A DNA stretch of 64,000 nucleotides from IMG/VR virus record IMGVR_UViG_3300027533_000013, positions 32,001 to 96,000 of that record; one strand, given 5' to 3'. Position numbers and translations under genes: made by a program. This DNA is from a virus. Its lineage: Duplodnaviria > Caudoviricetes. Shown here piece after piece: positions 1 through 64,000 of the stretch (its first letter is position 1; each line of letters begins with the position of its first letter). The notes below the pieces were generated by a model. That model ran no database searches. It saw only the letters and a list, made by a program, of their open reading frames with translations, and was not told the origin of the DNA.

Positions 1-10
1 TGAGGTAACC

Positions 11-187
11 ATGTGGGTCATCCGAAGCGAGAGAAAACCTAAGCGTGTGCGACCGGGGCGGAAGGAAGGATGGTATTGGGCGAATGAATTTGGATGGACG
101 TCCAAGGATCAAGCTGATCGATTCACCGAGGAACAAAAGGAAACATTCCTGCTACCCCGTGGTGGTGTCTGGGAGGAACTGCAATGA
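11..187 (+). CDS. small hypothetical protein (58 aa)
   Basis: GAGG RBS before ATG 11; MWVIRSERK...WEELQ; stop overlaps the next ATG (ATGA). Confidence 0.55.
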   Translation: MWVIRSERKPKRVRPGRKEGWYWANEFGWTSKDQADRFTEEQKETFLLPRGGVWEELQ

Positions 188-411
188 AATTTGTGGTGTA
201 TGAAATCTGGACGAGAGCTTCTATGGTGGATGCCGATGATACGACGGATGCCTTGAAGAAGTCACAACCGTCGCCGCGTGATGGATTGACCATGTGTAAT
301 TGGTATGCCGTGCCGTTGATGGAACCAATGAAATTGGAGCCATCACCATCGAAGACGTCGTATCTGTCGAAGGTGCAGTCAGAAGTGCCGAAGGAGCCGA
401 ACCCATCATGA
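184..411 (+). CDS. hypothetical protein
   Basis: 75 aa ORF; GGAGG RBS; ATGA overlaps with both neighbours. Confidence 0.6.
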   Translation: MKFVVYEIWTRASMVDADDTTDALKKSQPSPRDGLTMCNWYAVPLMEPMKLEPSPSKTSYLSKVQSEVPKEPNPS

Positions 412-620
412 ACCTTTTACTGACCGATGAAGAACGCCAACGGTTTGCGGATTGGTTGGAGATGAGTGCCGACTCCAATGAGCAAATCGCGGCCCAGATG
501 GAAAGGGTCGGAAGTCCACCGATGATGGCGGTGGCGAAGCTGAATCGTACGGAAGCAGCGGCCATGCGTGTGGTCTTGAGAAAACTCAGGACTACAGAGT
601 CCATGTCCATCAAGCCATAG
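408..620 (+). CDS. hypothetical protein
   Basis: Start chosen at MNLLLTDEE (ATGA overlap, AAGGAG upstream) inside track ORF 300..620. Confidence 0.6.
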   Translation: MNLLLTDEERQRFADWLEMSADSNEQIAAQMERVGSPPMMAVAKLNRTEAAAMRVVLRKLRTTESMSIKP

Positions 621-670
621 TTTGTCAAAACAGCCTTACTATCTTTTGGTGGGAAGGTCGCACAATCGAA

Positions 671-699
671 TTGCAATTGAGTGCAAAAATCCGTAGACT
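671..699 (+). promoter_or_regulatory. sigma70-like promoter for the portal operon, overlapped by the 14-bp palindrome
   Basis: TTGCAA-17 nt-TAGACT; TGCAATTGAGTGCA at 672-685 covers the -35 box. Confidence 0.5.
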
Positions 700-746
700 G
701 GGTCATCCTTGTGTACGACAGAATACCGCTTTGTCAAGGGTGATTC

Positions 747-2612
747 ATGCTCAAGTTGATTGGCGACCCGGTCCAGAAATCTGAACACCCCGAGCACAAG
801 ATAACCTTCATCCAGAAGGTGATTAAGGGTGAGACGTGGCTGGTGATGGCACACAGTGCCGTCGAGCTAGAGGACGAATGGTCCAGCCTCTACTTCACGT
901 CAGGCAGTCAGAACAACCTGTTCCTGATGCCGCCTTTCGAGCCGAATGTCTTGCTCAACCTTGTCCAGACCAACAATGTCCTGAACCAGTGCATCGAAGC
1001 GATGGAGGTGAACATCGATGGCACAGGGCATGAATTTGTCCCGGTGGATGAAGGGAAGGACATCGATAAGAAGGAAGAGAAGATCGCCAAGGCGTTCTTT
1101 GATGAGCCGTACCCGAACATCTCCATGGTCACCATCCGGCGCAAGTTGCGGCGGCAGATGGAGTCTGTAGGGTATGGGTTTATTGAAGTGCTTCGGAACA
1201 TGGCCGAGGACGTGGTGGGTCTTCGCAGTGTGGAGACGGCCCACATCCGGATGGTGAAACTAGACAAGCCCATCCAAGTCAAGAAGAAGGTGCAGCGGGA
1301 TGGCACAGAAGTCGAGCTACTGATCTGGGAACGTGAGCGTCGTTTTGCACAGACCGTCGCCCTGAAACAGCAAGTGTACTATCGGGAATTCGGAACCACC
1401 CGTCATATTAACCGTGACACTGGGGATTGGGAAGAAGAAGGCAAGAAGATCCCGCCTGAAAAGCGTGGGTCGGAGTTGCTCTGTCTGGGTATTAACCCCG
1501 ACGTGACCACTCCGTACTGGTTGCCACGATGGATTAACCAGTTACCATCAGTCATTGGCTCCAGAGCCGCCGAGGAACAGAACCTCCAGTTCTTGGATGC
1601 TGGTGGCCTGCCCCCAGCCATTGTGTTCATTCAGGGTGGCACACTCATCAAGGACACGTCCGACCAACTTCGCATGTATTTGTCGGGCCTCAACAAGAAC
1701 AAGAACCGGGCGGTGGTGGTCGAGGTCCAGTCATCGTCAGGTTCACTTGATGCGGCTGGCAAGGTCGATGTGAAGGTGGAGCGTTTCGGTTCTGCCCAGT
1801 CTCAGGATGCGATGTATACCCAGTATGATGAGTCCACTAAGGAGCACATCCGTATTGGCTTCAGACTCCCACCCCTGTTTCTGGGTTATGCGTCAGACTA
1901 CAACTTCGCCACCGCACAAGTGAGCTACATGGTGGCCGAGGCGCAGGTCTTTCTGCCAGAGCGTGCTGAGTTTGACGAGATGATCAACAAGACCATCATG
2001 AAGGAGCTAAAACTCAAGACGCTCCTGTTCAAGTCGAAGCCCATCACGCTGAAGGATGTGGAGACGCAGTTGAAAGCTCTTGAATTGTCGGCGGCACTGG
2101 CCACACGCGAGAGCTACCTGAAGGAAATCAACACAGTCAGTAGCATGGCACTGGAACTGGCTGAAGTGCCTGCTCAGGGTGTTGGTCCCGACAACGTGCC
2201 ACTCAAGAATACGCCTACGGCTGATGAACTGGATTCGGGTAAGTTGCCTGCATCCATGACGGAAGTGAAGCCGGGTGTGAAGCCAGAACCCAAGGAAACC
2301 ATCGAAGAAATGGGGAAGAAGGAAGAAGTCAAGTCCATGGCCCGAGCAAAGGCCAAGGCCATGTATACCTTCAAGGAGCGGAAGGCGGCAGGCGATCTAC
2401 TTGCGTTGACGCAGGACTATGCCATGTATCAGGGTCTGATGCCCACACTGGCACAGAAGCAGGAATTGACCGCTGAGCGTGCTGAGGAAATCAATGCTGA
2501 GGTCGAGTCGTTGCACCCCGAAGACCTGAGAGCGTTTAATAGCTTACTGGCTATGGTGGTGTTTGGGTCCGATGATGCGGACCTGTCGTCCATCGTTGCG
2601 GCGTCGAGGTAA
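747..2612 (+). CDS. phage portal protein (PBSX/XkdE-like)
   Basis: 621 aa; G.G.IEVLRN, YW.PRW, EEQNLQFLDAGG.P, IRIGFRLPPLFLG..DYNFATA motifs typical of portals; first gene of the head module. Confidence 0.9.
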   Translation: MLKLIGDPVQKSEHPEHKITFIQKVIKGETWLVMAHSAVELEDEWSSLYFTSGSQNNLFLMPPFEPNVLLNLVQTNNVLNQCIEAMEVNIDGTGHEFVPVDEGKDIDKKEEKIAKAFFDEPYPNISMVTIRRKLRRQMESVGYGFIEVLRNMAEDVVGLRSVETAHIRMVKLDKPIQVKKKVQRDGTEVELLIWERERRFAQTVALKQQVYYREFGTTRHINRDTGDWEEEGKKIPPEKRGSELLCLGINPDVTTPYWLPRWINQLPSVIGSRAAEEQNLQFLDAGGLPPAIVFIQGGTLIKDTSDQLRMYLSGLNKNKNRAVVVEVQSSSGSLDAAGKVDVKVERFGSAQSQDAMYTQYDESTKEHIRIGFRLPPLFLGYASDYNFATAQVSYMVAEAQVFLPERAEFDEMINKTIMKELKLKTLLFKSKPITLKDVETQLKALELSAALATRESYLKEINTVSSMALELAEVPAQGVGPDNVPLKNTPTADELDSGKLPASMTEVKPGVKPEPKETIEEMGKKEEVKSMARAKAKAMYTFKERKAAGDLLALTQDYAMYQGLMPTLAQKQELTAERAEEINAEVESLHPEDLRAFNSLLAMVVFGSDDADLSSIVAASR

Positions 2613-2614
2613 CC

Positions 2615-3715
2615 ATGGACTACGCCCGTATTCTCAAGTGGAGTCCTAACCAGTTGCGAAACCCCGCAGGGTCACCCGAGGGAGGACGATGGGCGAAGGG
2701 TCTTACCCCACAGGGGGAACGAGATCGATGGCATGGGAAGGATCAGGCGAAGGGTCGGAGACTTGGTACAACTGAGGCTGCTAGGACCATAGAATTTCAG
2801 AGGAATGAAGCTCCCACGTTTCCCAAGGGTACGAGCACTCAGCAACGTGAGTACATTGCAGGGCTGTCTCCGAAGGCGCAGCGACGTATTCGGGACGCTG
2901 AAAATAAAGTCATACAGGATGCAGCACTGGCCGAGATGAAAGCCAATATGGCGGTGTCAAAGTCCCCGCCACTGGATCGGACTCCGTCTGGTGAACACAG
3001 GAATACGCTCAGGACGCCCATCGTAGAACACTCAGAACACACACGGGAGTTGGGCGGCGGCATCAATGAATCCTTGGTGGTGGAAATTGATGGCAAAGAG
3101 TTTGTGTTCAAGCCGGTTGAGGGAGAAAAACATGGCGGGAGTGGTGAGGCGTCACTCGCAGAACGTGAAGTGATCGCATCTCGCATGGATGACGAACTGG
3201 GGTTCGACTTGGTGCCCATGACGGTGATGGGTGAAGTCGAAATCTCGGCCCCTAAATATCCAGAATATGACGAGACGCCTGTGAAAAGGATAGGCTCACT
3301 CCAAGAGTTTCAGGCAGGCGCAAGGAATTATGGCGTGGCGGATGTGAGTGGTCTGTCACGAAAAGATATCGGGAACATGGCGGTGCTCGATGCCCTTCTG
3401 GGAAATACTGACCGGCATACCGGTAATGCCATGGTGAAAGGTAATCAGTTAATTGCCATTGACCATGGTTACACGATGAGTGAAGTACGCGGCACCAACA
3501 GTTTAGCGGTCGATAATCTCAGACGAGATGATTTACCCACGAAATATCAGGGCGAATTAGCGGAGCGCATTGAGAAGATGGATGTAGCCCGTGTGCTTGA
3601 TGGGTCACATATTGGGAAGGCGGAACGAGCGTCCTTTGAGCGCCGGAGAAAAATCGTCATCAACCAGTTGCGTAAGGGAGAAATCCACCTGATTGGTGGA
3701 GCGTTATATGCGTGA
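2615..3715 (+). CDS. PI3/4-kinase/HipA-like kinase effector 1 with N-terminal tag
   Basis: GGGINES, VFKP..GE, REVIA, LGFDLVPMT, GSLQ, DALLGNTDRHTGN, AIDHG; N-terminus YARILKWSPNQLRNPAGSPEGGRW. Confidence 0.8.
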   Translation: MDYARILKWSPNQLRNPAGSPEGGRWAKGLTPQGERDRWHGKDQAKGRRLGTTEAARTIEFQRNEAPTFPKGTSTQQREYIAGLSPKAQRRIRDAENKVIQDAALAEMKANMAVSKSPPLDRTPSGEHRNTLRTPIVEHSEHTRELGGGINESLVVEIDGKEFVFKPVEGEKHGGSGEASLAEREVIASRMDDELGFDLVPMTVMGEVEISAPKYPEYDETPVKRIGSLQEFQAGARNYGVADVSGLSRKDIGNMAVLDALLGNTDRHTGNAMVKGNQLIAIDHGYTMSEVRGTNSLAVDNLRRDDLPTKYQGELAERIEKMDVARVLDGSHIGKAERASFERRRKIVINQLRKGEIHLIGGALYA

Positions 3716-3977
3716 ACTCACCATCTATAACTACAGCATGAAGCCCGAAGAAGTCTTGGGTAAGGTACGGCTGGTGGAGGGTGAAGTCACCATCACTGGA
3801 TTCCCACCACGGATGATGGCCGAGCTACAGGCAGGCATGCCTGATGCGAACACCGGCACCCGCATCATGCCGGATCAGGGCGTGGTGTTTTTCGAAGCGG
3901 TGCTGAATCGGTATACCGGAGCGTATGTCCGAGCCGTGGAGCGGAGCATGGCGGATGTATTGAAGTCCCATGGCTAA
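3708..3977 (+). CDS. putative immunity protein for kinase 1
   Basis: Overlaps the kinase stop; MRELTIYNYSMKPEEVLGKVRLVEG resembles ORFs 8151 and 9623; ends MADVLKSHG. Confidence 0.6.
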   Translation: MRELTIYNYSMKPEEVLGKVRLVEGEVTITGFPPRMMAELQAGMPDANTGTRIMPDQGVVFFEAVLNRYTGAYVRAVERSMADVLKSHG

Positions 3978-4452
3978 ATCCTTCACCGACGTGCTCAAGT
4001 GGGATGAGCATAAGCATCCCAGAGATAAACATGGGTTGTTCACGATGGGGACAGGCCCATTTGGGCACACGCCTGATGACCCCAAAAAAATCGTGCAGGT
4101 CTATGGGCTATCAGACTTTCCAGAGGATGCCCCGCCAGATCCCTTGGAGCCCAAGTATCAGACCGAGGAGAGAGCCGAGCAGGCTGAGCGGCGAAGCCAG
4201 CGAATTCATCTGACCCAAGAAAGTGATCCCAAGCTCCCACCTATGGGGTCGTTGACCACGAATACCGCCGCCAAGCAGCGGGGTATTGAGCGGCGGAAGA
4301 AGCGGAAGGAAAAAGCCGCACGGATGGCCGAAGCCAGACGAAAAGAAGGTGGCGTCGTCGGAGCGAAGCAGAGAGCCCTAGATTTCCGCATGGCGCAAGG
4401 CCGCGCACAGCAGAAAATTATCCGAGCTATCCGAGAGCGTAAAGACGACTAG
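3970..4452 (+). CDS. tagged basic internal head protein, function unknown
   Basis: N-terminus SFTDVLKWDEHKHPRDKHGLF; K/R-rich C-terminus. Confidence 0.6.
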   Translation: MAKSFTDVLKWDEHKHPRDKHGLFTMGTGPFGHTPDDPKKIVQVYGLSDFPEDAPPDPLEPKYQTEERAEQAERRSQRIHLTQESDPKLPPMGSLTTNTAAKQRGIERRKKRKEKAARMAEARRKEGGVVGAKQRALDFRMAQGRAQQKIIRAIRERKDD

Positions 4453-4454
4453 CC

Positions 4455-6092
4455 GTGGCGAAGACTGTAGACCTGAGAACGTATATCGCACTGGAGAGGG
4501 CGTTTCTTAGGCGTCTTCTGCGGACGTGGCGTATTCAGTCGGCTCCCATTTACCAGAAAATCACGCAAGCCTGTCTCGACCATAAATGGGATGAAGCCCG
4601 TCGATTGGTGCCCGATCTGGATATGGCTGAAGTCGGCACGGAAAACAAAGAGTGGATTACCTACATGCTCCTGTCGTGTGGCGTGTTCGGGGCCAACATG
4701 GTGGCGAGAGGTAAACCCTCCTTTGTGGGCGTGGGCACTTTCGATACCTTCCTGAAGCAGACCACCAACAACATGCTCCAGTATCTGGAGCACAACGCCA
4801 CCGCACAGATTCAGAAGGATGCTCTGCAATTGATTGCAGAGGATGAGGCCAAGACCAAAGCCATCAAGTTCGATGAGAGTAAACACCCACGAGATGGTAA
4901 AGGTAGGTTCGCTTACCATGGCACGTCCAATGAGTTGGCCGAGAAGATTCTGAAGGAAGGACTCAAGCCTCTCAGCGAGATGGATCGGAGTTCTCCCATA
5001 GGGAAAGGGTTTGCATCCACGAGTGAGAAAGTGGCGCTGAGTTATGCGGCGATGGCGTCGGATGATTCGGTGGACACTATTACAGTGTTTGTGTTCAAGC
5101 CAGAAGCCAGTCGTTACTTCCAGCCTGCCAACAAGCATGCTTTTGGGCCATCGGGTTCGTGGGCACAAGCGCGTAGCACAGAGATGTCGAGCACAGAGAC
5201 TGTGCCACCGGAATTGATTCACGAGGTGCGTCAGTATCGACTGGCTGATGTGGTCGAGGCACTAGGGCCGCAAGGTGGGAAACAGTATGCAGATTGGGAG
5301 TCTCCACTGGAGGATGTAGATCCAGTGAAGGTGGTCCGAAAAGAAGATCAGGTCATTTATGTGGCCTTTTTGACCACGTCTGGGCCTGTGTTAAAATGGG
5401 ATGCGTCGAAACACCCACGGGAACCCAAGGGAAGCGCCATAGGAGGGCAGTTCACCGAGGGAACCGTGCAGGAGGGTCCGGACTTTACCCGAGTGGCCAT
5501 CACGAGTCAGCGGCCAGAGGGTGATCCGGGGCACCAAGCGAACAAAGAGGTCTTCCAGCACATGCACGAGTTCCAGAGCCGTCTGGAGGCCCTACCGGGG
5601 GTTACCAGAGTCTCTGTGAAGCCGGGAGTCGGTGGGTGGGATGGTGGGTCGGAGTCCATGTGGCAAGTGTTCTACCGGGGCAACGGAGCCGCCAGACGGT
5701 TGGTGGCGCAGACGGCTAAGACGTTCAATCAGGATGCGGTGCTGGTCCTGAAGAAGTGTACGGGCAGTAATTGCCAGCCTGCGGTAGAATTGTCGTTCGC
5801 GGGTGGGGTGTCTCCGGTCGTCAGGGAAAAGGTCCATGCGGTGCTGGTGAAGAACGGCATCCAAGGGTGGACGTGGATGAAGCGGGGCGGAAAGACCCTA
5901 CTCCGGATGGTGTCGGTGCCCCAGTGGGGTGGCGTGGCTGAGAAGCACCAGAAGGCGACAGCCGCCGTCAGTCAGAAGTTACGAGAGGATGGGCTAGAGA
6001 ACCATCGTAGCGTGCATAAAGTGGCCGTATCGGTCATGGAGCGCGAGGGAGACAACAGCTATGACCGAATCATCGGACGAACAGGCACGTAA
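4455..6092 (+). CDS. MuF N-terminal half fused to an ADP-ribosyltransferase-like domain and a possible SAM-lyase-like domain
   Basis: Helical N-terminus; tag AIKFDESKHPRDGKGRF; ART motifs YHGTS..ILKEGLKP..FASTS..ALSYA..VPPELI; second tag VLKWDASKHPREPKGSAIGGQF; third domain GGWDGGSESMWQV..FNQDAVL. Confidence 0.6.
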   Translation: MAKTVDLRTYIALERAFLRRLLRTWRIQSAPIYQKITQACLDHKWDEARRLVPDLDMAEVGTENKEWITYMLLSCGVFGANMVARGKPSFVGVGTFDTFLKQTTNNMLQYLEHNATAQIQKDALQLIAEDEAKTKAIKFDESKHPRDGKGRFAYHGTSNELAEKILKEGLKPLSEMDRSSPIGKGFASTSEKVALSYAAMASDDSVDTITVFVFKPEASRYFQPANKHAFGPSGSWAQARSTEMSSTETVPPELIHEVRQYRLADVVEALGPQGGKQYADWESPLEDVDPVKVVRKEDQVIYVAFLTTSGPVLKWDASKHPREPKGSAIGGQFTEGTVQEGPDFTRVAITSQRPEGDPGHQANKEVFQHMHEFQSRLEALPGVTRVSVKPGVGGWDGGSESMWQVFYRGNGAARRLVAQTAKTFNQDAVLVLKKCTGSNCQPAVELSFAGGVSPVVREKVHAVLVKNGIQGWTWMKRGGKTLLRMVSVPQWGGVAEKHQKATAAVSQKLREDGLENHRSVHKVAVSVMEREGDNSYDRIIGRTGT

Positions 6093-6231
6093 GGAGTTGC
6101 GGGAAGCGTTGGCTCAGGAGCAGGCCACAGGTGAACCAGTGGATGACTCGTGGACCAATGACCTACCCAGTGATCCACTCCCCGAGGATGACGAGGACGT
6201 GTCGGCCACGTTCGTGAAGAAGCATACGTAG
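6061..6231 (+). CDS. small acidic protein (56 aa), candidate immunity/partner
   Basis: MTESSDEQARKELREAL...EDDEDVSATFVKKHT; GAGGGA RBS; overlaps the end of 4455..6092; too short for the ORF track. Confidence 0.5.
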   Translation: MTESSDEQARKELREALAQEQATGEPVDDSWTNDLPSDPLPEDDEDVSATFVKKHT

Positions 6232-6237
6232 GACACC

Positions 6238-8094
6238 ATGCCACCACTTACCCGGCAATTGATTGCAACTATCAAGTCTATGGTGCAGGGCTATGCCCAC
6301 GTCTTGAAGTGGAATCGCAACCAGCCGCGTGGCCCGAAGGGGTCAGCCACGGGTGGGCAGTGGATCAGTCAAGGGAGTCATGGGACCGGAGCGGCCAGCG
6401 CAATCGATGATAAATACGGCACGGCACCGGGGATGGAACGCTACGCCACCCATGGGGATCGTGGCGCAGGCTTTTCCACCATGGATCGAGCACGGGCTAT
6501 CGCAGGCCACACGCGGACACCCGACCCATCCTTCAAGCCTGTTCTGTTGAACGTCAAAGAAGGTGGCCGAGGATTTGTGAATCGTCCTCGTGGAGTGGGT
6601 GTTCCCGAACCACCACCGCCTGATCCACATCAGGAAGTCATTCAGGCCCTGAAGACCGACCGAGCGACAGACAGCCGCCCACTGGGGAATGCAGGCAATG
6701 CGAATGCCTCATGTGTGGTGACGTTGGTGGATGACAAGGGGGAGACCATCGAAGCCGTCTATAAACCCGAACGTGGTGAATCGTGGAGTTTGCGTTTTGC
6801 GAACCATGACATCAAGAAGATGGTCACCAACAAGGACTTTTCGTTGGCGGCTCGTGAAACCTTTGCGTATGAGGTGGATTCGGCACTGAAGCTGGAAATC
6901 GTGCCTGAAACCGTGCTCCGTGAGGTCGTAGACGAAACTAACATCGATATCAACACCAAGGCCAAAGGCGGAATGAACAGTGGTGATGGGCAGGGATACG
7001 ATTCAGACCAAGCCCGAGAGGATTATCGAGACTATCAGGAAAATGCCGAAGAAGACGCCAGAGAAAATGCCTATGAGGAAGCTGGCGACCAGATGGCTGA
7101 CCTATACCATGAGGCACAAAAAGAGCATGTTTCTGATATCCAAGAACGTGCCAAAGAGGTACAGGAAATCTGGGATGAGGAATATGAGGCGTTCAGAGAT
7201 CAGGATGCCCATGGAACACGTTCCGCCATGTTGGAACATCCCACGTTGCCCATGGGGTCTAAGGAACCCTTTGAGCGCAAGCCGGATGAAGGCAAACTGA
7301 ATCCCATCGAGTTTCTGGATGAAGCAAACGTCGATGTCACGGACTCTATGAACGAGGCCGAGGAAAACAAGGTCCGAGAACTTATCCGAGCGAAATTGAA
7401 GGACGGCTACAGCGGGTTCGATGAAGTCGATGAAGATGACGCGGAAGAACATCTGGACCGGGATAAATTCATCGAAGACCATGCGGACACCGAGGCCAGA
7501 ATCATTGACAGTATCGTAGCGAAAAACGTCCAGTCCTATACCGAGTGGCGTCACGACCATGGGTATAACACGTCAGGCACTGCTCCGAGCGGCAGTGGGA
7601 GTGGCAGTGGCCCTGATATGAATCCTGATGCGCCCCATCCTCAAGGGGGGTCGTTTCAGCACTACCGCAGTGATGCACGGAAAGACGGATACCTCAGTGC
7701 CAGTGGTGGAGCCAAGTTGGCGGTGCTGGACTACATGATCGGCACCATGGATCGTCACCCGAACAATTTGATGTACGACGGAACGGAACCTGTGGCTATC
7801 GACAACGGCTACAGTATGCCTGCGGTGCCTGACGGTGATCCGCCCGATGCTTTCACCTTCCGGTCGCATGGCGCGAGGGATTGGGCTAGTTCCGGCACAA
7901 TACCAGACGCCACCCGAACTGAGATACTCGATTCCATGTCGAAGACGAATTGGCAGGCCGTGATGGACCGCCACCCGAACATGAATGCACTGGAGCGGAA
8001 GGCATTTCTGGGCCGTGTCGAGAAGATGAAGACGGCGTTGGGCACTCCGGATGGCCTGAAAAACCTGTGGAGCGGTTTGAACAATATGTGGTAA
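6238..8094 (+). CDS. PI3/4-kinase/HipA-like kinase effector 2 with a large acidic insertion
   Basis: Tag GYAHVLKWNRNQPRGPKGSATGGQW; VYKPERGE, RETFAY, IVPETVLRE, PHPQGGS, LDYMIGTMDRHPNN, AIDNGYS. Confidence 0.8.
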   Translation: MPPLTRQLIATIKSMVQGYAHVLKWNRNQPRGPKGSATGGQWISQGSHGTGAASAIDDKYGTAPGMERYATHGDRGAGFSTMDRARAIAGHTRTPDPSFKPVLLNVKEGGRGFVNRPRGVGVPEPPPPDPHQEVIQALKTDRATDSRPLGNAGNANASCVVTLVDDKGETIEAVYKPERGESWSLRFANHDIKKMVTNKDFSLAARETFAYEVDSALKLEIVPETVLREVVDETNIDINTKAKGGMNSGDGQGYDSDQAREDYRDYQENAEEDARENAYEEAGDQMADLYHEAQKEHVSDIQERAKEVQEIWDEEYEAFRDQDAHGTRSAMLEHPTLPMGSKEPFERKPDEGKLNPIEFLDEANVDVTDSMNEAEENKVRELIRAKLKDGYSGFDEVDEDDAEEHLDRDKFIEDHADTEARIIDSIVAKNVQSYTEWRHDHGYNTSGTAPSGSGSGSGPDMNPDAPHPQGGSFQHYRSDARKDGYLSASGGAKLAVLDYMIGTMDRHPNNLMYDGTEPVAIDNGYSMPAVPDGDPPDAFTFRSHGARDWASSGTIPDATRTEILDSMSKTNWQAVMDRHPNMNALERKAFLGRVEKMKTALGTPDGLKNLWSGLNNMW

Positions 8095-8100
8095 CAGTAA

Positions 8101-8129
8101 TTGACAAATTGTTCAAATTGTGATACAGT
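8101..8129 (+). promoter_or_regulatory. sigma70-like promoter for the putative immunity gene 8151
   Basis: TTGACA-17-TACAGT with TG extended -10. Confidence 0.7.
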
Positions 8130-8150
8130 AATGGGTGGAGGATTCTAGTT

Positions 8151-8378
8151 ATGCACACCGAGATTTGGGATCATACGGGGGGAAGGTCGAGGGTGATGGC
8201 CATCGTCCGAGTGGATGGTGGAAAGCTCTCGATTGAAGAAAAAGAACCCATGCCGCCATCCTATCACAAGATGATCGAGATGACGCAGGCACGGATGCAC
8301 GGAGAACGAGCGTTTCTACGGCAGTTGGAAGTGGAATTTTCGGGGTCATACATCACGGCGACGTTCAAGAAAGACTGA
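8151..8378 (+). CDS. putative immunity protein for kinase 2
   Basis: GGAGG RBS; MHTEIWDHTGGRSRVMAIVRVDGGKL...FSGSYITA resembles ORFs 3708 and 9623. Confidence 0.6.
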   Translation: MHTEIWDHTGGRSRVMAIVRVDGGKLSIEEKEPMPPSYHKMIEMTQARMHGERAFLRQLEVEFSGSYITATFKKD

Positions 8379-8380
8379 CC

Positions 8381-9583
8381 ATGCTGATCTTCCAGCGGAA
8401 GCCTGTGCAATCAATTGCATACGTCTCCATCCTGAAGTGGGATCGGAACCAGCCCCGTGTCCCGAAAGGGTCACCAGAGAGTGGACGATGGACGCAGGGT
8501 GGTGTCAGTCAGGGTCTCGCCGCCACCACCATGGCCGGTCGAACGCCCAGAACGTCTACGTTCAAGCCGCCTGAGTATGGCTTTGGCAGTACGGAAGATC
8601 GTCGGATGGAAGCAGATAGGGCAAAAGCCGCAGGGTTTGCCACGATCATGAACGCCCCCATGGGCACGGGGTTTGCGAACCCACCACGTATCACCGGGCA
8701 ATCTTCGATGGTGAGGCGGTTGACGACGCCATCGAAAGCCCCGGTAGTATCGGCGGCACCAACTGGTTCGTCATTGAATTCGATGAGGACTGGCAACATC
8801 GCAGATTCTGAGGAAATCAATCCGGGGACACACGCCAATGAAACGTACAAAGTGACGTTGGAGGATGGGACCGTTGCCGCATTGAAGGCTGAATCAGGTG
8901 AACGCTGGGCCGCAGCCTTTTGGAATGACGATATTTCAAACTACGTCATCAACCGGGATCTGTCGCTGGGTGAGAGAGAAGCCATTGCCTTTGAAGTCTC
9001 AGAGGCGTTAGGACTGGATCTGGTGCCGGAGACGGTCCTCCGAGAACACATTGATGTTGTTAGTACCGGGCAACCTTTTGAGGGAGTGAACATCATGAAT
9101 GATGAGGCACCCCATCCACATGGAGGTAGTCTCACGAAGTGGGTGCCGGGTATTGATTCCGATGGTCAGAAAGCGACTCCACAAGAAATCCGAAGACTGG
9201 CAGTATTGGATTACGCTATGGGGCAGATGGATCGGCATCCCAACAATGTGTCCTTCGACGCTAATGGCAAGCTCCTCGCCATGGACAATGGTTACAGTCT
9301 TCCGGCTCCCATCTATGGTCATGATGAATTCACTTTCCGGTCGGCCACCACAAGAACGTGGAGGGAGTCAGCTAGTGACGACTTTCCAGAGGATGAACGG
9401 AAGCAAATGGCCGATGCGTTAGATAGGACGGACTGGACAGCGTTTGCTGATCGTCATTCGGGCATGAGCAGTCGAGAACGTGAAGCGTTTTTGGGTCGCA
9501 TTGAGAATCTGAAAGAAGCCATGAAGACCACCACGGGCTTGAAGGAACTGTGGAAGAACCAGACCCTGTATATGGACAATTGA
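8381..9583 (+). CDS. PI3/4-kinase/HipA-like kinase effector 3
   Basis: Tag AYVSILKWDRNQPRVPKGSPESGRW; ALKAESGE, REAIAF, LVPETVLRE, LDYAMGQMDRHPNN, AMDNGYS; close paralog of 6238..8094. Confidence 0.8.
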   Translation: MLIFQRKPVQSIAYVSILKWDRNQPRVPKGSPESGRWTQGGVSQGLAATTMAGRTPRTSTFKPPEYGFGSTEDRRMEADRAKAAGFATIMNAPMGTGFANPPRITGQSSMVRRLTTPSKAPVVSAAPTGSSLNSMRTGNIADSEEINPGTHANETYKVTLEDGTVAALKAESGERWAAAFWNDDISNYVINRDLSLGEREAIAFEVSEALGLDLVPETVLREHIDVVSTGQPFEGVNIMNDEAPHPHGGSLTKWVPGIDSDGQKATPQEIRRLAVLDYAMGQMDRHPNNVSFDANGKLLAMDNGYSLPAPIYGHDEFTFRSATTRTWRESASDDFPEDERKQMADALDRTDWTAFADRHSGMSSREREAFLGRIENLKEAMKTTTGLKELWKNQTLYMDN

Positions 9584-9601
9584 CAAATTATCTGATAGAC
9601 T
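9573..9601 (+). promoter_or_regulatory. sigma70-like promoter for the putative immunity gene 9623
   Basis: TGGACA-17-TAGACT with TG extension; a TTGACA also lies at 9580. Confidence 0.55.
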
Positions 9602-9622
9602 ACAGGGGCATGGAGGTGCTAG

Positions 9623-9868
9623 TTGTACGCAGAACTTATCAATTATTCGATGGACCCGCCTAAAGTGATCCGGACCATCCGGATCGTGGATGGGAAGCTC
9701 GTCCAGACGGGTGACATGTCTCCGGAGAAGAGACGGCATCTGGAGCAGGAATATCATCTGTTCAAGACCAAGCTGAACGGCAGCGATAAGGATTTCTTGG
9801 AGAATCGGTTGGACGTGGTATTTGCGAGTAACACGTATTACAAGCCGAAGTTTCACCCCGAGGAGTAA
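9623..9868 (+). CDS. putative immunity protein for kinase 3
   Basis: GGAGG RBS, TTG start; MYAELINYSMDPPKVIRTIRIVDGKL resembles ORF 3708. Confidence 0.6.
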   Translation: MYAELINYSMDPPKVIRTIRIVDGKLVQTGDMSPEKRRHLEQEYHLFKTKLNGSDKDFLENRLDVVFASNTYYKPKFHPEE

Positions 9869-9873
9869 TACCC

Positions 9874-11649
9874 GTGCTGCAATCGATTGCAGGATATGCG
9901 GCGGTGCTGAAGGGTGGCACCTATAGCTATGGGAATACCCAGATCCCTATTGCTCCTACCAGTGCAGCCGCGCTTAGTCTGAACATGGCCCGAGACGCCA
10001 TTCAGGATGACCATCTGGAGGGCGCAGGAAAGGACGTGGACCCCAACCACGTCACGGTGCGGTATGGCCTGTTGAACGAGAACCTCGACGCCCTGAGAGC
10101 CTTTCTTGCCAGTCAGAAGCCTTTTGAGGCGCGAGTCGAGGGGGTGGAGTTATTCCCTGCCTCAGAACACTCGGATGGAGCCGTGCCCGTGGTGGCGAGG
10201 ATCGTGTCACCCGAGTTGCACGCTATCGAGGCTGAGATTGGAAATTACGCAGATTTCAAGGAAAAGAGCTTCCCGGTTTACAAACCGCACTGCACATTGG
10301 CGTATTGTAAACCGGAGATTGCCGAGCGGTATCAAGAACTATTTGTCTATGGTTCGTTTGTGGTGCAGAGCATCACCATCAGCCATGCGTCAGGTGTGCA
10401 GGAAACCATCCCGTTCGGTATAACGAATAAGTTCGATGTAACGAAGAAAGATCCGGTCAGCGGACGTTATGTCACGCCGTTTGTGTCGTTCGATAAGCAA
10501 GGCGATGAGCAGCTACGTATGATTACCAGTCTCAACGCCAGCCGCTTGGCGACGTGGGGATTTACGGCTGAGGCCGAAGTGCTGGGGATGGCCCGGTATC
10601 GTCTGACCGCCGTGCTCGATGGTCGGACCAGTAAGTTCTGCCGCATGATTGATGGCCATATTTTTGATGTGGCTGATGCGCGTGAGAAGGTGATTGAAGC
10701 CCTGAACGTGCAAGACCCCAACGACCTTCGCGTCGTCCAACCATGGCCCAAGCAGGACAAAGCATCGATGGCCATGTACAGCGAGATGAATGCCCAAGAA
10801 CTGACTGACCGAGGGCTACACATCCCACCCTACCACCCGCACTGCCGCACGTTGTGCCGGTCGGTGGAGTCGAGCAAGGGGAAGACCACCGAGGTCACGG
10901 CCACGGTGCCTGATGGGACTGAGGTCTTTCAGCCTGTCACAGCGGCTGACCTAGCGGAGATCGGTGTGACAGCGACTCCTGAACAGGTGGCCGAGTGGAA
11001 CGCCAACATCGGCATGTCTCCGGTCGAGTTGATGACCAAGCTCACTGGAGGGCGTCCCCAAGAGGTGATGACACGAGGCGTTGGTTCGAAGCCGGTGGAG
11101 TTTCATCCCTCTGGGGATATCGGACTGAACGCCCGAGGGGTCACGGATGGGGTGGAATTCAAGCTGGGGGCGATACTGGACCCATTCACGGGTATCTTCT
11201 ACTTGACCCGTGCGGAGTTGGCTGAGGGCACGCCAAAGGCCGAGGCCGCGTTCCTGAAGCGTATGTTCAGTGCCATGCTGGACATGGGGAAGAAGTCCAC
11301 GGCATCCTCGATTGCGCTCAGCGTGGCCGGTAATGCGGCATACTACGCCAAGCTGGGATTTCTGCCTGACGAGTTGGAATGGGATGCTCTGCGGACGTAT
11401 TCACTGGGAGAGTTGGAAGCAGGAGTGTTGCAGCCGATGATGGCATCGCTGGCCCCGGCTGATGCGTTGCTGGTGAAGCAGCTACTACAAGATGGGTCAC
11501 CATCGGCCTTAGTTGCTCTGACCGAGCTACCGTTCACCTACGCAGGCAAGACCATCGGTGAGTGGATTCTCAGTGAGTCGTCAGGTATTTGGGCACTGGA
11601 TCTGGCCGATGATTTGATGGTAGCGCAGGCGAAAGCGTACCTCTCATGA
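9874..11649 (+). CDS. 2H phosphoesterase (Acb1-like) + MuF/SPP1 gp7 C-terminal half + GNAT-like domain
   Basis: Two HxT motifs (HVTVRYG at 10048, PHCTLAY at 10285); MuF motifs AVLDGRTSKFCRMIDG and PPYHPHCRT; C-terminal AAYYAKLGF. Confidence 0.75.
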   Translation: MLQSIAGYAAVLKGGTYSYGNTQIPIAPTSAAALSLNMARDAIQDDHLEGAGKDVDPNHVTVRYGLLNENLDALRAFLASQKPFEARVEGVELFPASEHSDGAVPVVARIVSPELHAIEAEIGNYADFKEKSFPVYKPHCTLAYCKPEIAERYQELFVYGSFVVQSITISHASGVQETIPFGITNKFDVTKKDPVSGRYVTPFVSFDKQGDEQLRMITSLNASRLATWGFTAEAEVLGMARYRLTAVLDGRTSKFCRMIDGHIFDVADAREKVIEALNVQDPNDLRVVQPWPKQDKASMAMYSEMNAQELTDRGLHIPPYHPHCRTLCRSVESSKGKTTEVTATVPDGTEVFQPVTAADLAEIGVTATPEQVAEWNANIGMSPVELMTKLTGGRPQEVMTRGVGSKPVEFHPSGDIGLNARGVTDGVEFKLGAILDPFTGIFYLTRAELAEGTPKAEAAFLKRMFSAMLDMGKKSTASSIALSVAGNAAYYAKLGFLPDELEWDALRTYSLGELEAGVLQPMMASLAPADALLVKQLLQDGSPSALVALTELPFTYAGKTIGEWILSESSGIWALDLADDLMVAQAKAYLS

Positions 11650-11792
11650 AGATGACCTTGAAACCGCTCAAGACAGACCATGCCACGCTAAAAATGGTGG
11701 TGTCGAAGCCTGTACCGAAGGCCAAGGCCCATCTCCAGTTGGTGACCAGACAGGGTGTGTCATCGGAACGAGCGAAGCAGTTACTGAGCTAG
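11646..11792 (+). CDS. small basic hypothetical protein (48 aa)
   Basis: ATGA overlap with 9874..11649; MKMTLKPLK...AKQLLS. Confidence 0.35.
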   Translation: MKMTLKPLKTDHATLKMVVSKPVPKAKAHLQLVTRQGVSSERAKQLLS

Positions 11793-11871
11793 GAAAATAG
11801 TTGTTGCGTTCTTGCGTTGTCCTGTAAAATAAGACCCCGTGCAACTGATTGCAATTGTGAGTCAGTAACCC

Positions 11872-12978
11872 ATGCCCCTGCATACGAGTCGATTCGTGTC
11901 CCGGTATGGACTCACACATGCCGCAGAGCCATCCAAACCCAAACTCCCCTTTGAATTAGTCCTGAAGTTCAACAAGTGCCACGCAGACAATTCCGGCCAA
12001 TTCTGTGACACGAGTGGTGGCACAGGTGGTAAAGAAAGTGGCGGCATAGGCGGTAAAGAAAAAGAGACTGCGAACTTCAAGAAAACTGTCCCGAAGGACG
12101 GTGAATATCCGGTAGGCACAGAACAAGACCCCATCATCAGGGCGTCAGTGAAACGTCGGTACATGGCGGGGGAAATTGAACTGGCCGACGAGCAAAAAGA
12201 ATTCTTTGGGATCGGGCCGGAAGTGAAGTTCAATTCCAAAGCGGCCAAGGTGACGAAACCCTCCGCGAAGCCATCCGACGTGAAGTCTGAGGACGGGCCG
12301 ACGCAAGTGTTCTTGGATGCCAGTACGCCGGAAGGTATCACCACGGCGCTGAAGGCCATGGGATGGAAAGATAAGAGCAAGGTTACGAACCGTGACGAAC
12401 TTTTCAAAATCGCGGAAAACAATGGGAAGATTGCGGAGAAAGGGCGTAAGCTCATTCTTGAGGCGTTGGAAAGTAGCCCCCGTGGGAAGGGAAAGGTCAA
12501 GGTAACGAAGGCGAGTGGGATTGATCAGAAGACGGCGGATAAGCTACAAGCCAACGTCAATCTCTTGCTGCACCCGACCATCCTGAAGCAGTTGAAGTCC
12601 AAGAGTACGAATCTGACGAGGGGCAGGTCGAGTGGAGATGCCCATTACTCACATTCTATTGAGGGTCAGATTACGTTTGGGCATGGGATGAATAAAAACG
12701 ATCAAGAAGCAATCTATGTTCATGAATTCGGGCATAGAATTGAAGTGTCAGTCAAAGGGTTGTTGGCGAAGGCAACCAAGGCCCGAGACAAAGCCGTCAG
12801 TGAGAACGAACCGTTGGTCAATGAATACTCCGAGAAAGTGTACGAGCATATTAAGGGCACAGAATATGTGTCGTCTGGATACGAGCACTACTTCCGCGAT
12901 CCCATTTCCTTTGCCGCCAAAGCCCCGAAACATTTTACGTTCATTCATCGGCTGGTGACGCGAGGGGAGTTGGTATAA
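11872..12978 (+). CDS. tagged zincin-like metallopeptidase effector
   Basis: Tag FELVLKFNKCHADNSGQFC; HEFGH at 12721 and downstream EYVSSGYEHYF. Confidence 0.7.
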   Translation: MPLHTSRFVSRYGLTHAAEPSKPKLPFELVLKFNKCHADNSGQFCDTSGGTGGKESGGIGGKEKETANFKKTVPKDGEYPVGTEQDPIIRASVKRRYMAGEIELADEQKEFFGIGPEVKFNSKAAKVTKPSAKPSDVKSEDGPTQVFLDASTPEGITTALKAMGWKDKSKVTNRDELFKIAENNGKIAEKGRKLILEALESSPRGKGKVKVTKASGIDQKTADKLQANVNLLLHPTILKQLKSKSTNLTRGRSSGDAHYSHSIEGQITFGHGMNKNDQEAIYVHEFGHRIEVSVKGLLAKATKARDKAVSENEPLVNEYSEKVYEHIKGTEYVSSGYEHYFRDPISFAAKAPKHFTFIHRLVTRGELV

Positions 12979-13244
12979 TGCAGGCGGTTATTAAGGTCGA
13001 GGGTGTCGAGGCGACATTCGATGGAGAGCGATGGGAGTGTCCCGATGCGACGTTAGCGGCGTTCCTGAATGCGTTTCGGTGGATGGGTTCTCGCCATAGC
13101 CAGTATGGTAGTGCTGGAAGCCATGCGGTGGCGGTGGCTGAAGAAATAGGAGCCGAAGTCGTTTCGGTGGAAGATACACCCACGGATAATGTCGATATCG
13201 TGAAGGGGTTGGGGGAGTCCGACGATGAGTCGGATGAGGAGTAG
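12978..13244 (+). CDS. small acidic protein, candidate immunity for the metallopeptidase
   Basis: TAATG overlap with the peptidase gene; 88 aa, acidic. Confidence 0.5.
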   Translation: MQAVIKVEGVEATFDGERWECPDATLAAFLNAFRWMGSRHSQYGSAGSHAVAVAEEIGAEVVSVEDTPTDNVDIVKGLGESDDESDEE

Positions 13245-13248
13245 TTTG

Positions 13249-14064
13249 ATGGCCATTGACACTCGCAAATCGCTGGTCAAGAAATACAATCCCAACCACG
13301 GAGTTGATGGGCGGTTTACATCAGGGTCCAGTGGGCTAGGAAACCGTCGTATTGGAGAGCGTGGCGGTGGCACCGCAGGGGCACCTGTGAAGGATGCGTT
13401 TGGCAGGTCGATGGGTTACCAAAGCCCCCATCCTCCAACGAAACAGACAGTAGCCGCCCACAGTCCACAGGCACAGCAAACCGCAGCCCACCTTCATGGC
13501 GCGTCAGACGGTGGTTCGGGTATCGTCAAAGATCGCGTCTTCATTCCCGGTGTGACGGATGAATTTGGGAGAACGGCTGAGGAACAAGCGGCAGCAAAGG
13601 TACCCAAGTTTCAGATTGAGAATCCGGCTGGACCGGGTTTTCAGTTCAGTAGCGCACAGCGACAGGCGAACGCTAGAGAGATGTTCGGAGCATCACCGTT
13701 GAAGCCAGATCCTTATGGTGAGACCGCCAGAAAACCAAACATTTTGGTGAGACCAGAACCGGCTGCGTTTGCGACCACGATGCGAACACCTAAGACGCCT
13801 GTGATGGCTGAGACGGCTCGCACACCAGCGACCACCAGACATGCCCCCAAAGAGGCCACGTTTCATGCGCCGTCCAAGGACATCAACGAGTATGTGAATA
13901 CTCAGCACATGAGGCGACTGGAAGGTGAATCATTGAGTGCGTATGTGGAGCGCCGAAACTCGTTGTTGAAAACTCAACGTGATCGTGAGGCGAAAGTAGC
14001 GAAGGCGAGAGCGAACGCCAGTGCTCCATTTCTCAGGGGACGGCCACCAGCATTCGTGAGGTAA
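13249..14064 (+). CDS. tagged low-complexity internal head protein
   Basis: GAGGAG RBS; SLVKKYNPNHGVDGRFTSG tag; Pro/Ala/Thr-rich. Confidence 0.6.
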   Translation: MAIDTRKSLVKKYNPNHGVDGRFTSGSSGLGNRRIGERGGGTAGAPVKDAFGRSMGYQSPHPPTKQTVAAHSPQAQQTAAHLHGASDGGSGIVKDRVFIPGVTDEFGRTAEEQAAAKVPKFQIENPAGPGFQFSSAQRQANAREMFGASPLKPDPYGETARKPNILVRPEPAAFATTMRTPKTPVMAETARTPATTRHAPKEATFHAPSKDINEYVNTQHMRRLEGESLSAYVERRNSLLKTQRDREAKVAKARANASAPFLRGRPPAFVR

Positions 14065-14068
14065 CCTT

Positions 14069-14344
14069 ATGCCGCTCACGAACGGGTTGTTGACGAGTCG
14101 TGCGGCTGCTCTGAAGGGTGAGGGCCATATTCACTCGGAGAAGTGGCATCGCTGTGTGGAGCACGTCAAGGCCAAGGGTGGTGGATACGATCCGTACGCC
14201 GTCTGCACCTTCAGCATTGGGTACAATGAGTCGGTCAACAAGGAACATCAGACGCCGGGGCCACATTCTTCACGAGACACCCGCAGATTCAAGCGGCGGA
14301 AAGAGCGTGCTGAAAAGTATGCCGACGTATTGAAATTCAAATAA
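14069..14344 (+). CDS. small basic protein (CxxxV..PYAVC) ending KYADVLKFK
   Basis: GAGG RBS; carries the YADVLK half of the tag at its C-terminus. Confidence 0.55.
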   Translation: MPLTNGLLTSRAAALKGEGHIHSEKWHRCVEHVKAKGGGYDPYAVCTFSIGYNESVNKEHQTPGPHSSRDTRRFKRRKERAEKYADVLKFK

Positions 14345-14364
14345 CCCAGCAATAGGAGCACACC

Positions 14365-14604
14365 GTGACTGATAAACCGACACAGCTACCCACCGATCCC
14401 GACGACGAATCCGCTTCGCCACCGGAAGAAGGTGGTGAACGTCCTGATCAGGGACTTCCCGGCAAACCCGGTGGCATTGGTGGTCCCGGTAGACCCGATC
14501 AGGGGTTGCCCGGTCGTGGCCCCGGTGGACCGGGAAGCATCGGTGGTCCGAAGCCGACGCATCCGATTGCGCCGACACCCGAACCGAAGAAAGACAAGCG
14601 GTAG
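14365..14604 (+). CDS. Pro/Gly-rich small protein with RPDQGLPG repeat
   Basis: AGGAG RBS, GTG start; two RPDQGLPG copies. Confidence 0.55.
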   Translation: MTDKPTQLPTDPDDESASPPEEGGERPDQGLPGKPGGIGGPGRPDQGLPGRGPGGPGSIGGPKPTHPIAPTPEPKKDKR

Positions 14605-14620
14605 GGAAATTCTCCTGACG

Positions 14621-14657
14621 GTTGGCAATTGATTGCACGAATGGATCAGTTGCCAAC
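14621..14657 (+). terminator. stem-loop containing the 14-bp palindrome
   Basis: GTTGGCAATTGATT...GATCAGTTGCCAAC inverted repeat between the cargo array and the protease locus; no clear U-tract. Confidence 0.35.
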
Positions 14658-14673
14658 CTGATTGGGGTGTAGA

Positions 14674-15207
14674 ATGTCCTTGGTACTGAAGTCCGAAGAA
14701 CAGCACATTGTCATGGGCGTTGCTCCGGGCTATTGGGTGTCGAATGATGGCCGAGTGTGGTCCACACGTCCATTGAACGGGCAGGGGCCATTATTGCCGT
14801 GGGAACAGCGCCGAGAGATGAAACCGATTGTTCAGCACAATCAATATCGAACGGTGGTGATTGATAGAAAGACCGTGGCAGTTCATGCACTTGTACTAAC
14901 GGCGTTTGTAGGCCCACGACCAGCCGGGAAGCAATGTCGCCATTTGGATGGTGACAAGTCGAATAACCGGCGAGACAATTTGATCTGGGGTACTTGTGTT
15001 GAGCAGTCAGAAGATCGGGCCAAACACGGCACTAAGTTAGTAGGGTCGAAGATAGGCACGGCGAAGTTGACTGAAGCGCAAGTGAAAGAAGCGCGGAGTA
15101 TGCGACCCACTTTTCCGCTTGATTACATTGCCAAGAAATTTGGAGTGACTAAGACCTGTATTTGGCATGCTGTTTCTGGTTCCGGCTCCAATTGGAGACA
15201 CGTATGA
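14674..15207 (+). mobile_element. HNH homing endonuclease (NUMOD4/HNH type) fused to the former 5' end of the prohead protease gene
   Basis: YWVSNDGRVWS, VHALVLTAFVGPRP, CRHLDGDKSNNRRDNLIWGT, AKLTE; N-terminus MSLVLKSEEQHIVMG resembles the protease start. Confidence 0.85.
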
Positions 15208-15794
15208 ACCGAAAACTCGTAATCAAACAGGACGGTGAACTTCAGATAGCGATGGGCGAAGTTTACGCCCCCAACCGTCCTGATGCACAGGGTGAGTACA
15301 TGACGGTGGTGGAAATTCGGAAAATGGCCCATGAGTTTATCCGCTCTGGTAAGATGAAGCAGATCGACTTGATGCACGGTAATAAGATTGTTGAGGGCGC
15401 GAGTGTTGTAGAGTCGTTCGTCTCGGACGCATCCGACACACGGTTCCTACCTGATTCATGGGTGATTGGTGTTCATATCCCCGACCCAACTTTGTGGTCG
15501 TCCATCAAGAAGGGCGAAATCAACGGTTTCAGCATGGAAGCTCTCGTGTCCCGACACGATACGGATGTGGAGATTGAAATTCCTCCGGTCGTGTCAGGGT
15601 TGACCAGTAAGGGTGATGACGGTCATGAGCATAAATTCTTCGTCACCTATGACGAAAAGGGACAGTTCAAGGGTGGATTGACGGATGTGGTCAATGGCCA
15701 TTCGCATACCATCGTGGCGGGGACGCATACCCAAGACAGTCAAGGTCATCGCCATCGATTTAGTTCTGTTGATAACGTCCGAATCTTGAGGTAG
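15204..15794 (+). CDS. XkdF-like prohead serine protease
   Basis: GEVYAPNRPDAQGEYMT..EIRKMAHEF..IDLMH, VVESFV, W..IKKGEINGFSME; His-rich C-terminus (HEH, HSH, HRH). Confidence 0.85.
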   Translation: MNRKLVIKQDGELQIAMGEVYAPNRPDAQGEYMTVVEIRKMAHEFIRSGKMKQIDLMHGNKIVEGASVVESFVSDASDTRFLPDSWVIGVHIPDPTLWSSIKKGEINGFSMEALVSRHDTDVEIEIPPVVSGLTSKGDDGHEHKFFVTYDEKGQFKGGLTDVVNGHSHTIVAGTHTQDSQGHRHRFSSVDNVRILR

Positions 15795-15798
15795 GATC

Positions 15799-16965
15799 AT
15801 GCCGATTTTTCGGACCAAGTTGAAACAGTTGCGTGATGCGGATGTGCGGTTTATTTCGTTGGTAGATCGAGCCGCCACACGTATTCCGTTCCGAGTGTTG
15901 AAGCGTGAGAAGGAGAACGAGATGGGTATTGATCTGACGCGAGTATTCAAGTCGGACGGAAAAGAGGTGGCGAAGCCTTTTGTGTCGGCAATCGTGGTCT
16001 TCGCCCAGAAAAACGAGGACGCCGCGAAACAAGTGCGGGACGCCATCGAGAAGCACGGGTTCCGCATTGATCGCGTTCAGAAAGCCGATGGCGACGAGAC
16101 GCTGGTCTTCGCCCAGACGGATGCTCCGAAAGAAGTCCAGCTTGTGCGACTGAGCGATCAGTCGTTGGTATCCGTCGCCAACTTTCAGATTCCCTCGGGA
16201 TGGATGGGTGACCAGATCGAGGAGCACGGGTTCTTCCCCGATCTGAAGCTGGCCACTCAGAATCTGTACGACGAGATGCTGAAGGTTGCCAAGTCGGACA
16301 CACCACAGGACCATGCTCAGGCCGCGTTGACCAGCTACGCCCAGTACATGGAGCAGATGATCACGCTCCCGGTGGAAGCGTTCCAGTTGGACGAGGCCAT
16401 TGCTGAAATCGTCAAGAAGTGCTCCTGCGAAGACAAGAAAGAGGACGAGGAGCCGGTGAAGGAAGACGTGAAGACGGAAGACGTGGTCAAGGCCGACAAA
16501 AAGAGTCCCAAGTTGCCGCCGAAACTGGCCGGTGAGTCGGAGGCCGAGAGGAAGAAGCGTCTCAAGTCCCATCCGCCGTCTGAGATGGCTCCGGCTGATG
16601 AGGAAGATGACCAGAAGGGTCCACCGGAAGAAGCCAGCCCCGAAGAGGATGAAACCAAGAAGGCTGACACCGGCATTCAGGACATTCTCGGCGCGTTGAA
16701 GGCACTGAACGATAGCACCACGGCGCAGTTCACCACGCTGACGACCAAGTTGGAAGGTGTCGTCACCGAACAGGCCAGCCAGAAGAAAGTGCTTGACGAC
16801 GTGGTACAGAAAGCTGACACTTTGGGAGCGACGTTGAAGGGTACGGTGGTTGCCCCCGTTGTCTCCGAAGATCGCCCCGCAGGACCAGCCCGTATGCGGG
16901 TGCAGAAGGACGATGATCCTCGGACGGGCAATTTCGACACCGCGTTTCTGCGTCGTCGTCGGTAA
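15799..16965 (+). CDS. capsid scaffolding protein
   Basis: Lies between protease and MCP; N-terminal VRFISLVDRAA motif; acidic coiled-coil; many VxKAD/VxKSD sites. Confidence 0.7.
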   Translation: MPIFRTKLKQLRDADVRFISLVDRAATRIPFRVLKREKENEMGIDLTRVFKSDGKEVAKPFVSAIVVFAQKNEDAAKQVRDAIEKHGFRIDRVQKADGDETLVFAQTDAPKEVQLVRLSDQSLVSVANFQIPSGWMGDQIEEHGFFPDLKLATQNLYDEMLKVAKSDTPQDHAQAALTSYAQYMEQMITLPVEAFQLDEAIAEIVKKCSCEDKKEDEEPVKEDVKTEDVVKADKKSPKLPPKLAGESEAERKKRLKSHPPSEMAPADEEDDQKGPPEEASPEEDETKKADTGIQDILGALKALNDSTTAQFTTLTTKLEGVVTEQASQKKVLDDVVQKADTLGATLKGTVVAPVVSEDRPAGPARMRVQKDDDPRTGNFDTAFLRRRR

Positions 16966-17006
16966 CGACCAGATCCACCATTCACCGTTTTGTAGTAGGA
17001 GATGAC

Positions 17007-17948
17007 ATGACGAATCAGGAAGTTATCCAAAAAGCGGATATGGCGCTTGCGGATCTGGCGACGGCTGGCAAGCTGAATCCGGAGCAGACCGACCGCTTCA
17101 TCCGTACGCTCATTGACCAGCCCACCCTGTTGGCTTCCATCCGGACGGTCGCCATGGGCGCACCGGAGATGAAGATCAACAAGATCGGCTTCGGCTCCCG
17201 AGTGCTGCGACCTGCGATCAGCGCCACCGCCATGGCTGATTCGGATCGCGTGAAGCCGGATCTTGGACAGGTGAACTTGGCGACGAAAGAAGTCATCGCT
17301 GAAGTCCATCTGCCCTACGACGTGATCGAGGACAACATCGAGAAGGGCAACATCAACGTGCCGTTGCAGACCGGCGCGGGTGGTCTGCACCAGACCATCG
17401 TGGACCTGTTGGCCGAGCGTGCCGCGCTCGACTTGGAAGAGCTTGGCATTCAGGGTGACACCGCAAACCTTGCGGACGCCTATCTGGCTCTTCAGGACGG
17501 CTATCTGAAGCTGGCCACCGCGAACGTGACCAACGTGGGTGGCGTGTTCGACAAGGCGGCGGTCAAAGCCGCACTGAAGACCATGCCGACCCGGTATCTC
17601 CGGAACCGCAGTGCCATGTCGCACTTCGTGTCCGTGGACAACGAGACGGAAATCCGTGACCAGTACGGTGCTCGTCAGACCGCACTCGGTGACGCACAGG
17701 TGCAGGGTCTGCTCCCGGTCTACATCTACGGTTCCAAGGTGACCCCGGTCGCCCTGATGCCGGGACCGCAGGGCCTGTTCACCGATCCGATGAATCTCAT
17801 CTTCGGGATTCAGCGGAACATCATGATCGAGTACGACAAGGACATTCGTGCCCGTGTGTTCATCATCGTGCTGACCTGCCGCATCGACTTCGCCATCGAG
17901 GAAGTCAACGCGGTGGTCAAGTACACGGGCATTACCGGAAGCCGGTAG
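17007..17948 (+). CDS. major capsid protein (HK97 fold, XkdG-like)
   Basis: GKLNPEQTDRFI, EDNIE, DLEELGIQGD, DGYLK, TDPMNLIFG; strong AGGAG RBS; followed by a terminator. Confidence 0.9.
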   Translation: MTNQEVIQKADMALADLATAGKLNPEQTDRFIRTLIDQPTLLASIRTVAMGAPEMKINKIGFGSRVLRPAISATAMADSDRVKPDLGQVNLATKEVIAEVHLPYDVIEDNIEKGNINVPLQTGAGGLHQTIVDLLAERAALDLEELGIQGDTANLADAYLALQDGYLKLATANVTNVGGVFDKAAVKAALKTMPTRYLRNRSAMSHFVSVDNETEIRDQYGARQTALGDAQVQGLLPVYIYGSKVTPVALMPGPQGLFTDPMNLIFGIQRNIMIEYDKDIRARVFIIVLTCRIDFAIEEVNAVVKYTGITGSR

Positions 17949-17967
17949 TCACCAGTCGTGAGGTTGC

Positions 17968-17999
17968 AAGGGACTCTTCCGCAAGGGGGAGTCCCTTTT
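17968..17999 (+). terminator. rho-independent terminator after MCP
   Basis: AAGGGACTCTTCC-GCAA-GGGGGAGTCCCTT followed by T residues. Confidence 0.75.
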
Positions 18000-18012
18000 G
18001 CACTTGATTGCA

Positions 18013-18303
18013 ATGACTGACGTACCGCTCAAACCAGACAAACCACCAAGGCCACCAAACCCTTCCCAGTACACCCAACTGGAGTTGGCCATCTATGATG
18101 TGTATACTGTCGGTCTGCTGTCGCCACCAGTGACGGGAGTCAAGGGGGTGCAGTATGTGAAGGGTGTGCGATATATCTTTTCCCCGGAAGAAGCGTTGGT
18201 GAAACTGGAAGAAATGGATCATGGACGTCCGGTGTGGAAGGTTCATGGAAAGCCACCGAAGCCGGAACCGACGCCTGTACGACTTCCCGCGTTCCTCACG
18301 TAA
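18013..18303 (+). CDS. virion-associated hypothetical protein, paralog of 18319..18702
   Basis: Shared LELA.Y..YT..Y.KG..Y.F...A...L.E.D.GRP.WK motif. Confidence 0.6.
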   Translation: MTDVPLKPDKPPRPPNPSQYTQLELAIYDVYTVGLLSPPVTGVKGVQYVKGVRYIFSPEEALVKLEEMDHGRPVWKVHGKPPKPEPTPVRLPAFLT

Positions 18304-18318
18304 TCAAGGAGTGATGTA

Positions 18319-18702
18319 ATGGCATTAAAGACAGAGAAGATTGAGAAATCACCAGAACCTGCGGTAAAGCCGGATACAACCGTGTTGGAATTGGCTTTGT
18401 ATACCCAGTACACGTGGCAGGGTGAGACGTACGAGAAGGGTAAACCCTACCGCTTCAGGACCGTGGACGCCATGCAGTTGCTGGCCGAGACAGACACCGG
18501 TCGTCCCATCTGGAAACTGTATCAGGCACCCAAGCCCAGAGTAGCACCCAAGAACGAGGTCGTGGATGCGACGGGTGTGCAGGCCGGGATTCCTGATGAA
18601 CCTGTCCATTTCTCTCCACCGAGAAAGCGCATTGAGGTGGGAGACGACAGCGAGATTCAAGACATTTTGGGGAAGACTGAGGGTGGAGATATCACGGTCT
18701 AG
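18319..18702 (+). CDS. virion-associated hypothetical protein
   Basis: AAGGAG RBS; follows MCP; paralog of the preceding ORF. Confidence 0.65.
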   Translation: MALKTEKIEKSPEPAVKPDTTVLELALYTQYTWQGETYEKGKPYRFRTVDAMQLLAETDTGRPIWKLYQAPKPRVAPKNEVVDATGVQAGIPDEPVHFSPPRKRIEVGDDSEIQDILGKTEGGDITV

Positions 18703-18705
18703 CCG

Positions 18706-19491
18706 ATGAGACGCCCACAGACGCCGCTGTTCGTGGATGTGCAGGATGTGATCCTGCGAATGGGTCTCAGTGCGGATCTGGCTGGGATTGAGGACGTAGT
18801 GTCGTCGGGCATCGTCTCGGCCCAGTTGCACGTTGAACGTGTGATTGATGGGAAGCTGTCTCGTCAGTCACAGGACTGTCGGTTTTTTATCGACTCCCAA
18901 GCCTTCTCAGGCATCGCTCCGGGTGGCCTGTATCGGTTGGAAGTGCCCAGTGGCTTGGTCCGACAAGACGTGCCGCAGACGGTGACGTTTTCGAACGACT
19001 ACGGCCCGTTCACCGCGCATTCAACTATCGATTCGACATTGATGAAGTTCGACTACAAGAAGGGGTATCTGTACGTCGATGCGGAGACGTACGGAGATAA
19101 CTACATCCGGATTCAGTGTGATACGGGGTTCGAAGATGGCACCCGACCCTACCCTGTTGATGACCTCACCGTATGGGCCGCTGACCAGCAGTACGCCATC
19201 GATGATGTGGTGGCCTATACCGGGATTGCCTACCGGTGTATCGGCGTCCCCCCAGTCGGTACGTTCCCCACGAATGCGGCATACTGGAAAGCCGAATTGG
19301 TTCCACAGGAGCCAATCCCCGATCCGATCTACGAAGCTATTATGTCGCTCGTTCCGATGGTGTTTAACGCGCAGCAGACCACGAAGCGCAGTAATGAGGC
19401 CAAGTCGCAGTACCAGACGTTGACTGACCATGCGAATCTGCTGTTGCAGCCGTACATGCGGACACAGGGATTCACCTTCAGGTCCATCTGA
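18706..19491 (+). CDS. head-tail adaptor/connector-like protein with inserted CBM5/12-like module
   Basis: Position; C-terminal IPDPIYEAI..LLQPYMR; internal WAADQQYAIDDVVAYTGIAYRC..PTNAAYW. Confidence 0.6.
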   Translation: MRRPQTPLFVDVQDVILRMGLSADLAGIEDVVSSGIVSAQLHVERVIDGKLSRQSQDCRFFIDSQAFSGIAPGGLYRLEVPSGLVRQDVPQTVTFSNDYGPFTAHSTIDSTLMKFDYKKGYLYVDAETYGDNYIRIQCDTGFEDGTRPYPVDDLTVWAADQQYAIDDVVAYTGIAYRCIGVPPVGTFPTNAAYWKAELVPQEPIPDPIYEAIMSLVPMVFNAQQTTKRSNEAKSQYQTLTDHANLLLQPYMRTQGFTFRSI

Positions 19492-19655
19492 TGCAGCCCA
19501 AGAACCAGAATCTCAGCAAAACGTCGGAGTCGGAGTCGAAAAACTCTGAGAAGCCAATTCCCGGAGATAAACCGGAGTCTATCGTGGAACCTCCTGCCGA
19601 GGTGACGAAGCAGAAGGCCGCGAAGCAGATCAAGAAGCAGAAGCTCAAGAAATGA
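19491..19655 (+). CDS. small Lys-rich hypothetical protein (54 aa)
   Basis: Fills the gap with TGATG and ATGA overlaps. Confidence 0.45.
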   Translation: MQPKNQNLSKTSESESKNSEKPIPGDKPESIVEPPAEVTKQKAAKQIKKQKLKK

Positions 19656-20155
19656 GACTGCTCACGGTGTCCGTCGTGGGTCAGCAGGGGTTGGAGAAAT
19701 CCATCCGTGGGCTGGGCGAAGCACTGGACACGGTGAAGATACTGGATGAGGGTGCTGCCGTCATCTACAACCGGCTACGGTCTCGATTCCTGATTGAACA
19801 AGCACCAGACGGAACGAAGTGGCCACCCTCGCAGGCCGCGCTTCGCAGGGCACGTAGTGGCCGAGGGGGTGGGACGCTGTTCGATACGGGCAAGTTGTTT
19901 CGTAGCATCCAGTTGTATGCCGAGAGCCAGCACACCCGAGCGATTGGCACGAACGTCACGTCGCCCCAAGGGTTCCCCTATGCGGAGAAGCATCAGTTTG
20001 GTATTGGCTTCCCGCAGCGTCAGTTCTTAGGGTTTGCGGCTGAGGATATGGACCTGATGGCCCAAGTCATCATTCGACGCATCGCACAGGGATTACAGCA
20101 AGGAGCCAATCAAGGGAGTATTGGTCGTGCTTCTCCCACGTCAGGATTGCTGTAA
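19652..20155 (+). CDS. phage virion morphogenesis protein (Mu gpG/tail completion family)
   Basis: RF..EQAPDGTKWPP..TLFDTGKLFRSI..IGTNV..YAEKHQFG..PQRQFLG. Confidence 0.85.
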   Translation: MRLLTVSVVGQQGLEKSIRGLGEALDTVKILDEGAAVIYNRLRSRFLIEQAPDGTKWPPSQAALRRARSGRGGGTLFDTGKLFRSIQLYAESQHTRAIGTNVTSPQGFPYAEKHQFGIGFPQRQFLGFAAEDMDLMAQVIIRRIAQGLQQGANQGSIGRASPTSGLL

Positions 20156-20661
20156 TGTCCAAACTCACTGAAGTGTTGGAGGAAGCTAGCACCCGACTCC
20201 TGACGTTGAACGCCCCACCGGTCAACCTGACGGGTAAGGTGGTGGTCGCCTACGATGAGAACGACTTGCTCGATGTGCTGAAGGGTGTCCGAGCGTATCC
20301 CGCTGTAGGCATCGTCTACGAAGGCATGCGGTCCATGTCTGAGGGTGGACCCACCGCGAAAGTGGGACTGTCTTGCGAGATTGTGCTGGCTTTTGTGTTG
20401 GTGGAGCGTGGAGACGAGATTCACGCCACGAACCAGAAGAAGGTCCGAGCGATTGAGTATCTGGACGCGATGCGGCTGATGTTCATGGGGAAGCGTAGCA
20501 CGGTGACTCAGCACTTCTGGCACTTTATGGTAGAAGCGCCAGCCGCGCTGAGGTCGGGTGCAGTGTGTTGGGTGCAGCGGTGGAGTCTGCCGACGCAGTT
20601 ACCCCATGAAGGCACAGCGACCAGTCCATCCCATCCATTTTTTCCCGCCAACTGTAAGTAG
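20155..20661 (+). CDS. putative tail terminator/completion protein
   Basis: Position after the morphogenesis gene; YPAVGIVYEG; size 168 aa. Confidence 0.5.
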   Translation: MSKLTEVLEEASTRLLTLNAPPVNLTGKVVVAYDENDLLDVLKGVRAYPAVGIVYEGMRSMSEGGPTAKVGLSCEIVLAFVLVERGDEIHATNQKKVRAIEYLDAMRLMFMGKRSTVTQHFWHFMVEAPAALRSGAVCWVQRWSLPTQLPHEGTATSPSHPFFPANCK

Positions 20662-20668
20662 CCCTCGT

Positions 20669-21346
20669 ATGCTCGTCTCCTGCATATTGCCGACGAAGAA
20701 TCGTGCGGCGTTCATCCCGCAGGCTATTCGTTGTTATCAGTCGCAGACGTACCCACATAAAGAGTTAGTCATCATCGACAACGGGAACGATGGGACCGAG
20801 GCACTGATTCCCCCAGATGATCCGTCGATCCGGTACGGTCGGGTGGCAGGGAAGCGGACCACGGGGGACATGCGGAATTTGTGTGCCAGATACGCCAAGG
20901 GAGAAATCATCTGCCATTTCGACTCGGATGATTGGTCAGCCCCGGAGCGTGTGACAGATCAGGTCACACGGCTTGGTGAGTTTGGGGTGTTGACGGGCTA
21001 TCACGACATGTTGTTCTATGACGTGCGGGATGGCAGGCTCTACCACTGGCATATGCGGTCGCCCAATTGGTTCGCACTGGGTACGTCGTTGTGCTACCGC
21101 AGGGACTGGTGGCGTGGTCATCCGTTTGTGTCGTTGCAGATTGGTGAGGATATTCGATTTTTCCGTCAGGCCGCACGTGAAGCCAAACGGTTTGTATCGT
21201 CGGTGTCTGGTGGCCATATGATGGTGGCGCGAGTGCATGACTATCAGACCAGTAAGAAGTCACTCACGAAGATGAGCTACACGCCTATGCCCCCAACCGA
21301 GTTACCATCGGCTTTCCCATGCGGTTCAACATTGTCAGCAATCTAG
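20669..21346 (+). CDS. glycosyltransferase family 2
   Basis: LVSCILPTKNR, QSQTYPHKELVIIDNG, RN..AKGEIICHFDSDDW, GED. Confidence 0.9.
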   Translation: MLVSCILPTKNRAAFIPQAIRCYQSQTYPHKELVIIDNGNDGTEALIPPDDPSIRYGRVAGKRTTGDMRNLCARYAKGEIICHFDSDDWSAPERVTDQVTRLGEFGVLTGYHDMLFYDVRDGRLYHWHMRSPNWFALGTSLCYRRDWWRGHPFVSLQIGEDIRFFRQAAREAKRFVSSVSGGHMMVARVHDYQTSKKSLTKMSYTPMPPTELPSAFPCGSTLSAI

Positions 21347-21350
21347 CCAC

Positions 21351-21938
21351 ATGCTGAAAATCTATCGGTCCAGCCGAGCGTTGAAAGGTGACTTGGTAGG
21401 GCGGCAGTTTGGTCGGCTGATTGTCAAAGCCAAGGTCGAAGAAGGTTGGCGATGCCAGTGTGTTTGTGGGGCCATGAAGACTGTGGCTGCAAGTAATTTG
21501 CGATCAGGGAACGTGGCGAGTTGTGGGTGTCTGCGGAAAGAAACGAGTGCTGCAAATGCTAAGGCTACGACTTTCAAACGAAAGGGTCAGAAGCGTCCAG
21601 CGGTTGCAAAGGTGGGATCGGCTTTTCGGATTGTGTTAGGCACCTATCGGCTGTCTGCGAAGACGCGGGGGCATACGTTTGAATTGTCCGAAGATGCTTT
21701 TAAGATACTAACGTCTGCGGTATGTTTCTATTGTGGCGCTTCACCTTCACGCGAGTCAAAGTCTTATGCAGGAGAGGTGTACCTGTTCAACGGCATTGAT
21801 CGCATGGACAATGCCTTGGGGTATACCGTCAGTAACAGTGTGCCGTGTTGCTGGACGTGTAATGAACTGAAGGGATCTGAAAATTCAAAGGAGTTTATCG
21901 CTCATATTCTCAAAATTGCGGGGCATTGTGCGATTTAA
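21351..21938 (+). mobile_element. HNH homing endonuclease inserted at the 5' end of a glycosyltransferase gene
   Basis: DLVGRQFGRL, WRCQCVCG, LRSGNVASCGC, CFYCG, NGIDRMDNALGYTVSNSVPCCWTCN. Confidence 0.85.
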
Positions 21939-22791
21939 TTACATATCCAACCTCAGCAATGGCGCGGGACTTCAGCGGAACTATGAACTGCTGAAGCAGG
22001 CATTGCAGGCCCGTGGGCACTCGGTGCATGGTGTGCAGTTCAACGCCAAGCCGTTGGTGGTGCCACCGGCTGACATCAATATCTTCGATGAGGTGGTGAC
22101 ACCTCTCGCTTTCCGAGCCGCCAAGGTCCAGTGGGCGATGCCACATCCCGAGTGGTGGTTTGGGATGTGGGATCAGTATCGCTGGGACAAGATTCTGGCA
22201 AAAACACACGACTGTGAGCGTATTTTCCAAGCGAAAGTGGGCAACCGATGCCAGTACCTTGGATGGGTGGCCAAAGACTTGGCCCGACCGGGCATCCCGA
22301 AGGAACGCAAATTCCTCCATGTATCTGGGAAATCCTCGTTCAAGAACACACAGGCCGTGATTTTCGGGTGTCATCAGGCCGGTGTCCCGTTGACCGTGGT
22401 TGGCGAAAAATCGGGTGGTGTTGCCCGAGTCTCCGAGCAAGAATTGATTCACTTGATGAATTCGCACTTTTGCCATGTCATGCCGTCCGCGTATGAGGGG
22501 TACGGTCATGTGCTGCATGAATCGCAGAGCACCGGGCAGATTCTGATCACGACTAATGCCCCACCGATGAATGAGATATGCCCCGCATTTTACGTGCCCA
22601 GTGTGGGGGTCAGACCGCACCACGCAGGAGTGTTGCATCAGGTATTACCGGGAGATGTGGCAAAAGCCGTGAAGTATGTCATGGCGATGGAACAGACCGA
22701 GATAGATCGGTTGAGTGCCGACGCCCGAACGTCATACGATGAAGATGTCAAACAGTTCAATGTGGCGTTGGATAAGTTGGTAAATCAGTGA
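21928..22791 (+). CDS. glycosyltransferase, GT-B (GT4-like)
   Basis: GTG start MRFNYISNLSNGAG; FLHVSGKS..K, PSAYEGYGHVLHE..G..LITTNAPPMNE. Confidence 0.8.
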   Translation: MRFNYISNLSNGAGLQRNYELLKQALQARGHSVHGVQFNAKPLVVPPADINIFDEVVTPLAFRAAKVQWAMPHPEWWFGMWDQYRWDKILAKTHDCERIFQAKVGNRCQYLGWVAKDLARPGIPKERKFLHVSGKSSFKNTQAVIFGCHQAGVPLTVVGEKSGGVARVSEQELIHLMNSHFCHVMPSAYEGYGHVLHESQSTGQILITTNAPPMNEICPAFYVPSVGVRPHHAGVLHQVLPGDVAKAVKYVMAMEQTEIDRLSADARTSYDEDVKQFNVALDKLVNQ

Positions 22792-23327
22792 CCTTCACAA
22801 ATTACGGACATGAAGTAGCCCTGTGGAATGTGTTGCAATCAATTGCATCGCAGCGGAAGGTGGCTGCTTATCTGGAGGTGGGGGTCCGCTACGGCAATTC
22901 ATTGGCGGTGGTGCTGTCTCAGCACTTCCCGTATCGGTTGGCGCTTTGTGATACGTGGGGTGGTGAGTATGGGGGCGAGTCGTTTGGTGGTCCGACGCAC
23001 ATCGAGCGTCTGTTGCGGGACTTGAAATACACCAATCCGACTACGTATCTCAGCGGTAATTCGCATGATCTGTTGAAGAAGGCTATCGGCCAGTTCGATT
23101 TGATTCTGGTGGATGGTGACCACAGTGCGGCGGGGGCCAGAGAGGATCTGGACGACTGTTGGCGACTGCTGATGCCGGATGGGCTGTTGGTGTTCGATGA
23201 CCTTAATCACCCGTCGCATCCCTATTTACTGACGGTATACCAAGATTTCGTAAAGACCGTCAATGCTACCGTGGTGCATGAAGATATGACCCCGATGGGT
23301 GTGGGCGTTCTGTGCAAGACCGCGTAA
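22788..23327 (+). CDS. class I SAM-dependent methyltransferase (Methyltransf_24-like)
   Basis: YLEVGVRYGNS, FDLILVDGDHS, L.PDGLLVFDD. Confidence 0.85.
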   Translation: MTFTNYGHEVALWNVLQSIASQRKVAAYLEVGVRYGNSLAVVLSQHFPYRLALCDTWGGEYGGESFGGPTHIERLLRDLKYTNPTTYLSGNSHDLLKKAIGQFDLILVDGDHSAAGAREDLDDCWRLLMPDGLLVFDDLNHPSHPYLLTVYQDFVKTVNATVVHEDMTPMGVGVLCKTA

Positions 23328-24112
23328 TCGTCCCAACGTATGACCGACCCGAGATGTTGTGGCTGTGTTTGGAGCATATTGCGCGTAGCCCAGATAGTAA
23401 ACACCTGTCGGTGATGGTGTATGCGGATGCACACGTTGGGCATACGACACCTCGGGAGGAAATTGAACAAGTCGTAGACAAGTTTCCTCACCTAAACATT
23501 CAAGTGGGCTTTCGTAATCCCCATCCGTTCCACGGGAACAGTTTCAACGTCTTGATGGCGTTCAAGGACGCTTTTTATGAGCCACAGGTGCGGTATGTCT
23601 TCATGATTGAAGACGACGTGATGGTTCATCCGCAGTTCTTTCAGTGGCATTGGACGGCACATGCGGCGAAGACGCTGGGATGCAGCATCGGCGTCATTAA
23701 AGAGCCACAATACGGCCCGTATGCGTCTCTCGGTGTGTGTTTTCGGCGGGAGATGCTGGGGTTGATTGTGCCGCACTGTCAGGTGGCGTACTTTCACAAT
23801 CTTCGGATGTATTGCAAGACACGGTTTGCCCCGTCAAAGTTTGATTGCGAGCAGGATGGGCTGTTCTGTCGTGTCTTGATCGGGCATTCGATTGCGTGGC
23901 CACCGATTCCCTATGCACAACATGTGGGGTGGTATGGTTACCACCGGAAGAAGAGTATTCGACCGGTTGGCACGTTAGCAGAACGCTATTATCAGGTAAA
24001 GCACGTATTGACCAGTGCCACGGCTTTGCGCCAGTGGGTGAAAGATTTTGGGGATATTAAGGTCTTGCAATTGAGTGCAACGAGTGGCACAGTATCTGGT
24101 GCAGCCGAGTAG
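23312..24112 (+). CDS. glycosyltransferase, GT-A fold
   Basis: VIVPTYDRPEML, VFMIEDDVMV, EQDG, QHVGWYG. Confidence 0.75.
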   Translation: MQDRVIVPTYDRPEMLWLCLEHIARSPDSKHLSVMVYADAHVGHTTPREEIEQVVDKFPHLNIQVGFRNPHPFHGNSFNVLMAFKDAFYEPQVRYVFMIEDDVMVHPQFFQWHWTAHAAKTLGCSIGVIKEPQYGPYASLGVCFRREMLGLIVPHCQVAYFHNLRMYCKTRFAPSKFDCEQDGLFCRVLIGHSIAWPPIPYAQHVGWYGYHRKKSIRPVGTLAERYYQVKHVLTSATALRQWVKDFGDIKVLQLSATSGTVSGAAE

Positions 24113-24138
24113 GTTGTCAGGTTCAAAGGAGAACGCTG

Positions 24139-24993
24139 ATGAGTATGGTAAATGCACGTAACTTGGGGTTTGGTGGTTCGGGCATTCCCGACACTTTGCC
24201 TCAAGCGATTGCCGAACTCCAAGGCATGAGACAGTCCGTCGTGGATGGAGCAGCGGCGGGTACGGTAATGGTCGTGCCGGGTATGGACCCTGAAGACCAT
24301 ATCGGTGCGGCTGTGGATCTGACGACCCCGGCATCGATTGACCCTTCAACACTGAGCGTGAAGGGGCGCAACGCTGAAGCCGTGATCACGTGTCTCACCA
24401 CCGCCGTGGACGGGAACACCGTGACGGTCAATGGTCGTGTATACACGTTCAAAGACGTCTACGTGCATCCCAGCTACAACACACCTCCCGGTGTGGTGCC
24501 CATCGACATTACGCCCAGCGGCAACGACGCCGAAGAGATGGCTGACAGGCTGGCCAAGGCCATCATGTCGGGTGATAGCAGCCTGACGGCCACCGTGGAA
24601 GCCGACACAGCCTCACCGCCAGCGATGACGAAGGTGCGCCTCAAGGTGCGTCAGCCCGGTACCGCAGGCAACGCCTACACGCTGACCGAGGTAGGCACCG
24701 CCGTGACGGTGTCGGGTGCCGTGTTCTCAGGCGGCACGGCAGAAGCTAGTGCAGGATTCGTCTGCACCGAGTCGCTGGCAGGCAAGAAAGTCCTTGTGAC
24801 GTGGTATGACCGTCATCCGGGAGTCGCCACTGCACCGCTGATGATGGAGTCGCAAGAAGTGGACGAAGAGGAAAGCCGTGTCTTGGGGAAAGTCGTATTC
24901 CGTGGCAAGCGTGAAGACGCCAAGGAAGACGAAGGTCGTGGTGACGACCGGAACGACAAACCCGGTCCCGGCAAGCCCAAAGTTGGCCGCTAG
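24139..24993 (+). CDS. virion structural/decoration protein
   Basis: AAGGAG RBS; DGNTVTVNGRVYTF and GTAGNAYTL..FSGG beta-rich module; precedes the tail tube. Confidence 0.55.
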   Translation: MSMVNARNLGFGGSGIPDTLPQAIAELQGMRQSVVDGAAAGTVMVVPGMDPEDHIGAAVDLTTPASIDPSTLSVKGRNAEAVITCLTTAVDGNTVTVNGRVYTFKDVYVHPSYNTPPGVVPIDITPSGNDAEEMADRLAKAIMSGDSSLTATVEADTASPPAMTKVRLKVRQPGTAGNAYTLTEVGTAVTVSGAVFSGGTAEASAGFVCTESLAGKKVLVTWYDRHPGVATAPLMMESQEVDEEESRVLGKVVFRGKREDAKEDEGRGDDRNDKPGPGKPKVGR

Positions 24994-25020
24994 CTTCAAA
25001 AGGCATAGAGGAGACACAGT

Positions 25021-25854
25021 ATGAGCACCTTTGATGCGGCCAACTGGTACTTCAGTGGCCAAGGCGTAATCATGGTGGGGCGTCGTGACCCCATCACGGG
25101 CAATCCGATTGGGTTGCGTCCCATCGGCAACTGTCCTGAGATGCGACTGGGCATCGCCACGACAGTCGTGAACCACAAGGGGTCACAGGACGGCCAGAGG
25201 GCCACTGACGCTCGACTCCAGACCGAAGTCAACGTGACGTGCTCCATCACCGTGGAGAACTGGAACGCGAAGAACCTTGCAGAGGCCACTCGCGGCGACG
25301 ACATTCTGATTCCGGCAGGGACGGCCACTGATGAAGACATCATGGGCTTCCCCGGTCGTGTCACGTCGCTCCGCTACATCGACGTGAGTGCGGTGGTGGT
25401 TGAGCAGTACGGCACGCCACTGACGATGTACACCGATGGCACCGTGCCGTGGGACTACAAGTTGAATCCGGCAGCGGGTTCCATCATGTTGAACGACGGT
25501 GTGGCGATGGACTTTGCTGAATTCCAACAGGCATCGCCCATCGACCCTGCCGGTGACCCACTTACGGTGACCTATCAGTACGCCGAGCAGTATCTCGTAT
25601 CGGCTATGACCCGTCCGATCACCGACAATTGGCTGCGGTTCGAAGGTCTGAACACCATCGAGTCGAACAGTCCAGTCATTGTGGACGTGTTCCGCTTCAG
25701 CAACGATCCGCTGAAGGAACTCGCCCTGTTGTCCGACACGTTCGGTCAGTTCGTGATCGAGGGTTCGGTTCTGAAGGACGATACGCGGCTGGCGGGTTCG
25801 AATTACTTCAGCATCAAGAAGTTGAAGTTCGCTCCTGACAACGCGGTCAACTAG
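25021..25854 (+). CDS. major tail (tube) protein
   Basis: YFSGQG..GNCPE, NLAEA, LRFEGLN, L.L.SD.FG..IEG.VL.D; precedes chaperones and tape measure. Confidence 0.85.
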   Translation: MSTFDAANWYFSGQGVIMVGRRDPITGNPIGLRPIGNCPEMRLGIATTVVNHKGSQDGQRATDARLQTEVNVTCSITVENWNAKNLAEATRGDDILIPAGTATDEDIMGFPGRVTSLRYIDVSAVVVEQYGTPLTMYTDGTVPWDYKLNPAAGSIMLNDGVAMDFAEFQQASPIDPAGDPLTVTYQYAEQYLVSAMTRPITDNWLRFEGLNTIESNSPVIVDVFRFSNDPLKELALLSDTFGQFVIEGSVLKDDTRLAGSNYFSIKKLKFAPDNAVN

Positions 25855-25873
25855 GAACGATTCGTGCTCACAC

Positions 25874-25907
25874 GGGGTGGGTGGCAGGTGCCACCTACCC
25901 CATTTTT
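25874..25907 (+). terminator. rho-independent terminator after the tail tube gene
   Basis: GGGGTGGGTGGCA-GG-TGCCACCTACCCC followed by ATTTTT. Confidence 0.7.
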
Positions 25908-25934
25908 ATACTCGTCGGCCAACAAAGGAGTTGT

Positions 25935-26396
25935 ATGGCCAAGCAAACCGTTAAGATAGCGGACCTAGCTCAACTCGCACGACCCGTCGATATTTCTGAA
26001 GACCAGCAGATCATGGTGAGAGCTTTGAGTCTCCGTGAGATGGTGGGCTTGTTTATCGATTCTAGAGAAGTGTTTCTACCGTTGTATGCGGCAGGACTTG
26101 AAGGCAAGATGAGTACGGAAGAACTTGGTCCATTCTTGCTCACCGCGCCTGAAGTTGTCGCTAAGATTATTGCATTGGCTTCTGATGAACCGGATTCCGC
26201 CCCGGTTGTAGAGAAGCGTATGCCTGCGACCGTGCAATTGATTGCATTGTCCGAAATCTGGAAGGCGTCGGTACCCGACCCAAAAAAAGCGAGAGAGTTG
26301 TTATCCGAGGTGACAACTCTGTTGCAAAAGCTCAACGAAAAAGGCGAACAGTTGACCCAACCGATGCCTTCTCCGATGGCCTTGCAACCTCAGTAG
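25935..26396 (+). CDS. tail assembly chaperone (lambda G-like)
   Basis: AAGGAG RBS; position between tube and tape measure; slippery CCCAAAAAAAG at 26279-26289. Confidence 0.75.
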   Translation: MAKQTVKIADLAQLARPVDISEDQQIMVRALSLREMVGLFIDSREVFLPLYAAGLEGKMSTEELGPFLLTAPEVVAKIIALASDEPDSAPVVEKRMPATVQLIALSEIWKASVPDPKKARELLSEVTTLLQKLNEKGEQLTQPMPSPMALQPQ

Positions 26397-26593
26397 AAAT
26401 GCTGATCGCTCATGGGCATCGTCTTGCGGACATCTGGGGCTACTCGATGAGAGCGGTACAGGTGTACGCGGATCTGATTGTTGCTCGTCAGCAGAGTGAG
26501 TTGCATGCGTTGACGGTAGCGATTCGTCATTCGCAGGGGACTGACCAGAAGATATTTAAGCAGTTTCTGGAAAGTTTACAGGGAGACGACTAG
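26282..26593 (+). CDS. tail assembly chaperone -1 frameshift extension (lambda T-like)
   Basis: The -1 frame is open from the A-run through MLIAHGHRLADIWGYS to TAG 26593. Confidence 0.65.
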   Translation, partial: KKSERVVIRGDNSVAKAQRKRRTVDPTDAFSDGLATSVEMLIAHGHRLADIWGYSMRAVQVYADLIVARQQSELHALTVAIRHSQGTDQKIFKQFLESLQGDD

Positions 26594-29500
26594 ATGAGTA
26601 ACGGCTCGTCCTCCGCGATGGAACTGAAAGTTCTGATCAGTGTGTTGCAGAATGGCACGGCTCTGCAAACGATGCTGGGTCAGGTCAATCAACTTTCTCA
26701 AGCTCTTTCGGCACTCCAACTCAAAGCAGCCACGGCAGGCGTAGCAGCGGGGGGTATTGGTGGGGGCACTGGGAACACCGCAGCGGCAATAGCCGCAGCC
26801 AATGCCTTAGCGGCAGCGTCAGGTAATGCAGCGGCTGGAATTACTGGGGCAGGGGCGGCGGCAGCGGCTGCGGCTCCTAAGATGTTGACACTTGAACAAG
26901 CCGTCAATAAAACGTGGAGAGCTATACAGTTTTTAGCTGGAGGGTTTTTAGCTTACCAGAGTGTTCGGTTTATAAAAAACATTGCAGATGTTGCTGCAAG
27001 AACAGAAGTTCTGAATACCGTATTGCACGTGGTGGCCCTCAATGCCGGGTATACGGAACAACAGATCGATAAAGTGTCCCGAGGTGTCCAGCGTTTGGGC
27101 ATCACTGCACAGTCAGCCAATCAATCGCTGACGCAGTTCCTGCAAGCCGGGTTGAAAATCGAATTCGCAGAACAATTGGCCCGAGCGTCACAGGATTTGG
27201 CCGTTGTTTCTGGGATGGACTCGTCGCAGACCTTCCAACGGTTGCTGGTCAACATTCAGCAGTTGGATACGTTGGGCCTGCGGCATATGGGCATCATTGT
27301 TTCCCGCACAGAAGCCGAAGCGAAGTTCGCAAATTCGTTGAAGACGTCAGTCAATGCTCTGTCACAGCGGCAAAAACAGGAATCCTTGATGATCGCTGTC
27401 ATCGAGAAGGCCCGTGGGCTGGAAGGAGCCTACGAAGCCGCGATGGGGAACGTCGGCAAGCAGTTGACGTCGTTGACTCGGTATACACAAGACTTGCGGA
27501 GTGAAATTGGTAAGCATCTGTTGCCAGCGTATTCCGCCATCATCTCGGAACTGTCGTTGTTTTTGTCCAAGATGCAGGATCTGGCGATTGCTAGTAGTAC
27601 CAATATGGATTGGGCTGAAAGGCTAGCCACGGTTACACGAACACTGGCGCATTGGTTTTTTCAGGTTGTCGAAGTCATCATCAAGTACCGTCAAGCTATT
27701 TACACCTTGGTTGCCGCGTACGGAGCGTACTGGGCTATTGTGACGGGTCGAGCGATCTGGGCACATCTCATTACGGTCGTTACAACGCTGACGACGAGCG
27801 TGCTCAGTTCGGCTGAAGCTATTGTGAAAGCGACACGAGCGACCTACGCTTGGATTGCCGCGTTGCAATTGTTACGAGGTGCTCAAGCGACTAATGCTGT
27901 CACACAGACTGGGCAATTTCTGTTGTTTCCCATTGAAAAAGAAACTCGGTTGGTTACCGGTATTAAGTCGGTAGTGGGGTGGCTGAAGACACTCGGTCTG
28001 TGGTTACTTGAAGCCAGTCGAATTTCGTTGGTGCTACGTGCGGCATGGGCGGGTCTTGTTCCAATTGTTGCAGGATTGGGACTCCCATTGATTGGATGGA
28101 TCGCTGGCATAGTTGCGGCAGTAACAGCATTTGGAGCGTTTACCGTTGCTCTGGTGAAGTTCACATCGGTCGGAACGATGGTGTCTTCGGTCATCGATAA
28201 GCTCAGGAATGCTTTTAGTGCGCTGACGAGGATTGGTATTGGTGACAAGACATGGGAGGTGTTGACGAACGCGGCAAACACTTTTAGTGATTCCATCACG
28301 CAACTGAAGATCAATATGGAAGCTCTGTTCAGGGTAATGGAGCAACTGCCCGGTAATCCTGTCAATAAGGTGAAACTTGGGCTGTCCATTATTGATCTGG
28401 CGATAGACGTAGAAATCGCCAAAATCAAGAAATTGATCGAGTGGCTTGAAAAGCTCGGCATTATTAAGGTCAAGGCTCCAGCCCCCGGAGAACGTAGTGA
28501 GGAATCTCTACGGCTGGAGCAGCAACTGAATGATAAAACGGCTGAATTGGCAGAAGCCAAAGAAGCTGAGGAACTTGCCAAAACGGCATTCGGAGCGGCT
28601 AATAAAGCCGGTAAATATTCAGAAATCAAGCGCACCGAAGAAGAACTAAAGAAGTTGTCCGAGGAAGTGAAGAGGTTGCTCAAGCAACGGGACGACCTCG
28701 TTGAAAAAAGTAGACAAACCGATCCTGAAGCCTTAGCAGCATCGGAAGCCCATGCCAGACGGTCGAAGTTTGAACAAGATTTGAACACTCTTGTTTCAGC
28801 GTCGAATGACGCCAAGACGAAGTTGTTGAAGGTCAATATTCTAGATGGCCTTATCACGACGAAAGAATTTGACGAGAAGCGTGGGCAATTGAAAGTGATA
28901 CTTGATGCCCTCGATAAGCTCCGAACTAGCGCGGCTCGTGCGGCAGGTATGGGGCGTACTGGGGCAGATGGAAGATTTGTCGCGCCACCGGGACAACCCG
29001 GCCTTACAACTCTCTCTGATGATTTACGAGGATTACGTGATCAGGCTTTGGCTAGTATTGAAGGAGCCAAAGTCATGTCGGGTGCTCCAGGCCTCATTTC
29101 AGATTTGAAGGGTTTTGATGAGGAGATGGCGAGGATACGACGCACCGTTACGTTGACGCCCAAAGATGAACAGTTGTTGCAGAATTTGGAACAGGTAGCA
29201 CGTCTGAGGGCAGAAGAAGGTGAACGCTCCGTATTGGCTCCGCTGACTGCGATTCGTAAAGCACGTTTTGAGGCTGTTGAGAAACAGTTGAGGAGCAGTC
29301 TGGAAGAACAGTTAGATATCCAAAAGAATGCGAATGAACAAGCGGAGACGATCAATAAAGAGTCACTAGAGCGTGGGTTGCTGTCCGTTCAGGAGTACTA
29401 CAACCGACGACGTCGAGCAGCCAGCGATGCGTATGGCATCGAATTGATGTTGGCGACTCAGAACGTCGAGGCGATGAAACGGAGAGTCGTTCAAGTTCGT

Positions 29501-30901
29501 GGTCAGGATGAACCAACACGAATTGCGGCACGGGAAGCTCTTGCAGAAGCTGAGCAACAACGTCGTCAGGTAGTAAACCAAAGAGCCACGTCAGTTACTG
29601 CGTTTGACGCGGAAGAACGTAACGCGATTTTGGCGTTTGATCGTAAGCGAACCGATGCAGCATTGGCGTCTGCTTCTGCCTATGGGAGTGAAACAGAAGC
29701 TCTGAATGCGTTGAATAATCAGTATCTGTTGCGGGTAGAGGCACTTGGTGGAGACATAGAAGCTGAGAGGATCGCTAAGGCCGAGTTGGTGTTGAACACG
29801 TTGAAGACGCAAATAGAGTTTGAAGAGCGAAGAACACAAGCTGAAATTGAGGCTACGAAAGCCAAATCGGCGTATTTGGACGTGTCACAGGCTGAAGTGG
29901 ATCTTGCCAAGCAAAGAATTGCCATTGGAGAAAAACTCGGTGCTCTCACCACGTATGAAGCGATGCAGGCGAGGAATGCACTGACTAACAGACAGATAGA
30001 GATTGATACGGCAAAAAAGGCTGGCAAAGAAGACGAATTAGCGCAGAAACGCCTGCAAGTGAAACAGGCGCAAGCGAATATCGACAAATTGATAACTGCT
30101 GGGTTTGCCGCTGACAACGAATTTATGCTGAAAGCGAACGCTGCATTGCGGCAGGCGCAGGCAGAAGTGTTGGGCTTGGAAACCGCTGTGCTCGGGCTGC
30201 AAGGGACCATTGAAGAAGGTCGAGCGGGTATTGAGAGCTATGGTCAGACACTCAAAGAAGATTTTGTAAAGGGGTTCTCTGACGCATTGACGCAGACCAT
30301 TACTGATTTCAAGAAGGCCGGGGACGCATGGATCAATTTGGGTAGGAGTATTTCGAACCAGATTGTCGATGTCTTTATGACCGCGTTCACTCAACGCTTG
30401 TTCGCCAAGATAGGTCTGTTTAAGTTTGTCGATGCGTTAATGAATCGTATTTTCGGAGGTGGTGGGGGTGGGGGTAAGTCGGGTGGACTTGGACTTCCGG
30501 GTGTCGTACCTACACCCTTCCTTGCTGGAGGTGGTCCAGTCAATGGCCCCGGCACAGGCACGAGCGATTCGATCCCGGCCATGGTGTCAGCCGGTGAGCA
30601 CATCATGCCTGCGTCGAAAGCCGCCAAGTGGATGCCCGTGTTGGAAGGTATCCGACTGGGCAGGATCACACCGGCCTTTGCACTGGGTGGCGTGGTGGCG
30701 TTGCAATCAATTGCCGCAGGACCAGTCATCCCAAGACGGTATGCCGGTGGTGGGATGGTTATGACCGATGCTGGCGCGTCAGCCGTGGTACCGGGTGCGA
30801 CCAACGGCAACATGACCATTGCGCTTCATCCTGACGCCCTGAACATGACGATGCGAGACTGGTTGGAGCATGAAGTCGTGCGTCAGCACGGGAGACGGTG
30901 A
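26594..30901 (+). CDS. tape measure protein
   Basis: 1435 aa, Ala-rich helical, hydrophobic middle section; C-terminal AGGGPVNGPGTGTSDSIPAMVSAGE. Confidence 0.9.
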   Translation: MSNGSSSAMELKVLISVLQNGTALQTMLGQVNQLSQALSALQLKAATAGVAAGGIGGGTGNTAAAIAAANALAAASGNAAAGITGAGAAAAAAAPKMLTLEQAVNKTWRAIQFLAGGFLAYQSVRFIKNIADVAARTEVLNTVLHVVALNAGYTEQQIDKVSRGVQRLGITAQSANQSLTQFLQAGLKIEFAEQLARASQDLAVVSGMDSSQTFQRLLVNIQQLDTLGLRHMGIIVSRTEAEAKFANSLKTSVNALSQRQKQESLMIAVIEKARGLEGAYEAAMGNVGKQLTSLTRYTQDLRSEIGKHLLPAYSAIISELSLFLSKMQDLAIASSTNMDWAERLATVTRTLAHWFFQVVEVIIKYRQAIYTLVAAYGAYWAIVTGRAIWAHLITVVTTLTTSVLSSAEAIVKATRATYAWIAALQLLRGAQATNAVTQTGQFLLFPIEKETRLVTGIKSVVGWLKTLGLWLLEASRISLVLRAAWAGLVPIVAGLGLPLIGWIAGIVAAVTAFGAFTVALVKFTSVGTMVSSVIDKLRNAFSALTRIGIGDKTWEVLTNAANTFSDSITQLKINMEALFRVMEQLPGNPVNKVKLGLSIIDLAIDVEIAKIKKLIEWLEKLGIIKVKAPAPGERSEESLRLEQQLNDKTAELAEAKEAEELAKTAFGAANKAGKYSEIKRTEEELKKLSEEVKRLLKQRDDLVEKSRQTDPEALAASEAHARRSKFEQDLNTLVSASNDAKTKLLKVNILDGLITTKEFDEKRGQLKVILDALDKLRTSAARAAGMGRTGADGRFVAPPGQPGLTTLSDDLRGLRDQALASIEGAKVMSGAPGLISDLKGFDEEMARIRRTVTLTPKDEQLLQNLEQVARLRAEEGERSVLAPLTAIRKARFEAVEKQLRSSLEEQLDIQKNANEQAETINKESLERGLLSVQEYYNRRRRAASDAYGIELMLATQNVEAMKRRVVQVRGQDEPTRIAAREALAEAEQQRRQVVNQRATSVTAFDAEERNAILAFDRKRTDAALASASAYGSETEALNALNNQYLLRVEALGGDIEAERIAKAELVLNTLKTQIEFEERRTQAEIEATKAKSAYLDVSQAEVDLAKQRIAIGEKLGALTTYEAMQARNALTNRQIEIDTAKKAGKEDELAQKRLQVKQAQANIDKLITAGFAADNEFMLKANAALRQAQAEVLGLETAVLGLQGTIEEGRAGIESYGQTLKEDFVKGFSDALTQTITDFKKAGDAWINLGRSISNQIVDVFMTAFTQRLFAKIGLFKFVDALMNRIFGGGGGGGKSGGLGLPGVVPTPFLAGGGPVNGPGTGTSDSIPAMVSAGEHIMPASKAAKWMPVLEGIRLGRITPAFALGGVVALQSIAAGPVIPRRYAGGGMVMTDAGASAVVPGATNGNMTIALHPDALNMTMRDWLEHEVVRQHGRR

Positions 30902-31302
30902 TGGCGAGACTTCAATTCAGTAACACGCTCCGCAACGCCCGAGTCAATCAGGTAGAAGCCACGCTGGGCACGTCACCCAAGCTCCGTATTCTGGCTGGAG
31001 TGATTCCTGCGAATGTGGCGGCGGCAGAGACAGGTCTGTTGCTCTGTGAGATGACGTTACCGTCGAACTGGTTGACCAGTGGATCGAGTGGAGCCGTCTC
31101 AAAGTCTGGGACGTGGTCTGGAGTGGCAGAGGCCGGAGGCATCGCCACACATTTCCGGCTACTCAAGAGTGACGACACGGTGCATGCTCAGGGTGATGTG
31201 GGCCTGTCAGGCAGTGTTTCGATGGTGCTCAGTCAAGTAGACATAGATGAAGGTACCACTGTCACGGTGACCACTTTCACGTTGACGGACGGCAACGGAT
31301 GA
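30901..31302 (+). CDS. tail-associated structural protein
   Basis: RNAR..G...LRI..G..PA..GIATHFRL..QGDVG, a motif common in phage structural proteins. Confidence 0.55.
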   Translation: MARLQFSNTLRNARVNQVEATLGTSPKLRILAGVIPANVAAAETGLLLCEMTLPSNWLTSGSSGAVSKSGTWSGVAEAGGIATHFRLLKSDDTVHAQGDVGLSGSVSMVLSQVDIDEGTTVTVTTFTLTDGNG

Positions 31303-31568
31303 ATCTTGACCAGACGATCTGCTCGGCTGTTGCGGTGGTCGTTACCCCGCAAATTTTCAACATTACAGGCCAAATGTTGGACAATGGCGGGTGCATTCTG
31401 TGCTTTATTGGGGAACCTCACAAGACAATTGATTGGCGACTTCTGGAAGGGCATGCGACCCTGACGCCTTTCACCACGTTTACTGACAAGCTCGGTCGGT
31501 GCTCGTGTCGGGTGGATGCTCAGGGTTTTGTAGAAACCCTTGTGATTGGTGCGGCTTACGTACTCTGA
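31299..31568 (+). CDS. hypothetical tail protein (Ig-like fragment)
   Basis: ATGA/TGATG overlaps; TFTDKLGRC is similar to TKTDADGYA in the next gene. Confidence 0.45.
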   Translation: MNLDQTICSAVAVVVTPQIFNITGQMLDNGGCILCFIGEPHKTIDWRLLEGHATLTPFTTFTDKLGRCSCRVDAQGFVETLVIGAAYVL

Positions 31569-32527
31569 TGGCACTTCGACTTCTCGCCACCTTCCCGTTC
31601 ATTGATGCCAGCGGCAACAAAGCCGCTGATATGACGGTGCAGTATTGGTATCCGGGGGTGGGGTTGCTGTGCTCTGGGCATTTTAGTCAGTATGAGTCGT
31701 CGGGTGTGCATTTGGTCACGTTAGATGGCGTCTGTCGCAGACGTATGACCCACAATCGGACGTGGAGTTGGTGGCCGTCGAGACAACGTCTGCTCTGGAT
31801 GAGTGGCGGATACGAGAGGATGTATGAACCCAAGGTCTTTGCCGTTCAGCAGACGCATCCTGATGACCACATGGAAGTGAATGATTCCATCGGGGCACAT
31901 TACATCAAGTTGTTAGATCGTCGGGTGTTTGTTAGCCTCGGAAGGATTCACCACATCGTACTGGGAGGCACGCAAGATGTGGTTGAGTCGGATTTGTTAC
32001 CGCTGACGAATCCTTCGGTGAGACCCGGTCGATCAGATACGGACATTTGGGTGCCGGGAACGGTGTTAGGGAATGGGGCCGGATGTTTCTACGATACAGA
32101 GATACGGAAGGTCGTATCTCCTGTCTACAACATCGGCATGCCGTGCGAAGCGTTGGTGTATGCCCCGGAATTTGGCGTGCTGGTGTCTGGTCATCAATTG
32201 GATGAGGATGAATCGCCACCTACGGGAGAACCGTGGACGTATTCTCTGAAGATTTGGGCACTGGAAGTGAATCCGACCCAGTTACTTCCGGTCGAAGTGT
32301 TTGACGGAGTGCCGAAGTCTGGACAGGTAATCACGTATCGCGTGCAGCTACTTGGCGATCAGGACGACCCAGCCGAAGGCGAGTTCGTGAACTGGTTCGT
32401 GGAGGGCAAGGGTTTGTTACTGGATGCCCAGACCAAAACCGATGCGGACGGGTATGCCATCGCTCGGGTGCAGTATCTCATCGGGGAGACGGGTGAATCG
32501 AAAGTGCTGGCGAGGGTCGCATGTTAA
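31568..32527 (+). CDS. tail-tip protein with C-terminal Ig-like domain
   Basis: Position; C-terminal GEFVNW..G.L....TKTDADGYA. Confidence 0.55.
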   Translation: MALRLLATFPFIDASGNKAADMTVQYWYPGVGLLCSGHFSQYESSGVHLVTLDGVCRRRMTHNRTWSWWPSRQRLLWMSGGYERMYEPKVFAVQQTHPDDHMEVNDSIGAHYIKLLDRRVFVSLGRIHHIVLGGTQDVVESDLLPLTNPSVRPGRSDTDIWVPGTVLGNGAGCFYDTEIRKVVSPVYNIGMPCEALVYAPEFGVLVSGHQLDEDESPPTGEPWTYSLKIWALEVNPTQLLPVEVFDGVPKSGQVITYRVQLLGDQDDPAEGEFVNWFVEGKGLLLDAQTKTDADGYAIARVQYLIGETGESKVLARVAC

Positions 32528-34323
32528 TGGAAGTCTTTCGGACAGCCCCGATTCCGTACCGGGTGTTGGGGGAATATGATGACCCGACCATTCTCGGGGT
32601 GTATTACAAGCCGAATAAGCCACCTTTTGTTGAGAATTTGCATTGGTTTATTGGCATGGCGGTACCGAGAGCATTTACAGACTCACTGGATGAGAAGTAC
32701 GCGACTCCGCACAGTCCAGAAAGTATCTACCTGTGGGCGGTGATGAGTCAGCGGTCATGGCACCCAGCGGGGAACGCCATGTGGCGATTTGATGCGAAGA
32801 CCGGAGCACTCATCAAACGCATGTATCCACGGTCTGCCCCTCTTCTTCACTATCTCGTATTTCAAAACATGTATACGTCCCGTAGGGGGAGGATGTGGGC
32901 GGTTCATCTCTACGGTAGTTCGATGCGTGAAGTGTTCTTAGGAGCAACAGCCACGGCATCGGTGGGCGATGAACCCGCAGGGAGAGGTGACTCGTGGACC
33001 TACGGCACGGAGATTATTTCGGATAACCGATTCAATATCTCGGGGTTTGGTGCGGCGGCTATTGATGATATGGCGACGACTCCTCTTTTCTTGAGTGGTG
33101 ATTCAACAGGATCGTTGCGTGTATTTGAATGGAACAGTGGGAAGTTTTTGTATTCGATTGAGATGCCACGGGGCATCACAGCCGTCTGTTTAGAAGACGA
33201 GCAGCGTTGTTATGTAATGCTGAACGACCAGACATTGGTCTTGGTTGATTACTTCCGTGGCGAAATTTTGGGAGCGGTGAAGATTCCTTCGTTGTCAGGT
33301 GCGAAAGATGGCGATGCGTGGGGTGGAGCCACTATTGCGTGGGATTCATTGTACCGTCGAATTCTTGTGGCGTGTCAACTGCCCAATGATCCGGTCACTG
33401 GGCAGGGCCAGTCCTACATCCGGGGATTCCGACAGGTGCCGATTCCGGTGCGGTTGACGACACCGATTCCACTGAAAGCGCCACGACAGGGCCGTCAAAT
33501 TCCGGTGCTGGTGCAAGCCGTGGGAGACATGAACGAAGGCGTCGGCGGATACAACCTCAACGTCACGGTGCAAGGCTCCGGGATGTTGATGGGCACGCCT
33601 GTGTCTGACCACAACGGAAACACGATTATTCAAGTGTTGTGTTCACAGTACGACGTGTATGGTTACGGTTACGACATTGATTACAATTTGCCAGAACCAC
33701 CACCCGGTCCCGGCCCGATTATTCCAAACTTCGCCACCACCACACAGCAGATTGGTATTGGCATGTTCGATGACATGGTGGGACCACGCATCATTAGCTA
33801 TACCGAGGAATTGTCTTCCAACGTGAGAGCGATTTTCGTGGACGATAGTCAGATAGAAGACCTCGTTCCTTCTCTGGAGTTGTCAGGGACGATAGGGTGG
33901 CCCGTAGAGATATATCACGACGGGTATGGACTGGACCCTGACGATGTACCCGGAGGCACACGTGGATTGGTTTTTGCCTACCCCACCGAAGGTGCAGAGG
34001 TTTCGACCAGTCTTCAGATCGTTCGAGCGAACATGAACGCTCTTGCGAATGCTGATGTGCCCATGGACATTGCGGTTGCCGCCTACTGCCAGTACCGTGG
34101 CCCCGGAGATTACGCACTGACGGAACAGAAGGTCTTGGACATGATGGCCGGGGTCTGGGATCTGGCTAGAGAGTTTCACGTAGGGTCGTTGTGGCTGTTC
34201 TCGAAAGCCCGTTTCCATGGTGAGGTGTTGGTGGACGGGGTAGATTATTGGCAATCAATTGCAACAGCGGTGGAACGCATGAAAGCCGCATCGGCTGACT
34301 GGACTCATTTCCCGGCTGCATAA
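32521..34323 (+). CDS. tail-tip protein (beta-propeller-like + Ig-like + C-terminal possible glycosidase-like domain)
   Basis: SGDSTGSLRVFEW repeat-like strand; SDHNGNT; Pro linker followed by an alpha/beta domain. Confidence 0.5.
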   Translation: MLMEVFRTAPIPYRVLGEYDDPTILGVYYKPNKPPFVENLHWFIGMAVPRAFTDSLDEKYATPHSPESIYLWAVMSQRSWHPAGNAMWRFDAKTGALIKRMYPRSAPLLHYLVFQNMYTSRRGRMWAVHLYGSSMREVFLGATATASVGDEPAGRGDSWTYGTEIISDNRFNISGFGAAAIDDMATTPLFLSGDSTGSLRVFEWNSGKFLYSIEMPRGITAVCLEDEQRCYVMLNDQTLVLVDYFRGEILGAVKIPSLSGAKDGDAWGGATIAWDSLYRRILVACQLPNDPVTGQGQSYIRGFRQVPIPVRLTTPIPLKAPRQGRQIPVLVQAVGDMNEGVGGYNLNVTVQGSGMLMGTPVSDHNGNTIIQVLCSQYDVYGYGYDIDYNLPEPPPGPGPIIPNFATTTQQIGIGMFDDMVGPRIISYTEELSSNVRAIFVDDSQIEDLVPSLELSGTIGWPVEIYHDGYGLDPDDVPGGTRGLVFAYPTEGAEVSTSLQIVRANMNALANADVPMDIAVAAYCQYRGPGDYALTEQKVLDMMAGVWDLAREFHVGSLWLFSKARFHGEVLVDGVDYWQSIATAVERMKAASADWTHFPAA

Positions 34324-35595
34324 ATGGCTGATTACTACATCGCAGTCGGGCCGACAGGCCATGTGAGGGGGTCGATTGCCCCTGATCCACAGGTGGTCAT
34401 CTTTGATGATGACCCACCGATTGAGATGCCGACGCATACGAATGCGATTGCCATCAGTCCTGATGGGCTGACCGCGTTGGTGCGTGGTAACGACGACCGT
34501 ACGTATCGTGTGTTGCGGACACCACCCGTCGCGTCACCACCGGAACCACAGGTGATTGATCTCGATTCAGCGGTCGGCACATATGACGTGGGGTTCCATC
34601 CAATTACGGGGGTGGAATATTGGATTCACGCCATTAACGCCTACAAAGTTGGTGGCGTCGAGAAGCCGGTTCCTGTAGACCAGACTGGTGACTACATCTC
34701 CGGTCAAGGATGGGTGCAGATTTTTGATTCAGGAGCGCCGGGGTGGACGGATCAGGTTGGGCGGAAGGTATTGGAAGGGCATTCACTGACCCGGTGCGTT
34801 CAACTCGGTGACTGGGTCATCGGCATGGAGACTGACCCACGGGGTTGGATTCTGCTGATCAATACGAGCACTCATAAGACGTACATTGCATGGGAGAACT
34901 ACACGCCTATCGGCCCCAGCTTCGTGCTGCGTGGTGGCCAGCCGGTGGCAGGCATCACGTTCCCCGGTGTGGAAGTCACACTGTTCCATGCACTCGACGG
35001 TAGCGGAGAGACGGTAGGTGAGGGTAGTACGCCCACGACGCCGACACTCCCCAATTTCAATGTGAACTTGCCGGGGTTGGCGCAGTGGCACATCCGAGTG
35101 ATTGCGACCGCGATTATCTATGGACCGGACCCCAAGGATATTCCCGTCATTCCTCCGGACCCCAAGAAAACAGGCATCTTGACGGCAGGAGGACCAGTAC
35201 CGGGACAACCCGATCCGGGAAGTGGGACCAACACTTACGGCCCGAATGAAATGCCGAACATGAAATACATCTTGGATCAAGTGCTGGCGACCAAGACATG
35301 GAATTTTACGCAAGGCGAAGAATACGACATGACGCAGCCGAACGGTCGAGGGGCGTTCACCGCCACCGCTGTTACGGCGATGCACGATGTGGATGCTCGA
35401 TTTGGTCATTACTTGCGGAAACCGGGGTACAGCCAATACGTACCAAGTGGTGGGTCGGTAGATTCCGTATGTTTCAAGAACGATGACGGCACCACACAAG
35501 AAGGCGCGGTGATTGTCGCCAACACCATTCAATGGGTGGCGAAGGATCGTGCGCCACGTATTGCTGAAGGCGAACTTGATTCGTGGTTCTACTAG
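34324..35595 (+). CDS. tail-associated protein
   Basis: 423 aa, beta-rich with Pro/Thr linkers, in the tail module. Confidence 0.5.
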   Translation: MADYYIAVGPTGHVRGSIAPDPQVVIFDDDPPIEMPTHTNAIAISPDGLTALVRGNDDRTYRVLRTPPVASPPEPQVIDLDSAVGTYDVGFHPITGVEYWIHAINAYKVGGVEKPVPVDQTGDYISGQGWVQIFDSGAPGWTDQVGRKVLEGHSLTRCVQLGDWVIGMETDPRGWILLINTSTHKTYIAWENYTPIGPSFVLRGGQPVAGITFPGVEVTLFHALDGSGETVGEGSTPTTPTLPNFNVNLPGLAQWHIRVIATAIIYGPDPKDIPVIPPDPKKTGILTAGGPVPGQPDPGSGTNTYGPNEMPNMKYILDQVLATKTWNFTQGEEYDMTQPNGRGAFTATAVTAMHDVDARFGHYLRKPGYSQYVPSGGSVDSVCFKNDDGTTQEGAVIVANTIQWVAKDRAPRIAEGELDSWFY

Positions 35596-35603
35596 AGTAA
35601 ACC

Positions 35604-36962
35604 ATGCACCATCGCGCTTGTAACAACAAGGGTTTGAGGTTCGACAGTGAAGGGCACACTGTCCAATACTCTGGTACTGGTGCGCTTACGACGGCTTCGT
35701 ACACGATTCACGTAACGCCGATTTGCCCTGACATGTTCAACAACATTGTGGGGTTTGGGTCGGCTGAAGACCCTGATATTCCGGAGTCCTTTGGCACGTG
35801 GTTCATCATGACTCCCGGCCAACAGCCGGTGCGTCCCACGGGCATTACGTGGCGGGGTCCGTACCCCGGTCGGTTCGCCCCTGATGGTGGGTGGTATCAG
35901 GGTGGAGAGGGTGGAGATCGGTCGGTGTACTGGGTGTGGAAGAACGGTGAACTTCTTGGGCCGTTCCCATCCGGCACGAATGATATTGAAGGCATTGCGA
36001 ACTTCACAGCGGGTGGTCCCGCTGGCTACACGCCTGTGTGGCAGGACCGAGGGTCACCGATCACAGTAGACGGTTACCGGATCGTGAAGTGGGCGCAGGC
36101 GGGGACGTGGTTCGTTGGGCAGCAGGGTGGTGACCACAATGATCGGTTCATCGCCAAAGCTCCGAACGGGGTGTGGTATCTCATCACGAATGCGACGAGT
36201 CAGTTTTTCCACTGCGTGAAGCAACAAGAAGATGGGTCACTACTTGTCGCGTGGAACGGTGACCAAGAGTCGTTCCTGTCATCAAAGTCTAACTGGCAGG
36301 TATTGAGCCAAGGTCCGGTGGGAGAGCAACCCGACGCCCCAGCAGGACCAGTCGTTGAAGACCTGTGGCAAGGGTATGGGGGGTTTGGACACATCCCCGG
36401 TGTGAGAACACTGGAAAGTGAAGGCACGTTCGATATCGTGGAAGCGGCAGAGACGGTGGTCACGTTCTCGATGCACGTGAAACCAGCCATCTATTTGACC
36501 CGTGGGAACGGGCGTATCGTGCATCCCATTCTAGGGTCGTTTGATTACGAAGCGAAGCCGGATGAGTGGGTAAATCTGGATGAGGACATTATCATTCCGC
36601 CACTGTGGGCGTCGTCTCAGGGCTTAGTCAGTACGGCAAACACGTTGTGGCAGGGGCTGCTAAAAGACGTGGTCGTTGAGGAACGGTGGAAGTCGCTAGG
36701 TGGGTTGGCGATGCCCATCACGCAGTTACGGATGCTGATTGCCATCTGGACGATGCCACTGGACCCTGACGTGGGCTACGTGCAGTGGCGTCCGAATTAC
36801 GTGACTGACCGAGCATGGAAAGTTCTGCCGGTGAATCTGACAGTGGGTGGTCAGGGCATGACGTTCGATGACGTGATCAACTACAAAGATGAAGACGGTA
36901 ATCCGATTGGCTGGGTGACGGACCCCGTGACGTTGTCGATGAAGATCGTGGAGATTGTGTAA
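35604..36962 (+). CDS. tail protein with C-terminal distal-tail-like domain (copy 1)
   Basis: C-terminal GRIVHP.LG..YE.KPDEWVN.D..VEERWK domain shared with the next gene. Confidence 0.55.
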   Translation: MHHRACNNKGLRFDSEGHTVQYSGTGALTTASYTIHVTPICPDMFNNIVGFGSAEDPDIPESFGTWFIMTPGQQPVRPTGITWRGPYPGRFAPDGGWYQGGEGGDRSVYWVWKNGELLGPFPSGTNDIEGIANFTAGGPAGYTPVWQDRGSPITVDGYRIVKWAQAGTWFVGQQGGDHNDRFIAKAPNGVWYLITNATSQFFHCVKQQEDGSLLVAWNGDQESFLSSKSNWQVLSQGPVGEQPDAPAGPVVEDLWQGYGGFGHIPGVRTLESEGTFDIVEAAETVVTFSMHVKPAIYLTRGNGRIVHPILGSFDYEAKPDEWVNLDEDIIIPPLWASSQGLVSTANTLWQGLLKDVVVEERWKSLGGLAMPITQLRMLIAIWTMPLDPDVGYVQWRPNYVTDRAWKVLPVNLTVGGQGMTFDDVINYKDEDGNPIGWVTDPVTLSMKIVEIV

Positions 36963-38434
36963 TGCCCTACCTGAACAAGTACGGTGAATGGTGTGCAGGT
37001 ATCGGCAGTGTTGGTGTGTCGTGGGGATCGGTGACTGGAATAGGCACGGTAATCTGGCCCACGGGTGGTGGTGCTCACTGGCTCGATGATGACACGGTGA
37101 TCGCCCAAAATTGCCCCGGTGGGGTCTGTGGTATTTGGTCGTATAACGTGCGCCTTAGTTCAGAAGTCCTAATCTCGGACAAGGGAGCTAACGACCTGAG
37201 TGCAAAATCAGGCGTGTGGGCTGCGTGGCTTGGTGGTAATCCTGCCTATGGTGTGTTTAGTTCAACGGGTAAGTTGTTGCCGAAGGCGGGTCTGTCGGTA
37301 ACGAGCGTGGGTTCAGACGGATCGATTGCTATCAAGAGAAGCTATCAGGGCATTGGTAATTGGGACGTTCATGAAATGACCGGAGCGGTGTGGCTGCTGA
37401 CCGGTGGGGATGCGTCCTCCATTCATTTGCTAGGCTCACGGAAAGCCTCGTGGATTGAAGGTGGTTTCCCAAAGGTGACGGACCTTGTTCCGAGGCCGAA
37501 TCCGAGAGCCACTCCGATTTACTGGCTCCGCATGTTGGAGACGCCGAACGGATGGTGGTGTCTTTACAACGTAGGTAATGACACGGTGTTGCATCCCGTG
37601 GCCTCAGCAGAGGGGTATATCGTGGCGCAAGGCAATGCCTTTCAGCCCGACCTGATGCTGTATGCCCCGAACGTCATTCGTGTCGTGTATTCGCTCACGG
37701 CTGGAGAACGTCCTGAAGATATTGTCGTTCTCGACGTTGATTTGGCGGCACCACGTATAGTGGTCGCCAGTTCACCGTTACCTTTCGTACCGGGGTTACC
37801 ACCCCCCTCTAGTATTAGTGTGGGAGGCCCCGGAATTTTAAGTCCACGTCAAAGAATTCCTATCGTGCCGAGTGGCTCGATGTTGATGACGAGCATGGGA
37901 GAATTTGGTGTGGCCGGGTTATCCGAGGAATTGTTGGTGGCACCAGATGAAGTGTTCCCGACGTTTCCAGTGGAGACAGGTAAAGGGCGTCTCGTACATC
38001 CATCGTTGGGGATGTATGAGTATGAAGTCAAACCTGATGAGTGGGTGAACATCGATGCGGATGCGATTGTGCCCCCGGTCTGGGCGTCGAGTCGGACGCT
38101 GACTGGTGCGGCCAACGTGCTCTGGCCCGGTAATTTGCGTGATGTGGTGGTGGAAGAACGATGGAAAGGCGAGGGTGGAATCTCGATGCCCATCGAGCAG
38201 CTTCGCATGCTATTGTCTTTCTGGACCACCCAGCCTGACCCTGAAGAAGCCTATGTGGAATGGTATCCGACCTATATCACACGGGTCTCATTCAAGGTGC
38301 TTCTGATCGGATTGACTGCCGGAGGACAGAACATTGTGCTCGATGATGTGGTGAACTACCGTGACCTCCGTGGACCTGATGGTTGGGTGACGGCTCCTGT
38401 GGTGTTACAACTTCGACTGGTGGGACGACTGTAA
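36962..38434 (+). CDS. tail protein with C-terminal distal-tail-like domain (copy 2)
   Basis: GRLVHPSLGMYEYEVKPDEWVNID..VEERWK; N-terminus differs from copy 1. Confidence 0.55.
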   Translation: MPYLNKYGEWCAGIGSVGVSWGSVTGIGTVIWPTGGGAHWLDDDTVIAQNCPGGVCGIWSYNVRLSSEVLISDKGANDLSAKSGVWAAWLGGNPAYGVFSSTGKLLPKAGLSVTSVGSDGSIAIKRSYQGIGNWDVHEMTGAVWLLTGGDASSIHLLGSRKASWIEGGFPKVTDLVPRPNPRATPIYWLRMLETPNGWWCLYNVGNDTVLHPVASAEGYIVAQGNAFQPDLMLYAPNVIRVVYSLTAGERPEDIVVLDVDLAAPRIVVASSPLPFVPGLPPPSSISVGGPGILSPRQRIPIVPSGSMLMTSMGEFGVAGLSEELLVAPDEVFPTFPVETGKGRLVHPSLGMYEYEVKPDEWVNIDADAIVPPVWASSRTLTGAANVLWPGNLRDVVVEERWKGEGGISMPIEQLRMLLSFWTTQPDPEEAYVEWYPTYITRVSFKVLLIGLTAGGQNIVLDDVVNYRDLRGPDGWVTAPVVLQLRLVGRL

Positions 38435-40602
38435 TGGATTATCGCTGGCAACCGTGTCAGATGGATAGCAAGCGTGACGTTAGGGTGATCCTACACCCGA
38501 CCGCTTCCATCTGGGAGGTGCGGCGAGGTCTTGATCCGGGGTCTGATGACTCCGTGGACCTGTCGGAGTTTGTGACGCAAGGAACGCAGACGGCTTTTGA
38601 CGTCACGGTCACGCTCAAGTTTCGCCGTGAACTGTTTGGGACGGCTCAACCAGCCCCGAATCAGATACTGGAGATTCAGTTACAGCAGAAAGGTGTATGG
38701 AAGCCAGTTTGGCTGGGAATCGTGGACTCTTTGCATGGTTACACGTTGAGTCGTGGCGAACGCTCGATGCAATTGACTGCAAAAAGTAGGGACCAGCAAG
38801 ATATCTGGCGAAACACGAATCGGCTGACGCCGCTGTTTCCACAGTTGACGGAATTGACCTACATCGCTCAGCGAGTCGCACGTTCTGCGGAGATGAAGGG
38901 CGATGAAATTGTCCTGCCCCGAAGTTCGTACACCACGGCGCACACCAACACGCAGTTAGCCGACATGAATGCGTGGGATATGGTGTCGTCGGTGTTTACG
39001 GCACTGGGGTGGACGCCATTCATGGATGGTCAGGGACGACTCAGAGGTGCTGACCGAAATTTGCAAGGGCGTCGGCCTGATGTGGTGCTAGCCGATGAGC
39101 GGTTGATCAAGGTTGGTGGGCAGCGTCAACGACCCCCGAAATCTCGTGTGCGTGTGCTCTGGTTGAACCCCACCCTGAAGAAAGAAAAGAGACAGGGGCG
39201 ACTGTTGGGTAAGCCTGAGACCATCACGATGGGATGGTTTATTCCCTACTGGAAAAGAACCGTGTGGTTTTCGGACGACCACACGCAACGGGCTGAGAAC
39301 ACCTATCTCAATCGAGAGACGAGTTACAGTGTCAATGAGTTTGCAAGGGTATGGCTTAAATTTGATTTCGTAGAAGAGAACTGGATTCAACAGGAAGAAA
39401 ACAAAGGTAAGTTGTCGCTTATAAATTGGCAATTTATTCCTGCGTTGGCGACGTTTATTGCGATGATTAAAATCATCGGCAGTAAAAAAGATAATGTGGT
39501 AGGCATGATTAATCTTCCGGAAGAAGGAGCATTAGAAACTCCTGTTTTTGGTCCAGTGACAGGTGTTATTACTCCTACGCATCTAATGACTGAACCCTCT
39601 GCGATTGGGTCAAAGCTGGAAGCCGTACTGGTTGGGGCTTGGGCGATGATGACCATGACCATTGGCACCGGCACCTATGAAATTTGGGGTACACCCTATG
39701 ACTGGGTGCATGCACGGAACGTGTCGGAAGCCTTCGATAGTTCGGTGCCCATCTGGGTCGATAACGTCGTAGATATCGAATCCGATTTCATGGTGAATGA
39801 GGAACATGCCAAGACCACGGCGATTCGAGAGTTGATCTATCAGGCACGAGCCGCGAATAAATGGTCGGCCACGATTGTGGATGACCCTCGGATTGAATTT
39901 GGGGATATTCTTCAGTTCGATGATGGCAGCCAGTTGTATGTCGAGGACTTCTCTCGGTCATTGGAACGTGGTAGTCAAGCCGTCTTAGATGTGCAGGGAT
40001 TCCTGATTCCGGTTACGCAAGTGATCCCCGGTACGGGATTCATTGGGGCGACGATTAACCCACCAGAGATTGCGACTCCGGCCCCCGGTGGTGGCGGAAG
40101 TGAACCGGCTCCGGGACCGGGTGGCACGCCTGCCCCCGGTAATAAGGGCATTGGTCACAGACCGAATCCACCCACGGAACCGTTGACCAGTCTGAGTCAG
40201 GTCCACTGGATTGACCACGATATCTCCGGGTGGCCTGAAACCTATCCGTTGGAAGTGCATTTCCCACGTGAAGGTTCTATCACGTTGGAGCAACAAGGCA
40301 CGTCGAACTGGCCGCTGAATCCGGATGGTGGGGCAGGTAATGCGTGGATCTTCGTCTATCGTGACGGCCAATGGTATGCCGGAACGTGGGAGTGGATGCT
40401 GAAGAACCAGAAGACTAAATTCCGCGAGAACCTGATGGAGACGGGGGCCATTGCGAAGCCGCTGAAGGATTTCACGGTGCAGCCGGGTGAGGTGTATGGC
40501 TTCATGGTGAGTGGCGTGGCTCGATACGGTCCTAACAACATTCAGGAGCGTACGAGTTTGGCGTACCCGGTGACGTGGCCCGATACGGGGACACCGAGGT
40601 AG
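38434..40602 (+). CDS. baseplate hub/tail-tip protein
   Basis: WLGIVD, FMDGQGRL, DDPRIEFGDILQ hub-like motifs; Pro/Gly linker then a Trp-rich C-terminal domain. Confidence 0.6.
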   Translation: MDYRWQPCQMDSKRDVRVILHPTASIWEVRRGLDPGSDDSVDLSEFVTQGTQTAFDVTVTLKFRRELFGTAQPAPNQILEIQLQQKGVWKPVWLGIVDSLHGYTLSRGERSMQLTAKSRDQQDIWRNTNRLTPLFPQLTELTYIAQRVARSAEMKGDEIVLPRSSYTTAHTNTQLADMNAWDMVSSVFTALGWTPFMDGQGRLRGADRNLQGRRPDVVLADERLIKVGGQRQRPPKSRVRVLWLNPTLKKEKRQGRLLGKPETITMGWFIPYWKRTVWFSDDHTQRAENTYLNRETSYSVNEFARVWLKFDFVEENWIQQEENKGKLSLINWQFIPALATFIAMIKIIGSKKDNVVGMINLPEEGALETPVFGPVTGVITPTHLMTEPSAIGSKLEAVLVGAWAMMTMTIGTGTYEIWGTPYDWVHARNVSEAFDSSVPIWVDNVVDIESDFMVNEEHAKTTAIRELIYQARAANKWSATIVDDPRIEFGDILQFDDGSQLYVEDFSRSLERGSQAVLDVQGFLIPVTQVIPGTGFIGATINPPEIATPAPGGGGSEPAPGPGGTPAPGNKGIGHRPNPPTEPLTSLSQVHWIDHDISGWPETYPLEVHFPREGSITLEQQGTSNWPLNPDGGAGNAWIFVYRDGQWYAGTWEWMLKNQKTKFRENLMETGAIAKPLKDFTVQPGEVYGFMVSGVARYGPNNIQERTSLAYPVTWPDTGTPR

Positions 40603-40604
40603 TT

Positions 40605-41216
40605 ATGCCGGTATACACAGACCTTGCATCAGCCGAAGTCAAACGGCACGTCCGAAAGCTGTTTGGTATTACGATGACGCGCCCGACGCGACTCATCTCT
40701 GATGGCATGACGGACATTTGGGCCTGCGATGTTCAGATTAGTGAACGAGATCCTACGGGAAGAATTAAGCAGTATCTGAACACCAAAGATGACCAAGAGG
40801 ACGAAGATCCGGAAGATGACCTCATCACGGGCATACCGGGGCAACGCCCCGAGGATTGGCAACTTGATGACTCGTTACCCGGTCACATCGATACGACGCT
40901 TCGCAATGTGCAGATTGCGCGTAATAATGCTGATTTACTGTATGCCGATATTGGGGCCGCTGTTGTAGTTGAGCGGAGTGCCAGTGGAAACTGGCAAATC
41001 ACCGGATTTTCACAAGAGCGACCGGGCACCTACATCATGTACCCGGTGGATCTTGGGACGATGCTCATCGGTCCAGTCATTGATATTTCCATCGATACGC
41101 GCTTATTGACGCTGGCAGAGTTGGGTGAGACAGAACCTGAAGTCCATCCCTTCGGATCGCTACCTTTCGGAGCCAGTGCGATTTTTGAAGGTGGCGTGTT
41201 AGTTCGAATTGTGTAG
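40605..41216 (+). CDS. tail-associated protein
   Basis: GAGG RBS; follows the hub gene. Confidence 0.5.
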   Translation: MPVYTDLASAEVKRHVRKLFGITMTRPTRLISDGMTDIWACDVQISERDPTGRIKQYLNTKDDQEDEDPEDDLITGIPGQRPEDWQLDDSLPGHIDTTLRNVQIARNNADLLYADIGAAVVVERSASGNWQITGFSQERPGTYIMYPVDLGTMLIGPVIDISIDTRLLTLAELGETEPEVHPFGSLPFGASAIFEGGVLVRIV

Positions 41217-41224
41217 GAGCCAGC

Positions 41225-42328
41225 ATGGCTATTACGTTACGGACATTCGCCAGCGGAGACACCGATTACATTGCGAAGTTGAACGCCAATGTGTCGGCCA
41301 TCAAAGCCGCTATTGATGCGTTGCAAGGGCAAGCCGGTGCAGCCGGAGGCGTCAACGAGATTACGGTCGGCACGTTCTGGAACGCGCTGTTCAACAATGC
41401 CGACACGTTGATTGGTCCCGATAGTTACTGGCCCACGCAGGGAAGTTCCACGGTGAACGTGGCTCCCGGTGCGATGTATCTAGCGACAACTTTTACCCCG
41501 GTTCAAAAGACAACGCTCACGACGTTGAATTTTTCGGGTCAAACACCGGGCACCTATTACATTACGATCTCGTCAACAGGGCTTCCGACATTCAGTAGTG
41601 TGTTTGGTTCAGGAGCCGCCTACTCGGTGGAGTATGCCGGTGGGTCATTCGAAGGATTACCCATCCGTATTGCTCAGGTTCTTTTTGATGCCGCAGAATC
41701 TACAGCGGCACGAGAGAGTTTGACGTTAGGTGAGGTGGAATCCCCAGAGAGTGGAGAAAAGATTTTCCGGACGCTCGATGACCGTTTGGAATCCGCTGAA
41801 GAACTAGCGGCGGAAGCCAAGGTCAATGCCGATGAAGCACTTAGATTAGTCTACGAAGCAGGCATCGCACTAGAAGGAGCCATCCGGAAGGTTGGCTGCA
41901 CGGTGGACGGCACCGTGGGTGTCAAGGGTGCCATTCAGATTGACTTCGAAGGGGACATTATCGGGTGGAGCATCATCTCAGATGTGGCGGGAAGCATCGA
42001 GGTGGAAGTCTCAGTGGCCGCATCTGTGGACCCTCCGTTTGTTCCAACCATCCCAGACCCTGTAGCCGACAAGATTTCAGCGTCAGCCCCTGTGGCGTTG
42101 GTGAGTGCTCAATCCGCTGCACGAGACGAAGCTGGGGTAGAGACGTGGGATGTTCACGTCACGAAGTGGTCGGTGCTTCAGTTCAAGGTGGCCTCGGTTG
42201 GAGTTATCAACCGTGCGACGTTGTATCTCCGCATCCGAGAGACGTTACCGGTGCTCTTTACCGTGAGTCCTCCTGAGCTACCTGAATTTCCTGAGATACC
42301 GACAGAACCAAGTCCGCCCGAGGAGTAG
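41225..42328 (+). CDS. tail fibre/structural protein
   Basis: AGGAG RBS; FASGDTDYIAKLNAN; C-terminal G.IIGWSIISDVAGSI..DKISASAP module. Confidence 0.55.
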   Translation: MAITLRTFASGDTDYIAKLNANVSAIKAAIDALQGQAGAAGGVNEITVGTFWNALFNNADTLIGPDSYWPTQGSSTVNVAPGAMYLATTFTPVQKTTLTTLNFSGQTPGTYYITISSTGLPTFSSVFGSGAAYSVEYAGGSFEGLPIRIAQVLFDAAESTAARESLTLGEVESPESGEKIFRTLDDRLESAEELAAEAKVNADEALRLVYEAGIALEGAIRKVGCTVDGTVGVKGAIQIDFEGDIIGWSIISDVAGSIEVEVSVAASVDPPFVPTIPDPVADKISASAPVALVSAQSAARDEAGVETWDVHVTKWSVLQFKVASVGVINRATLYLRIRETLPVLFTVSPPELPEFPEIPTEPSPPEE

Positions 42329-42330
42329 TT

Positions 42331-43416
42331 ATGGCTTTGTTGTTCATGGATAGTTGGGATCATTACGACTTTGCAGCGTTGACGTCCAAATGGGCGTTTG
42401 GTGGAGGGGACAAAACAGACACTTCTGCTGTGGGGGCATTTGGGCGACGAAGCACGAATGGATTTAAGTATCGGTCGTCTGGCACGGTGTTTGTTGGAAA
42501 TGGTCACCTCTTAGAAAAACAATTGGTGTCGTCTGGTAATACGGCGATTGTCGGATACGCCTTCAAATGCGTAACACCGCTGTCAGATTCCGTGAATCAG
42601 TCGAACAGTGAAAGTTCAAGTACGGTGTTAGCGTCTATCCAGAATTTTGGGGTGACCCACGTCTGGTTACGATTGAATGCCGATGGTACGGTGTCAGCGA
42701 TGTATGGGTCTACCGTGTTGGAAACATCGCTCGTGGGTGTGACGCAGAACGTGTACACCTACATCGAAGTGAAGGTGGTAATCGCGGCTGCGTTGGCGGG
42801 ATCAGTCATCGTCAGGTTCAACGGGAGTGAAATCCTCAATGTGCCGGGTGTTACCACTCAAGTTGGCGCGAGTGCGACGTGGACCGGGGTGTACTTGAAG
42901 CAACGCAATGTGGCCGGTGGCCTGAATGAATGGCACATTGATGACTTCTACATGAGTGACGGCTCTGGAGCCGCCCCGTGGAATGACCTCTTAGGAGATT
43001 GCCGAGTGGATGCGGTGTTCCCCACCGCAGAGGGTGCGTCGTCTGACTGGACCCCGCTGACGGGCACGAACAATGCTGCGATGGTGAACGAAGCGGTGGC
43101 CGATGGTGACACGTCCTACGTGACCTCGGTGACCGCTGGGCACACGGACACCTACCCCGTCTCGGATACTCCCGTGGTTGGTGCCGCGCCTGCGGGAGTG
43201 CAGATATGCTTGTTTGTTCGAAAAGAAAGTGCGGGGTTGGCGAACTTAGCCCCCGTCGTTCGTCATGCCGGGATGAACTACCCGATTGCGGTTCCCAGTC
43301 CCGGCACATCTTACGGGATCAGTTATGCGATATTTCAAACGAATCCGGGGACGGATTTAGCGTGGACCGAAGCGGATTTCAACGCGGCTGAATTCGGTTT
43401 CACCCGAATGGCATAG
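42331..43416 (+). CDS. virion lectin-like structural protein (paralog A)
   Basis: MALLFMDSWDHY..YIEVKV..IDDFY..LGDCRVD..WTEADFNAAEFG. Confidence 0.6.
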   Translation: MALLFMDSWDHYDFAALTSKWAFGGGDKTDTSAVGAFGRRSTNGFKYRSSGTVFVGNGHLLEKQLVSSGNTAIVGYAFKCVTPLSDSVNQSNSESSSTVLASIQNFGVTHVWLRLNADGTVSAMYGSTVLETSLVGVTQNVYTYIEVKVVIAAALAGSVIVRFNGSEILNVPGVTTQVGASATWTGVYLKQRNVAGGLNEWHIDDFYMSDGSGAAPWNDLLGDCRVDAVFPTAEGASSDWTPLTGTNNAAMVNEAVADGDTSYVTSVTAGHTDTYPVSDTPVVGAAPAGVQICLFVRKESAGLANLAPVVRHAGMNYPIAVPSPGTSYGISYAIFQTNPGTDLAWTEADFNAAEFGFTRMA

Positions 43417-43424
43417 GAGTTGTT

Positions 43425-44537
43425 ATGGCCCTGTTGTGGATGGATTCGTTTGATCATTACGTCACGGCGGATATCGTCAAGAAATGGACCAATCTTGGCA
43501 CGCAGGGGTCTGGAACTACGACAATAGGGGCATTTGGGCGTCATAGCAGTCAAGGCATACGGCATGCCACAACGAGTGCTAATGCTTCTAGCAAGCCGAC
43601 GTTGAAAGTTGTGAGTCCTACCTCTCCCATTGCCATTGTGGGGTTTGGGTTTCAAACGAATTCGTTTGCTACCGCAGGGTCGGCCAGTGCTGGCACGATT
43701 GGCGTGTGGGACCGAGGTCAATCCGGTGGAAACGGGTGTGCGTGTCTCCTGTTCATTATGAACGGGAACCTTGTCCAAGGAGCTTTCACCCTCGTCAATG
43801 GGACGGGACAGATTCGATATTACCGGGCTGATGGCACACTGGTGTGGACTTCGACGGGTAGTCTCGGGATGAACGTGTTCCAATTTCTGGAATTCAAGAT
43901 CACATTGTCCCCCACGGTGGGGACGATAGATGTCATCAGAGATGGAGTCGCGCTCAGCGCCCCAGCCACAGGGTTGAATACGGGTCTGGCGGCAGCATGG
44001 TCTGGGTTCGTCTTAGGACGGTGTGAGTCTAACGTCTCTGTATCAATGAATTGGGATTTCGATGATGTGTATGTCTGCGATGGGGCTGGGAGTGCTCCGT
44101 GGAACACGTTCTTGGGAGATTGCCGAGTAGACGTGCGAGTGCCGACTGCTGAAGGTACGACCATTGGATGGACGCCGCTGTCTGGGTCTGATAATGCCCT
44201 GATGGTGGATGAAGCTCTGGACAATGGTGATACGGATTACAACGCCACATCTACATTGGATGCTATCGACACGTTTGTGGTGCAGGATGCCCCAATTCCC
44301 GGTGCCGCTATATACGGTGTGCAACATGTATTGAACATGAAAAAGGCCGATGCTGGAGTATGTACGGTGGCCCCCGTCATTCGCCATAGCACCACAGATT
44401 ACCCCGGAACCGCGTTGTCACCCAGTATGACCTATGCTCCTCTCACGCAGGTTCAGCCGACGAATCCGGGAACTGCCGCGCAATGGATTGAAGCTGATTT
44501 CAATGCGGCTGAGTTTGGATATAAGCGAGTGAGCTAA
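43425..44537 (+). CDS. virion lectin-like structural protein (paralog B)
   Basis: MALLWMDSFDHY..FLEFKI..FDDVY..LGDCRVD..WIEADFNAAEFG. Confidence 0.6.
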   Translation: MALLWMDSFDHYVTADIVKKWTNLGTQGSGTTTIGAFGRHSSQGIRHATTSANASSKPTLKVVSPTSPIAIVGFGFQTNSFATAGSASAGTIGVWDRGQSGGNGCACLLFIMNGNLVQGAFTLVNGTGQIRYYRADGTLVWTSTGSLGMNVFQFLEFKITLSPTVGTIDVIRDGVALSAPATGLNTGLAAAWSGFVLGRCESNVSVSMNWDFDDVYVCDGAGSAPWNTFLGDCRVDVRVPTAEGTTIGWTPLSGSDNALMVDEALDNGDTDYNATSTLDAIDTFVVQDAPIPGAAIYGVQHVLNMKKADAGVCTVAPVIRHSTTDYPGTALSPSMTYAPLTQVQPTNPGTAAQWIEADFNAAEFGYKRVS

Positions 44538-45535
44538 TGCCGCCTGCTGTAGTTGGAACCGTCTCACATCTCAACACCGGGAACAGCGAATCGACGTTGA
44601 CGATGGCGCATACGTCAACGGGTGATCCGTTGTACGTGTGTGCGTCGATTTCTGATCCGGCTGAGTCATACGGCACGATCACGTATGCAGGCATGCCCTT
44701 AGAACGTATTGGGCGGGTGACGGGCAGTTCGTTTTCACAGGAGTGGTGGTTTCTCCATAATCCCCCGGCAGGAACGGCGAATGTTGTTGTTACGTTGCTG
44801 TCTGGCTCGGATTGGTTGTCTATTTCCGCACGCAACGTGTCGGGTGGGGATCTTGACCTCTATGCGAAGAACCTAACCTCAGCGGCAGCAACCTCGACGG
44901 CTCCATCCGTGACCCTCGCCAGTGCTGTAGGCGATTTGGTACTCGACTTCCTCAGTCAGAACGCCAACAGCCAAGTCTTTACTCCCGGCGCAGGCCAGAC
45001 AGCGGACTGGGCGCAGTCTCTCACAGGTAATAACCATTACACCGCAGGTAGTAAAGAAGACGGTGCGGCATCGGTCACGATGTCGTATGGTCTGTCGATT
45101 TCAACCCCGTGGTTGTATTCCGCCATCTCGATTCCAGCGGCAGGCACCGCTGGACCTGTCGAGACGCGAGTTACGCAAGATGCGGTCGAAGTTCTCAGCC
45201 AGCCTGCGTTACCCGAAGTACGAGTTACACAAGACGCCATCGAACTGCTGAGTCAACCGACTTCAAATGCACGTATCTCGCAATACGCGGTGGAGATACT
45301 TCGTGGTGCCGTGGCTCAGGTGTGGATTACACAGGCGACGGTAGAAATCATTACCGTTCCACCCGTTGTAGCTCGTGTGTCACAACTGGCGGTGGAAGTA
45401 TTGAATTTCCCCATCGCTGAAGCCAGACTTTCGCAAGTTGCGGTTGAAGTGTTGTTGAGACTGCCTCCTGACCCGAGTGACCTGATAGGCCCGTGGATGG
45501 GGGATGGGATGGCATCTGGTATCTGGATCGAGTAG
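44537..45535 (+). CDS. virion structural protein with six C-terminal R[VI][TS]QxAVE[VI]L repeats
   Basis: Ser/Thr-rich beta domain; repeats at ~45166-45460. Confidence 0.6.
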   Translation: MPPAVVGTVSHLNTGNSESTLTMAHTSTGDPLYVCASISDPAESYGTITYAGMPLERIGRVTGSSFSQEWWFLHNPPAGTANVVVTLLSGSDWLSISARNVSGGDLDLYAKNLTSAAATSTAPSVTLASAVGDLVLDFLSQNANSQVFTPGAGQTADWAQSLTGNNHYTAGSKEDGAASVTMSYGLSISTPWLYSAISIPAAGTAGPVETRVTQDAVEVLSQPALPEVRVTQDAIELLSQPTSNARISQYAVEILRGAVAQVWITQATVEIITVPPVVARVSQLAVEVLNFPIAEARLSQVAVEVLLRLPPDPSDLIGPWMGDGMASGIWIE

Positions 45536-45564
45536 TGCAATCAATTGCAAAGGAGTGCGTACCC

Positions 45565-45966
45565 ATGTTGCAGCCACAGGCGATTGCCGAAACGTATGTG
45601 CCTCCGGCCCACTGTGTCGCCTTGACCCGGTACTTCTACCCGCCCTCAGAGCGGTCGGACGTGGTGCTGGCACGTCAGCTATTCAGGGCCGAGAAGGTCG
45701 TCTCTCAGGTCATCGTGAGGCCCCTACAGGCCCACCAGCGGGAAGCCCTACTGTGTCTGGTGTCCGATGTGGTGGCCGGGTTGGCTGCGGCTCCGGTACG
45801 GTTTGAAAAGAGTTTTCTGGTGTCGGCTATCAACAAGGGGATGTTCCAGATCGCATCGGCTGAATTTCATGTGTTCTGCTATGCGGACGGAAAGGTACAG
45901 ACCCGTCTCTGGGAAAAGAGACGGGCCGAGCGGTACCTCTTTGAGCGCGGGGAATTACTCTTCTAA
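45565..45966 (+). CDS. degenerate GH24 phage-lysozyme-like protein
   Basis: PL..HQREAL..L, SFLVSAINKG..ASAEF, GKV...L..RRAERYLF resemble the GH24 C-lobe; no catalytic E..D..T or TIGYG visible. Confidence 0.5.
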   Translation: MLQPQAIAETYVPPAHCVALTRYFYPPSERSDVVLARQLFRAEKVVSQVIVRPLQAHQREALLCLVSDVVAGLAAAPVRFEKSFLVSAINKGMFQIASAEFHVFCYADGKVQTRLWEKRRAERYLFERGELLF

Positions 45967-46275
45967 CGCTTGCTCGATGGCCGCGCACTCCTTTGTGTAG
46001 GCGGGGCCATAAATCTGAGGGAAGCCTTCCGGGGCTTCTGTGCAGACGACGACGGCTTGGTTACAGGCCAGACAGAAGTTGTTCCAGCGTCCAGCCGGAT
46101 CGTTGGGACGTTCGTGCCAGCCTGCGAGGTCGTGACCATGCTTGAATGCGGCCTTCTCCGCGTCACGCTTGCGTTCAGGTAGTTCACCGAACTGGTCGAT
46201 GGCCTCGTAGTGCTCGACAATGATCTTGCGCTTCGCCTTCACGATGTTCTTACGGCGAACAAACTTTAGTGCCAT
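45955..46275 (-). CDS. hypothetical protein (only clear minus-strand gene), H..CxxC
   Basis: AAGGAG RBS on the minus strand; has its own promoter. Confidence 0.7.
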   Translation of the reverse strand: MALKFVRRKNIVKAKRKIIVEHYEAIDQFGELPERKRDAEKAAFKHGHDLAGWHERPNDPAGRWNNFCLACNQAVVVCTEAPEGFPQIYGPAYTKECAAIEQALEE

Positions 46276-46316
46276 TTAGACTCCTTTAGGCTATGCTCAC
46301 TCCTTGAGCTTCATAG

Positions 46317-46345
46317 ATCATATCACAACGCCAACCGTTTGTCAA
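46317..46345 (-). promoter_or_regulatory. sigma70-like leftward promoter
   Basis: Minus strand TTGACA-17-TATGAT with TG extension. Confidence 0.7.
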
Positions 46346-46364
46346 ATTAGGCTCAAAACTTAAT

Positions 46365-46394
46365 TTGACAACGGGATAGGTCTGGTGCTACGCT
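46365..46394 (+). promoter_or_regulatory. sigma70-like rightward (early) promoter
   Basis: TTGACA-18-TACGCT with TG extension; divergent from the 46317 promoter. Confidence 0.6.
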
Positions 46395-46414
46395 ACAAGC
46401 CGCAATGGAGTGTG

Positions 46415-46660
46415 ATGGAAGACGAACCGCTACCTACGCTGTATAACGTCTGTCAGTTTTTCATGGACGGATCGTATGAATACGTCTGTCGATTTGTGCC
46501 CGTCGAGGAAGCGGCCAAGGCATTTGGCCACTACACACGGTCAGTCGGCGCACGAATTGGTTCGACGGTGCGCGTCATCATTACAGGGAGCGACGATTGC
46601 ATTTATGCGGAGTGGAAGTTTGGAGAAGGCTATACGTGGCCGAAGGAGTCGGTGAACTGA
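46415..46660 (+). CDS. hypothetical protein
   Basis: GGAG RBS before MEDEPLPT; inside track ORF 46385..46660. Confidence 0.6.
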   Translation: MEDEPLPTLYNVCQFFMDGSYEYVCRFVPVEEAAKAFGHYTRSVGARIGSTVRVIITGSDDCIYAEWKFGEGYTWPKESVN

Positions 46661-46661
46661 C

Positions 46662-47849
46662 GTGTTGACATTCGACGTGGCATTCAAAGCGCATCTGCCG
46701 TTTATCGGCATCCACACGGATGATCCGGTGAATGTGAAGACGGTGCTCCAATTTATGAGTGGTAAGGCATTCATGCCGTTGCCCACCGCCAAAAATGCCC
46801 CGATTGGGGACATGTATCTATGGTTCACGGAAGATATGACACAGGTGACCGTGGACATGTATCGGAAGCTCTGTGCGGCCACCGCGTCAGCGGTTGTCAT
46901 CAACCCAGACAAGTCGTCGTCACTGGTGTATGACACCGGCACGTTGCTGGTCCCGTCCGTGTTCCATATGGATTATCTGGCCCAGTTCGTGGAAAAGGAT
47001 CAGATCCCTGTTATTGCTCAGCAATTGAAGGGTTTGTCGCTGAAAACGGCTCAAGAGGTCGTGCAGTTGACGATGGCCCGAGTGCAGTCAATTGCACCGC
47101 AAGAGGTCCGGAAGACCCGGCAGATGATGGGTGGGGAGACCCCCGGTCTGACCCAGCTTGACACGGACTACGACTTCTACGAGTGGCCAGCCGCCCTACA
47201 GGAGTGGTTGAACCTGAATGATCCATACTTCCTTGATGTGAACACGCCACAGGTGTTGCAGCCCCGTGGCCTGTTGCTGGCCGGGGAGGCAGGCACGGGT
47301 AAGAGCATGGCGGCACGGGTGCTGGCGAAGCACTGGGACGTGCCCTTGTTCCGTCTGGATGTCTCGACCAGCCTGAACCGGTATCTCGGAGAATCCGAGA
47401 GCCGCATCGCCAGAAACCTGAACGTCATCGAGCAGAACGCGCCGTGTGTCTGGTTGCTGGACGAAGCCGAGAAGTTGTTCAACACGCAGGGCGACGAAGG
47501 CACGACTCAGCGTATCCTGAGTCAGATGCTCTGGTGGTTGCAGGAGCATCGGTCCAGAGTCCTGACCATCATGACGACCAACAATCTGGAGGTCATCCCG
47601 AAGGAGTTGTATCGAGCGGAGCGGCTGGATAAGGTGCTCCATCTCGAAAAGCTCTCCTTGTCGGCGGCGAAGCAGTTTGCCGCAAAAGTCTACGAATCGG
47701 TGGTGCAGTCGCCGCTACCGATCAAGAGACAGAAGGTGATCCGGGATTTGCTGGACAAGGGTGACAAGGGCACGTATGCTCACGCCGAAGTGCGGGTGCT
47801 GGTCTACGAGCTTGTGAAAAAGAGTGGGTGGTTGGACCCGGAGAAATGA
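46662..47849 (+). CDS. AAA+ ATPase (Ycf46-like)
   Basis: GLLLAGEAGTGKS, YLGESE, PCVWLLDEAEK, MTTN, R..RLD. Confidence 0.85.
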   Translation: MLTFDVAFKAHLPFIGIHTDDPVNVKTVLQFMSGKAFMPLPTAKNAPIGDMYLWFTEDMTQVTVDMYRKLCAATASAVVINPDKSSSLVYDTGTLLVPSVFHMDYLAQFVEKDQIPVIAQQLKGLSLKTAQEVVQLTMARVQSIAPQEVRKTRQMMGGETPGLTQLDTDYDFYEWPAALQEWLNLNDPYFLDVNTPQVLQPRGLLLAGEAGTGKSMAARVLAKHWDVPLFRLDVSTSLNRYLGESESRIARNLNVIEQNAPCVWLLDEAEKLFNTQGDEGTTQRILSQMLWWLQEHRSRVLTIMTTNNLEVIPKELYRAERLDKVLHLEKLSLSAAKQFAAKVYESVVQSPLPIKRQKVIRDLLDKGDKGTYAHAEVRVLVYELVKKSGWLDPEK

Positions 47850-48160
47850 CCATGAAAATGCCTGACGAATTGATTGCAGCAACCAAGAAAGCGTTGCGGA
47901 GTCTCGATGCGTCACATGTCTACGTGGGCATCGTCGGTAATCATCCCGTAGACGAGGCACGCATTCAATTTCTGATTGAGTTGGGGCACTGTGTGTTGAC
48001 CGGGAAGACGATTGTCATTCCGGTGCCCTATGGCATGGATGTGCCGCCGAAGTTGGCAGCGGTGGCAGATCGAATTGTCCGGTATGACCCGAACCGCATA
48101 GAGACGCTGGAGCACAATCTTGCGGTGGCCTTGACGGAGATGGGAATCAACCGGCAATGA
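47846..48160 (+). CDS. hypothetical protein, possibly nucleoside deoxyribosyltransferase-like fold
   Basis: IELGHCVLTGKTIVI resembles the E.G.A...GKP motif; weak. Confidence 0.4.
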   Translation: MTMKMPDELIAATKKALRSLDASHVYVGIVGNHPVDEARIQFLIELGHCVLTGKTIVIPVPYGMDVPPKLAAVADRIVRYDPNRIETLEHNLAVALTEMGINRQ

Positions 48161-48164
48161 CCAC

Positions 48165-48193
48165 TTGACAAACGAAATGCCCAGTGCTATTCT
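48165..48193 (+). promoter_or_regulatory. sigma70-like promoter
   Basis: TTGACA-17-TATTCT with TG extension. Confidence 0.7.
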
Positions 48194-48232
48194 ACTGACC
48201 GGGCAAATTAGCCCAGTCAATGGAGTGAAACG

Positions 48233-48883
48233 ATGAGTGAACTGTTACGTTACGTCGGAAGTCGCAACGAATATCTGGACATCGCTACCCGTGGCGGGGG
48301 TGTCACAGCCGAAGGTGTGTCGCCACCGGACGAATTCTTGGGCATCAGTGCGGACTACGCAATCCACCCGAAAGGTGTGGGGTGTCTGATTATCCGATTC
48401 GTGGTCCATGGCGCAGGTGCCAACCCGAAGAATTACAAGCATCTGACTTATCGGGAGTCGGCCAAGTTCTTGATCCGGGCCACGAAGACGACCGGAGCGG
48501 AACTGTTCAAGGGCTACCGGCTCAACAAGATCGCCATCCCTGTCTTCCAGCCGCCCGTGCGGCCACAGGAAGTGGAGAAGTTCGCGGAGAAGCTCAACGT
48601 ATGGGCGTTGGTGGAAGCGTGGATCGTGGAGACCGTGCAGGCCGAAGGATTTGTTCTGGTCGCCCCGGATCTTCAGAGTGTGCTTCGCCTGATGGTGTGT
48701 GGAGAATCCACCCCGGAAGATGCCGTCAAATCGGTGATTGAATTTCCGAACTTGAGTGCTCCGGAACAGCAAGCGTTCGCAAACTCACAGGCGCAGAAGC
48801 CTGAAGAGGACGAGGAAGATCCGGACAAGGAAGATCCGGACGAAGATGACGACGACGCGAAAGAAAAGGACTGGCTGAACTAA
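48233..48883 (+). CDS. hypothetical protein with acidic tail
   Basis: GGAG RBS; 216 aa. Confidence 0.65.
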   Translation: MSELLRYVGSRNEYLDIATRGGGVTAEGVSPPDEFLGISADYAIHPKGVGCLIIRFVVHGAGANPKNYKHLTYRESAKFLIRATKTTGAELFKGYRLNKIAIPVFQPPVRPQEVEKFAEKLNVWALVEAWIVETVQAEGFVLVAPDLQSVLRLMVCGESTPEDAVKSVIEFPNLSAPEQQAFANSQAQKPEEDEEDPDKEDPDEDDDDAKEKDWLN

Positions 48884-48886
48884 CCT

Positions 48887-49174
48887 ATGGCAACAGCAAC
48901 GGCTGAGAAAGCAGTAGCGCATTGCAAGTATTGTGGGAAGGAACAGGATATCGCAGGGATGACCAGTTTCGTGCGATTGTCCTGTAATCACACCATGATT
49001 GAGAAGGGCGAGTCTTTTTACAAGCTGGCGTTAGACACGGCGCGTTTGGATTACGCAGCCGCGAAAGAACGTCTGGCCCAGAAGCAGAAAGAACTGGCTG
49101 AGTTGGAGAAAGAAATCAACCAACTCAACCGAGTCATCATCGAGTTGGGTTGTTTACTAGGAGAGGGGGAGTGA
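48887..49174 (+). CDS. Zn-finger + coiled-coil protein
   Basis: CKYC..CNH followed by heptads. Confidence 0.55.
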   Translation: MATATAEKAVAHCKYCGKEQDIAGMTSFVRLSCNHTMIEKGESFYKLALDTARLDYAAAKERLAQKQKELAELEKEINQLNRVIIELGCLLGEGE

Positions 49175-49989
49175 TGGCACAGAAACTATCGCTGGCAGAT
49201 AGGCTGCTAGCGAAGCTCGGGAAGCTCGGTGTTTCCCAGCGAAAAGCAAAAGAGTTGGCCAAGGGTTTGGCACCTACGGCGGCTCGACAGACGGTCTCAG
49301 GCACGGTGACTGGCAAGCTGGAAGCCCGTCTTCTGAAGCTGGGACTGACTGAGCGGAAGGCCAAGGAGCTAGCCAAGGGTCTGGCTCCGCTGGTCAGGGC
49401 GTCCATCAAGGGCAAGGTCAAGAAGGCGGCGAAGACGCTGGACGACGTGTCTGATCAGGACGTGAACGAGACGGTAGACGAAGCGGTGGATGAGGCCGAG
49501 GATGCCGAACTGGACAAGGTGGCCCCGAGGGTAAACGGGCACCGTGTCAGGCTCGACCTACCGGTGGTGACCCGGTCCCAGTGGCAGCACGCGCCCACCA
49601 AGGGTGTCGAGTTGCTGAGGGTCATGGATGGCCTGTCCACCAGTCGGACCTACCTTGTGGCGTCTGTCAAGAGCGAGACGGGCATCGTGGCGGTACGCCA
49701 GTTGAACAGTGACTGGTATAACGTCAAGTTCTACCCGACGATGGCGTTCTGGAACAAGACGCGGCAGGAACTGACGGATCTGGGAGGTCAGGACTTCCTG
49801 TCTCGGGAGTGGTATGAGCGGTGCCATTGCAGTCCCCGTGCGTTGGAGCGGGTGCTGGGCCAGTTGGAAATCGATGGGAAGCCGAAGTCACGGATGACAC
49901 GACTCATCGACCGGTTCAAGACGGTGGCGGCGAAGCCATTGATCAGGGCGTTCGATTACCTGCACAAGCGGGTGTCCACCGCCGCGTAG
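49174..49989 (+). CDS. hypothetical protein with a duplicated basic helical repeat
   Basis: KLG[VL][ST][QE]RKAKELAKGLAP occurs twice. Confidence 0.6.
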   Translation: MAQKLSLADRLLAKLGKLGVSQRKAKELAKGLAPTAARQTVSGTVTGKLEARLLKLGLTERKAKELAKGLAPLVRASIKGKVKKAAKTLDDVSDQDVNETVDEAVDEAEDAELDKVAPRVNGHRVRLDLPVVTRSQWQHAPTKGVELLRVMDGLSTSRTYLVASVKSETGIVAVRQLNSDWYNVKFYPTMAFWNKTRQELTDLGGQDFLSREWYERCHCSPRALERVLGQLEIDGKPKSRMTRLIDRFKTVAAKPLIRAFDYLHKRVSTAA

Positions 49990-49993
49990 TTAT

Positions 49994-50103
49994 GTGGGGA
50001 TAGCTCAGAGTAGAGCACCGGATCGAAGTAACAGCAAGTAGGGTCATGAACCGAACGCTATGAAAACATCCGGAGGTCATAGGTCAACGCCCTATTCCCC
50101 ACT
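49994..50103 (+). tRNA. tRNA-like RNA (Phe-like) with a 46-nt expanded anticodon loop
   Basis: Acceptor GTGGGGA/TCCCCAC, D-arm GCTC/GAGC, anticodon stem CCGGA/TCCGG, AGGTC, T-stem ATAGG/CCTAT; non-canonical T-loop. Confidence 0.55.
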
Positions 50104-50165
50104 CTCCATCTCGGCGTGAGTCGCTGGGTAAGTACGGCCCATCCACTCACGGTAAGTACCGTCTG

Positions 50166-50197
50166 GCACCGAACGGTCGAGATTCGGTGCATTTTTC
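50166..50197 (+). terminator. rho-independent terminator
   Basis: GCACCGAA..TTCGGTGC followed by ATTTTT. Confidence 0.55.
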
Positions 50198-50370
50198 TGG
50201 AGTCTTATGGTTCTGGTCAAACCAAGACGATGCCGATTCTGTGGCAGTGTGTCATATCCACCCGCCACGTATATTCACCACAAGTCCAAGTGTCTGGTAA
50301 TGAAAAAGAAGGGCCGTAAGAGTGTCTTCACGGTGAGCGGTGGACGACCCGAGAGTGGCCGGAGGAAGTT

Positions 50371-50568
50371 TTGATGTTCTCCAAGATGCCGTTGAAGTGT
50401 TGCATCTGCGGTGTGGACTACGAAGCCTCTGTCACCGCCCGGTGGCAGAAGTTCACGGCGGGTGTGTGCGGCGAAGATTGTTTTGACGAGAAGAACTGGC
50501 GACGAACCCTGTCCATCATGGGGAAGACCTATTACCCACGTCCTGTGAGGAATAATGACCCAGCTTGA
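50371..50568 (+). CDS. small Cys-rich protein
   Basis: GGAGG RBS; CCIC..CGEDC. Confidence 0.5.
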   Translation: MMFSKMPLKCCICGVDYEASVTARWQKFTAGVCGEDCFDEKNWRRTLSIMGKTYYPRPVRNNDPA

Positions 50569-51460
50569 AGGTATGAAGGTGGCCGGGGATATTGTGGCGT
50601 GGGCACTGCTGTCTCGGATTATCGAAGTGTCGGCCCAGCCTAACGTATACTGGATCGCCAAGACTCGCGTGCAATGGATGGCCGAAACGGGCTTGACGCT
50701 CAAGCAATACAACCGGTGCATCCGGGTGCTGGAGAAGAAGAATCTGATTATCGTCAAAATTATGAAACACGAGGGCCTAACTATGACCCACGTGAGGATG
50801 GGACCATCCCATTGTTCCCAAAGGGAACAACCAAATCGATTCATTAAATACATTGATCACAGTAAAGAAGTATTAAAGAAAGAAAGTGATCAATGTATTG
50901 GCGATGCAAGCATCGCCAGAGCAGGAGAGTTAGTATCAATAGAGCACGGGGGTATAGAAGAAGGGAATAAGGAGAATAAAGAGAAGGAAGGGAATAAGGA
51001 GAATACGGGGTGGTTAATGAAAGCCACAGAAGTATTGAAGAACCATAAGGGTGGTGGAGTAGAAGGGAGTTTGGAGGCGTACTGGAAGTCCCGGTGTGCC
51101 CTCGTCTCCAATGAGTATCAGCGTCCCCTGACTGGGAAGGAGCGCGGACAATTGAAGCAGTTGTCCAAGTATTTGGGGATCGAGACGAAACCCGTGATTG
51201 CGTATGCGGTGGAGCACTGGTTGAAATTCAGCACGCACGCAGCCATTTCGGCGGGGACGGTAGGGGCTGAGAGCCCCCATATTGGATTTTTGTTGAAGTA
51301 CCATGCGGTGGCAATGAATTTGCTTCACCCTGTTGAGAAGCCACCGGTCGTGGCGGAACTACCCGTGCAATCAATTGCACCGGTCGCGGAGAAAGTGGAA
51401 GTCCATGCAATTTCTCTGAAGGAGTTGGAGGAAATGCTGGACGGACTGAAATCTCCGTGA
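50555..51460 (+). CDS. putative replication initiator (winged-HTH N-terminus)
   Basis: WIAKTRVQWMAETGLTLKQYNRCIRVLEKKNLI HTH; low-complexity linker; precedes loader and helicase. Confidence 0.65.
   Translation: MTQLEGMKVAGDIVAWALLSRIIEVSAQPNVYWIAKTRVQWMAETGLTLKQYNRCIRVLEKKNLIIVKIMKHEGLTMTHVRMGPSHCSQREQPNRFIKYIDHSKEVLKKESDQCIGDASIARAGELVSIEHGGIEEGNKENKEKEGNKENTGWLMKATEVLKNHKGGGVEGSLEAYWKSRCALVSNEYQRPLTGKERGQLKQLSKYLGIETKPVIAYAVEHWLKFSTHAAISAGTVGAESPHIGFLLKYHAVAMNLLHPVEKPPVVAELPVQSIAPVAEKVEVHAISLKELEEMLDGLKSP
50797..51005. repeat. candidate replication origin inside the initiator gene
   Basis: Inverted repeats TTGTTCCC/GGGAACAA (50812-50830) and TGGCGATGC/GCATCGCCA (50899-50918); AT-rich tract; GAAGGGAATAAGGAGAATA at 50960 and 50987. 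Confidence 0.45.
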
Positions 51461-52008
51461 AGGAGCCAAACGTGACCCTCGGAATGCTAGACGCGAAGGA
51501 GCATGATCGGATTATTGCCGACTTCGAACAGGTGTGTACCACGGCGGGGATTCAGGGCCATTTCATGTATGAATCCGCCAAGAAGTATTGTGGACCTATC
51601 GAGGTCGATTGGATCACCAAGTTCTGGGCCTACAAGGCACACGGGTGCCCCGGTCTGGTGCTGCATGGGGTGACCAAGCCGGATACACGCTGCCAGTCGA
51701 TTGCGGCGGCATTGGTGCGGAACTACGTCGATGCACGGGTGATTCCGTTGAACACGTTGATTGAGAGCATGATGAATGGTGGGACGGCCCCGGCACCCAC
51801 CGTGTTGCTCATCCCGAACCTTTACATGCTGGCGATGAGCAAGAACGTCCCGCCGTGGCGGATTCAGGTGATGTACGACCTGTTGCTGGAACGAGCCATC
51901 AAGAACAAGCCAACCGTGGTGTATGTGGAGGACGTGAAGGGATTGACGTCAATGTATGGCGCTCCGTTCGCGGATTTTCTCAGCCGGTTCACGCTGGTGG
52001 AAAAGTAA
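51457..52008 (+). CDS. DnaC/IstB-like helicase loader (degenerate Walker motifs)
   Basis: GLVLHG, VLLIPNL, YDLLLERAIKNKPTVV; lies between initiator and DnaB. Confidence 0.55.
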   Translation: MKEPNVTLGMLDAKEHDRIIADFEQVCTTAGIQGHFMYESAKKYCGPIEVDWITKFWAYKAHGCPGLVLHGVTKPDTRCQSIAAALVRNYVDARVIPLNTLIESMMNGGTAPAPTVLLIPNLYMLAMSKNVPPWRIQVMYDLLLERAIKNKPTVVYVEDVKGLTSMYGAPFADFLSRFTLVEK

Positions 52009-52463
52009 TGAATTTGGGGAATAAAAATGCGCTGAAACATGGAATGACGCGCACTTACACACATCGATCATGGCAGGCAATGAGAGCACGATGTTTGTGG
52101 AAGCCACCACTACATTCTTCACCAAGGAAACAGGTGATATTTGCCTTGTATTCCAAGTTGGGCATTTGTGAACGGTGGATGGTGTTCGCTAATTTTCTGG
52201 CTGACATGGGTGAGAGACCAGCGGGTGCCACGTTAGACCGCATTGACAATGAAAAGGGTTATGAACCGGGAAATTGTCGATGGGCGACTAATTCTCAACA
52301 ACAACGTAACAAACGGACCACAAAAATTTTGGAATTCGGGGGAAAGATGCAGTCTTTACCAGAATGGGCAGACGAAATTGGTGTGCGTAGAGATATCTTG
52401 ACCCACCGTTTACGTCTAGGCTGGAGTGTTGAACGCACCTTAACAACTCCTGTAGGAAAGTAG
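52008..52463 (+). mobile_element. HNH homing endonuclease
   Basis: KHGM..SWQAMRARC, ICERW..F.NFLADMGERP..TLDRIDNEKGYEPGNCRWAT..Q.RN. Confidence 0.85.
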
Positions 52464-52469
52464 GTTCAT

Positions 52470-53759
52470 TTGGCCTACGCACTCGGAACCAAAGTTGTCA
52501 AAAAATTGTGCGAAGAACAGAACCACATCGGGTGGCAGAAGGCCAAGCTGTCACCCGCCCTTTTTAAGCCCTACGAGCAGCCGCTGTTCGCATGGACCCA
52601 AGACCATCTGAAGCAACACCATGTCCTGCCCCATGTCGAGACACTGCAAGCGCAGTTCCCGGATGTGGGAGCTGTGGAGACGGTCGAACCATCGAGTTAC
52701 TACATCGCGTTGCTGGAGAATCAGTTTTACTACGATACGCTCAATAAAACCCAACTGAAGTCGCAAGAGATTCTGAAGGACGACCAGAACAACCATCTAC
52801 TGGCTGTTGAAACCTTGCGACATGGCATCCGAGAGATTACCGAACAGAAGTATCGCAGCCGCATACTGGATGTAGGAAAAGAAGCAGGACCACTTGTTCT
52901 GAAGGCGTACTACCAAGCCAACACCGTCGAGCATGTCGGGGCCTTTGGGTGGCCCTATATGGACCTGCAAAGCGGTGGGGTGATGCCGGGGGACGTGATC
53001 AGCTTCGTGGGGCGACCAGCCGTAGGCAAGACGTGGTTGACCCTCTGGACGGCTCTCCACAACTGGATGGTGCAGCAGTTGAACATTCTCTACGTGAGCA
53101 TGGAGATGATGACGCTGCCCATCGCGCAGCGAATCACGGCGCTCTACACCAAGCAGAACATCAACCAATTGAAGATGGGGGGCTACAGCACCCAGACCAT
53201 GGCGAAGTTCTACAAGGGATTGCAGGCGATGGTGAGTGAGAAGGCCAAGATGTATGTGGTGGATGGAAATCTGGCCACCAATGCGGAAGACCTGTTTGAG
53301 TTAGCGGCGATGCTGGAGTGTCGAGTCGTTTTCATTGATGGGGCCTACCTCCTACGCCACCGCAACATCCGACTAGATCGATTCAGTCGTGCCGCAGAGA
53401 ACGTGGAACTCATCAAGCGATTCTGCACCGATCAGGAGATGATGGCCTTCTGCTCGTGGCAGTTCAACCGTGAAGCGAGTAAGAAGCAGAAGAAGGGTGG
53501 CGGCGACCACGGAGACTTGGAAGATATCGGCTATTCAGATGCCATCGGGCAAATTAGTAGCATTGCCTTGTCACTCTTCCAAGAAGAATCGGTCGAGACG
53601 ATGAAGCACCGGAAGGTGCAAGTCATGAAGGGACGGAATGGAGAGGTTGGGCAGTTCCAGATTGCGTGGGACTTCTTGAACATGACGTTTCATCAAACCG
53701 ATCCCGCACCGGGTGTCACGAAAGATGACAACGAGAACCTGAAACTCCAATGGGTGTGA
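52470..53759 (+). CDS. dnaB: DnaB-like replicative helicase
   Basis: GRPAVGKT, YVSMEM, VFIDGAYL, QFNRE, IGYSDAIGQ, KGRNGE. Confidence 0.9.
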   Translation: MAYALGTKVVKKLCEEQNHIGWQKAKLSPALFKPYEQPLFAWTQDHLKQHHVLPHVETLQAQFPDVGAVETVEPSSYYIALLENQFYYDTLNKTQLKSQEILKDDQNNHLLAVETLRHGIREITEQKYRSRILDVGKEAGPLVLKAYYQANTVEHVGAFGWPYMDLQSGGVMPGDVISFVGRPAVGKTWLTLWTALHNWMVQQLNILYVSMEMMTLPIAQRITALYTKQNINQLKMGGYSTQTMAKFYKGLQAMVSEKAKMYVVDGNLATNAEDLFELAAMLECRVVFIDGAYLLRHRNIRLDRFSRAAENVELIKRFCTDQEMMAFCSWQFNREASKKQKKGGGDHGDLEDIGYSDAIGQISSIALSLFQEESVETMKHRKVQVMKGRNGEVGQFQIAWDFLNMTFHQTDPAPGVTKDDNENLKLQWV

Positions 53760-54163
53760 AGTTCAAGCCGAAGCCTACGAAGGGCACGCTCGTAATCACT
53801 CCAGCCGCCCAGAAGGCGTTGCACAAGGGCAAGCCGAAGACTGTGGCCGAGACGTTGGCCATGCTGGAGGCGATTTATTGGAAAGAGGTTGCGAGAGCGA
53901 AGACCGTCGCCCGACTACTGGCAGGACTACATGGCACGGTGACATCTCGTGAAGTGGTAGCCTATATGATTGCGGAAGGAACATTTACTCCCGGTCCTGA
54001 TACCGCAGAACACTGGATTAGTGCAGTGTGGCGAGAAAAGAGTCACGGACTCAAGGTGTGGGAAGACACGGGTGAGTGGCGATTCGGGAAATCAACTAAG
54101 ACACAAGGCGGTAAACGTAGTGGAAAGGTATGGAGACTGAGGAAACTACCGTGGATGACGTAG
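53750..54163 (+). CDS. hypothetical protein, possibly DNA-binding
   Basis: Basic 137 aa; overlaps the helicase stop. Confidence 0.5.
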   Translation: MGVKFKPKPTKGTLVITPAAQKALHKGKPKTVAETLAMLEAIYWKEVARAKTVARLLAGLHGTVTSREVVAYMIAEGTFTPGPDTAEHWISAVWREKSHGLKVWEDTGEWRFGKSTKTQGGKRSGKVWRLRKLPWMT

Positions 54164-54363
54164 ACACGGGTGAAAAAGAGGTAGATATGATCATGACCTG
54201 TCCGACGTGTGGGTTGGTGATTGTGGCGAAGGGGAAGCTGAACCCAAACGGCACGACCACCATGACCACGACGTGTTTCAAGTGTTTGCGGTTGTATACG
54301 GTGACGGTTGATTCACAGACGTTGCAACCCGTAGCACCGCTTGACAAACGACTGACTGGATGA
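54130..54363 (+). CDS. small Zn-ribbon protein
   Basis: CPTC..CFKC. Confidence 0.45.
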   Translation: METEETTVDDVDTGEKEVDMIMTCPTCGLVIVAKGKLNPNGTTTMTTTCFKCLRLYTVTVDSQTLQPVAPLDKRLTG

Positions 54364-54369
54364 TACCGT
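54341..54369 (+). promoter_or_regulatory. sigma70-like promoter
   Basis: TTGACA-17-TACCGT with TG extension. Confidence 0.6.
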
Positions 54370-54388
54370 AGCGACACCAAGGAGTGGC

Positions 54389-54829
54389 ATGTTTTCCAGA
54401 ACGATCTGTGATTGTCCTCAGTGTCAGAAGTGTTGCCATGTCCAACCCGGCCACCTCTTGCCGGGGCAGATGGAGAAGATTGCCGACTACCTGAAGCAGA
54501 CCATCGAGGAAGTGAAACAGTTCTTCTGGGCGTCACCGGGGGCGCTCGTGCAGAGTGCTAAGACCGGGATACAGTTTCGTATTGGCACTATCACGCCTAA
54601 GTTCGATAAGCACAAGAAAGCCTGTGTGTTCCTGAGTGATGAGGGCAAGTGCCGCATCCATGCCGAAGCCCCGTATGGATGTGCGTTCTTCGATGCGTGT
54701 AAGATGAGTGCGGCTGAAGGTCAGAAGCGTGCTGTGTGGGGGATGCAGCAGATTATGGTCGATGAGGACTACAAAGCACTTCGCAATAGTTTACCGTTTG
54801 CCGAGTCGTATCACCCCAAAGGCTACTAA
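54389..54829 (+). CDS. YkgJ/CxxCxxCC cysteine-cluster protein
   Basis: CPQCQKCC..CVFL...GKCRIH...PYGC. Confidence 0.75.
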   Translation: MFSRTICDCPQCQKCCHVQPGHLLPGQMEKIADYLKQTIEEVKQFFWASPGALVQSAKTGIQFRIGTITPKFDKHKKACVFLSDEGKCRIHAEAPYGCAFFDACKMSAAEGQKRAVWGMQQIMVDEDYKALRNSLPFAESYHPKGY

Positions 54830-54831
54830 CC

Positions 54832-55311
54832 ATGGCGTTGAAGATCATATCGAAGCTGGAAGTCTCTCCAGTCATCGAGCCGGTGGCGGAACCGCAGAAG
54901 GTGCTGGTTCAGACCCCGACCTCAAATGTCGAGGCGATGACGATGGAATACATCGAGCTATACCGGAAATACACCTATTTCGAAGTCAAGGACATGGTCA
55001 AACGGATGGACGATATCCGGAAGCAGTTACAGACCGTGGCCAACGAGACGATGGACGACAAGAAACCGGCCATCTTCACGTGTGCCGAGGGTGAGGTGGA
55101 ATTCTCGGAGCGAGGCACCAAGACCGAGGTGCCGAATCCGCTATTGCTGGTGAAAGTGTTGCTCGACAAGTTTGGGCCAGAAGCTACTGCTACTGCCGTG
55201 GATATCGCACTGGGACCATTGCGGAAGTTGCTCAGTGAGCACGAACTGAAGAACTACTTGACGGAAGTCCCCGGAGGGCGCACGCTGAAATCTGTACGTC
55301 CAATCGGCTAG
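54832..55311 (+). CDS. hypothetical protein
   Basis: 159 aa, coiled-coil N-terminal half. Confidence 0.6.
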   Translation: MALKIISKLEVSPVIEPVAEPQKVLVQTPTSNVEAMTMEYIELYRKYTYFEVKDMVKRMDDIRKQLQTVANETMDDKKPAIFTCAEGEVEFSERGTKTEVPNPLLLVKVLLDKFGPEATATAVDIALGPLRKLLSEHELKNYLTEVPGGRTLKSVRPIG

Positions 55312-55324
55312 CCAAGGAGGCACC

Positions 55325-55507
55325 GTGGGATTGCTGCAACTGATCATGATTTTGCTCGGGGTGGGGGCGTTGCTCTGGCTCGTGGAGACCGCACCATTCA
55401 TCTCGGCCACGATGAAGCCCATCATTCGGTGGGTGATCGTCGCCATCGTGATTTTGTGGCTCATTGCTTTGTTCGTCGGGGATATTCCGTTACCCATTCG
55501 GAGATGA
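55325..55507 (+). CDS. small two-TM membrane protein
   Basis: AAGGAGG RBS; two hydrophobic helices. Confidence 0.65.
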   Translation: MGLLQLIMILLGVGALLWLVETAPFISATMKPIIRWVIVAIVILWLIALFVGDIPLPIRR

Positions 55508-55740
55508 TGCAAGACGATGTCGCGATGGTGGGGTGGACGATTTATTATCGTCCACTCGACTTCCCTGACCACTTTGCCGTTCGCATGTGGATGGTGGGTG
55601 AGGGGTCAGAATTGATCTGGCGCAACATCGCGTGTGTGTGTCGGACGCTGGAGGAAGCCCGAGAACAAGTTCCGACTGGCACGGTCTGTATGCCGCGTGA
55701 AGACGAAGATGATCCCGTGATTGTGGAAAGCTGGATATGA
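55504..55740 (+). CDS. hypothetical protein
   Basis: WTIY..P.DFPDHFAVR..TLEEAR..P..R...DDPVIVESW. Confidence 0.6.
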   Translation: MMQDDVAMVGWTIYYRPLDFPDHFAVRMWMVGEGSELIWRNIACVCRTLEEAREQVPTGTVCMPREDEDDPVIVESWI

Positions 55741-55934
55741 CCCAACGGCAGAAGGATGCCGCCAAGGCGTGGTGGGCCGAACGGAAAGCTAAGGGATTGT
55801 TCGTGCCGAAGCGCACAAAAGCTGAGAAGCGTCAGCGAGAGAATGTGGCACAGATGGCGAGACACAAGGCCAATCCAGAAATTCGACGTGCGCGTGATCG
55901 AGCACGCTATCATCGAAAGAAACATGACGGCTGA
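55737..55934 (+). CDS. small basic hypothetical protein
   Basis: ATGA overlap; Arg/Lys-rich. Confidence 0.45.
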   Translation: MTQRQKDAAKAWWAERKAKGLFVPKRTKAEKRQRENVAQMARHKANPEIRRARDRARYHRKKHDG

Positions 55935-56880
55935 ACAGTGTGTGGCGTTTCTTGAAGCCCTGAGATGCACGCAGATACGGGTGAAGGACAACGGATGGGT
56001 GGAGGCTGCGTGCCCCTTGGCGAAATGGTTGCATAAGAAGCACGTCGATCACACCCCTTCGTTTGGATTGCAAGTCGCACCCGGTCAACGTAGCTGGTTC
56101 ATGTGTTTTGCGTGTCGGCAAGGGAGTGCCGAAGAATTGCTGTCCAGCATCGAGATGCACTCGCACATGAATGCGAAATACGACTTCGCACGGTGCCACC
56201 AGCTATTGCAAGACGAAGAATACGTGGTGCCACTTCCGGAGTATGGCGAGTTCGCCAGTGCGGCACAGGTGTTCGACCCGTGGCCACAATACTGGCTGGA
56301 CAGCTTTCAGAAAGCAGACTGGGTGATTGAGGCTATTCAGTATTTGACGCATCGAGGGGTGTCAGCTACCACGGTTCAGCAGTATGACCTGCGTTGGGAT
56401 ATGAAGCGACAGATGCTGGTGTGCCCGTACCGTGACGTGTTTGGGCGGCTGGCAGGAGCCCGAGGTCGTGCCGTGGGGGATGCCACCCTGAAACACTACG
56501 ACTATACGTGGCAGGGTAAGAACAACGCGAGACTTTGTTGGTACGGCGAAGAAGTCCTGAACCTGCCCGGTCCTGTCGTGGTGGTGGAAGGCCAGTTCGA
56601 CTTGTGGAAGACCGCCACGGTGTTCCCGAAGACCGTCGCTAACCTCACGGCGAAGCCCACGCTGGAGAAAATGAAGAAGCTCGGGGACTGTGGGATGGTG
56701 ATCCAGATTCCAGACCGTGATGAAGCGGGGAAGGAAAGCATGCACCGGTATGCCAAGCTCTGTGACCAGCTTGAACTGGAATACCGTCCTATCTGGCTTG
56801 ATGAGGGTGTGAAAGATCCGGATGAGTGCCATCCGGACTACCTGAAGGAGAGAATCCTGCAATCAATTGCAGTCACTTGA
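55924..56880 (+). CDS. DNA primase (Zn-finger + Toprim)
   Basis: CP..H..D..PSF..CFAC; YL..RG; VVVEGQFD; PDRDEAG; KDPDE. Confidence 0.85.
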   Translation: MTAEQCVAFLEALRCTQIRVKDNGWVEAACPLAKWLHKKHVDHTPSFGLQVAPGQRSWFMCFACRQGSAEELLSSIEMHSHMNAKYDFARCHQLLQDEEYVVPLPEYGEFASAAQVFDPWPQYWLDSFQKADWVIEAIQYLTHRGVSATTVQQYDLRWDMKRQMLVCPYRDVFGRLAGARGRAVGDATLKHYDYTWQGKNNARLCWYGEEVLNLPGPVVVVEGQFDLWKTATVFPKTVANLTAKPTLEKMKKLGDCGMVIQIPDRDEAGKESMHRYAKLCDQLELEYRPIWLDEGVKDPDECHPDYLKERILQSIAVT

Positions 56881-56905
56881 CAAACTGAGACGATGATGTT
56901 AAAGT
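56877..56905 (+). promoter_or_regulatory. sigma70-like promoter for the SSB gene, with the 14-bp palindrome 5 bp upstream
   Basis: TTGACA-17-TAAAGT with TG extension; TGCAATCAATTGCA at 56858-56871. Confidence 0.7.
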
Positions 56906-56949
56906 TCAAAGTTGATCCACCGCCGATCCAAGAAACTCAAGGAGAACCG

Positions 56950-57711
56950 ATGGCGTTCACATTCCTGAAGAAAGGCGCAGAAAGCGCCAAATTGGCTCAA
57001 AAAGCAGCCATGGAAGCCGAACAACGCAAGGCGGAACAAGGCAAGATGTTCCGGTTCTGGATGAAGGAAAAGGAAGAGGCCCGTATCACGTTTGTGGATG
57101 GTGACCTCAATGCTGACGGTCATCTGGTGCCACCCCGGTTTTACGAGCACGTGTTGTTTTTGAACGGATCGTGGAATAACCAGTTCGTTTGCCCCGAGAA
57201 GACCAACCCCGATAGCAACGATAAGTGCCCGATCTGTGAGTCGGGTGAACGTCCGTCACTGGTGGCCCTGTTTACCGTCATCGATCACCGTCAGATTCAA
57301 TCGAACAAGGACAAGACGAAGGTCTACAAGGACCAGAAGAAGTTGCTGGTCGCCAAGGCCCAGACCTACGAGATGCTGAACAAGCACGCGACGAAGCGTG
57401 GTGGCTTGGCCGGATGCACGTTTGATGCCTCTCGTGTGGGCGACAAGTCCGCATCGGTCGGTAGCATGTTCGAATTCGTAGAGAAGCACGATATCAAGGA
57501 ACTTCAGGCCATCTACATGATCGAGAAGATCGATCCGAAGACGAACCAAAAGACCAAGGTCACGAATTTCACGCCTGCGAACTACGATACCGAGATCATC
57601 TATCGTACGGGTGATGAACTTCGTAAATATCTGAAGGGAATTAACGACATCCCTTCTAGCGGATCACCAGCGGCTCCGGGTGGCGGTCCAGATTATTCGA
57701 AGGAGTTATAG
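56950..57711 (+). CDS. single-stranded DNA-binding protein (gp32-like)
   Basis: AAGGAG RBS; RFW, YEH..C..CPIC Zn site; located in the replication/recombination cluster. Confidence 0.65.
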   Translation: MAFTFLKKGAESAKLAQKAAMEAEQRKAEQGKMFRFWMKEKEEARITFVDGDLNADGHLVPPRFYEHVLFLNGSWNNQFVCPEKTNPDSNDKCPICESGERPSLVALFTVIDHRQIQSNKDKTKVYKDQKKLLVAKAQTYEMLNKHATKRGGLAGCTFDASRVGDKSASVGSMFEFVEKHDIKELQAIYMIEKIDPKTNQKTKVTNFTPANYDTEIIYRTGDELRKYLKGINDIPSSGSPAAPGGGPDYSKEL

Positions 57712-57714
57712 CTT

Positions 57715-59049
57715 GTGATTACCCAGCAAATACCGGTTCGAACGGGTGCAATGTCTACCTACCCCTATTCAGAGGGGTTGGAGAAAGCGTACACGTTCGA
57801 ATCGGCGTTTGATGGGGAGATCGTGTGTGGAGCCATCAAGCAGGGCAACATGTTGCTGGTGCCCCGTGAGAGCGTGCCCTACGCGATTCCTGAGAATGAC
57901 TACCGATCATACATTCCCGTGTCCGTGCCGGTGCCATGCACGTTCGTGCCCCGCAACGAGGAACAGCAGGCCCTGTATCTGAAGTCACTGAAGCTCCTAC
58001 AGGGCGGTCAGAGCCACATGTTCGAAGCACCCACCGGGTGGGGCAAGACGGTCGTCGGTGGGGCCATAGCAGCCGCCGTAGGCCAGCCGACGCTCATCGT
58101 GGTGACCAAGGAAGACTTGATGCACCAGTGGCGGGATTCACTGACTCAGGTGCTGGGTGTGCCCATGAGTATGGTGGGGCAGATTCAGGGAGATATTCAG
58201 GACTGGAAGGGGAAGCAGTTCGTCTTGGGGATGGTGCAGAGTCTGATGATCGAAGGCAAGTACCCACCCGAGATGTATCGGTATTTCGGATTCCAGATTC
58301 TGGATGAGTGCCATCAGATGGCGGCGGATTGCTTTGTGCGTGCCTGCCAGATGGTGTCAGCCAAGCTCCGACTCGGATTCAGTGCGACCCCGACACGGAA
58401 GGACGGGAAGACCAAGCTCCTGCACTGGCATATTGGCCAGATCATGGTCAAGGGCACGGTGATGACCGCGAAGCCCAAGATTTTGATTCGTCAGAGTAGC
58501 TGGTCCATTCCAAGACGCCGAGGTAAATACGGACAGCAGGGTCAACCGATTCCCCACTCGCCCGGTCGGATGATGCTGGTCAATAAGGCCATGGCCTCGT
58601 CGGACATTCGGAACATGGAAATCGTCAACTTCGTGCTACAAGCCTATAAACAAGGCCGTATCACGCTGGTTATGTCGGACCTGAGAGATAGCCACCTGAA
58701 CCGACTGTTTCAGATGTTGACAAATGAGGGCATACCGGGGGAAGATATAGGTTACTACGTCGGTGGAATGAGTAAGGCAGAATTGTCGCACACAAAGAAG
58801 CGACGTGTCGTCCTCGGGACGTATAAAATGTGCTCAACGGGCACGGATGTTCCTCACTGGGATACTTTGGTGATGGCGACTCCACGAGCCGATATTAAGC
58901 AATCTATTGGCCGAGTGCTACGTGCGGTAGACGGGAAGAAACAGCCAGTGATTTTCGATCTGGTTGACAAGAACGCCATTTTCCAAGGATTCCATTTGGC
59001 ACGTCTAAAGCAATACTACGCTTTGGGCGCGGAAGTGGTTAAGGTCTAG
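57715..59049 (+). CDS. superfamily 2 helicase (UvsW/XPB-like)
   Basis: APTGWGKT, LDECH, SATPTR, GTDVP, QSIGRVLR. Confidence 0.9.
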   Translation: MITQQIPVRTGAMSTYPYSEGLEKAYTFESAFDGEIVCGAIKQGNMLLVPRESVPYAIPENDYRSYIPVSVPVPCTFVPRNEEQQALYLKSLKLLQGGQSHMFEAPTGWGKTVVGGAIAAAVGQPTLIVVTKEDLMHQWRDSLTQVLGVPMSMVGQIQGDIQDWKGKQFVLGMVQSLMIEGKYPPEMYRYFGFQILDECHQMAADCFVRACQMVSAKLRLGFSATPTRKDGKTKLLHWHIGQIMVKGTVMTAKPKILIRQSSWSIPRRRGKYGQQGQPIPHSPGRMMLVNKAMASSDIRNMEIVNFVLQAYKQGRITLVMSDLRDSHLNRLFQMLTNEGIPGEDIGYYVGGMSKAELSHTKKRRVVLGTYKMCSTGTDVPHWDTLVMATPRADIKQSIGRVLRAVDGKKQPVIFDLVDKNAIFQGFHLARLKQYYALGAEVVKV

Positions 59050-59053
59050 GAGA

Positions 59054-59506
59054 ATGGGTATGGCACTGATTTGGAAGACTCAAGAAGTAGCTGAGCCGGT
59101 GAAGGCCGGGTTCAGTTGGGACGCATGGTATGCGAAGAACAAGACACGCCTGTCGGAGAAGCGTGCCAAGCGGTATCGTGAGGACGTAGGCTATCGGAAT
59201 GCGGCACTCGCCCGTAGTCGGGCACAGCGAGGCACGAAGAAGCCGACGCCTGCGGGTGACCACACGGTGTCGTTCAACGATGCCGCGCAGACGTTAGGCG
59301 TCACGGTGTGGGTGTTGCGTGAATGGCGACGGAAAGACTACTTCCCGGAGCCAACACGTCGAGATGGTCGTCTGTGGTTCGCGCCGTGGCAAGTTCACAA
59401 CCTGTCGTTTCTCGTGGACTACTTCGCCAAGCACGGATCGAGAGTGTCGGAGCAGACCCGTGCGGGATTGGAAGATATCGTTCGGTTGATCTATGCGAAT
59501 TGGTAG
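59054..59506 (+). CDS. HTH (MerR/excisionase-like) DNA-binding protein
   Basis: SFNDAAQTLGVTVWVLREWRRKDYFPEP..GRLWF. Confidence 0.7.
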   Translation: MGMALIWKTQEVAEPVKAGFSWDAWYAKNKTRLSEKRAKRYREDVGYRNAALARSRAQRGTKKPTPAGDHTVSFNDAAQTLGVTVWVLREWRRKDYFPEPTRRDGRLWFAPWQVHNLSFLVDYFAKHGSRVSEQTRAGLEDIVRLIYANW

Positions 59507-59509
59507 GGA

Positions 59510-59884
59510 GTGAACATGGCGTTGAAGGTTGGGAAAGTCGTGTTGGGGAATTCGCAGGCGAAGACTCAGGGGGCAGATTACACGAAGCATCTGACCACGA
59601 AACCGGTGACCGGGATGGTGACGTCATCCAAATCCGTCGCAGGCAAAGAGGTGGCAGCTTCTGCGTCTGAGACGAAGACGCTCCATCCCGGTGTGTTTTC
59701 GAACGGCATGTCCATCACGGTGGAAGGGGGCCGTGTCATCAATCTTGGGAACTACGAAACCGCCCGTATTGGTGTCACGATCACGGTGCCGTGCGATCCA
59801 AGCACACTGAACGAGGCATATAGTTTTGCCACAGAATGGGTGTCGTCAAAAATTGACGAGGCGGTTAAGCTGGCTAAAGAATGA
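59510..59884 (+). CDS. hypothetical phage protein
   Basis: INLGNYETARIGV motif common in phage replication regions. Confidence 0.6.
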   Translation: MNMALKVGKVVLGNSQAKTQGADYTKHLTTKPVTGMVTSSKSVAGKEVAASASETKTLHPGVFSNGMSITVEGGRVINLGNYETARIGVTITVPCDPSTLNEAYSFATEWVSSKIDEAVKLAKE

Positions 59885-59913
59885 TTGACAAATTGCTAGC
59901 CGTCTGGTAAGCT
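59885..59913 (+). promoter_or_regulatory. sigma70-like promoter for recA
   Basis: TTGACA-17-TAAGCT with TG extension. Confidence 0.7.
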
Positions 59914-59943
59914 ACGCGCTCTCGCCATCGCAAGGAGTGCTCA

Positions 59944-61134
59944 TTGGCCTTAGTCGTGAAATCGACGGTCCCTCTGAAGCCTGTACCCGTGGTGCCCAAG
60001 AAAGACAAGGGCAAAGTTCCACCGTCTGGCAACCTGATGGAAGTTCTTGCTGGAATACGCAAGGACAAAGGCGACAAGGTCGTTGTCGCTGGGAACAAGA
60101 TTCCGGTCGTGCGACGGATGCCGACTGGTATCTTCGAATTCGACTTCTATACCGGTGGTGGCTTCCCCTGTGGCCGCTACAGCATCGTCTACGGCCCTGA
60201 AAGTTCCAACAAGACCAACCTCTGCCTGAAGGCGGTAGCGAACGCCCAGAAGCAGCCTGCACCCTGTAACAAGGCCATCTGGGTCAACGTCGAACAGAGC
60301 TTCGACCCTGTCTGGGCTGAGAAGATGGGTGTCGATACCCAAGAATTACTGGTGGTGAATGCCGGATATGGAGAAGAAGCCATCGACTTGGTGGACGCGC
60401 TTGTCAGGGCTGAAGACGTGGCTATTGTTGTGGTCGATTCAATGGCTGGACTTATTGCCTCCAAGGAGATCGCGCAGTCGGTCGAAAACTACGACATCGG
60501 GACGTCGGCGCTCCTGATCAAACGCATGGTGAATAAACTCATGATTGCCTTTTGCGAATCGCAGAAGCGTGACCATGACCCGTGCGTCATCTTGATCAAT
60601 CAGACCCGGTTCAAGCCGGGAGTGATGTTCGGTGACCCCGAGACGATGCCCGGTGGTGAGGCCCAGAAGTTCCTGTCCAGTCTCAGAGTCCGTGTCTACG
60701 CCAAGAACATCATCGATAAGGGCACCAATACGCTGGTGTTCAAGGATACGTCTGCCATCATCAAGAAGGCCAAGGTGCCCGTCAGGGCGACCAGTTTTGA
60801 CTTCAAGCTGTGTGTCCATGCCCATGATGATTTGCAGGTAGGTGAGACAGACAGTTTCCACATGGTGAAGTCCTACCTACAGGCTCTCGCCTTCCTGTTG
60901 AAGACCCCCAAGGGGTACACCATCGGAAAGACCACGTTCCCGACGCTGACCGCGATGCAGGAACGGTATATGAAGGACAACAAGTTCAAGCTGCTTCTTC
61001 AGGGCATGGTCATCGATGCCTACAAAGATAAGTTGATGCTGGTGGAAGAAGCCGATTTTTCACCCAAGGAAGTGCAGCCGGGGACACCTGTGGGTGTGCA
61101 ACCAATTGCAAATGGAGAGGAAGATGCCCAATGA
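59944..61134 (+). CDS. recA: RecA/UvsX-like recombinase
   Basis: GGFPCGR..YGPESSNKT, VVDSMAGL, INQTR, FGDPETMPGG.AQKF. Confidence 0.9.
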   Translation: MALVVKSTVPLKPVPVVPKKDKGKVPPSGNLMEVLAGIRKDKGDKVVVAGNKIPVVRRMPTGIFEFDFYTGGGFPCGRYSIVYGPESSNKTNLCLKAVANAQKQPAPCNKAIWVNVEQSFDPVWAEKMGVDTQELLVVNAGYGEEAIDLVDALVRAEDVAIVVVDSMAGLIASKEIAQSVENYDIGTSALLIKRMVNKLMIAFCESQKRDHDPCVILINQTRFKPGVMFGDPETMPGGEAQKFLSSLRVRVYAKNIIDKGTNTLVFKDTSAIIKKAKVPVRATSFDFKLCVHAHDDLQVGETDSFHMVKSYLQALAFLLKTPKGYTIGKTTFPTLTAMQERYMKDNKFKLLLQGMVIDAYKDKLMLVEEADFSPKEVQPGTPVGVQPIANGEEDAQ

Positions 61135-61453
61135 TTTGCCAGAGATGGTCAATCTGAAAGAGATAACCGTTGAGGAATTCATGGAGGAATATCGGCGTCT
61201 TGGCCATGCTATTCAGACTGGTGTCGGTTATGAACACGAATACGGGTCACAGGATGGTACGCCCAAGCATTTGCGAACGGGACTGGCCAATGTGATGTCT
61301 GATTTGGGTTCCATCGGTCGGTTGTTGATTGCCAAGGGAGTCATCACCGAACAGGAGTATTTCCACGCCATTCTTGAGGGATTGAAACAAGAAGTGGCTG
61401 TCTACGAACAGAGGTTGGAAGCACGTCTCGGGGCCAAGATTACGCTTGCATAG
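61124..61453 (+). CDS. hypothetical protein
   Basis: HAIQTGV..TPKHLRTG..LLIAKGVITEQEY. Confidence 0.6.
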   Translation: MPNDLPEMVNLKEITVEEFMEEYRRLGHAIQTGVGYEHEYGSQDGTPKHLRTGLANVMSDLGSIGRLLIAKGVITEQEYFHAILEGLKQEVAVYEQRLEARLGAKITLA

Positions 61454-61461
61454 GAGAAGTC

Positions 61462-61821
61462 ATGAGACAGATTGACATGCACCACGACGGGCACGACCTG
61501 AATGAGTCCATCGTTATCGTCACGGACGATCCGGACCAGAGTGGTGCCGCCCACAACTACGACCTGTCCATCAAGGGCACGAAGGTGGGCCTGATTCAGT
61601 TCCAGAAGGGTCCACGCAACGAAGAAGGCTCGACACCCGGTGTGACGGAGGCTGCGGTCTTGGCCATCCTCATTGACCGTCTCCGTGGCTTTCAGGCGGG
61701 TCCGTATGCCTGTCGGGAGAACGCCATCCAACTCACGAAGCTGGAAGAGACGTTGATGTGGACGAAGGAACGAGCGCACGCACGAGCGAAGCGCGGTGTG
61801 CTGGGCAAGAATGTCAAGTAG
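61462..61821 (+). CDS. tad1: Thoeris anti-defence protein Tad1 (signal sponge)
   Basis: GAAHNY, IQFQKGPRNE..GV, DRLRGFQAGPYACRENA..LTKLEETLMW..R...RGVLG match the Tad1 family pattern as recalled. Confidence 0.8.
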   Translation: MRQIDMHHDGHDLNESIVIVTDDPDQSGAAHNYDLSIKGTKVGLIQFQKGPRNEEGSTPGVTEAAVLAILIDRLRGFQAGPYACRENAIQLTKLEETLMWTKERAHARAKRGVLGKNVK

Positions 61822-61829
61822 GAGTTACC

Positions 61830-62195
61830 GTGGACCTATCTTTTGATCAGCTACGTGCCGCCAACGTGGAGCGGTGTGAGACGGCGTTTCACTCGATTGA
61901 GGCGTGGGAGCCGTGGTCGTGGTCGAATGCGATGGCCGGAGAGTGTGGTGAAGCCTGTAATCTCACCAAGAAGATGCAACGCATCTGGCCTGCCAACCAA
62001 TACATTCTGAACTGGAATAAGACCGAGGACCAGCGGTTGGAAGAGTTGGCTGAACGTCTGGCTGGGGAGATTGCCGATGTGGTGATCTACGCGGATCTGT
62101 TGGCCGCACGTATTGGTAGGTCACTCGGTGAGTGTGTACGTCAGAAATTCAACGAGAAGTCCGAGGAGATTGGTAGCCCAATTCGATTGCCATGA
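61830..62195 (+). CDS. MazG-like nucleotide pyrophosphohydrolase
   Basis: AGECGEACNLTKK..LAGEIADVVIY..KFN. Confidence 0.8.
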   Translation: MDLSFDQLRAANVERCETAFHSIEAWEPWSWSNAMAGECGEACNLTKKMQRIWPANQYILNWNKTEDQRLEELAERLAGEIADVVIYADLLAARIGRSLGECVRQKFNEKSEEIGSPIRLP

Positions 62196-62560
62196 GCAGC
62201 AATCCGTATCTGAATCGGTTGGCCAACGCAGGGACTAATGCTCACGGGAAGAAGTCTGAGAAGCGGGTAGCCAAGTCCATGGGAGCCAGACTGCATCCGA
62301 ATTCAGGAGCGATGCGTGGGGCGAAGTCGGATGCGAGTCTCCCCAAGTTCCGGATGGAGATGAAAAGTTCGACCACGAAGACGGTGCCCATCGACATGGC
62401 GTGGCTCGTGAAGATCGCTCATGAAGCGTTGGCGCACAATCAAGCACCGGTCGTGGTGGTGTCCTTTGTGGACCCGAGAGGTGAACCCCGCATGAAGCAG
62501 TACGCGGAGTGGGTGATGATGCCCAAAGCCGTGTTTCAGGAGTTGACGCATGAAGACTGA
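62192..62560 (+). CDS. Holliday junction resolvase-like PD-(D/E)xK nuclease
   Basis: GKKSEKRVAK..PNSGA...KSD..MEMKS. Confidence 0.7.
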   Translation: MSSNPYLNRLANAGTNAHGKKSEKRVAKSMGARLHPNSGAMRGAKSDASLPKFRMEMKSSTTKTVPIDMAWLVKIAHEALAHNQAPVVVVSFVDPRGEPRMKQYAEWVMMPKAVFQELTHED

Positions 62561-62756
62561 ACTGCGAGTGGCTTCGCATACCATTGTTGGTGGAGCCATG
62601 GTGGTGGAGATTTGGCATGATGGAAAGTTCATCGGCCAAGTGACTGGTGCAGATGGGCCGGGAGTGCGGGTGATTTCGAAGTATCCGATGCTTCCACAGT
62701 GGCATGCGGATCAGGCGATCAAAGCGGTAGAAATCAAGATTGCTTCTGGTGATTAG
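62550..62756 (+). CDS. hypothetical protein
   Basis: AGGAG RBS; 68 aa. Confidence 0.5.
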   Translation: MKTELRVASHTIVGGAMVVEIWHDGKFIGQVTGADGPGVRVISKYPMLPQWHADQAIKAVEIKIASGD

Positions 62757-62758
62757 TT

Positions 62759-62977
62759 ATGCCGAAGACGAAGTATGCCACCCTCGTGTTCAGTGATGGA
62801 CGCCTACTGACCGTGACGGTAGCCGAGGAAGGGTGGCCACCGGTTATTGAACACACGGATATCAAGGCTACTGGGGCGACTCATCGTGATAAGACGCTGG
62901 TGGTCCGAGAGAAGGTCGTGAAGTTTCGTTACTACGGGTGTCAGTACGGTATTGGTGCCTATGTTGAGCAACCCTAA
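62759..62977 (+). CDS. hypothetical protein
   Basis: Tightly packed 72 aa ORF. Confidence 0.5.
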   Translation: MPKTKYATLVFSDGRLLTVTVAEEGWPPVIEHTDIKATGATHRDKTLVVREKVVKFRYYGCQYGIGAYVEQP

Positions 62978-63888
62978 TGTCGTCGTGGCTGTATAACGCT
63001 ATCCATCAAGCGACTTACCCCAAGCACTCCATCATCGGGGTATTGAAGCGTCAGTTGGGTGGCCAGCAACCCGGTCGCTCGATGAAGATCGTCCACGCAT
63101 CGGACGTGACCAAGGTGGATTTTTGTCCGAGACGGTGGGCACTGTTTGATCTGTTTGAGAAGGAAGCTCAGCCTCAGTATGTGGCGACGGCTATGGACGT
63201 GACCTACCAGATGGGATTCCATGCCGAGACATTGGTGGTCGAGGAATGGGCTGGAGATGCCGTGGTGGGCAACTGGAAGTGCCGCTGGTGTGATGAGCAG
63301 CGGTCAATGGTGCCCAAGCCCTCGGGCTACTGCAAGGTCGTGCCAGAGAGTGCCATCCCCATCAGGAGACACTGGTGGAAGCACCTTCAGATGGTGGTTG
63401 AGGCTCCTGAGTATGGGATTCAGGGTGGCGTCGATGCCCTGTTCAACATCGGTGCTCCGCAACTGACGATTACCGAAGTCAAGACCATGAATCCCACGGA
63501 GTTTGAGGCGATTGTGGCACCATTGCCTGAGCATCGACTCCGGACCAATCTCTACATGTGGATTCTGGCCAATTCCAAGCATCCGTTCAAAGACAAAATT
63601 AACGTGCAGGAAGCCCGTGTGCTGTATATTAGCCGGGGCTATGGAAAGCTGAACGCCGAGTGGAACGAGATTCTGCCGTTCAAAGAGTTTGTCGTCAAGC
63701 GGAATGACCTAGACCTGAATGAATTCCTGAAGAGAGCCAAAGCATTGAAGGTGTTTCGGGATCAAGGTCTGATGCCCAGCGGCATCTGTGCGACGGCATT
63801 GGACAAGATTGCTAAGAGTTGCAGTGTGTGTGCTCCCTGTTTCTCGGGTAAGTATTCGGCTGGTAAGTATCCGCCAAAGGTTGAGTGA
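62977..63888 (+). CDS. Cas4-like PD-(D/E)xK exonuclease
   Basis: HASD..FCPR, G..H, GGVDA, EVKT, LY; C-terminal C..CSVC..C. Confidence 0.75.
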   Translation: MSSWLYNAIHQATYPKHSIIGVLKRQLGGQQPGRSMKIVHASDVTKVDFCPRRWALFDLFEKEAQPQYVATAMDVTYQMGFHAETLVVEEWAGDAVVGNWKCRWCDEQRSMVPKPSGYCKVVPESAIPIRRHWWKHLQMVVEAPEYGIQGGVDALFNIGAPQLTITEVKTMNPTEFEAIVAPLPEHRLRTNLYMWILANSKHPFKDKINVQEARVLYISRGYGKLNAEWNEILPFKEFVVKRNDLDLNEFLKRAKALKVFRDQGLMPSGICATALDKIAKSCSVCAPCFSGKYSAGKYPPKVE

Positions 63889-64000
63889 TGATCTGGTTGC
63901 TCGTATTCGTGTCGGTGTTGGTCGTGGTGATTCTCGTCGTGGTGCTCTGGCTTCTCTATCGTTTTCATGAACTGGATGCGCTGATGCAGAAAGCATCGGT

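Follow-up and report, generated by a model that had tools for sequence, protein, structure and literature searches.

Phage T4 packages in its capsid a protein-modifying enzyme, Alt, that acts on host targets at the very start of infection. Phage T7 encodes a protein kinase, gp0.7, whose broad phosphorylation was recently shown to disarm defences (PMC13645617). [quoted passage not shown] Delivery together with the DNA has been proposed for the polyvalent proteins (Iyer, Burroughs, Anand, de Souza, and Aravind, 2017; PMC5512222), and in the HipBST system HipS neutralizes the HipT kinase by direct binding (PMC10627512, PMC9325769).

Here we describe three cassettes, each composed of a kinase gene (K1, K2, K3) and the gene for a small protein (S1, S2, S3), that lie within the head-morphogenesis block of an apparently virulent phage. 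They are contained in a stretch of 64,000 nucleotides (the window, positions 32,001 to 96,000 of the IMG/VR record IMGVR_UViG_3300027533_000013) from an uncultured phage whose genome of 119.7 kb is rated 100% complete.

Like the MuF toxins, the kinases are head-module effectors beside MuF, presumably delivered by the virion, with a small ORF directly downstream. Unlike those toxins, they are separate genes with an N-terminal tag of their own and not C-terminal extensions of MuF (the MuF domain at 9874-11649 sits behind a 2H domain), the phage appears to be virulent, S2 and S3 have a conserved promoter of their own, and PMC5576092 mentions no kinase toxin domain (the word “kinase” occurs 0 times). 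The locus shares with the polyvalent proteins its ART-like, 2H phosphoesterase, MuF, zincin-like peptidase and kinase modules, and two relatives (L010 and L014) encode proteins of 1670-1779 aa with PFIN, 2H and MuF; here, however, the modules are mostly split into single genes, each of them tagged. The kinase described in PMC5512222 belongs to the Ser/Thr/Tyr-kinase superfamily and has lost its C-terminal subdomain, whereas the kinases here are PI4KII/Fam20-like with a full C-lobe, and the passages of PMC5512222 consulted here mention neither a dedicated small partner nor an internal promoter.

HipBST resembles the locus in the broad fold of its kinase (Z 9-10 to HipT/HipA) and in that the kinase adjoins a protein of at most ~100 aa whose fold runs from a beta-meander through helices to a last strand. 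It differs in that the kinase here is closer to type II PI 4-kinase (Z 18), the likeness of S to HipS reaches only Z 4.1 with no Couple_hipA sequence signal, the hipB-hipS-hipT order is reversed (kinase first, with no HipB), and the K/S pairs are phage cargo rather than a chromosomal TA module. The likeness to T7 gp0.7 is that of a protein-modifying phage enzyme with host targets at the very start of infection; gp0.7 differs in being made early from the genome, unpackaged and unrelated in sequence to K1-K3, and the abstract of PMC13645617 names no separate inhibitor protein.

Genome and Head-Gene Block

The ~120-kb phage encodes its own set of replication genes. Neither a tyrosine nor a serine recombinase (PF00589, PF00239) was matched in the complete 119.7-kb genome, and since no integrase was found in a complete genome, lysogeny is unlikely and the phage appears virulent. 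No match among GenBank phages was obtained by tblastn of K1 or by megablast of a 12-kb query.

The head module starts with the portal protein gene (747..2612; phrog_12, 4e-22), which lies on the + strand, as do all of the features given below. Among the cassettes and behind them are a tagged basic protein of 160 aa (3970-4452) and a PARP/ART-like protein with two tags (4455-6092), both of which we treat as context genes, followed by a 2H phosphoesterase fused to MuF (9874-11649; Pfam PF13563 at 1.5e-9, and PF04233) and a tagged zincin-like protein (11872-12978) whose HEFGH motif was read from the translation. Most modules in the window are single genes, with two modules each in the 2H-MuF and ART-like genes, and every neighboring large gene carries the leader/tag that is absent from S. 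ORF and profile annotation placed no HTH gene within the K/S array. The ORF that follows the zincin gene (12978-13244) was considered as an S homologue and rejected, having no match in the S comparisons.

The Three Kinases

K1 (2615..3715, 366 aa) is an atypical kinase that matches the Pfam family PI3_PI4_kinase (PF00454) at 5e-9 (36.8 bits), has the motifs DRHTGN and IDHGY, and opens with the cargo leader/tag ..ILKW..NQ.R.P.GS..GG.W; with ~30% identity to K2 and K3, it is the most diverged of the paralogues. K2 (6238..8094, 618 aa), recognized by its PF00454 match (1e-7, 32.5 bits) and by alignment, carries an acidic insert of ~200 aa and is the orthologue of the lone kinase (575-611 aa) of related phages. 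K3 (8381..9583, 400 aa) is without the insert and starts 2 nt past the S2 stop; at 25.5 bits it falls just below the PF00454 cut-off of 27.1 bits, which K1 and K2 exceed, and its model matches PI4KII alpha. Seen across 16 family members, residues K169, D284, R285, H286, N289, D302, and G304 (K3 numbering) are invariant, and K169, by its position in the N-lobe of the K3 model, is the putative ATP-binding Lys.

Judged by their sequences, K1, K2, and K3 are paralogous kinases with intact catalytic motifs, and should be active. The preliminary description had reported both DRHxxN and [AI]D[HN]G as intact in each kinase; the former is indeed present in all three, but K3 reads M-D-N-G and so departs from the latter.

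The K3 model has a core pLDDT of 80-95 and a disordered N-terminus of 110 residues. It aligns best with PI4KII alpha (Z 18.3, 236 residues, rmsd 3.4; Foldseek 3e-9), followed by Fam20 (Z 12-14), CtkA (11.1), Legionella HipT (10.1), HipA (9.3), and E. coli HipT (9.0), and CotH and actin-fragmin kinase are also among its neighbors. As modeled, then, the fold is nearest to that of type II PI 4-kinase, two-lobed and with a full C-lobe. Because CtkA, CotH, HipA/T, actin-fragmin kinase, and Fam20C are protein kinases, the kinases described here most likely act on protein and not on lipid. PADLOC returned only marginal matches for K1 and none for S.

The Small Proteins and Their Linkage to the Kinases

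S1 (3708..3977, 89 aa from its ATG; E 2.6e-17 to the S-family profile) overlaps the end of K1 by 8 nt (ATGCGTGA) and, at its own end, the next gene by 8 nt, and is translationally coupled on both sides, without a promoter of its own. S2 (8151..8378, 75 aa), assigned by homology and with an AF2 model of pLDDT 95.3, is the closest of the three to the S proteins of related phages (56% identity to that of L007). S3 (9623..9868, 81 aa), assigned by homology to the S family, has a TTG start after GGAGG, a start that is matched by the database cluster P0021, and is separated by 5 nt from the 2H-MuF gene downstream. BLASTP connects S1 with S3 (4e-6) and S2 with S3 (4.5e-4), and an HMM built from S1-S3 picked up the gene at 8 more loci, each time directly behind the kinase, so that the shared pattern noted in the preliminary description does reflect homology; its remark that the family was not a recognizable one also holds, as the family is undescribed and has no Pfam match. 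It is a rare family, with 87 clusters among 1.8 billion proteins, and a Pfam search of 71 members revealed no recurrent family.

The S2 model describes a confident small alpha/beta fold without a clear structural relative: Foldseek against PDB and BFVD gave nothing at E<=0.001, there was no usable match in the ESM Atlas, and a PDB sequence profile found nothing. The S2 model aligned with HipS (7ab3_B, 7vkb_B) at Z 4.1 over 63-66 residues, a score that RWD and kinetochore domains equal and that is below the noise of this search, where the best Z is typically 7-8 for unrelated models; HipA residues 2-108 aligned at Z 3.3. Couple_hipA, sought in Pfam at E<=10, was matched by neither S1-S3 nor the 71 family members.

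The whole genome holds exactly three K and three S genes, each pair adjacent and S nowhere else. This arrangement of each kinase followed by a gene for 75-89 aa (K1-S1, K2-S2, K3-S3), as first described, extends to relatives. A search with degenerate nucleotide patterns encoding the LPxxFSGSYxRA motif left only 7 viral loci that could be used, plus 4 from metagenomes, and the kinase-then-S order, with gaps of 5-45 nt, was found in six further loci from five lineages (L007, L008/L009, L010, L014, L016). S was duplicated or acquired with a kinase as a unit, and this genome has three such pairs. The K and S identity matrices correlate with r 0.75, a value reached by 4/5040 permutations, although this correlation is largely what two vertically inherited genes would show; with S2 and S3 swapped r is 0.70, and the correlation does not separate the S2-K2 from the S2-K3 pairing (0.75 vs. 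0.70). A pairing of S2 with K3, antitoxin first and 2 nt apart, was judged less likely because relatives with a single kinase have the order kinase, promoter, S, and then a gene that is not a kinase.

The linkage has an exception in the high-GC lineage of G001 and G003, in which a polyvalent protein directly follows the kinase and S lies 14 kb off, before the terminase; both of the S-bearing genomes that could be checked (2/2, these same two) also encode a kinase. The next gene, 2-8 nt on from S, is in every case a tagged cargo gene, and in four database proteins S is fused to the following cargo module while in none is it fused to a kinase; its connection may thus be as much with the downstream gene.

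Promoters at the Kinase/S Junctions

A predicted sigma70-type promoter precedes S2 (8101..8129), with TTGACAAATT, a 17-nt spacer and a TG-extended TACAGT (TTGACA-17-TACAGT), and is followed by GGAGG and then by the S2 ATG. The corresponding site before S3 (9573..9601), found as a motif match, reads TGGACA-17-TG-extended TAGACT and shares bases with another TTGACAAATT, at 9580, that includes the K3 stop codon. Both had been proposed in the preliminary description, and both are present as claimed, with TG before the -10. A plain consensus count over 18 kb, with 9 sites vs. 10.3 expected, is not above chance; at a score of at least 10.5, there are only three sites on the + strand of window positions 1-46000, and two of these are the ones before S2 and S3. 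They belong to the phage's own class, TTGACAAAY-17-TGnTAnnnT, which has ~22 strong sites in two arms (replication and early), before replication genes.

Five diverged relatives have a TG-extended -10 at their own kinase/S junction, accompanied in three of them by a consensus -35. In L007 and L008 this is the sole such site in ~13 kb and in L010 one of two, and the L014 and L016 junctions read TGnTATAAT; when the junctions are aligned, all agree at the TG and at the TA.A.T positions of the -10, whereas the spacers vary. On the strength of the shared class and the kept junction position, the predicted S2 and S3 promoters are real in a comparative sense. As this is the class of the replication genes, S could be made apart from the late head operon and earlier than it. 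The short gaps, together with the failure to find a + strand terminator between S2 and K3 or between S3 and 2H-MuF, imply that these promoters would also transcribe K3 and 2H-MuF. Of the earlier suggestion that S is expressed early or in a lysogen, the first half is consistent with the predicted early-class promoters of S2 and S3; the second is unlikely, no recombinase having been found.

Possible Functions of S

The reading that we favor, though tentatively and at a little under even confidence, is that S, which has no tag, serves in the cytoplasm as an antidote to kinases delivered by the capsid; we infer such “immunity” from the order of the genes. The kinases would be loaded in the capsid and then injected along with the DNA, and their loading is probable because the leader/tag is common to the ART-like, 2H-MuF, and zincin genes. 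They would also be toxic, and S, being untagged, would remain in the cytoplasm, bind its cognate kinase and keep it inactive, acting during kinase synthesis for packaging and again soon after infection, and restricting the injected kinase to a short pulse. Several observations speak against an antidote: S1 is promoterless, the S2 and S3 transcripts should run on into K3 and 2H-MuF, S and the kinase lie far apart in the G001/G003 lineage, and the other enzymes of the array are without any such partner. If S does neutralize the kinases, a virulent phage would be coupling virion-delivered enzymes to an early-transcribed antidote, a built-in timer on a host-takeover or anti-defence activity; the unannotated family of ~87 clusters would gain a role as kinase regulator, and a PI4KII/Fam20-like kinase clade would join the phage effectors, beside the defence-disarming T7 kinase. 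A bolder form of the same idea, which we consider doubtful, makes S a minimal HipS-like lid on a PI4KII/HipT-like kinase, with the first transcripts, started at a promoter inside the late head operon, yielding the antidote to the injected kinases, a pulse of a few minutes, and three independently switchable pairs.

The promoters might instead serve early downstream cargo or anti-defence genes (e.g., the 2H phosphoesterase/Acb1-like domain), S being simply the leading gene of this early operon, with a function unrelated to the kinase and itself perhaps anti-defence. The tagged cargo gene that always lies 2-8 nt after S, which in L010 and L014 encodes a ~1700-aa PFIN, 2H phosphoesterase and MuF protein, points in this direction, as do the lack of a detected terminator after S, the S-cargo fusions and the separation of S from the kinase in G001. 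Yet on three occasions in this genome S came together with a kinase, and it is absent from the rest of it, S1 and K1 are translationally coupled, both S-bearing genomes G001 and G003 encode a kinase, and a 1700-aa MuF head protein would have no obvious use if made early; we think this quite unlikely. Nor do we give much credence to a role for S in assembly or packaging, or as a detachable leader domain, keeping cargo loadable into the prohead rather than regulating an enzyme. It does sit among cargo genes within the head module, and in the four fusion proteins it precedes the tag of the cargo module that follows, from which processing would free it, but an early-class promoter is unexpected for a late assembly factor and it is the kinases alone that have S, the ART-like, 2H, and zincin cargo having none; such a role is decidedly improbable. 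The notion of prophage immunity, in which S expressed from a lysogen would neutralize the kinases of superinfecting kin phages, fits the host-type promoters and follows the logic of the polymorphic MuF toxins of temperate phages (PMC5576092). It is extremely improbable for a genome of ~120 kb that is rated 100% complete, has its own replication set and yielded no tyrosine or serine recombinase, and the kinase relatives in bacterial genomes (Nocardia, Nonomuraea, and Patescibacteria) are distant and without S.

Finally, the antidote reading can be set against its opposite, in which S, resembling HipS or the N-subdomain of HipA, is a positive partner, completing the kinase, activating it or directing it to its targets, so that the injected enzyme would gain activity or specificity only after S had been synthesized from the early promoter. 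We regard this as unlikely. The weak neighbors of the S2 model include HipS twice (Z 4.1) and HipA 2-108 (Z 3.3), the K3 core aligns with HipT and with HipA residues 146-437, that is, without N-subdomain 1, and HipS has been described as an allosteric modulator more than a simple plug (PMC10627512). However, a Z of 4 is under the noise level given above and is equaled by RWD and kinetochore domains, the Couple_hipA signal is absent at E<=10 from 71 members, and the kinase is far nearer to PI4KII (Z 18), which is without such a subdomain; in HipBST, moreover, HipS is itself the antitoxin.

Genomic setting and the probable cargo array

The window covers bases 32001-96000 of a 119,701-bp IMG/VR record with a completeness rating of 100%. 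A + strand morphogenesis block runs from 747 to ~31,000 and includes the portal (747-2612; phrog_12, 4e-22), a head-maturation-protease-like gene (15799-16965), a virion structural protein (17007-17948; 1e-96) and the tape measure (26594-30901), all on the + strand; replication genes (DnaB-like helicase, primase, helicase, UvsX-like recombinase and exonuclease) are found from ~46 kb on. Also within the head module, an HNH endonuclease (14662-15207; phrog_59, 4e-32) follows the cargo array and precedes the protease-like gene. A search of the whole genome found no tyrosine or serine recombinase, so that, on gene content, we treat the phage as virulent and consider the earlier suggestion that the small genes are expressed in a lysogen unlikely.

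The array itself is positioned between the portal and the protease, with all of its genes on the + strand: kinase K1 (2615-3715) and its small gene S1 (3708-3977), a basic protein of 160 aa (3970-4452), a PARP/ART-like protein (4455-6092), K2 (6238-8094) and S2 (8151-8378), K3 (8381-9583) and S3 (9623-9868), a 2H-phosphoesterase/MuF fusion (9874-11649) and an HEFGH zincin-like protein (11872-12978). A leader or tag motif, ..[LV]QS[IV]A..[VI]LK[WF]..[HQ]PR..G..[FW], stands at the start of, or within, every large gene across 2615-12978: at the N-termini of K1, K2 and K3, in the genes beginning at 3970, 9874 and 11872, and twice in the ART-like protein (4455 and ~5400). S1, S2 and S3 are without it. 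The QS[IV]A codons form a near-palindrome (TGCAATCAATTGCA), and because this varies at synonymous sites the constraint on the tag looks to be at the protein level.

In relatives, the motif punctuates proteins of 1670-1779 aa with PFIN, 2H and MuF domains, and in a high-GC lineage (G001; loci L025 and L029) a polyvalent protein carries a variant tag, SNDCH.PAGS..GGQFCS, three times over. The window's array and these tagged proteins match the polyvalent-protein and capsid-cargo theme of Iyer et al. (2017; PMC5512222), and we infer that the tagged array proteins are packaged in the capsid. The 2H domain of the window (9874-10420), fused ahead of MuF, gives a weak Acb1 (anti-CBASS) Pfam signal; the high-GC lineage (G001; L025, 7325-9970, and L029, 2066-3502) carries a portal with a C-terminal 2H phosphoesterase/Acb1-like fusion and, separately, the tag-punctuated polyvalent protein.

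The kinases

K1 and K2 pass the Pfam PI3_PI4_kinase cut-off and K3 falls marginally below it. Invariant in an alignment of 16 sequences are one conserved Lys, which we take to be the ATP-binding Lys, the DRHxxN catalytic loop and the D-x-G metal site. The AlphaFold2 model of K3, in which the N-terminal 110 residues are disordered and the core has a pLDDT of 80-95, aligns with type II PI 4-kinase alpha (Z 18.3, rmsd 3.4, 236 residues; Foldseek 3e-9), Fam20 kinases (Z 12-14), H. pylori CtkA (Z 11.1), actin-fragmin kinase (Z 10.6), Legionella HipT (Z 10.1), CotH (Z 9.5), HipA (Z 9.3, limited to HipA residues 146-437) and E. coli HipT (Z 9.0). Since protein kinases predominate among the bacterial and atypical neighbours, a protein is the likelier guess for the substrate.

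The S family and its pairing with kinases

S1, S2 and S3 are homologous (BLASTP 4e-6 and 4.5e-4, plus alignment), and the genome carries exactly three copies, one directly after each of the three kinases. The family is rare: a word-indexed search of 5.8 billion proteins gave 23 clusters, and a set of 1.84 billion yielded 87 representatives at E<=1e-3. With few exceptions the members are stand-alone proteins of 70-90 aa; a C-terminal F-S-G-x-Y-x-R-A strand is conserved in all, and no Pfam domain was found in any member searched. Modelling of S2 gave a very confident structure (pLDDT 95.3) whose elements run b1-b2-b3-a1-a2-b4; Foldseek found no match in PDB or BFVD, and exhaustive alignment against 48,161 chains gave a top Z of 4.7, within noise.

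Related viral contigs with kinases 45-51% identical to K2/K3 have a single K2-like kinase of 575-611 aa and then, after 5-45 nt, an S homologue (L007, L008/L009, L010-L013, L014 and L016/L021). Because S2 is 56% identical to the S of L007, we regard K2/S2, on sequence identity, as orthologues of this single pair, from which K1/S1 have diverged most and K3/S3 more than K2/S2. The kinase and S identity matrices are correlated (r 0.75, reached by 4 of 5040 permutations), most of which is explained by vertical co-inheritance; the informative point for pairing is that S was multiplied only jointly with a kinase. The pairing put forward in the preliminary description is kept in these relatives but not in the G001/G003 lineage, where a polyvalent protein directly follows the kinase and S lies 14 kb away, before the terminase and the portal-2H fusion. 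S was absent beside a distant 292-aa kinase (L015) and in bacterial kinase relatives. A further limit on the pairing is set by four database proteins in which S is joined to the tag and module of a following cargo that is not a kinase.

Predicted promoters at the kinase/S junctions

A plain promoter consensus scan of 18 kb showed no enrichment (9 found vs 10.3 expected). The genome does, however, have a promoter class of its own, made up of TTGACAAA[TC], a spacer of 17 nt, in many copies TG, and TAnnnT. There are ~22 strong copies, almost all of them on the + strand; they occupy two arms of the genome, at 2-27 kb and 78-119 kb, and some directly precede replication genes such as the UvsX-like gene. 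Across window positions 1-46000, the + strand has just three sites that score as high. Two of them stand directly in front of small genes, 8101-8129 before S2 and 9573-9601 before S3, and are the promoters originally predicted there. The junction promoter is conserved in relatives, as the sole such site in ~13 kb in L007 and L008, as one of two in L010, and as TGnTATAAT in L014 and L016. Across seven aligned junctions the -10 is invariant at TG and at TA.A.T, five junctions have TTGACAAAyT in common (L014 and L016 deviate), a GGAGG Shine-Dalgarno is retained in most, and the spacers vary. Our interpretation is that these sites would function as host-type promoters of an early or middle class.

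The idea that they place immunity ahead of the kinase is only partly clean. The S2 stop lies 2 nt before K3 and the S3 stop 5 nt before the 2H-MuF gene, with no + strand terminator found in either gap, so that early transcripts should enter the next cargo gene, kinase K3 included; S1, moreover, has no promoter and overlaps each neighbour by 8 nt.

The third strong site (5370-5397; TTGACC-16-TG-TAAAAT) falls within the ART-like gene; the gene's second internal tag, with which a second module begins, follows a few nt downstream, and no in-frame start codon is evident. A 5+1+5 inverted repeat, GACAA-N-TTGTC, encloses the S-promoter -35 (window 8102-8112; L007, L008 and L010 junctions) and is absent from other TTGACAAAY promoters. 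Its arms are kept in L007 and L008 (with a different centre base in L008), L010 and the window's S2 copy each depart from it at one arm base, and it could be an operator. The S3 junction (9580-9606) resembles a copied S2 promoter with a spacer 2 nt shorter (TTGACAAATT-11-TACAGG); a usable predicted promoter is re-formed 7 nt upstream (TGGACA-17-TAGACT), and the K3 stop codon falls within the TTGACA.

Possible roles of S

Phage head modules that carry effector arrays are already known, as are small ORFs that follow toxins borne by phages (PMC5512222, PMC5576092); the S family itself, its tie to a PI4KII/Fam20-like kinase clade, and the presence, within a late operon, of a conserved promoter of early class between kinase and S appear to be new. 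We tentatively favour a reading in which the kinases, as capsid cargo, would target host proteins as infection begins and S, untagged and cytoplasmic, would bind and antagonise its cognate kinase. S might then shield the cell during late kinase synthesis and, made from the early-class promoter, would stop the injected kinase activity after a short pulse.

S could instead be an activating, HipS-like complement of the kinase, which we consider somewhat unlikely. Among the structural neighbours of the S2 model, all within noise, are two HipS entries (Z 4.1) and the N-subdomain of HipA (Z 3.3), with RWD domains beside them; HipS acts as antitoxin to the HipT kinase and is the counterpart of a HipA segment missing from the phage kinase core (PMC10627512), and the likeness is a suggestive lead, not membership. 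Read-through and the distant S of G001/G003 would suit a junction promoter whose true purpose is to express the cargo or anti-defence gene that comes next, S having no connection with the kinase; joint multiplication points the other way, and we think this unlikely. Immunity in a lysogen, which host-type promoters would fit, is scarcely credible for a phage treated as virulent. It is quite doubtful that S is an assembly factor or removable leader; such a role would accord with four database proteins (P0056, P0082, P0086 and P0111) in which S is fused N-terminally to the leader/tag and module of a non-kinase cargo. Among these fusions, P0082 has a DGHHR (ParB/Srx-like) motif and P0056 is similar to the C-terminal half of the ART-like gene in the window.

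Follow-up and report, generated by a model that had tools for sequence, protein, structure and literature searches.

An apparently split MuF head-protein gene with effector cassettes placed at a linker lysine

The only MuF-family head protein of this phage appears to have been divided into separate genes by gene fission, after effector cassettes with similar junction motifs at their borders had entered a flexible linker between its domains; taken whole, we regard this account as likely. That the split is real and derived we hold with high confidence, as we do that the cassettes were inserted at one lysine of the linker. The chances that the two halves now work as separately made parts are about even. 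The locus extends the known polyvalent and MuF-fusion proteins as a new variant, with cassettes at the linker lysine and then split genes.

Results

Two apparent pieces of one MuF gene

The window is the 64,000-nucleotide stretch of DNA that was analysed (positions 32,001 to 96,000 of IMG/VR record IMGVR_UViG_3300027533_000013). The phage genome measures 119.7 kb and is estimated to be 100% complete. A search of isolated-phage DNA returned Stenotrophomonas phage DLP_3 as the sole match (5%).

A sequence-only reading had placed a MuF N-terminal helical domain (N-domain) at the start of ORF 4455 and a MuF signature downstream, and we found both there, within a few codons of where it had put them. 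ORF 4455-6092 (P0001; 545 aa) opens with a 138-aa all-helical N-domain that ends in ..AIK and runs into FDESKHPRD.., followed by an ART-like cassette and one further cassette. ORF 9874-11649 (P0004; 591 aa) comprises a 2H phosphoesterase (aa 56-150; PF13563, E 1.5e-9), the MuF core (aa ~197-345; nt ~10462-10908) and a GNAT-like C-domain. P0004 matched PF04233 (Phage_Mu_F) with 24.3 bits (E 5.6e-5), below the Pfam curated cut-off of 29.6 bits, and the unsplit homologue P0076 also fell just under it (28.9 bits); the core matched phrog_115 and phrog_241 ('minor head protein / head morphogenesis') at 1e-8. The two ORFs lie in different frames ~5 kb apart, with stops and four to five ORFs between them, in agreement with the proposal that the gene exists as two halves, each in a separate fusion ORF. 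Each polypeptide carries at least two unrelated effector domains in a virion-gene setting, as polyvalent proteins do. One MuF N-domain and one MuF core were detected in the whole 119.7-kb genome, and no other MuF was found.

The N-domain gene is directly 3' of the portal gene in most relatives, starting no more than ~50 nt past the portal stop in L003, L013, L017, L024 and DLP_3; in the window, two cassettes sit between them. Genes of the locus start 2-5 nt past the preceding stops. A member of a ~75-aa small-ORF family lies 3' of each kinase cassette, and the one after kinase-like cassette 2 is kept in L006-L021. The string QSIA is present both in the leader of the 2H-MuF ORF and at the end of the N-domain. 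For ORF 11872-12978, profile search gave only a weak ATLF match (E 0.004) and no MPTase-PolyVal match.

Table 1. Features of the MuF locus and neighbouring head genes, in window coordinates.
Feature	Position (nt)	Strand	Evidence
Portal protein	747..2612	+	phrog_12, E 4e-22; synteny in L003-L025
Kinase-like cassette 1, with N-terminal leader and junction tag; outside the MuF split	2615..3715	+	PF00454, E 5e-9; tag at nt 2636
Small basic protein with leader and tag	3970..4452	+	
MuF N-terminal helical domain (N-domain), aa 1-138 of ORF 4455-6092	4455..4868	+	146 homologues; helical bundle, pLDDT 90
Junction 1: K138, then FD..HPR..G.F tag, at the ancestral linker lysine position	4866..4910	+	
ART-like cassette (weak PARP/Tpt1-like)	4869..5393	+	PF00644, E 5e-4; ART-PolyVal in relatives
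Junction 2 (VLK|WD..HPR..G..F), within ORF 4455	5394..5459	+	
C-terminal cassette of ORF 4455	5445..6092	+	Conserved in relatives, E down to 1e-105
Kinase-like cassette 2 with leader and tag	6238..8094	+	PF00454, E 1e-7
Small ORF of ~75-aa family, 3' of kinase-like cassette 2 (immunity- or chaperone-like)	8151..8378	+	Alignment A2
Kinase-like cassette 3 with leader and tag	8381..9583	+	
Small ORF, same ~75-aa family as 8151..8378	9623..9868	+	Alignment A2
13-aa leader of 2H-MuF ORF, ending ..VLK before GG	9874..9912	+	
2H phosphoesterase (Acb1-like) cassette, ending K186|FD	9913..10431	+	PF13563, E 1.5e-9
MuF core domain	10432..10908	+	PF04233, E 5.6e-5; phrog_115, phrog_241, phrog_30193; 42% identity to unsplit homologues
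C-domain of the window's MuF family, conserved, weak GNAT-like fold	10909..11649	+	
Zincin-like (HEFGH) protein with degenerate leader; possible polyvalent-protein metallopeptidase	11872..12978	+	PF07737, E 0.004
Prohead protease, XkdF type; candidate enzyme for K| sites	15162..15794	+	PF14550, E 3e-22
Scaffold-like protein with three [VI]QK|[AD][DE] motifs	15799..16965	+	Motifs at nt 16075, 16804, 16900
Major capsid protein, VIQK|AD from residue 7	17007..17948	+	Motif at nt 17025

Homologues of the N-domain (n = 146) carry it N-terminally in every case, and the MuF core follows in the same polypeptide in 106 of the 138 homologues with a near-complete N-domain (70 directly, 36 with inserts), although some protein-library homologues scored as lacking MuF may be truncated by contig ends. 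The reading had named a lack of such fusions as what would count against it. Relatives with both pieces in one ORF include P0076 (532 aa, without 2H) and metagenomic P0035 (724 aa), which is collinear with both window pieces, with ~9 residues between them (54% identity to P0001 aa 5-131; 42% identity to P0004 aa 17-583, E 2e-166), and has the architecture N-domain-2H-core-C-domain in one chain. Joining ..AIK to ..RYVTPFVSF, which had been predicted to restore a MuF of normal size, indeed gives a ~530-aa protein of the unsplit type, like P0076. The contigs with P0009 and P0035 are too short for gene context.

The N-domain family was not found in Pfam or PHROGs; its fold returned generic helical bundles only from the PDB, and from BFVD only the DLP_3 protein and one 153-aa protein. 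A family-profile sequence search of solved structures gave no meaningful match, and Foldseek of the full unsplit model against the PDB gave only weak GNAT-like matches, for the C-domain.

The linker lysine and the junction motif

In the AF2 model of P0076 (pLDDT 92; pTM 0.69, with the relative placement of the domains not fixed by the model), the sole low-scoring segment is the linker, aa 131-150. Across 55 unsplit homologues this linker carries the motif V-(Q/K)-K|A-(D/E), with K in 53/55, A at +1 in 41/55 and D/E at +2 in 42/55. The first tag of insert-bearing homologues starts immediately after the linker lysine, and the ART-like, two kinase-like and 2H cassettes are placed at that lysine, each flanked by a K|[WF]D..HPR..G.F junction. 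The idea that cassettes gathered at an internal protease site of MuF has indirect support, from the near-invariant lysine in a disordered linker and from the recurrence of its motif in the capsid and scaffold-like proteins. The place of the break needs correcting: in the window it parts the N-domain from the 2H cassette, and the 2H domain, too, is a cassette, with a junction at either end.

Junction tags (n = 64 over 16 loci) are found within polyproteins as well as close to the N-termini of cassettes that stand alone. In the window itself the junctions have VLK|W or AIK|F, not VQK|A, so that equating them with the linker motif depends on relatives having VQK|F or VQK|W. The strict motif occurs five times in the window against 0.19 expected, and four of these five sites are in the scaffold-like protein and at the N-terminus of the capsid protein. 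Among distinct capsid proteins from related phages, 37 of 40 have the motif at the N-terminus, and DLP_3 likewise has it at the N-termini of its capsid protein and protease. Since the same motif is found in three copies in the scaffold-like protein and also at the capsid N-terminus, the linker motif is probably a prohead-protease site. From these sequence comparisons we lean, by a little, towards reading the junctions as protease sites; conservation of the K-A-D at the capsid N-terminus could also have a structural cause.

The junctions might instead be docking peptides that bind portal, scaffold or protease, or module boundaries that ease recombination, with no cleavage and with the MuF halves and cargo staying as translated. 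We consider this rather unlikely. It does accommodate the HPR..G.F that follows the lysine and would remain on mature cargo, and the stand-alone cassettes that keep N-terminal tags without any MuF part, for which some targeting role is needed. However, the simple K|A-D/E form also occurs at the capsid and protease N-termini and in the scaffold-like protein, all classical protease substrates, and the modelled lysine lies within a linker predicted to be disordered; docking and cleavage are, moreover, compatible with each other. A boundary role would suit the recombinational cassette variation proposed for kinase-bearing polyvalent loci by Iyer et al. (2017, PMC5512222). Yet when long DNA repeats were sought at the cassette borders none was found, only imperfect repeats of ~23 nt with 74-78% identity, so that conservation of the tag is at the protein level. 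Literature searches for a split MuF or the junction tag found no relevant earlier description.

A probable path from unsplit to split genes

Relatives show all stages: the gene can be unsplit, can carry in-frame inserts as long as 1,440 aa, or can be split. Their cassettes include TopoIB, GNAT, DUF3626 and ART-PolyVal (P0048), and in L006 2.4 kb of in-frame cassettes separates the 2H from the core. Halves found in different ORFs of related IMG/VR phages lie 3-9.7 kb apart, with the break between N-domain and 2H in some and between 2H and core in L022-L025. Among split relatives the N-domain is at least as conserved as the core and C-domain (70-88% versus 65-69% identity). The C-domain is conserved family-wide (42-69%), and the variable cassettes are upstream of the core. 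In a quick, midpoint-rooted tree, the window falls in a supported clade of 15 rows, all split, which is nested in an insert-rich clade that is itself nested among unsplit forms.

The opposite direction, in which N-domain and MuF core were ancestrally separate genes, the unsplit forms are fusions and the window keeps the original state, is improbable. The two parts are separately folding domains on a flexible linker, and the midpoint rooting of the tree leaves room for it, but the unsplit forms outnumber the others and vary the most (23-55% identity), and split forms concentrate in one shallow clade (62-88%) inside insert-bearing forms. In-frame-insert intermediates exist, and close relatives break at different points. 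Recoding by readthrough or frameshifting, which would rebuild one giant polyprotein from the separate ORFs, is very improbable: the starts just past stops, an ORF (6061-6231) in frame with 6238 across one TAG, and a 13-nt overlap of two adjacent ORFs in L003 would fit, but the four main ORFs are spread over three frames, and between them are small conserved ORFs, each with a start of its own. Least probable of all is a gene broken by decay or assembly error into functionless relics, since against the stops and frame changes between the pieces stand the same split layout on at least 10 independent metagenome contigs, the good conservation of both halves, their status as the sole MuF parts of a genome estimated to be complete, and long, intact, conserved ORFs between them.

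Discussion

Gene fission of an insert-bearing MuF would have proceeded as follows. In the ancestral gene, a helical domain at the N-terminus would have been followed by a short flexible linker bearing the motif, then by the MuF core and the C-domain. Effector cassettes would have entered exactly after the linker lysine, each flanked by a like junction that was elaborated to K|[WF]D..HPR..G.F, yielding in-frame polyvalent proteins as a first stage. In the window's lineage, stops and restarts would then have broken the polyprotein into tightly coupled genes, namely N-domain-ART-X, kinase, kinase and 2H-core-C-domain, with small partner ORFs after the kinases. If the junction is a prohead-protease site, the parts would be cut apart in the capsid anyway, so that gene breakage would cost little. 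Stand-alone cassettes keep a 10-25-aa leader and the junction, which may act as procapsid entry ticket and release site; both MuF halves would still be produced, each with cargo. More tentatively, K|[AWF][DE] with HPR..G.F may be a general portable capsid-loading and release signal read by the XkdF-type prohead protease, such that any protein with the junction would be packed into the head and then cut free. Were this true, it would account for MuF having served as a platform for insertions and having then broken into separate genes with no loss of function.

MuF is a known carrier of injected effectors, but little is understood about how cargo domains come to be added, how they are sorted and how they are released. 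The graded series pins cargo insertion to one residue of a flexible linker, ties that site to a motif common to the capsid protein and the scaffold-like protein, and would explain how a conserved structural gene can break into pieces and yet persist. The notion that polyvalent proteins are probably processed thereby becomes testable, with cut sites that can be predicted. The locus illustrates a way in which phages may bring additional proteins into their capsids, and a short peptide might steer foreign proteins into phage heads. If true, such a portable signal would constitute, next to that of T4, a second capsid-targeting system defined by sequence, widespread in ~100-kb environmental siphoviruses and directly usable to engineer phage-delivered proteins.

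Head proteases of T4 and P1 remove short N-terminal leaders from the T4 internal proteins, which bear a capsid-targeting sequence, and from DarA/DarB, and this cargo is packed and injected. These proteins have no sequence relation to the window's cassettes, in which a conserved tag comes after the leader and would remain with the cargo, and cleavage is inferred. DarA cleavage is cited by Iyer, Burroughs, Anand, de Souza and Aravind (2017, PMC5512222), who also note 2H-MuF fusions and cassette-like small ORFs. Polyvalent proteins resemble the window in having effectors (ART, kinase, 2H, GNAT, TopoIB) strung in virion-module proteins, and ORF 11872-12978 may correspond to the zincin gene that lies near them; the window differs in its cassettes inside MuF at one linker lysine, its defined junction motif and its polyprotein broken into genes. 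A term search of that paper for 'linker' and 'HPR' gave no hits.

In MuF polymorphic toxins, MuF carries variable toxic domains followed by small immunity-like ORFs (Jamet et al., 2017, PMC5576092). In those proteins the variable part lies on the C-terminal side of MuF, whereas the window's cassettes lie between N-domain and core and its C-domain is conserved, so the pairing of a variable C-terminal toxin with an immunity gene is not seen. The window's family shares with the MuF/SPP1 gp7 type (PF04233) the core motif (..LDgRT..C..; PP.HP.CR) and the head-module site beside the portal, and differs by its own N-terminal helical domain and GNAT-like C-domain; the window's gene differs further in its two pieces 5 kb apart and its PF04233 score under the cut-off. 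An hhalign comparison of alignment A1 with SPP1 gp7 aligned only the core (gp7 aa 193-245), at low probability, and gave no N-terminal alignment.

In annotation, ORFs of the window's MuF family that have the N-domain alone or the core alone should be taken as the two halves of a single MuF. The unsplit member in DLP_3, DLP3_002 (MT110073; 445 aa), is now labelled merely 'ParB-like nuclease domain protein'. It lies directly after the portal gene and has the N-domain, a VVVQK|AAA linker and the MuF core; it differs in lacking cassettes and in its other, ParB-like C-terminal domain. DLP_3 has the same protease-scaffold-capsid gene order as the window's phage.

A MuF gene split in two

ORF 4455 (545 aa) begins with a 138-aa helical domain (the N-domain), which ends in ..AIK and is followed by a tag (FD..HPR..), a weak ART-like domain, a second tag and an uncharacterised domain. 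ORF 9874 (591 aa) consists of a 13-aa leader, a 2H phosphoesterase bordered by junction-type lysines (K13 before GG, K186 before FD), the MuF core (aa ~187-345) and a 246-aa C-domain. The sequence-only reading had described the content of both ORFs accurately and had proposed that they are halves of one MuF gene. Since the core scores slightly below the Pfam cut-off and attempts to relate the N-domain by homology to the N-terminal region of canonical MuF did not succeed, 'MuF' here denotes this MuF-family lineage. The C-domain (10909-11649), conserved in this lineage, had no match in a Pfam search; its fold is weakly GNAT-like (Foldseek against GCN5-type acetyltransferases, E about 0.03).

We ran an exhaustive phmmer search with the N-domain and searched its matches with the window's MuF core. 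The domain was found in 146 other proteins, at the N-terminus in every case (146/146). Among the 138 matches with a near-complete N-domain, the core lay directly behind it in 70 (515-560 aa; core start at aa 133-175), while in 36 it was separated from the N-domain by between 45 and about 1,440 inserted residues; the remaining 32 were without a core. One homologue, P0035 (724 aa), matched ORF 4455 residues 5-131 at 54% identity and, after a gap of about nine residues, ORF 9874 residues 17-583 at 42% (E 2e-166), giving N-domain, 2H, core and C-domain in a single chain; another, P0076 (532 aa), has this architecture without 2H. The whole genome yielded a single N-domain and a single MuF core, and thus no intact copy lies elsewhere. 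Homologues such as P0035 and P0076 join both pieces, and N-domain and core are fused in 70 + 36 of 138 proteins, contrary to the absence of such fusions that would have told against the earlier reading. The split is real; the earlier observation is confirmed and its interpretation supported, with the corrections below.

Path to fission

Twenty-three IMG/VR loci carry close N-domains (62-88% identity); on contigs of sufficient length, a separate ORF 3-9.7 kb downstream encodes the core. The position of the break differs: it falls between N-domain and 2H in the window and in L003, L006, L013 and L017-L021, and between 2H and core in L022-L025, where N-domain and 2H share an ORF. In L006, 2H and core share an ORF with 2.4 kb of in-frame cassettes (inserted enzyme modules) between them, and more distant proteins carry TopoIB, GNAT, DUF3626 or ART-PolyVal in frame between N-domain and core. 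A quick maximum-likelihood tree of N-domains (midpoint-rooted) placed the window in a supported 15-row clade in which no row has N-domain and core in one chain (15/15). This clade is nested within one of 59 rows that holds many insert-bearing forms and is itself nested among unsplit forms; from this nesting, fission appears to be derived. In split relatives, conservation of the N-domain (70-88%) is on a par with that of core plus C-domain (65-69%), which argues that both halves are maintained.

The junction as a candidate protease site

An AlphaFold2 model of unsplit P0076 (pLDDT 92.2) was confident except at residues 131-150, the link from the N-terminal helical bundle to the core. In 55 unsplit homologues this linker reads hydrophobic, V, Q or K, K (53/55), A (41/55), D or E (42/55); where homologues carry inserts, the first cassette tag begins directly after the linker lysine. 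The join proposed earlier for the two halves was nearly exact for the basic form, but the break in the window phage lies between N-domain and 2H. The tag K/[WF]D..HPR..G.F (slash, junction) recurs at cassette borders everywhere (64 instances, 16 loci), both within polyproteins and in stand-alone cassettes, where it lies 10-40 residues from the N-terminus. The tags show only short, imperfect repeats at the DNA level, which points to selection on the peptide.

We infer that the junction is a protease site. The + strand ORFs of the window (28,337 aa) contain the strict motif [VI]QK[ADWFY][DE] five times (0.19 expected by shuffling; maximum 3 in 200 shuffles), with three copies in the scaffold-like protein and one from residue 7 of the capsid protein. 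The related h-h-[QKRS]-K-A-D was present in the first dozen residues of 37 of 40 distinct capsid protein N-termini (49 related loci), and the MuF linkers of these phages read ..K/A followed by D or E. At the capsid protein N-terminus, in the window (17007-17060) as in the related loci, removal of a nonapeptide is predicted. In the isolated, unsplit Stenotrophomonas phage DLP_3 the motif is found in the MuF linker, the capsid protein and protease N-termini and the scaffold. Head proteases usually cut capsid protein, scaffold and themselves, which makes the XkdF-type enzyme the likely reader of the motif.

Three VQK motifs lie in the scaffold-like protein; after the last of them (nt 16900) comes DDDPR.G.F, resembling a cassette tag. 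In DLP_3 (MT110073), the unsplit MuF (1856-3193) carries no annotation beyond 'ParB-like nuclease domain protein', and a 56-aa hypothetical protein adjoining the protease (3847-4017) has a leader plus a K/ANPY..G.F tag.

Polyvalent proteins in which MuF is fused to 2H, ART, kinases and others are on record, with processing by peptidases proposed (PMC5512222), and MuF toxins carry variable C-terminal domains plus immunity genes (PMC5576092). A term search of PMC5512222 and literature searches found neither cassettes placed at a single linker residue within MuF, nor a defined junction motif that recurs in capsid protein and scaffold, nor MuF fission into two genes.

Organization and proposed assembly of the locus

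The virus record spans 119,701 bp (completeness rating 100%), and all genes of the described region lie on one strand.

Features of the MuF locus (window coordinates)
Feature	Position	Strand	Remarks
Portal	747-2612	+	
Kinase-like protein 1	2615-3715	+	
Small ORF	3693-3977	+	same ~75-95-aa family as 8151-8378, 9623-9868
Small basic protein	3970-4452	+	
ORF 4455	4455-6092	+	N-domain, tag, ART-like, tag, uncharacterised domain
Kinase-like protein 2	6238-8094	+	then ~75-aa ORF
Kinase-like protein 3	8381-9583	+	then ~75-aa ORF
ORF 9874	9874-11649	+	leader, 2H, MuF core, C-domain
Zincin-like protein	11872-12978	+	
Two further small proteins and HNH gene	between zincin-like and prohead protease genes	+	
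Prohead protease, XkdF-type	15162-15794	+	
Scaffold-like protein	15799-16965	+	
Major capsid protein	17007-17948	+	
Stop-CC-ATG/GTG starts	2615, 4455, 8381, 9874, 11872, 14069	+	2-5 nt after stop codon

On our reading, the locus is a MuF platform that would have gathered cargo at a protease-site linker and later fragmented. The polyprotein would be cut at each junction within the procapsid; given such cutting, covalent continuity would be needed only for entry of the parts, and both MuF halves would still be produced, each as a cargo fusion. Stand-alone cassettes retain leader plus junction, and QSIA occurs in two of their leaders and in the last helix of the N-domain. Most gene starts of the array lie a few bases past a stop, and six of the 14 checked have a stop followed by a 2-5-nt spacer containing CC and an ATG or GTG start; a clear Shine-Dalgarno sequence is often lacking. 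This arrangement suggests termination-reinitiation coupling, and the spacing fits an array still expressed as a unit.

Each kinase-like cassette, of three in all, has a member of the ~75-95-aa ORF family behind it, and the one after kinase 2 is kept across L006-L021; these ORFs look like cognate immunity or chaperone partners. A small acidic ORF (6061-6231, 56 aa) is separated by one TAG from the in-frame kinase-2 ORF, and the HNH endonuclease gene (14662-15207; PF13392, E 2e-11) and the prohead protease gene overlap at the 5' end of the latter. The 91-aa protein at 14069-14344 has an N-terminal ..AALK/GE leader resembling the ORF 9874 leader, and its C-terminus reads ..DVLKFK, as if it bore half a junction at each end.
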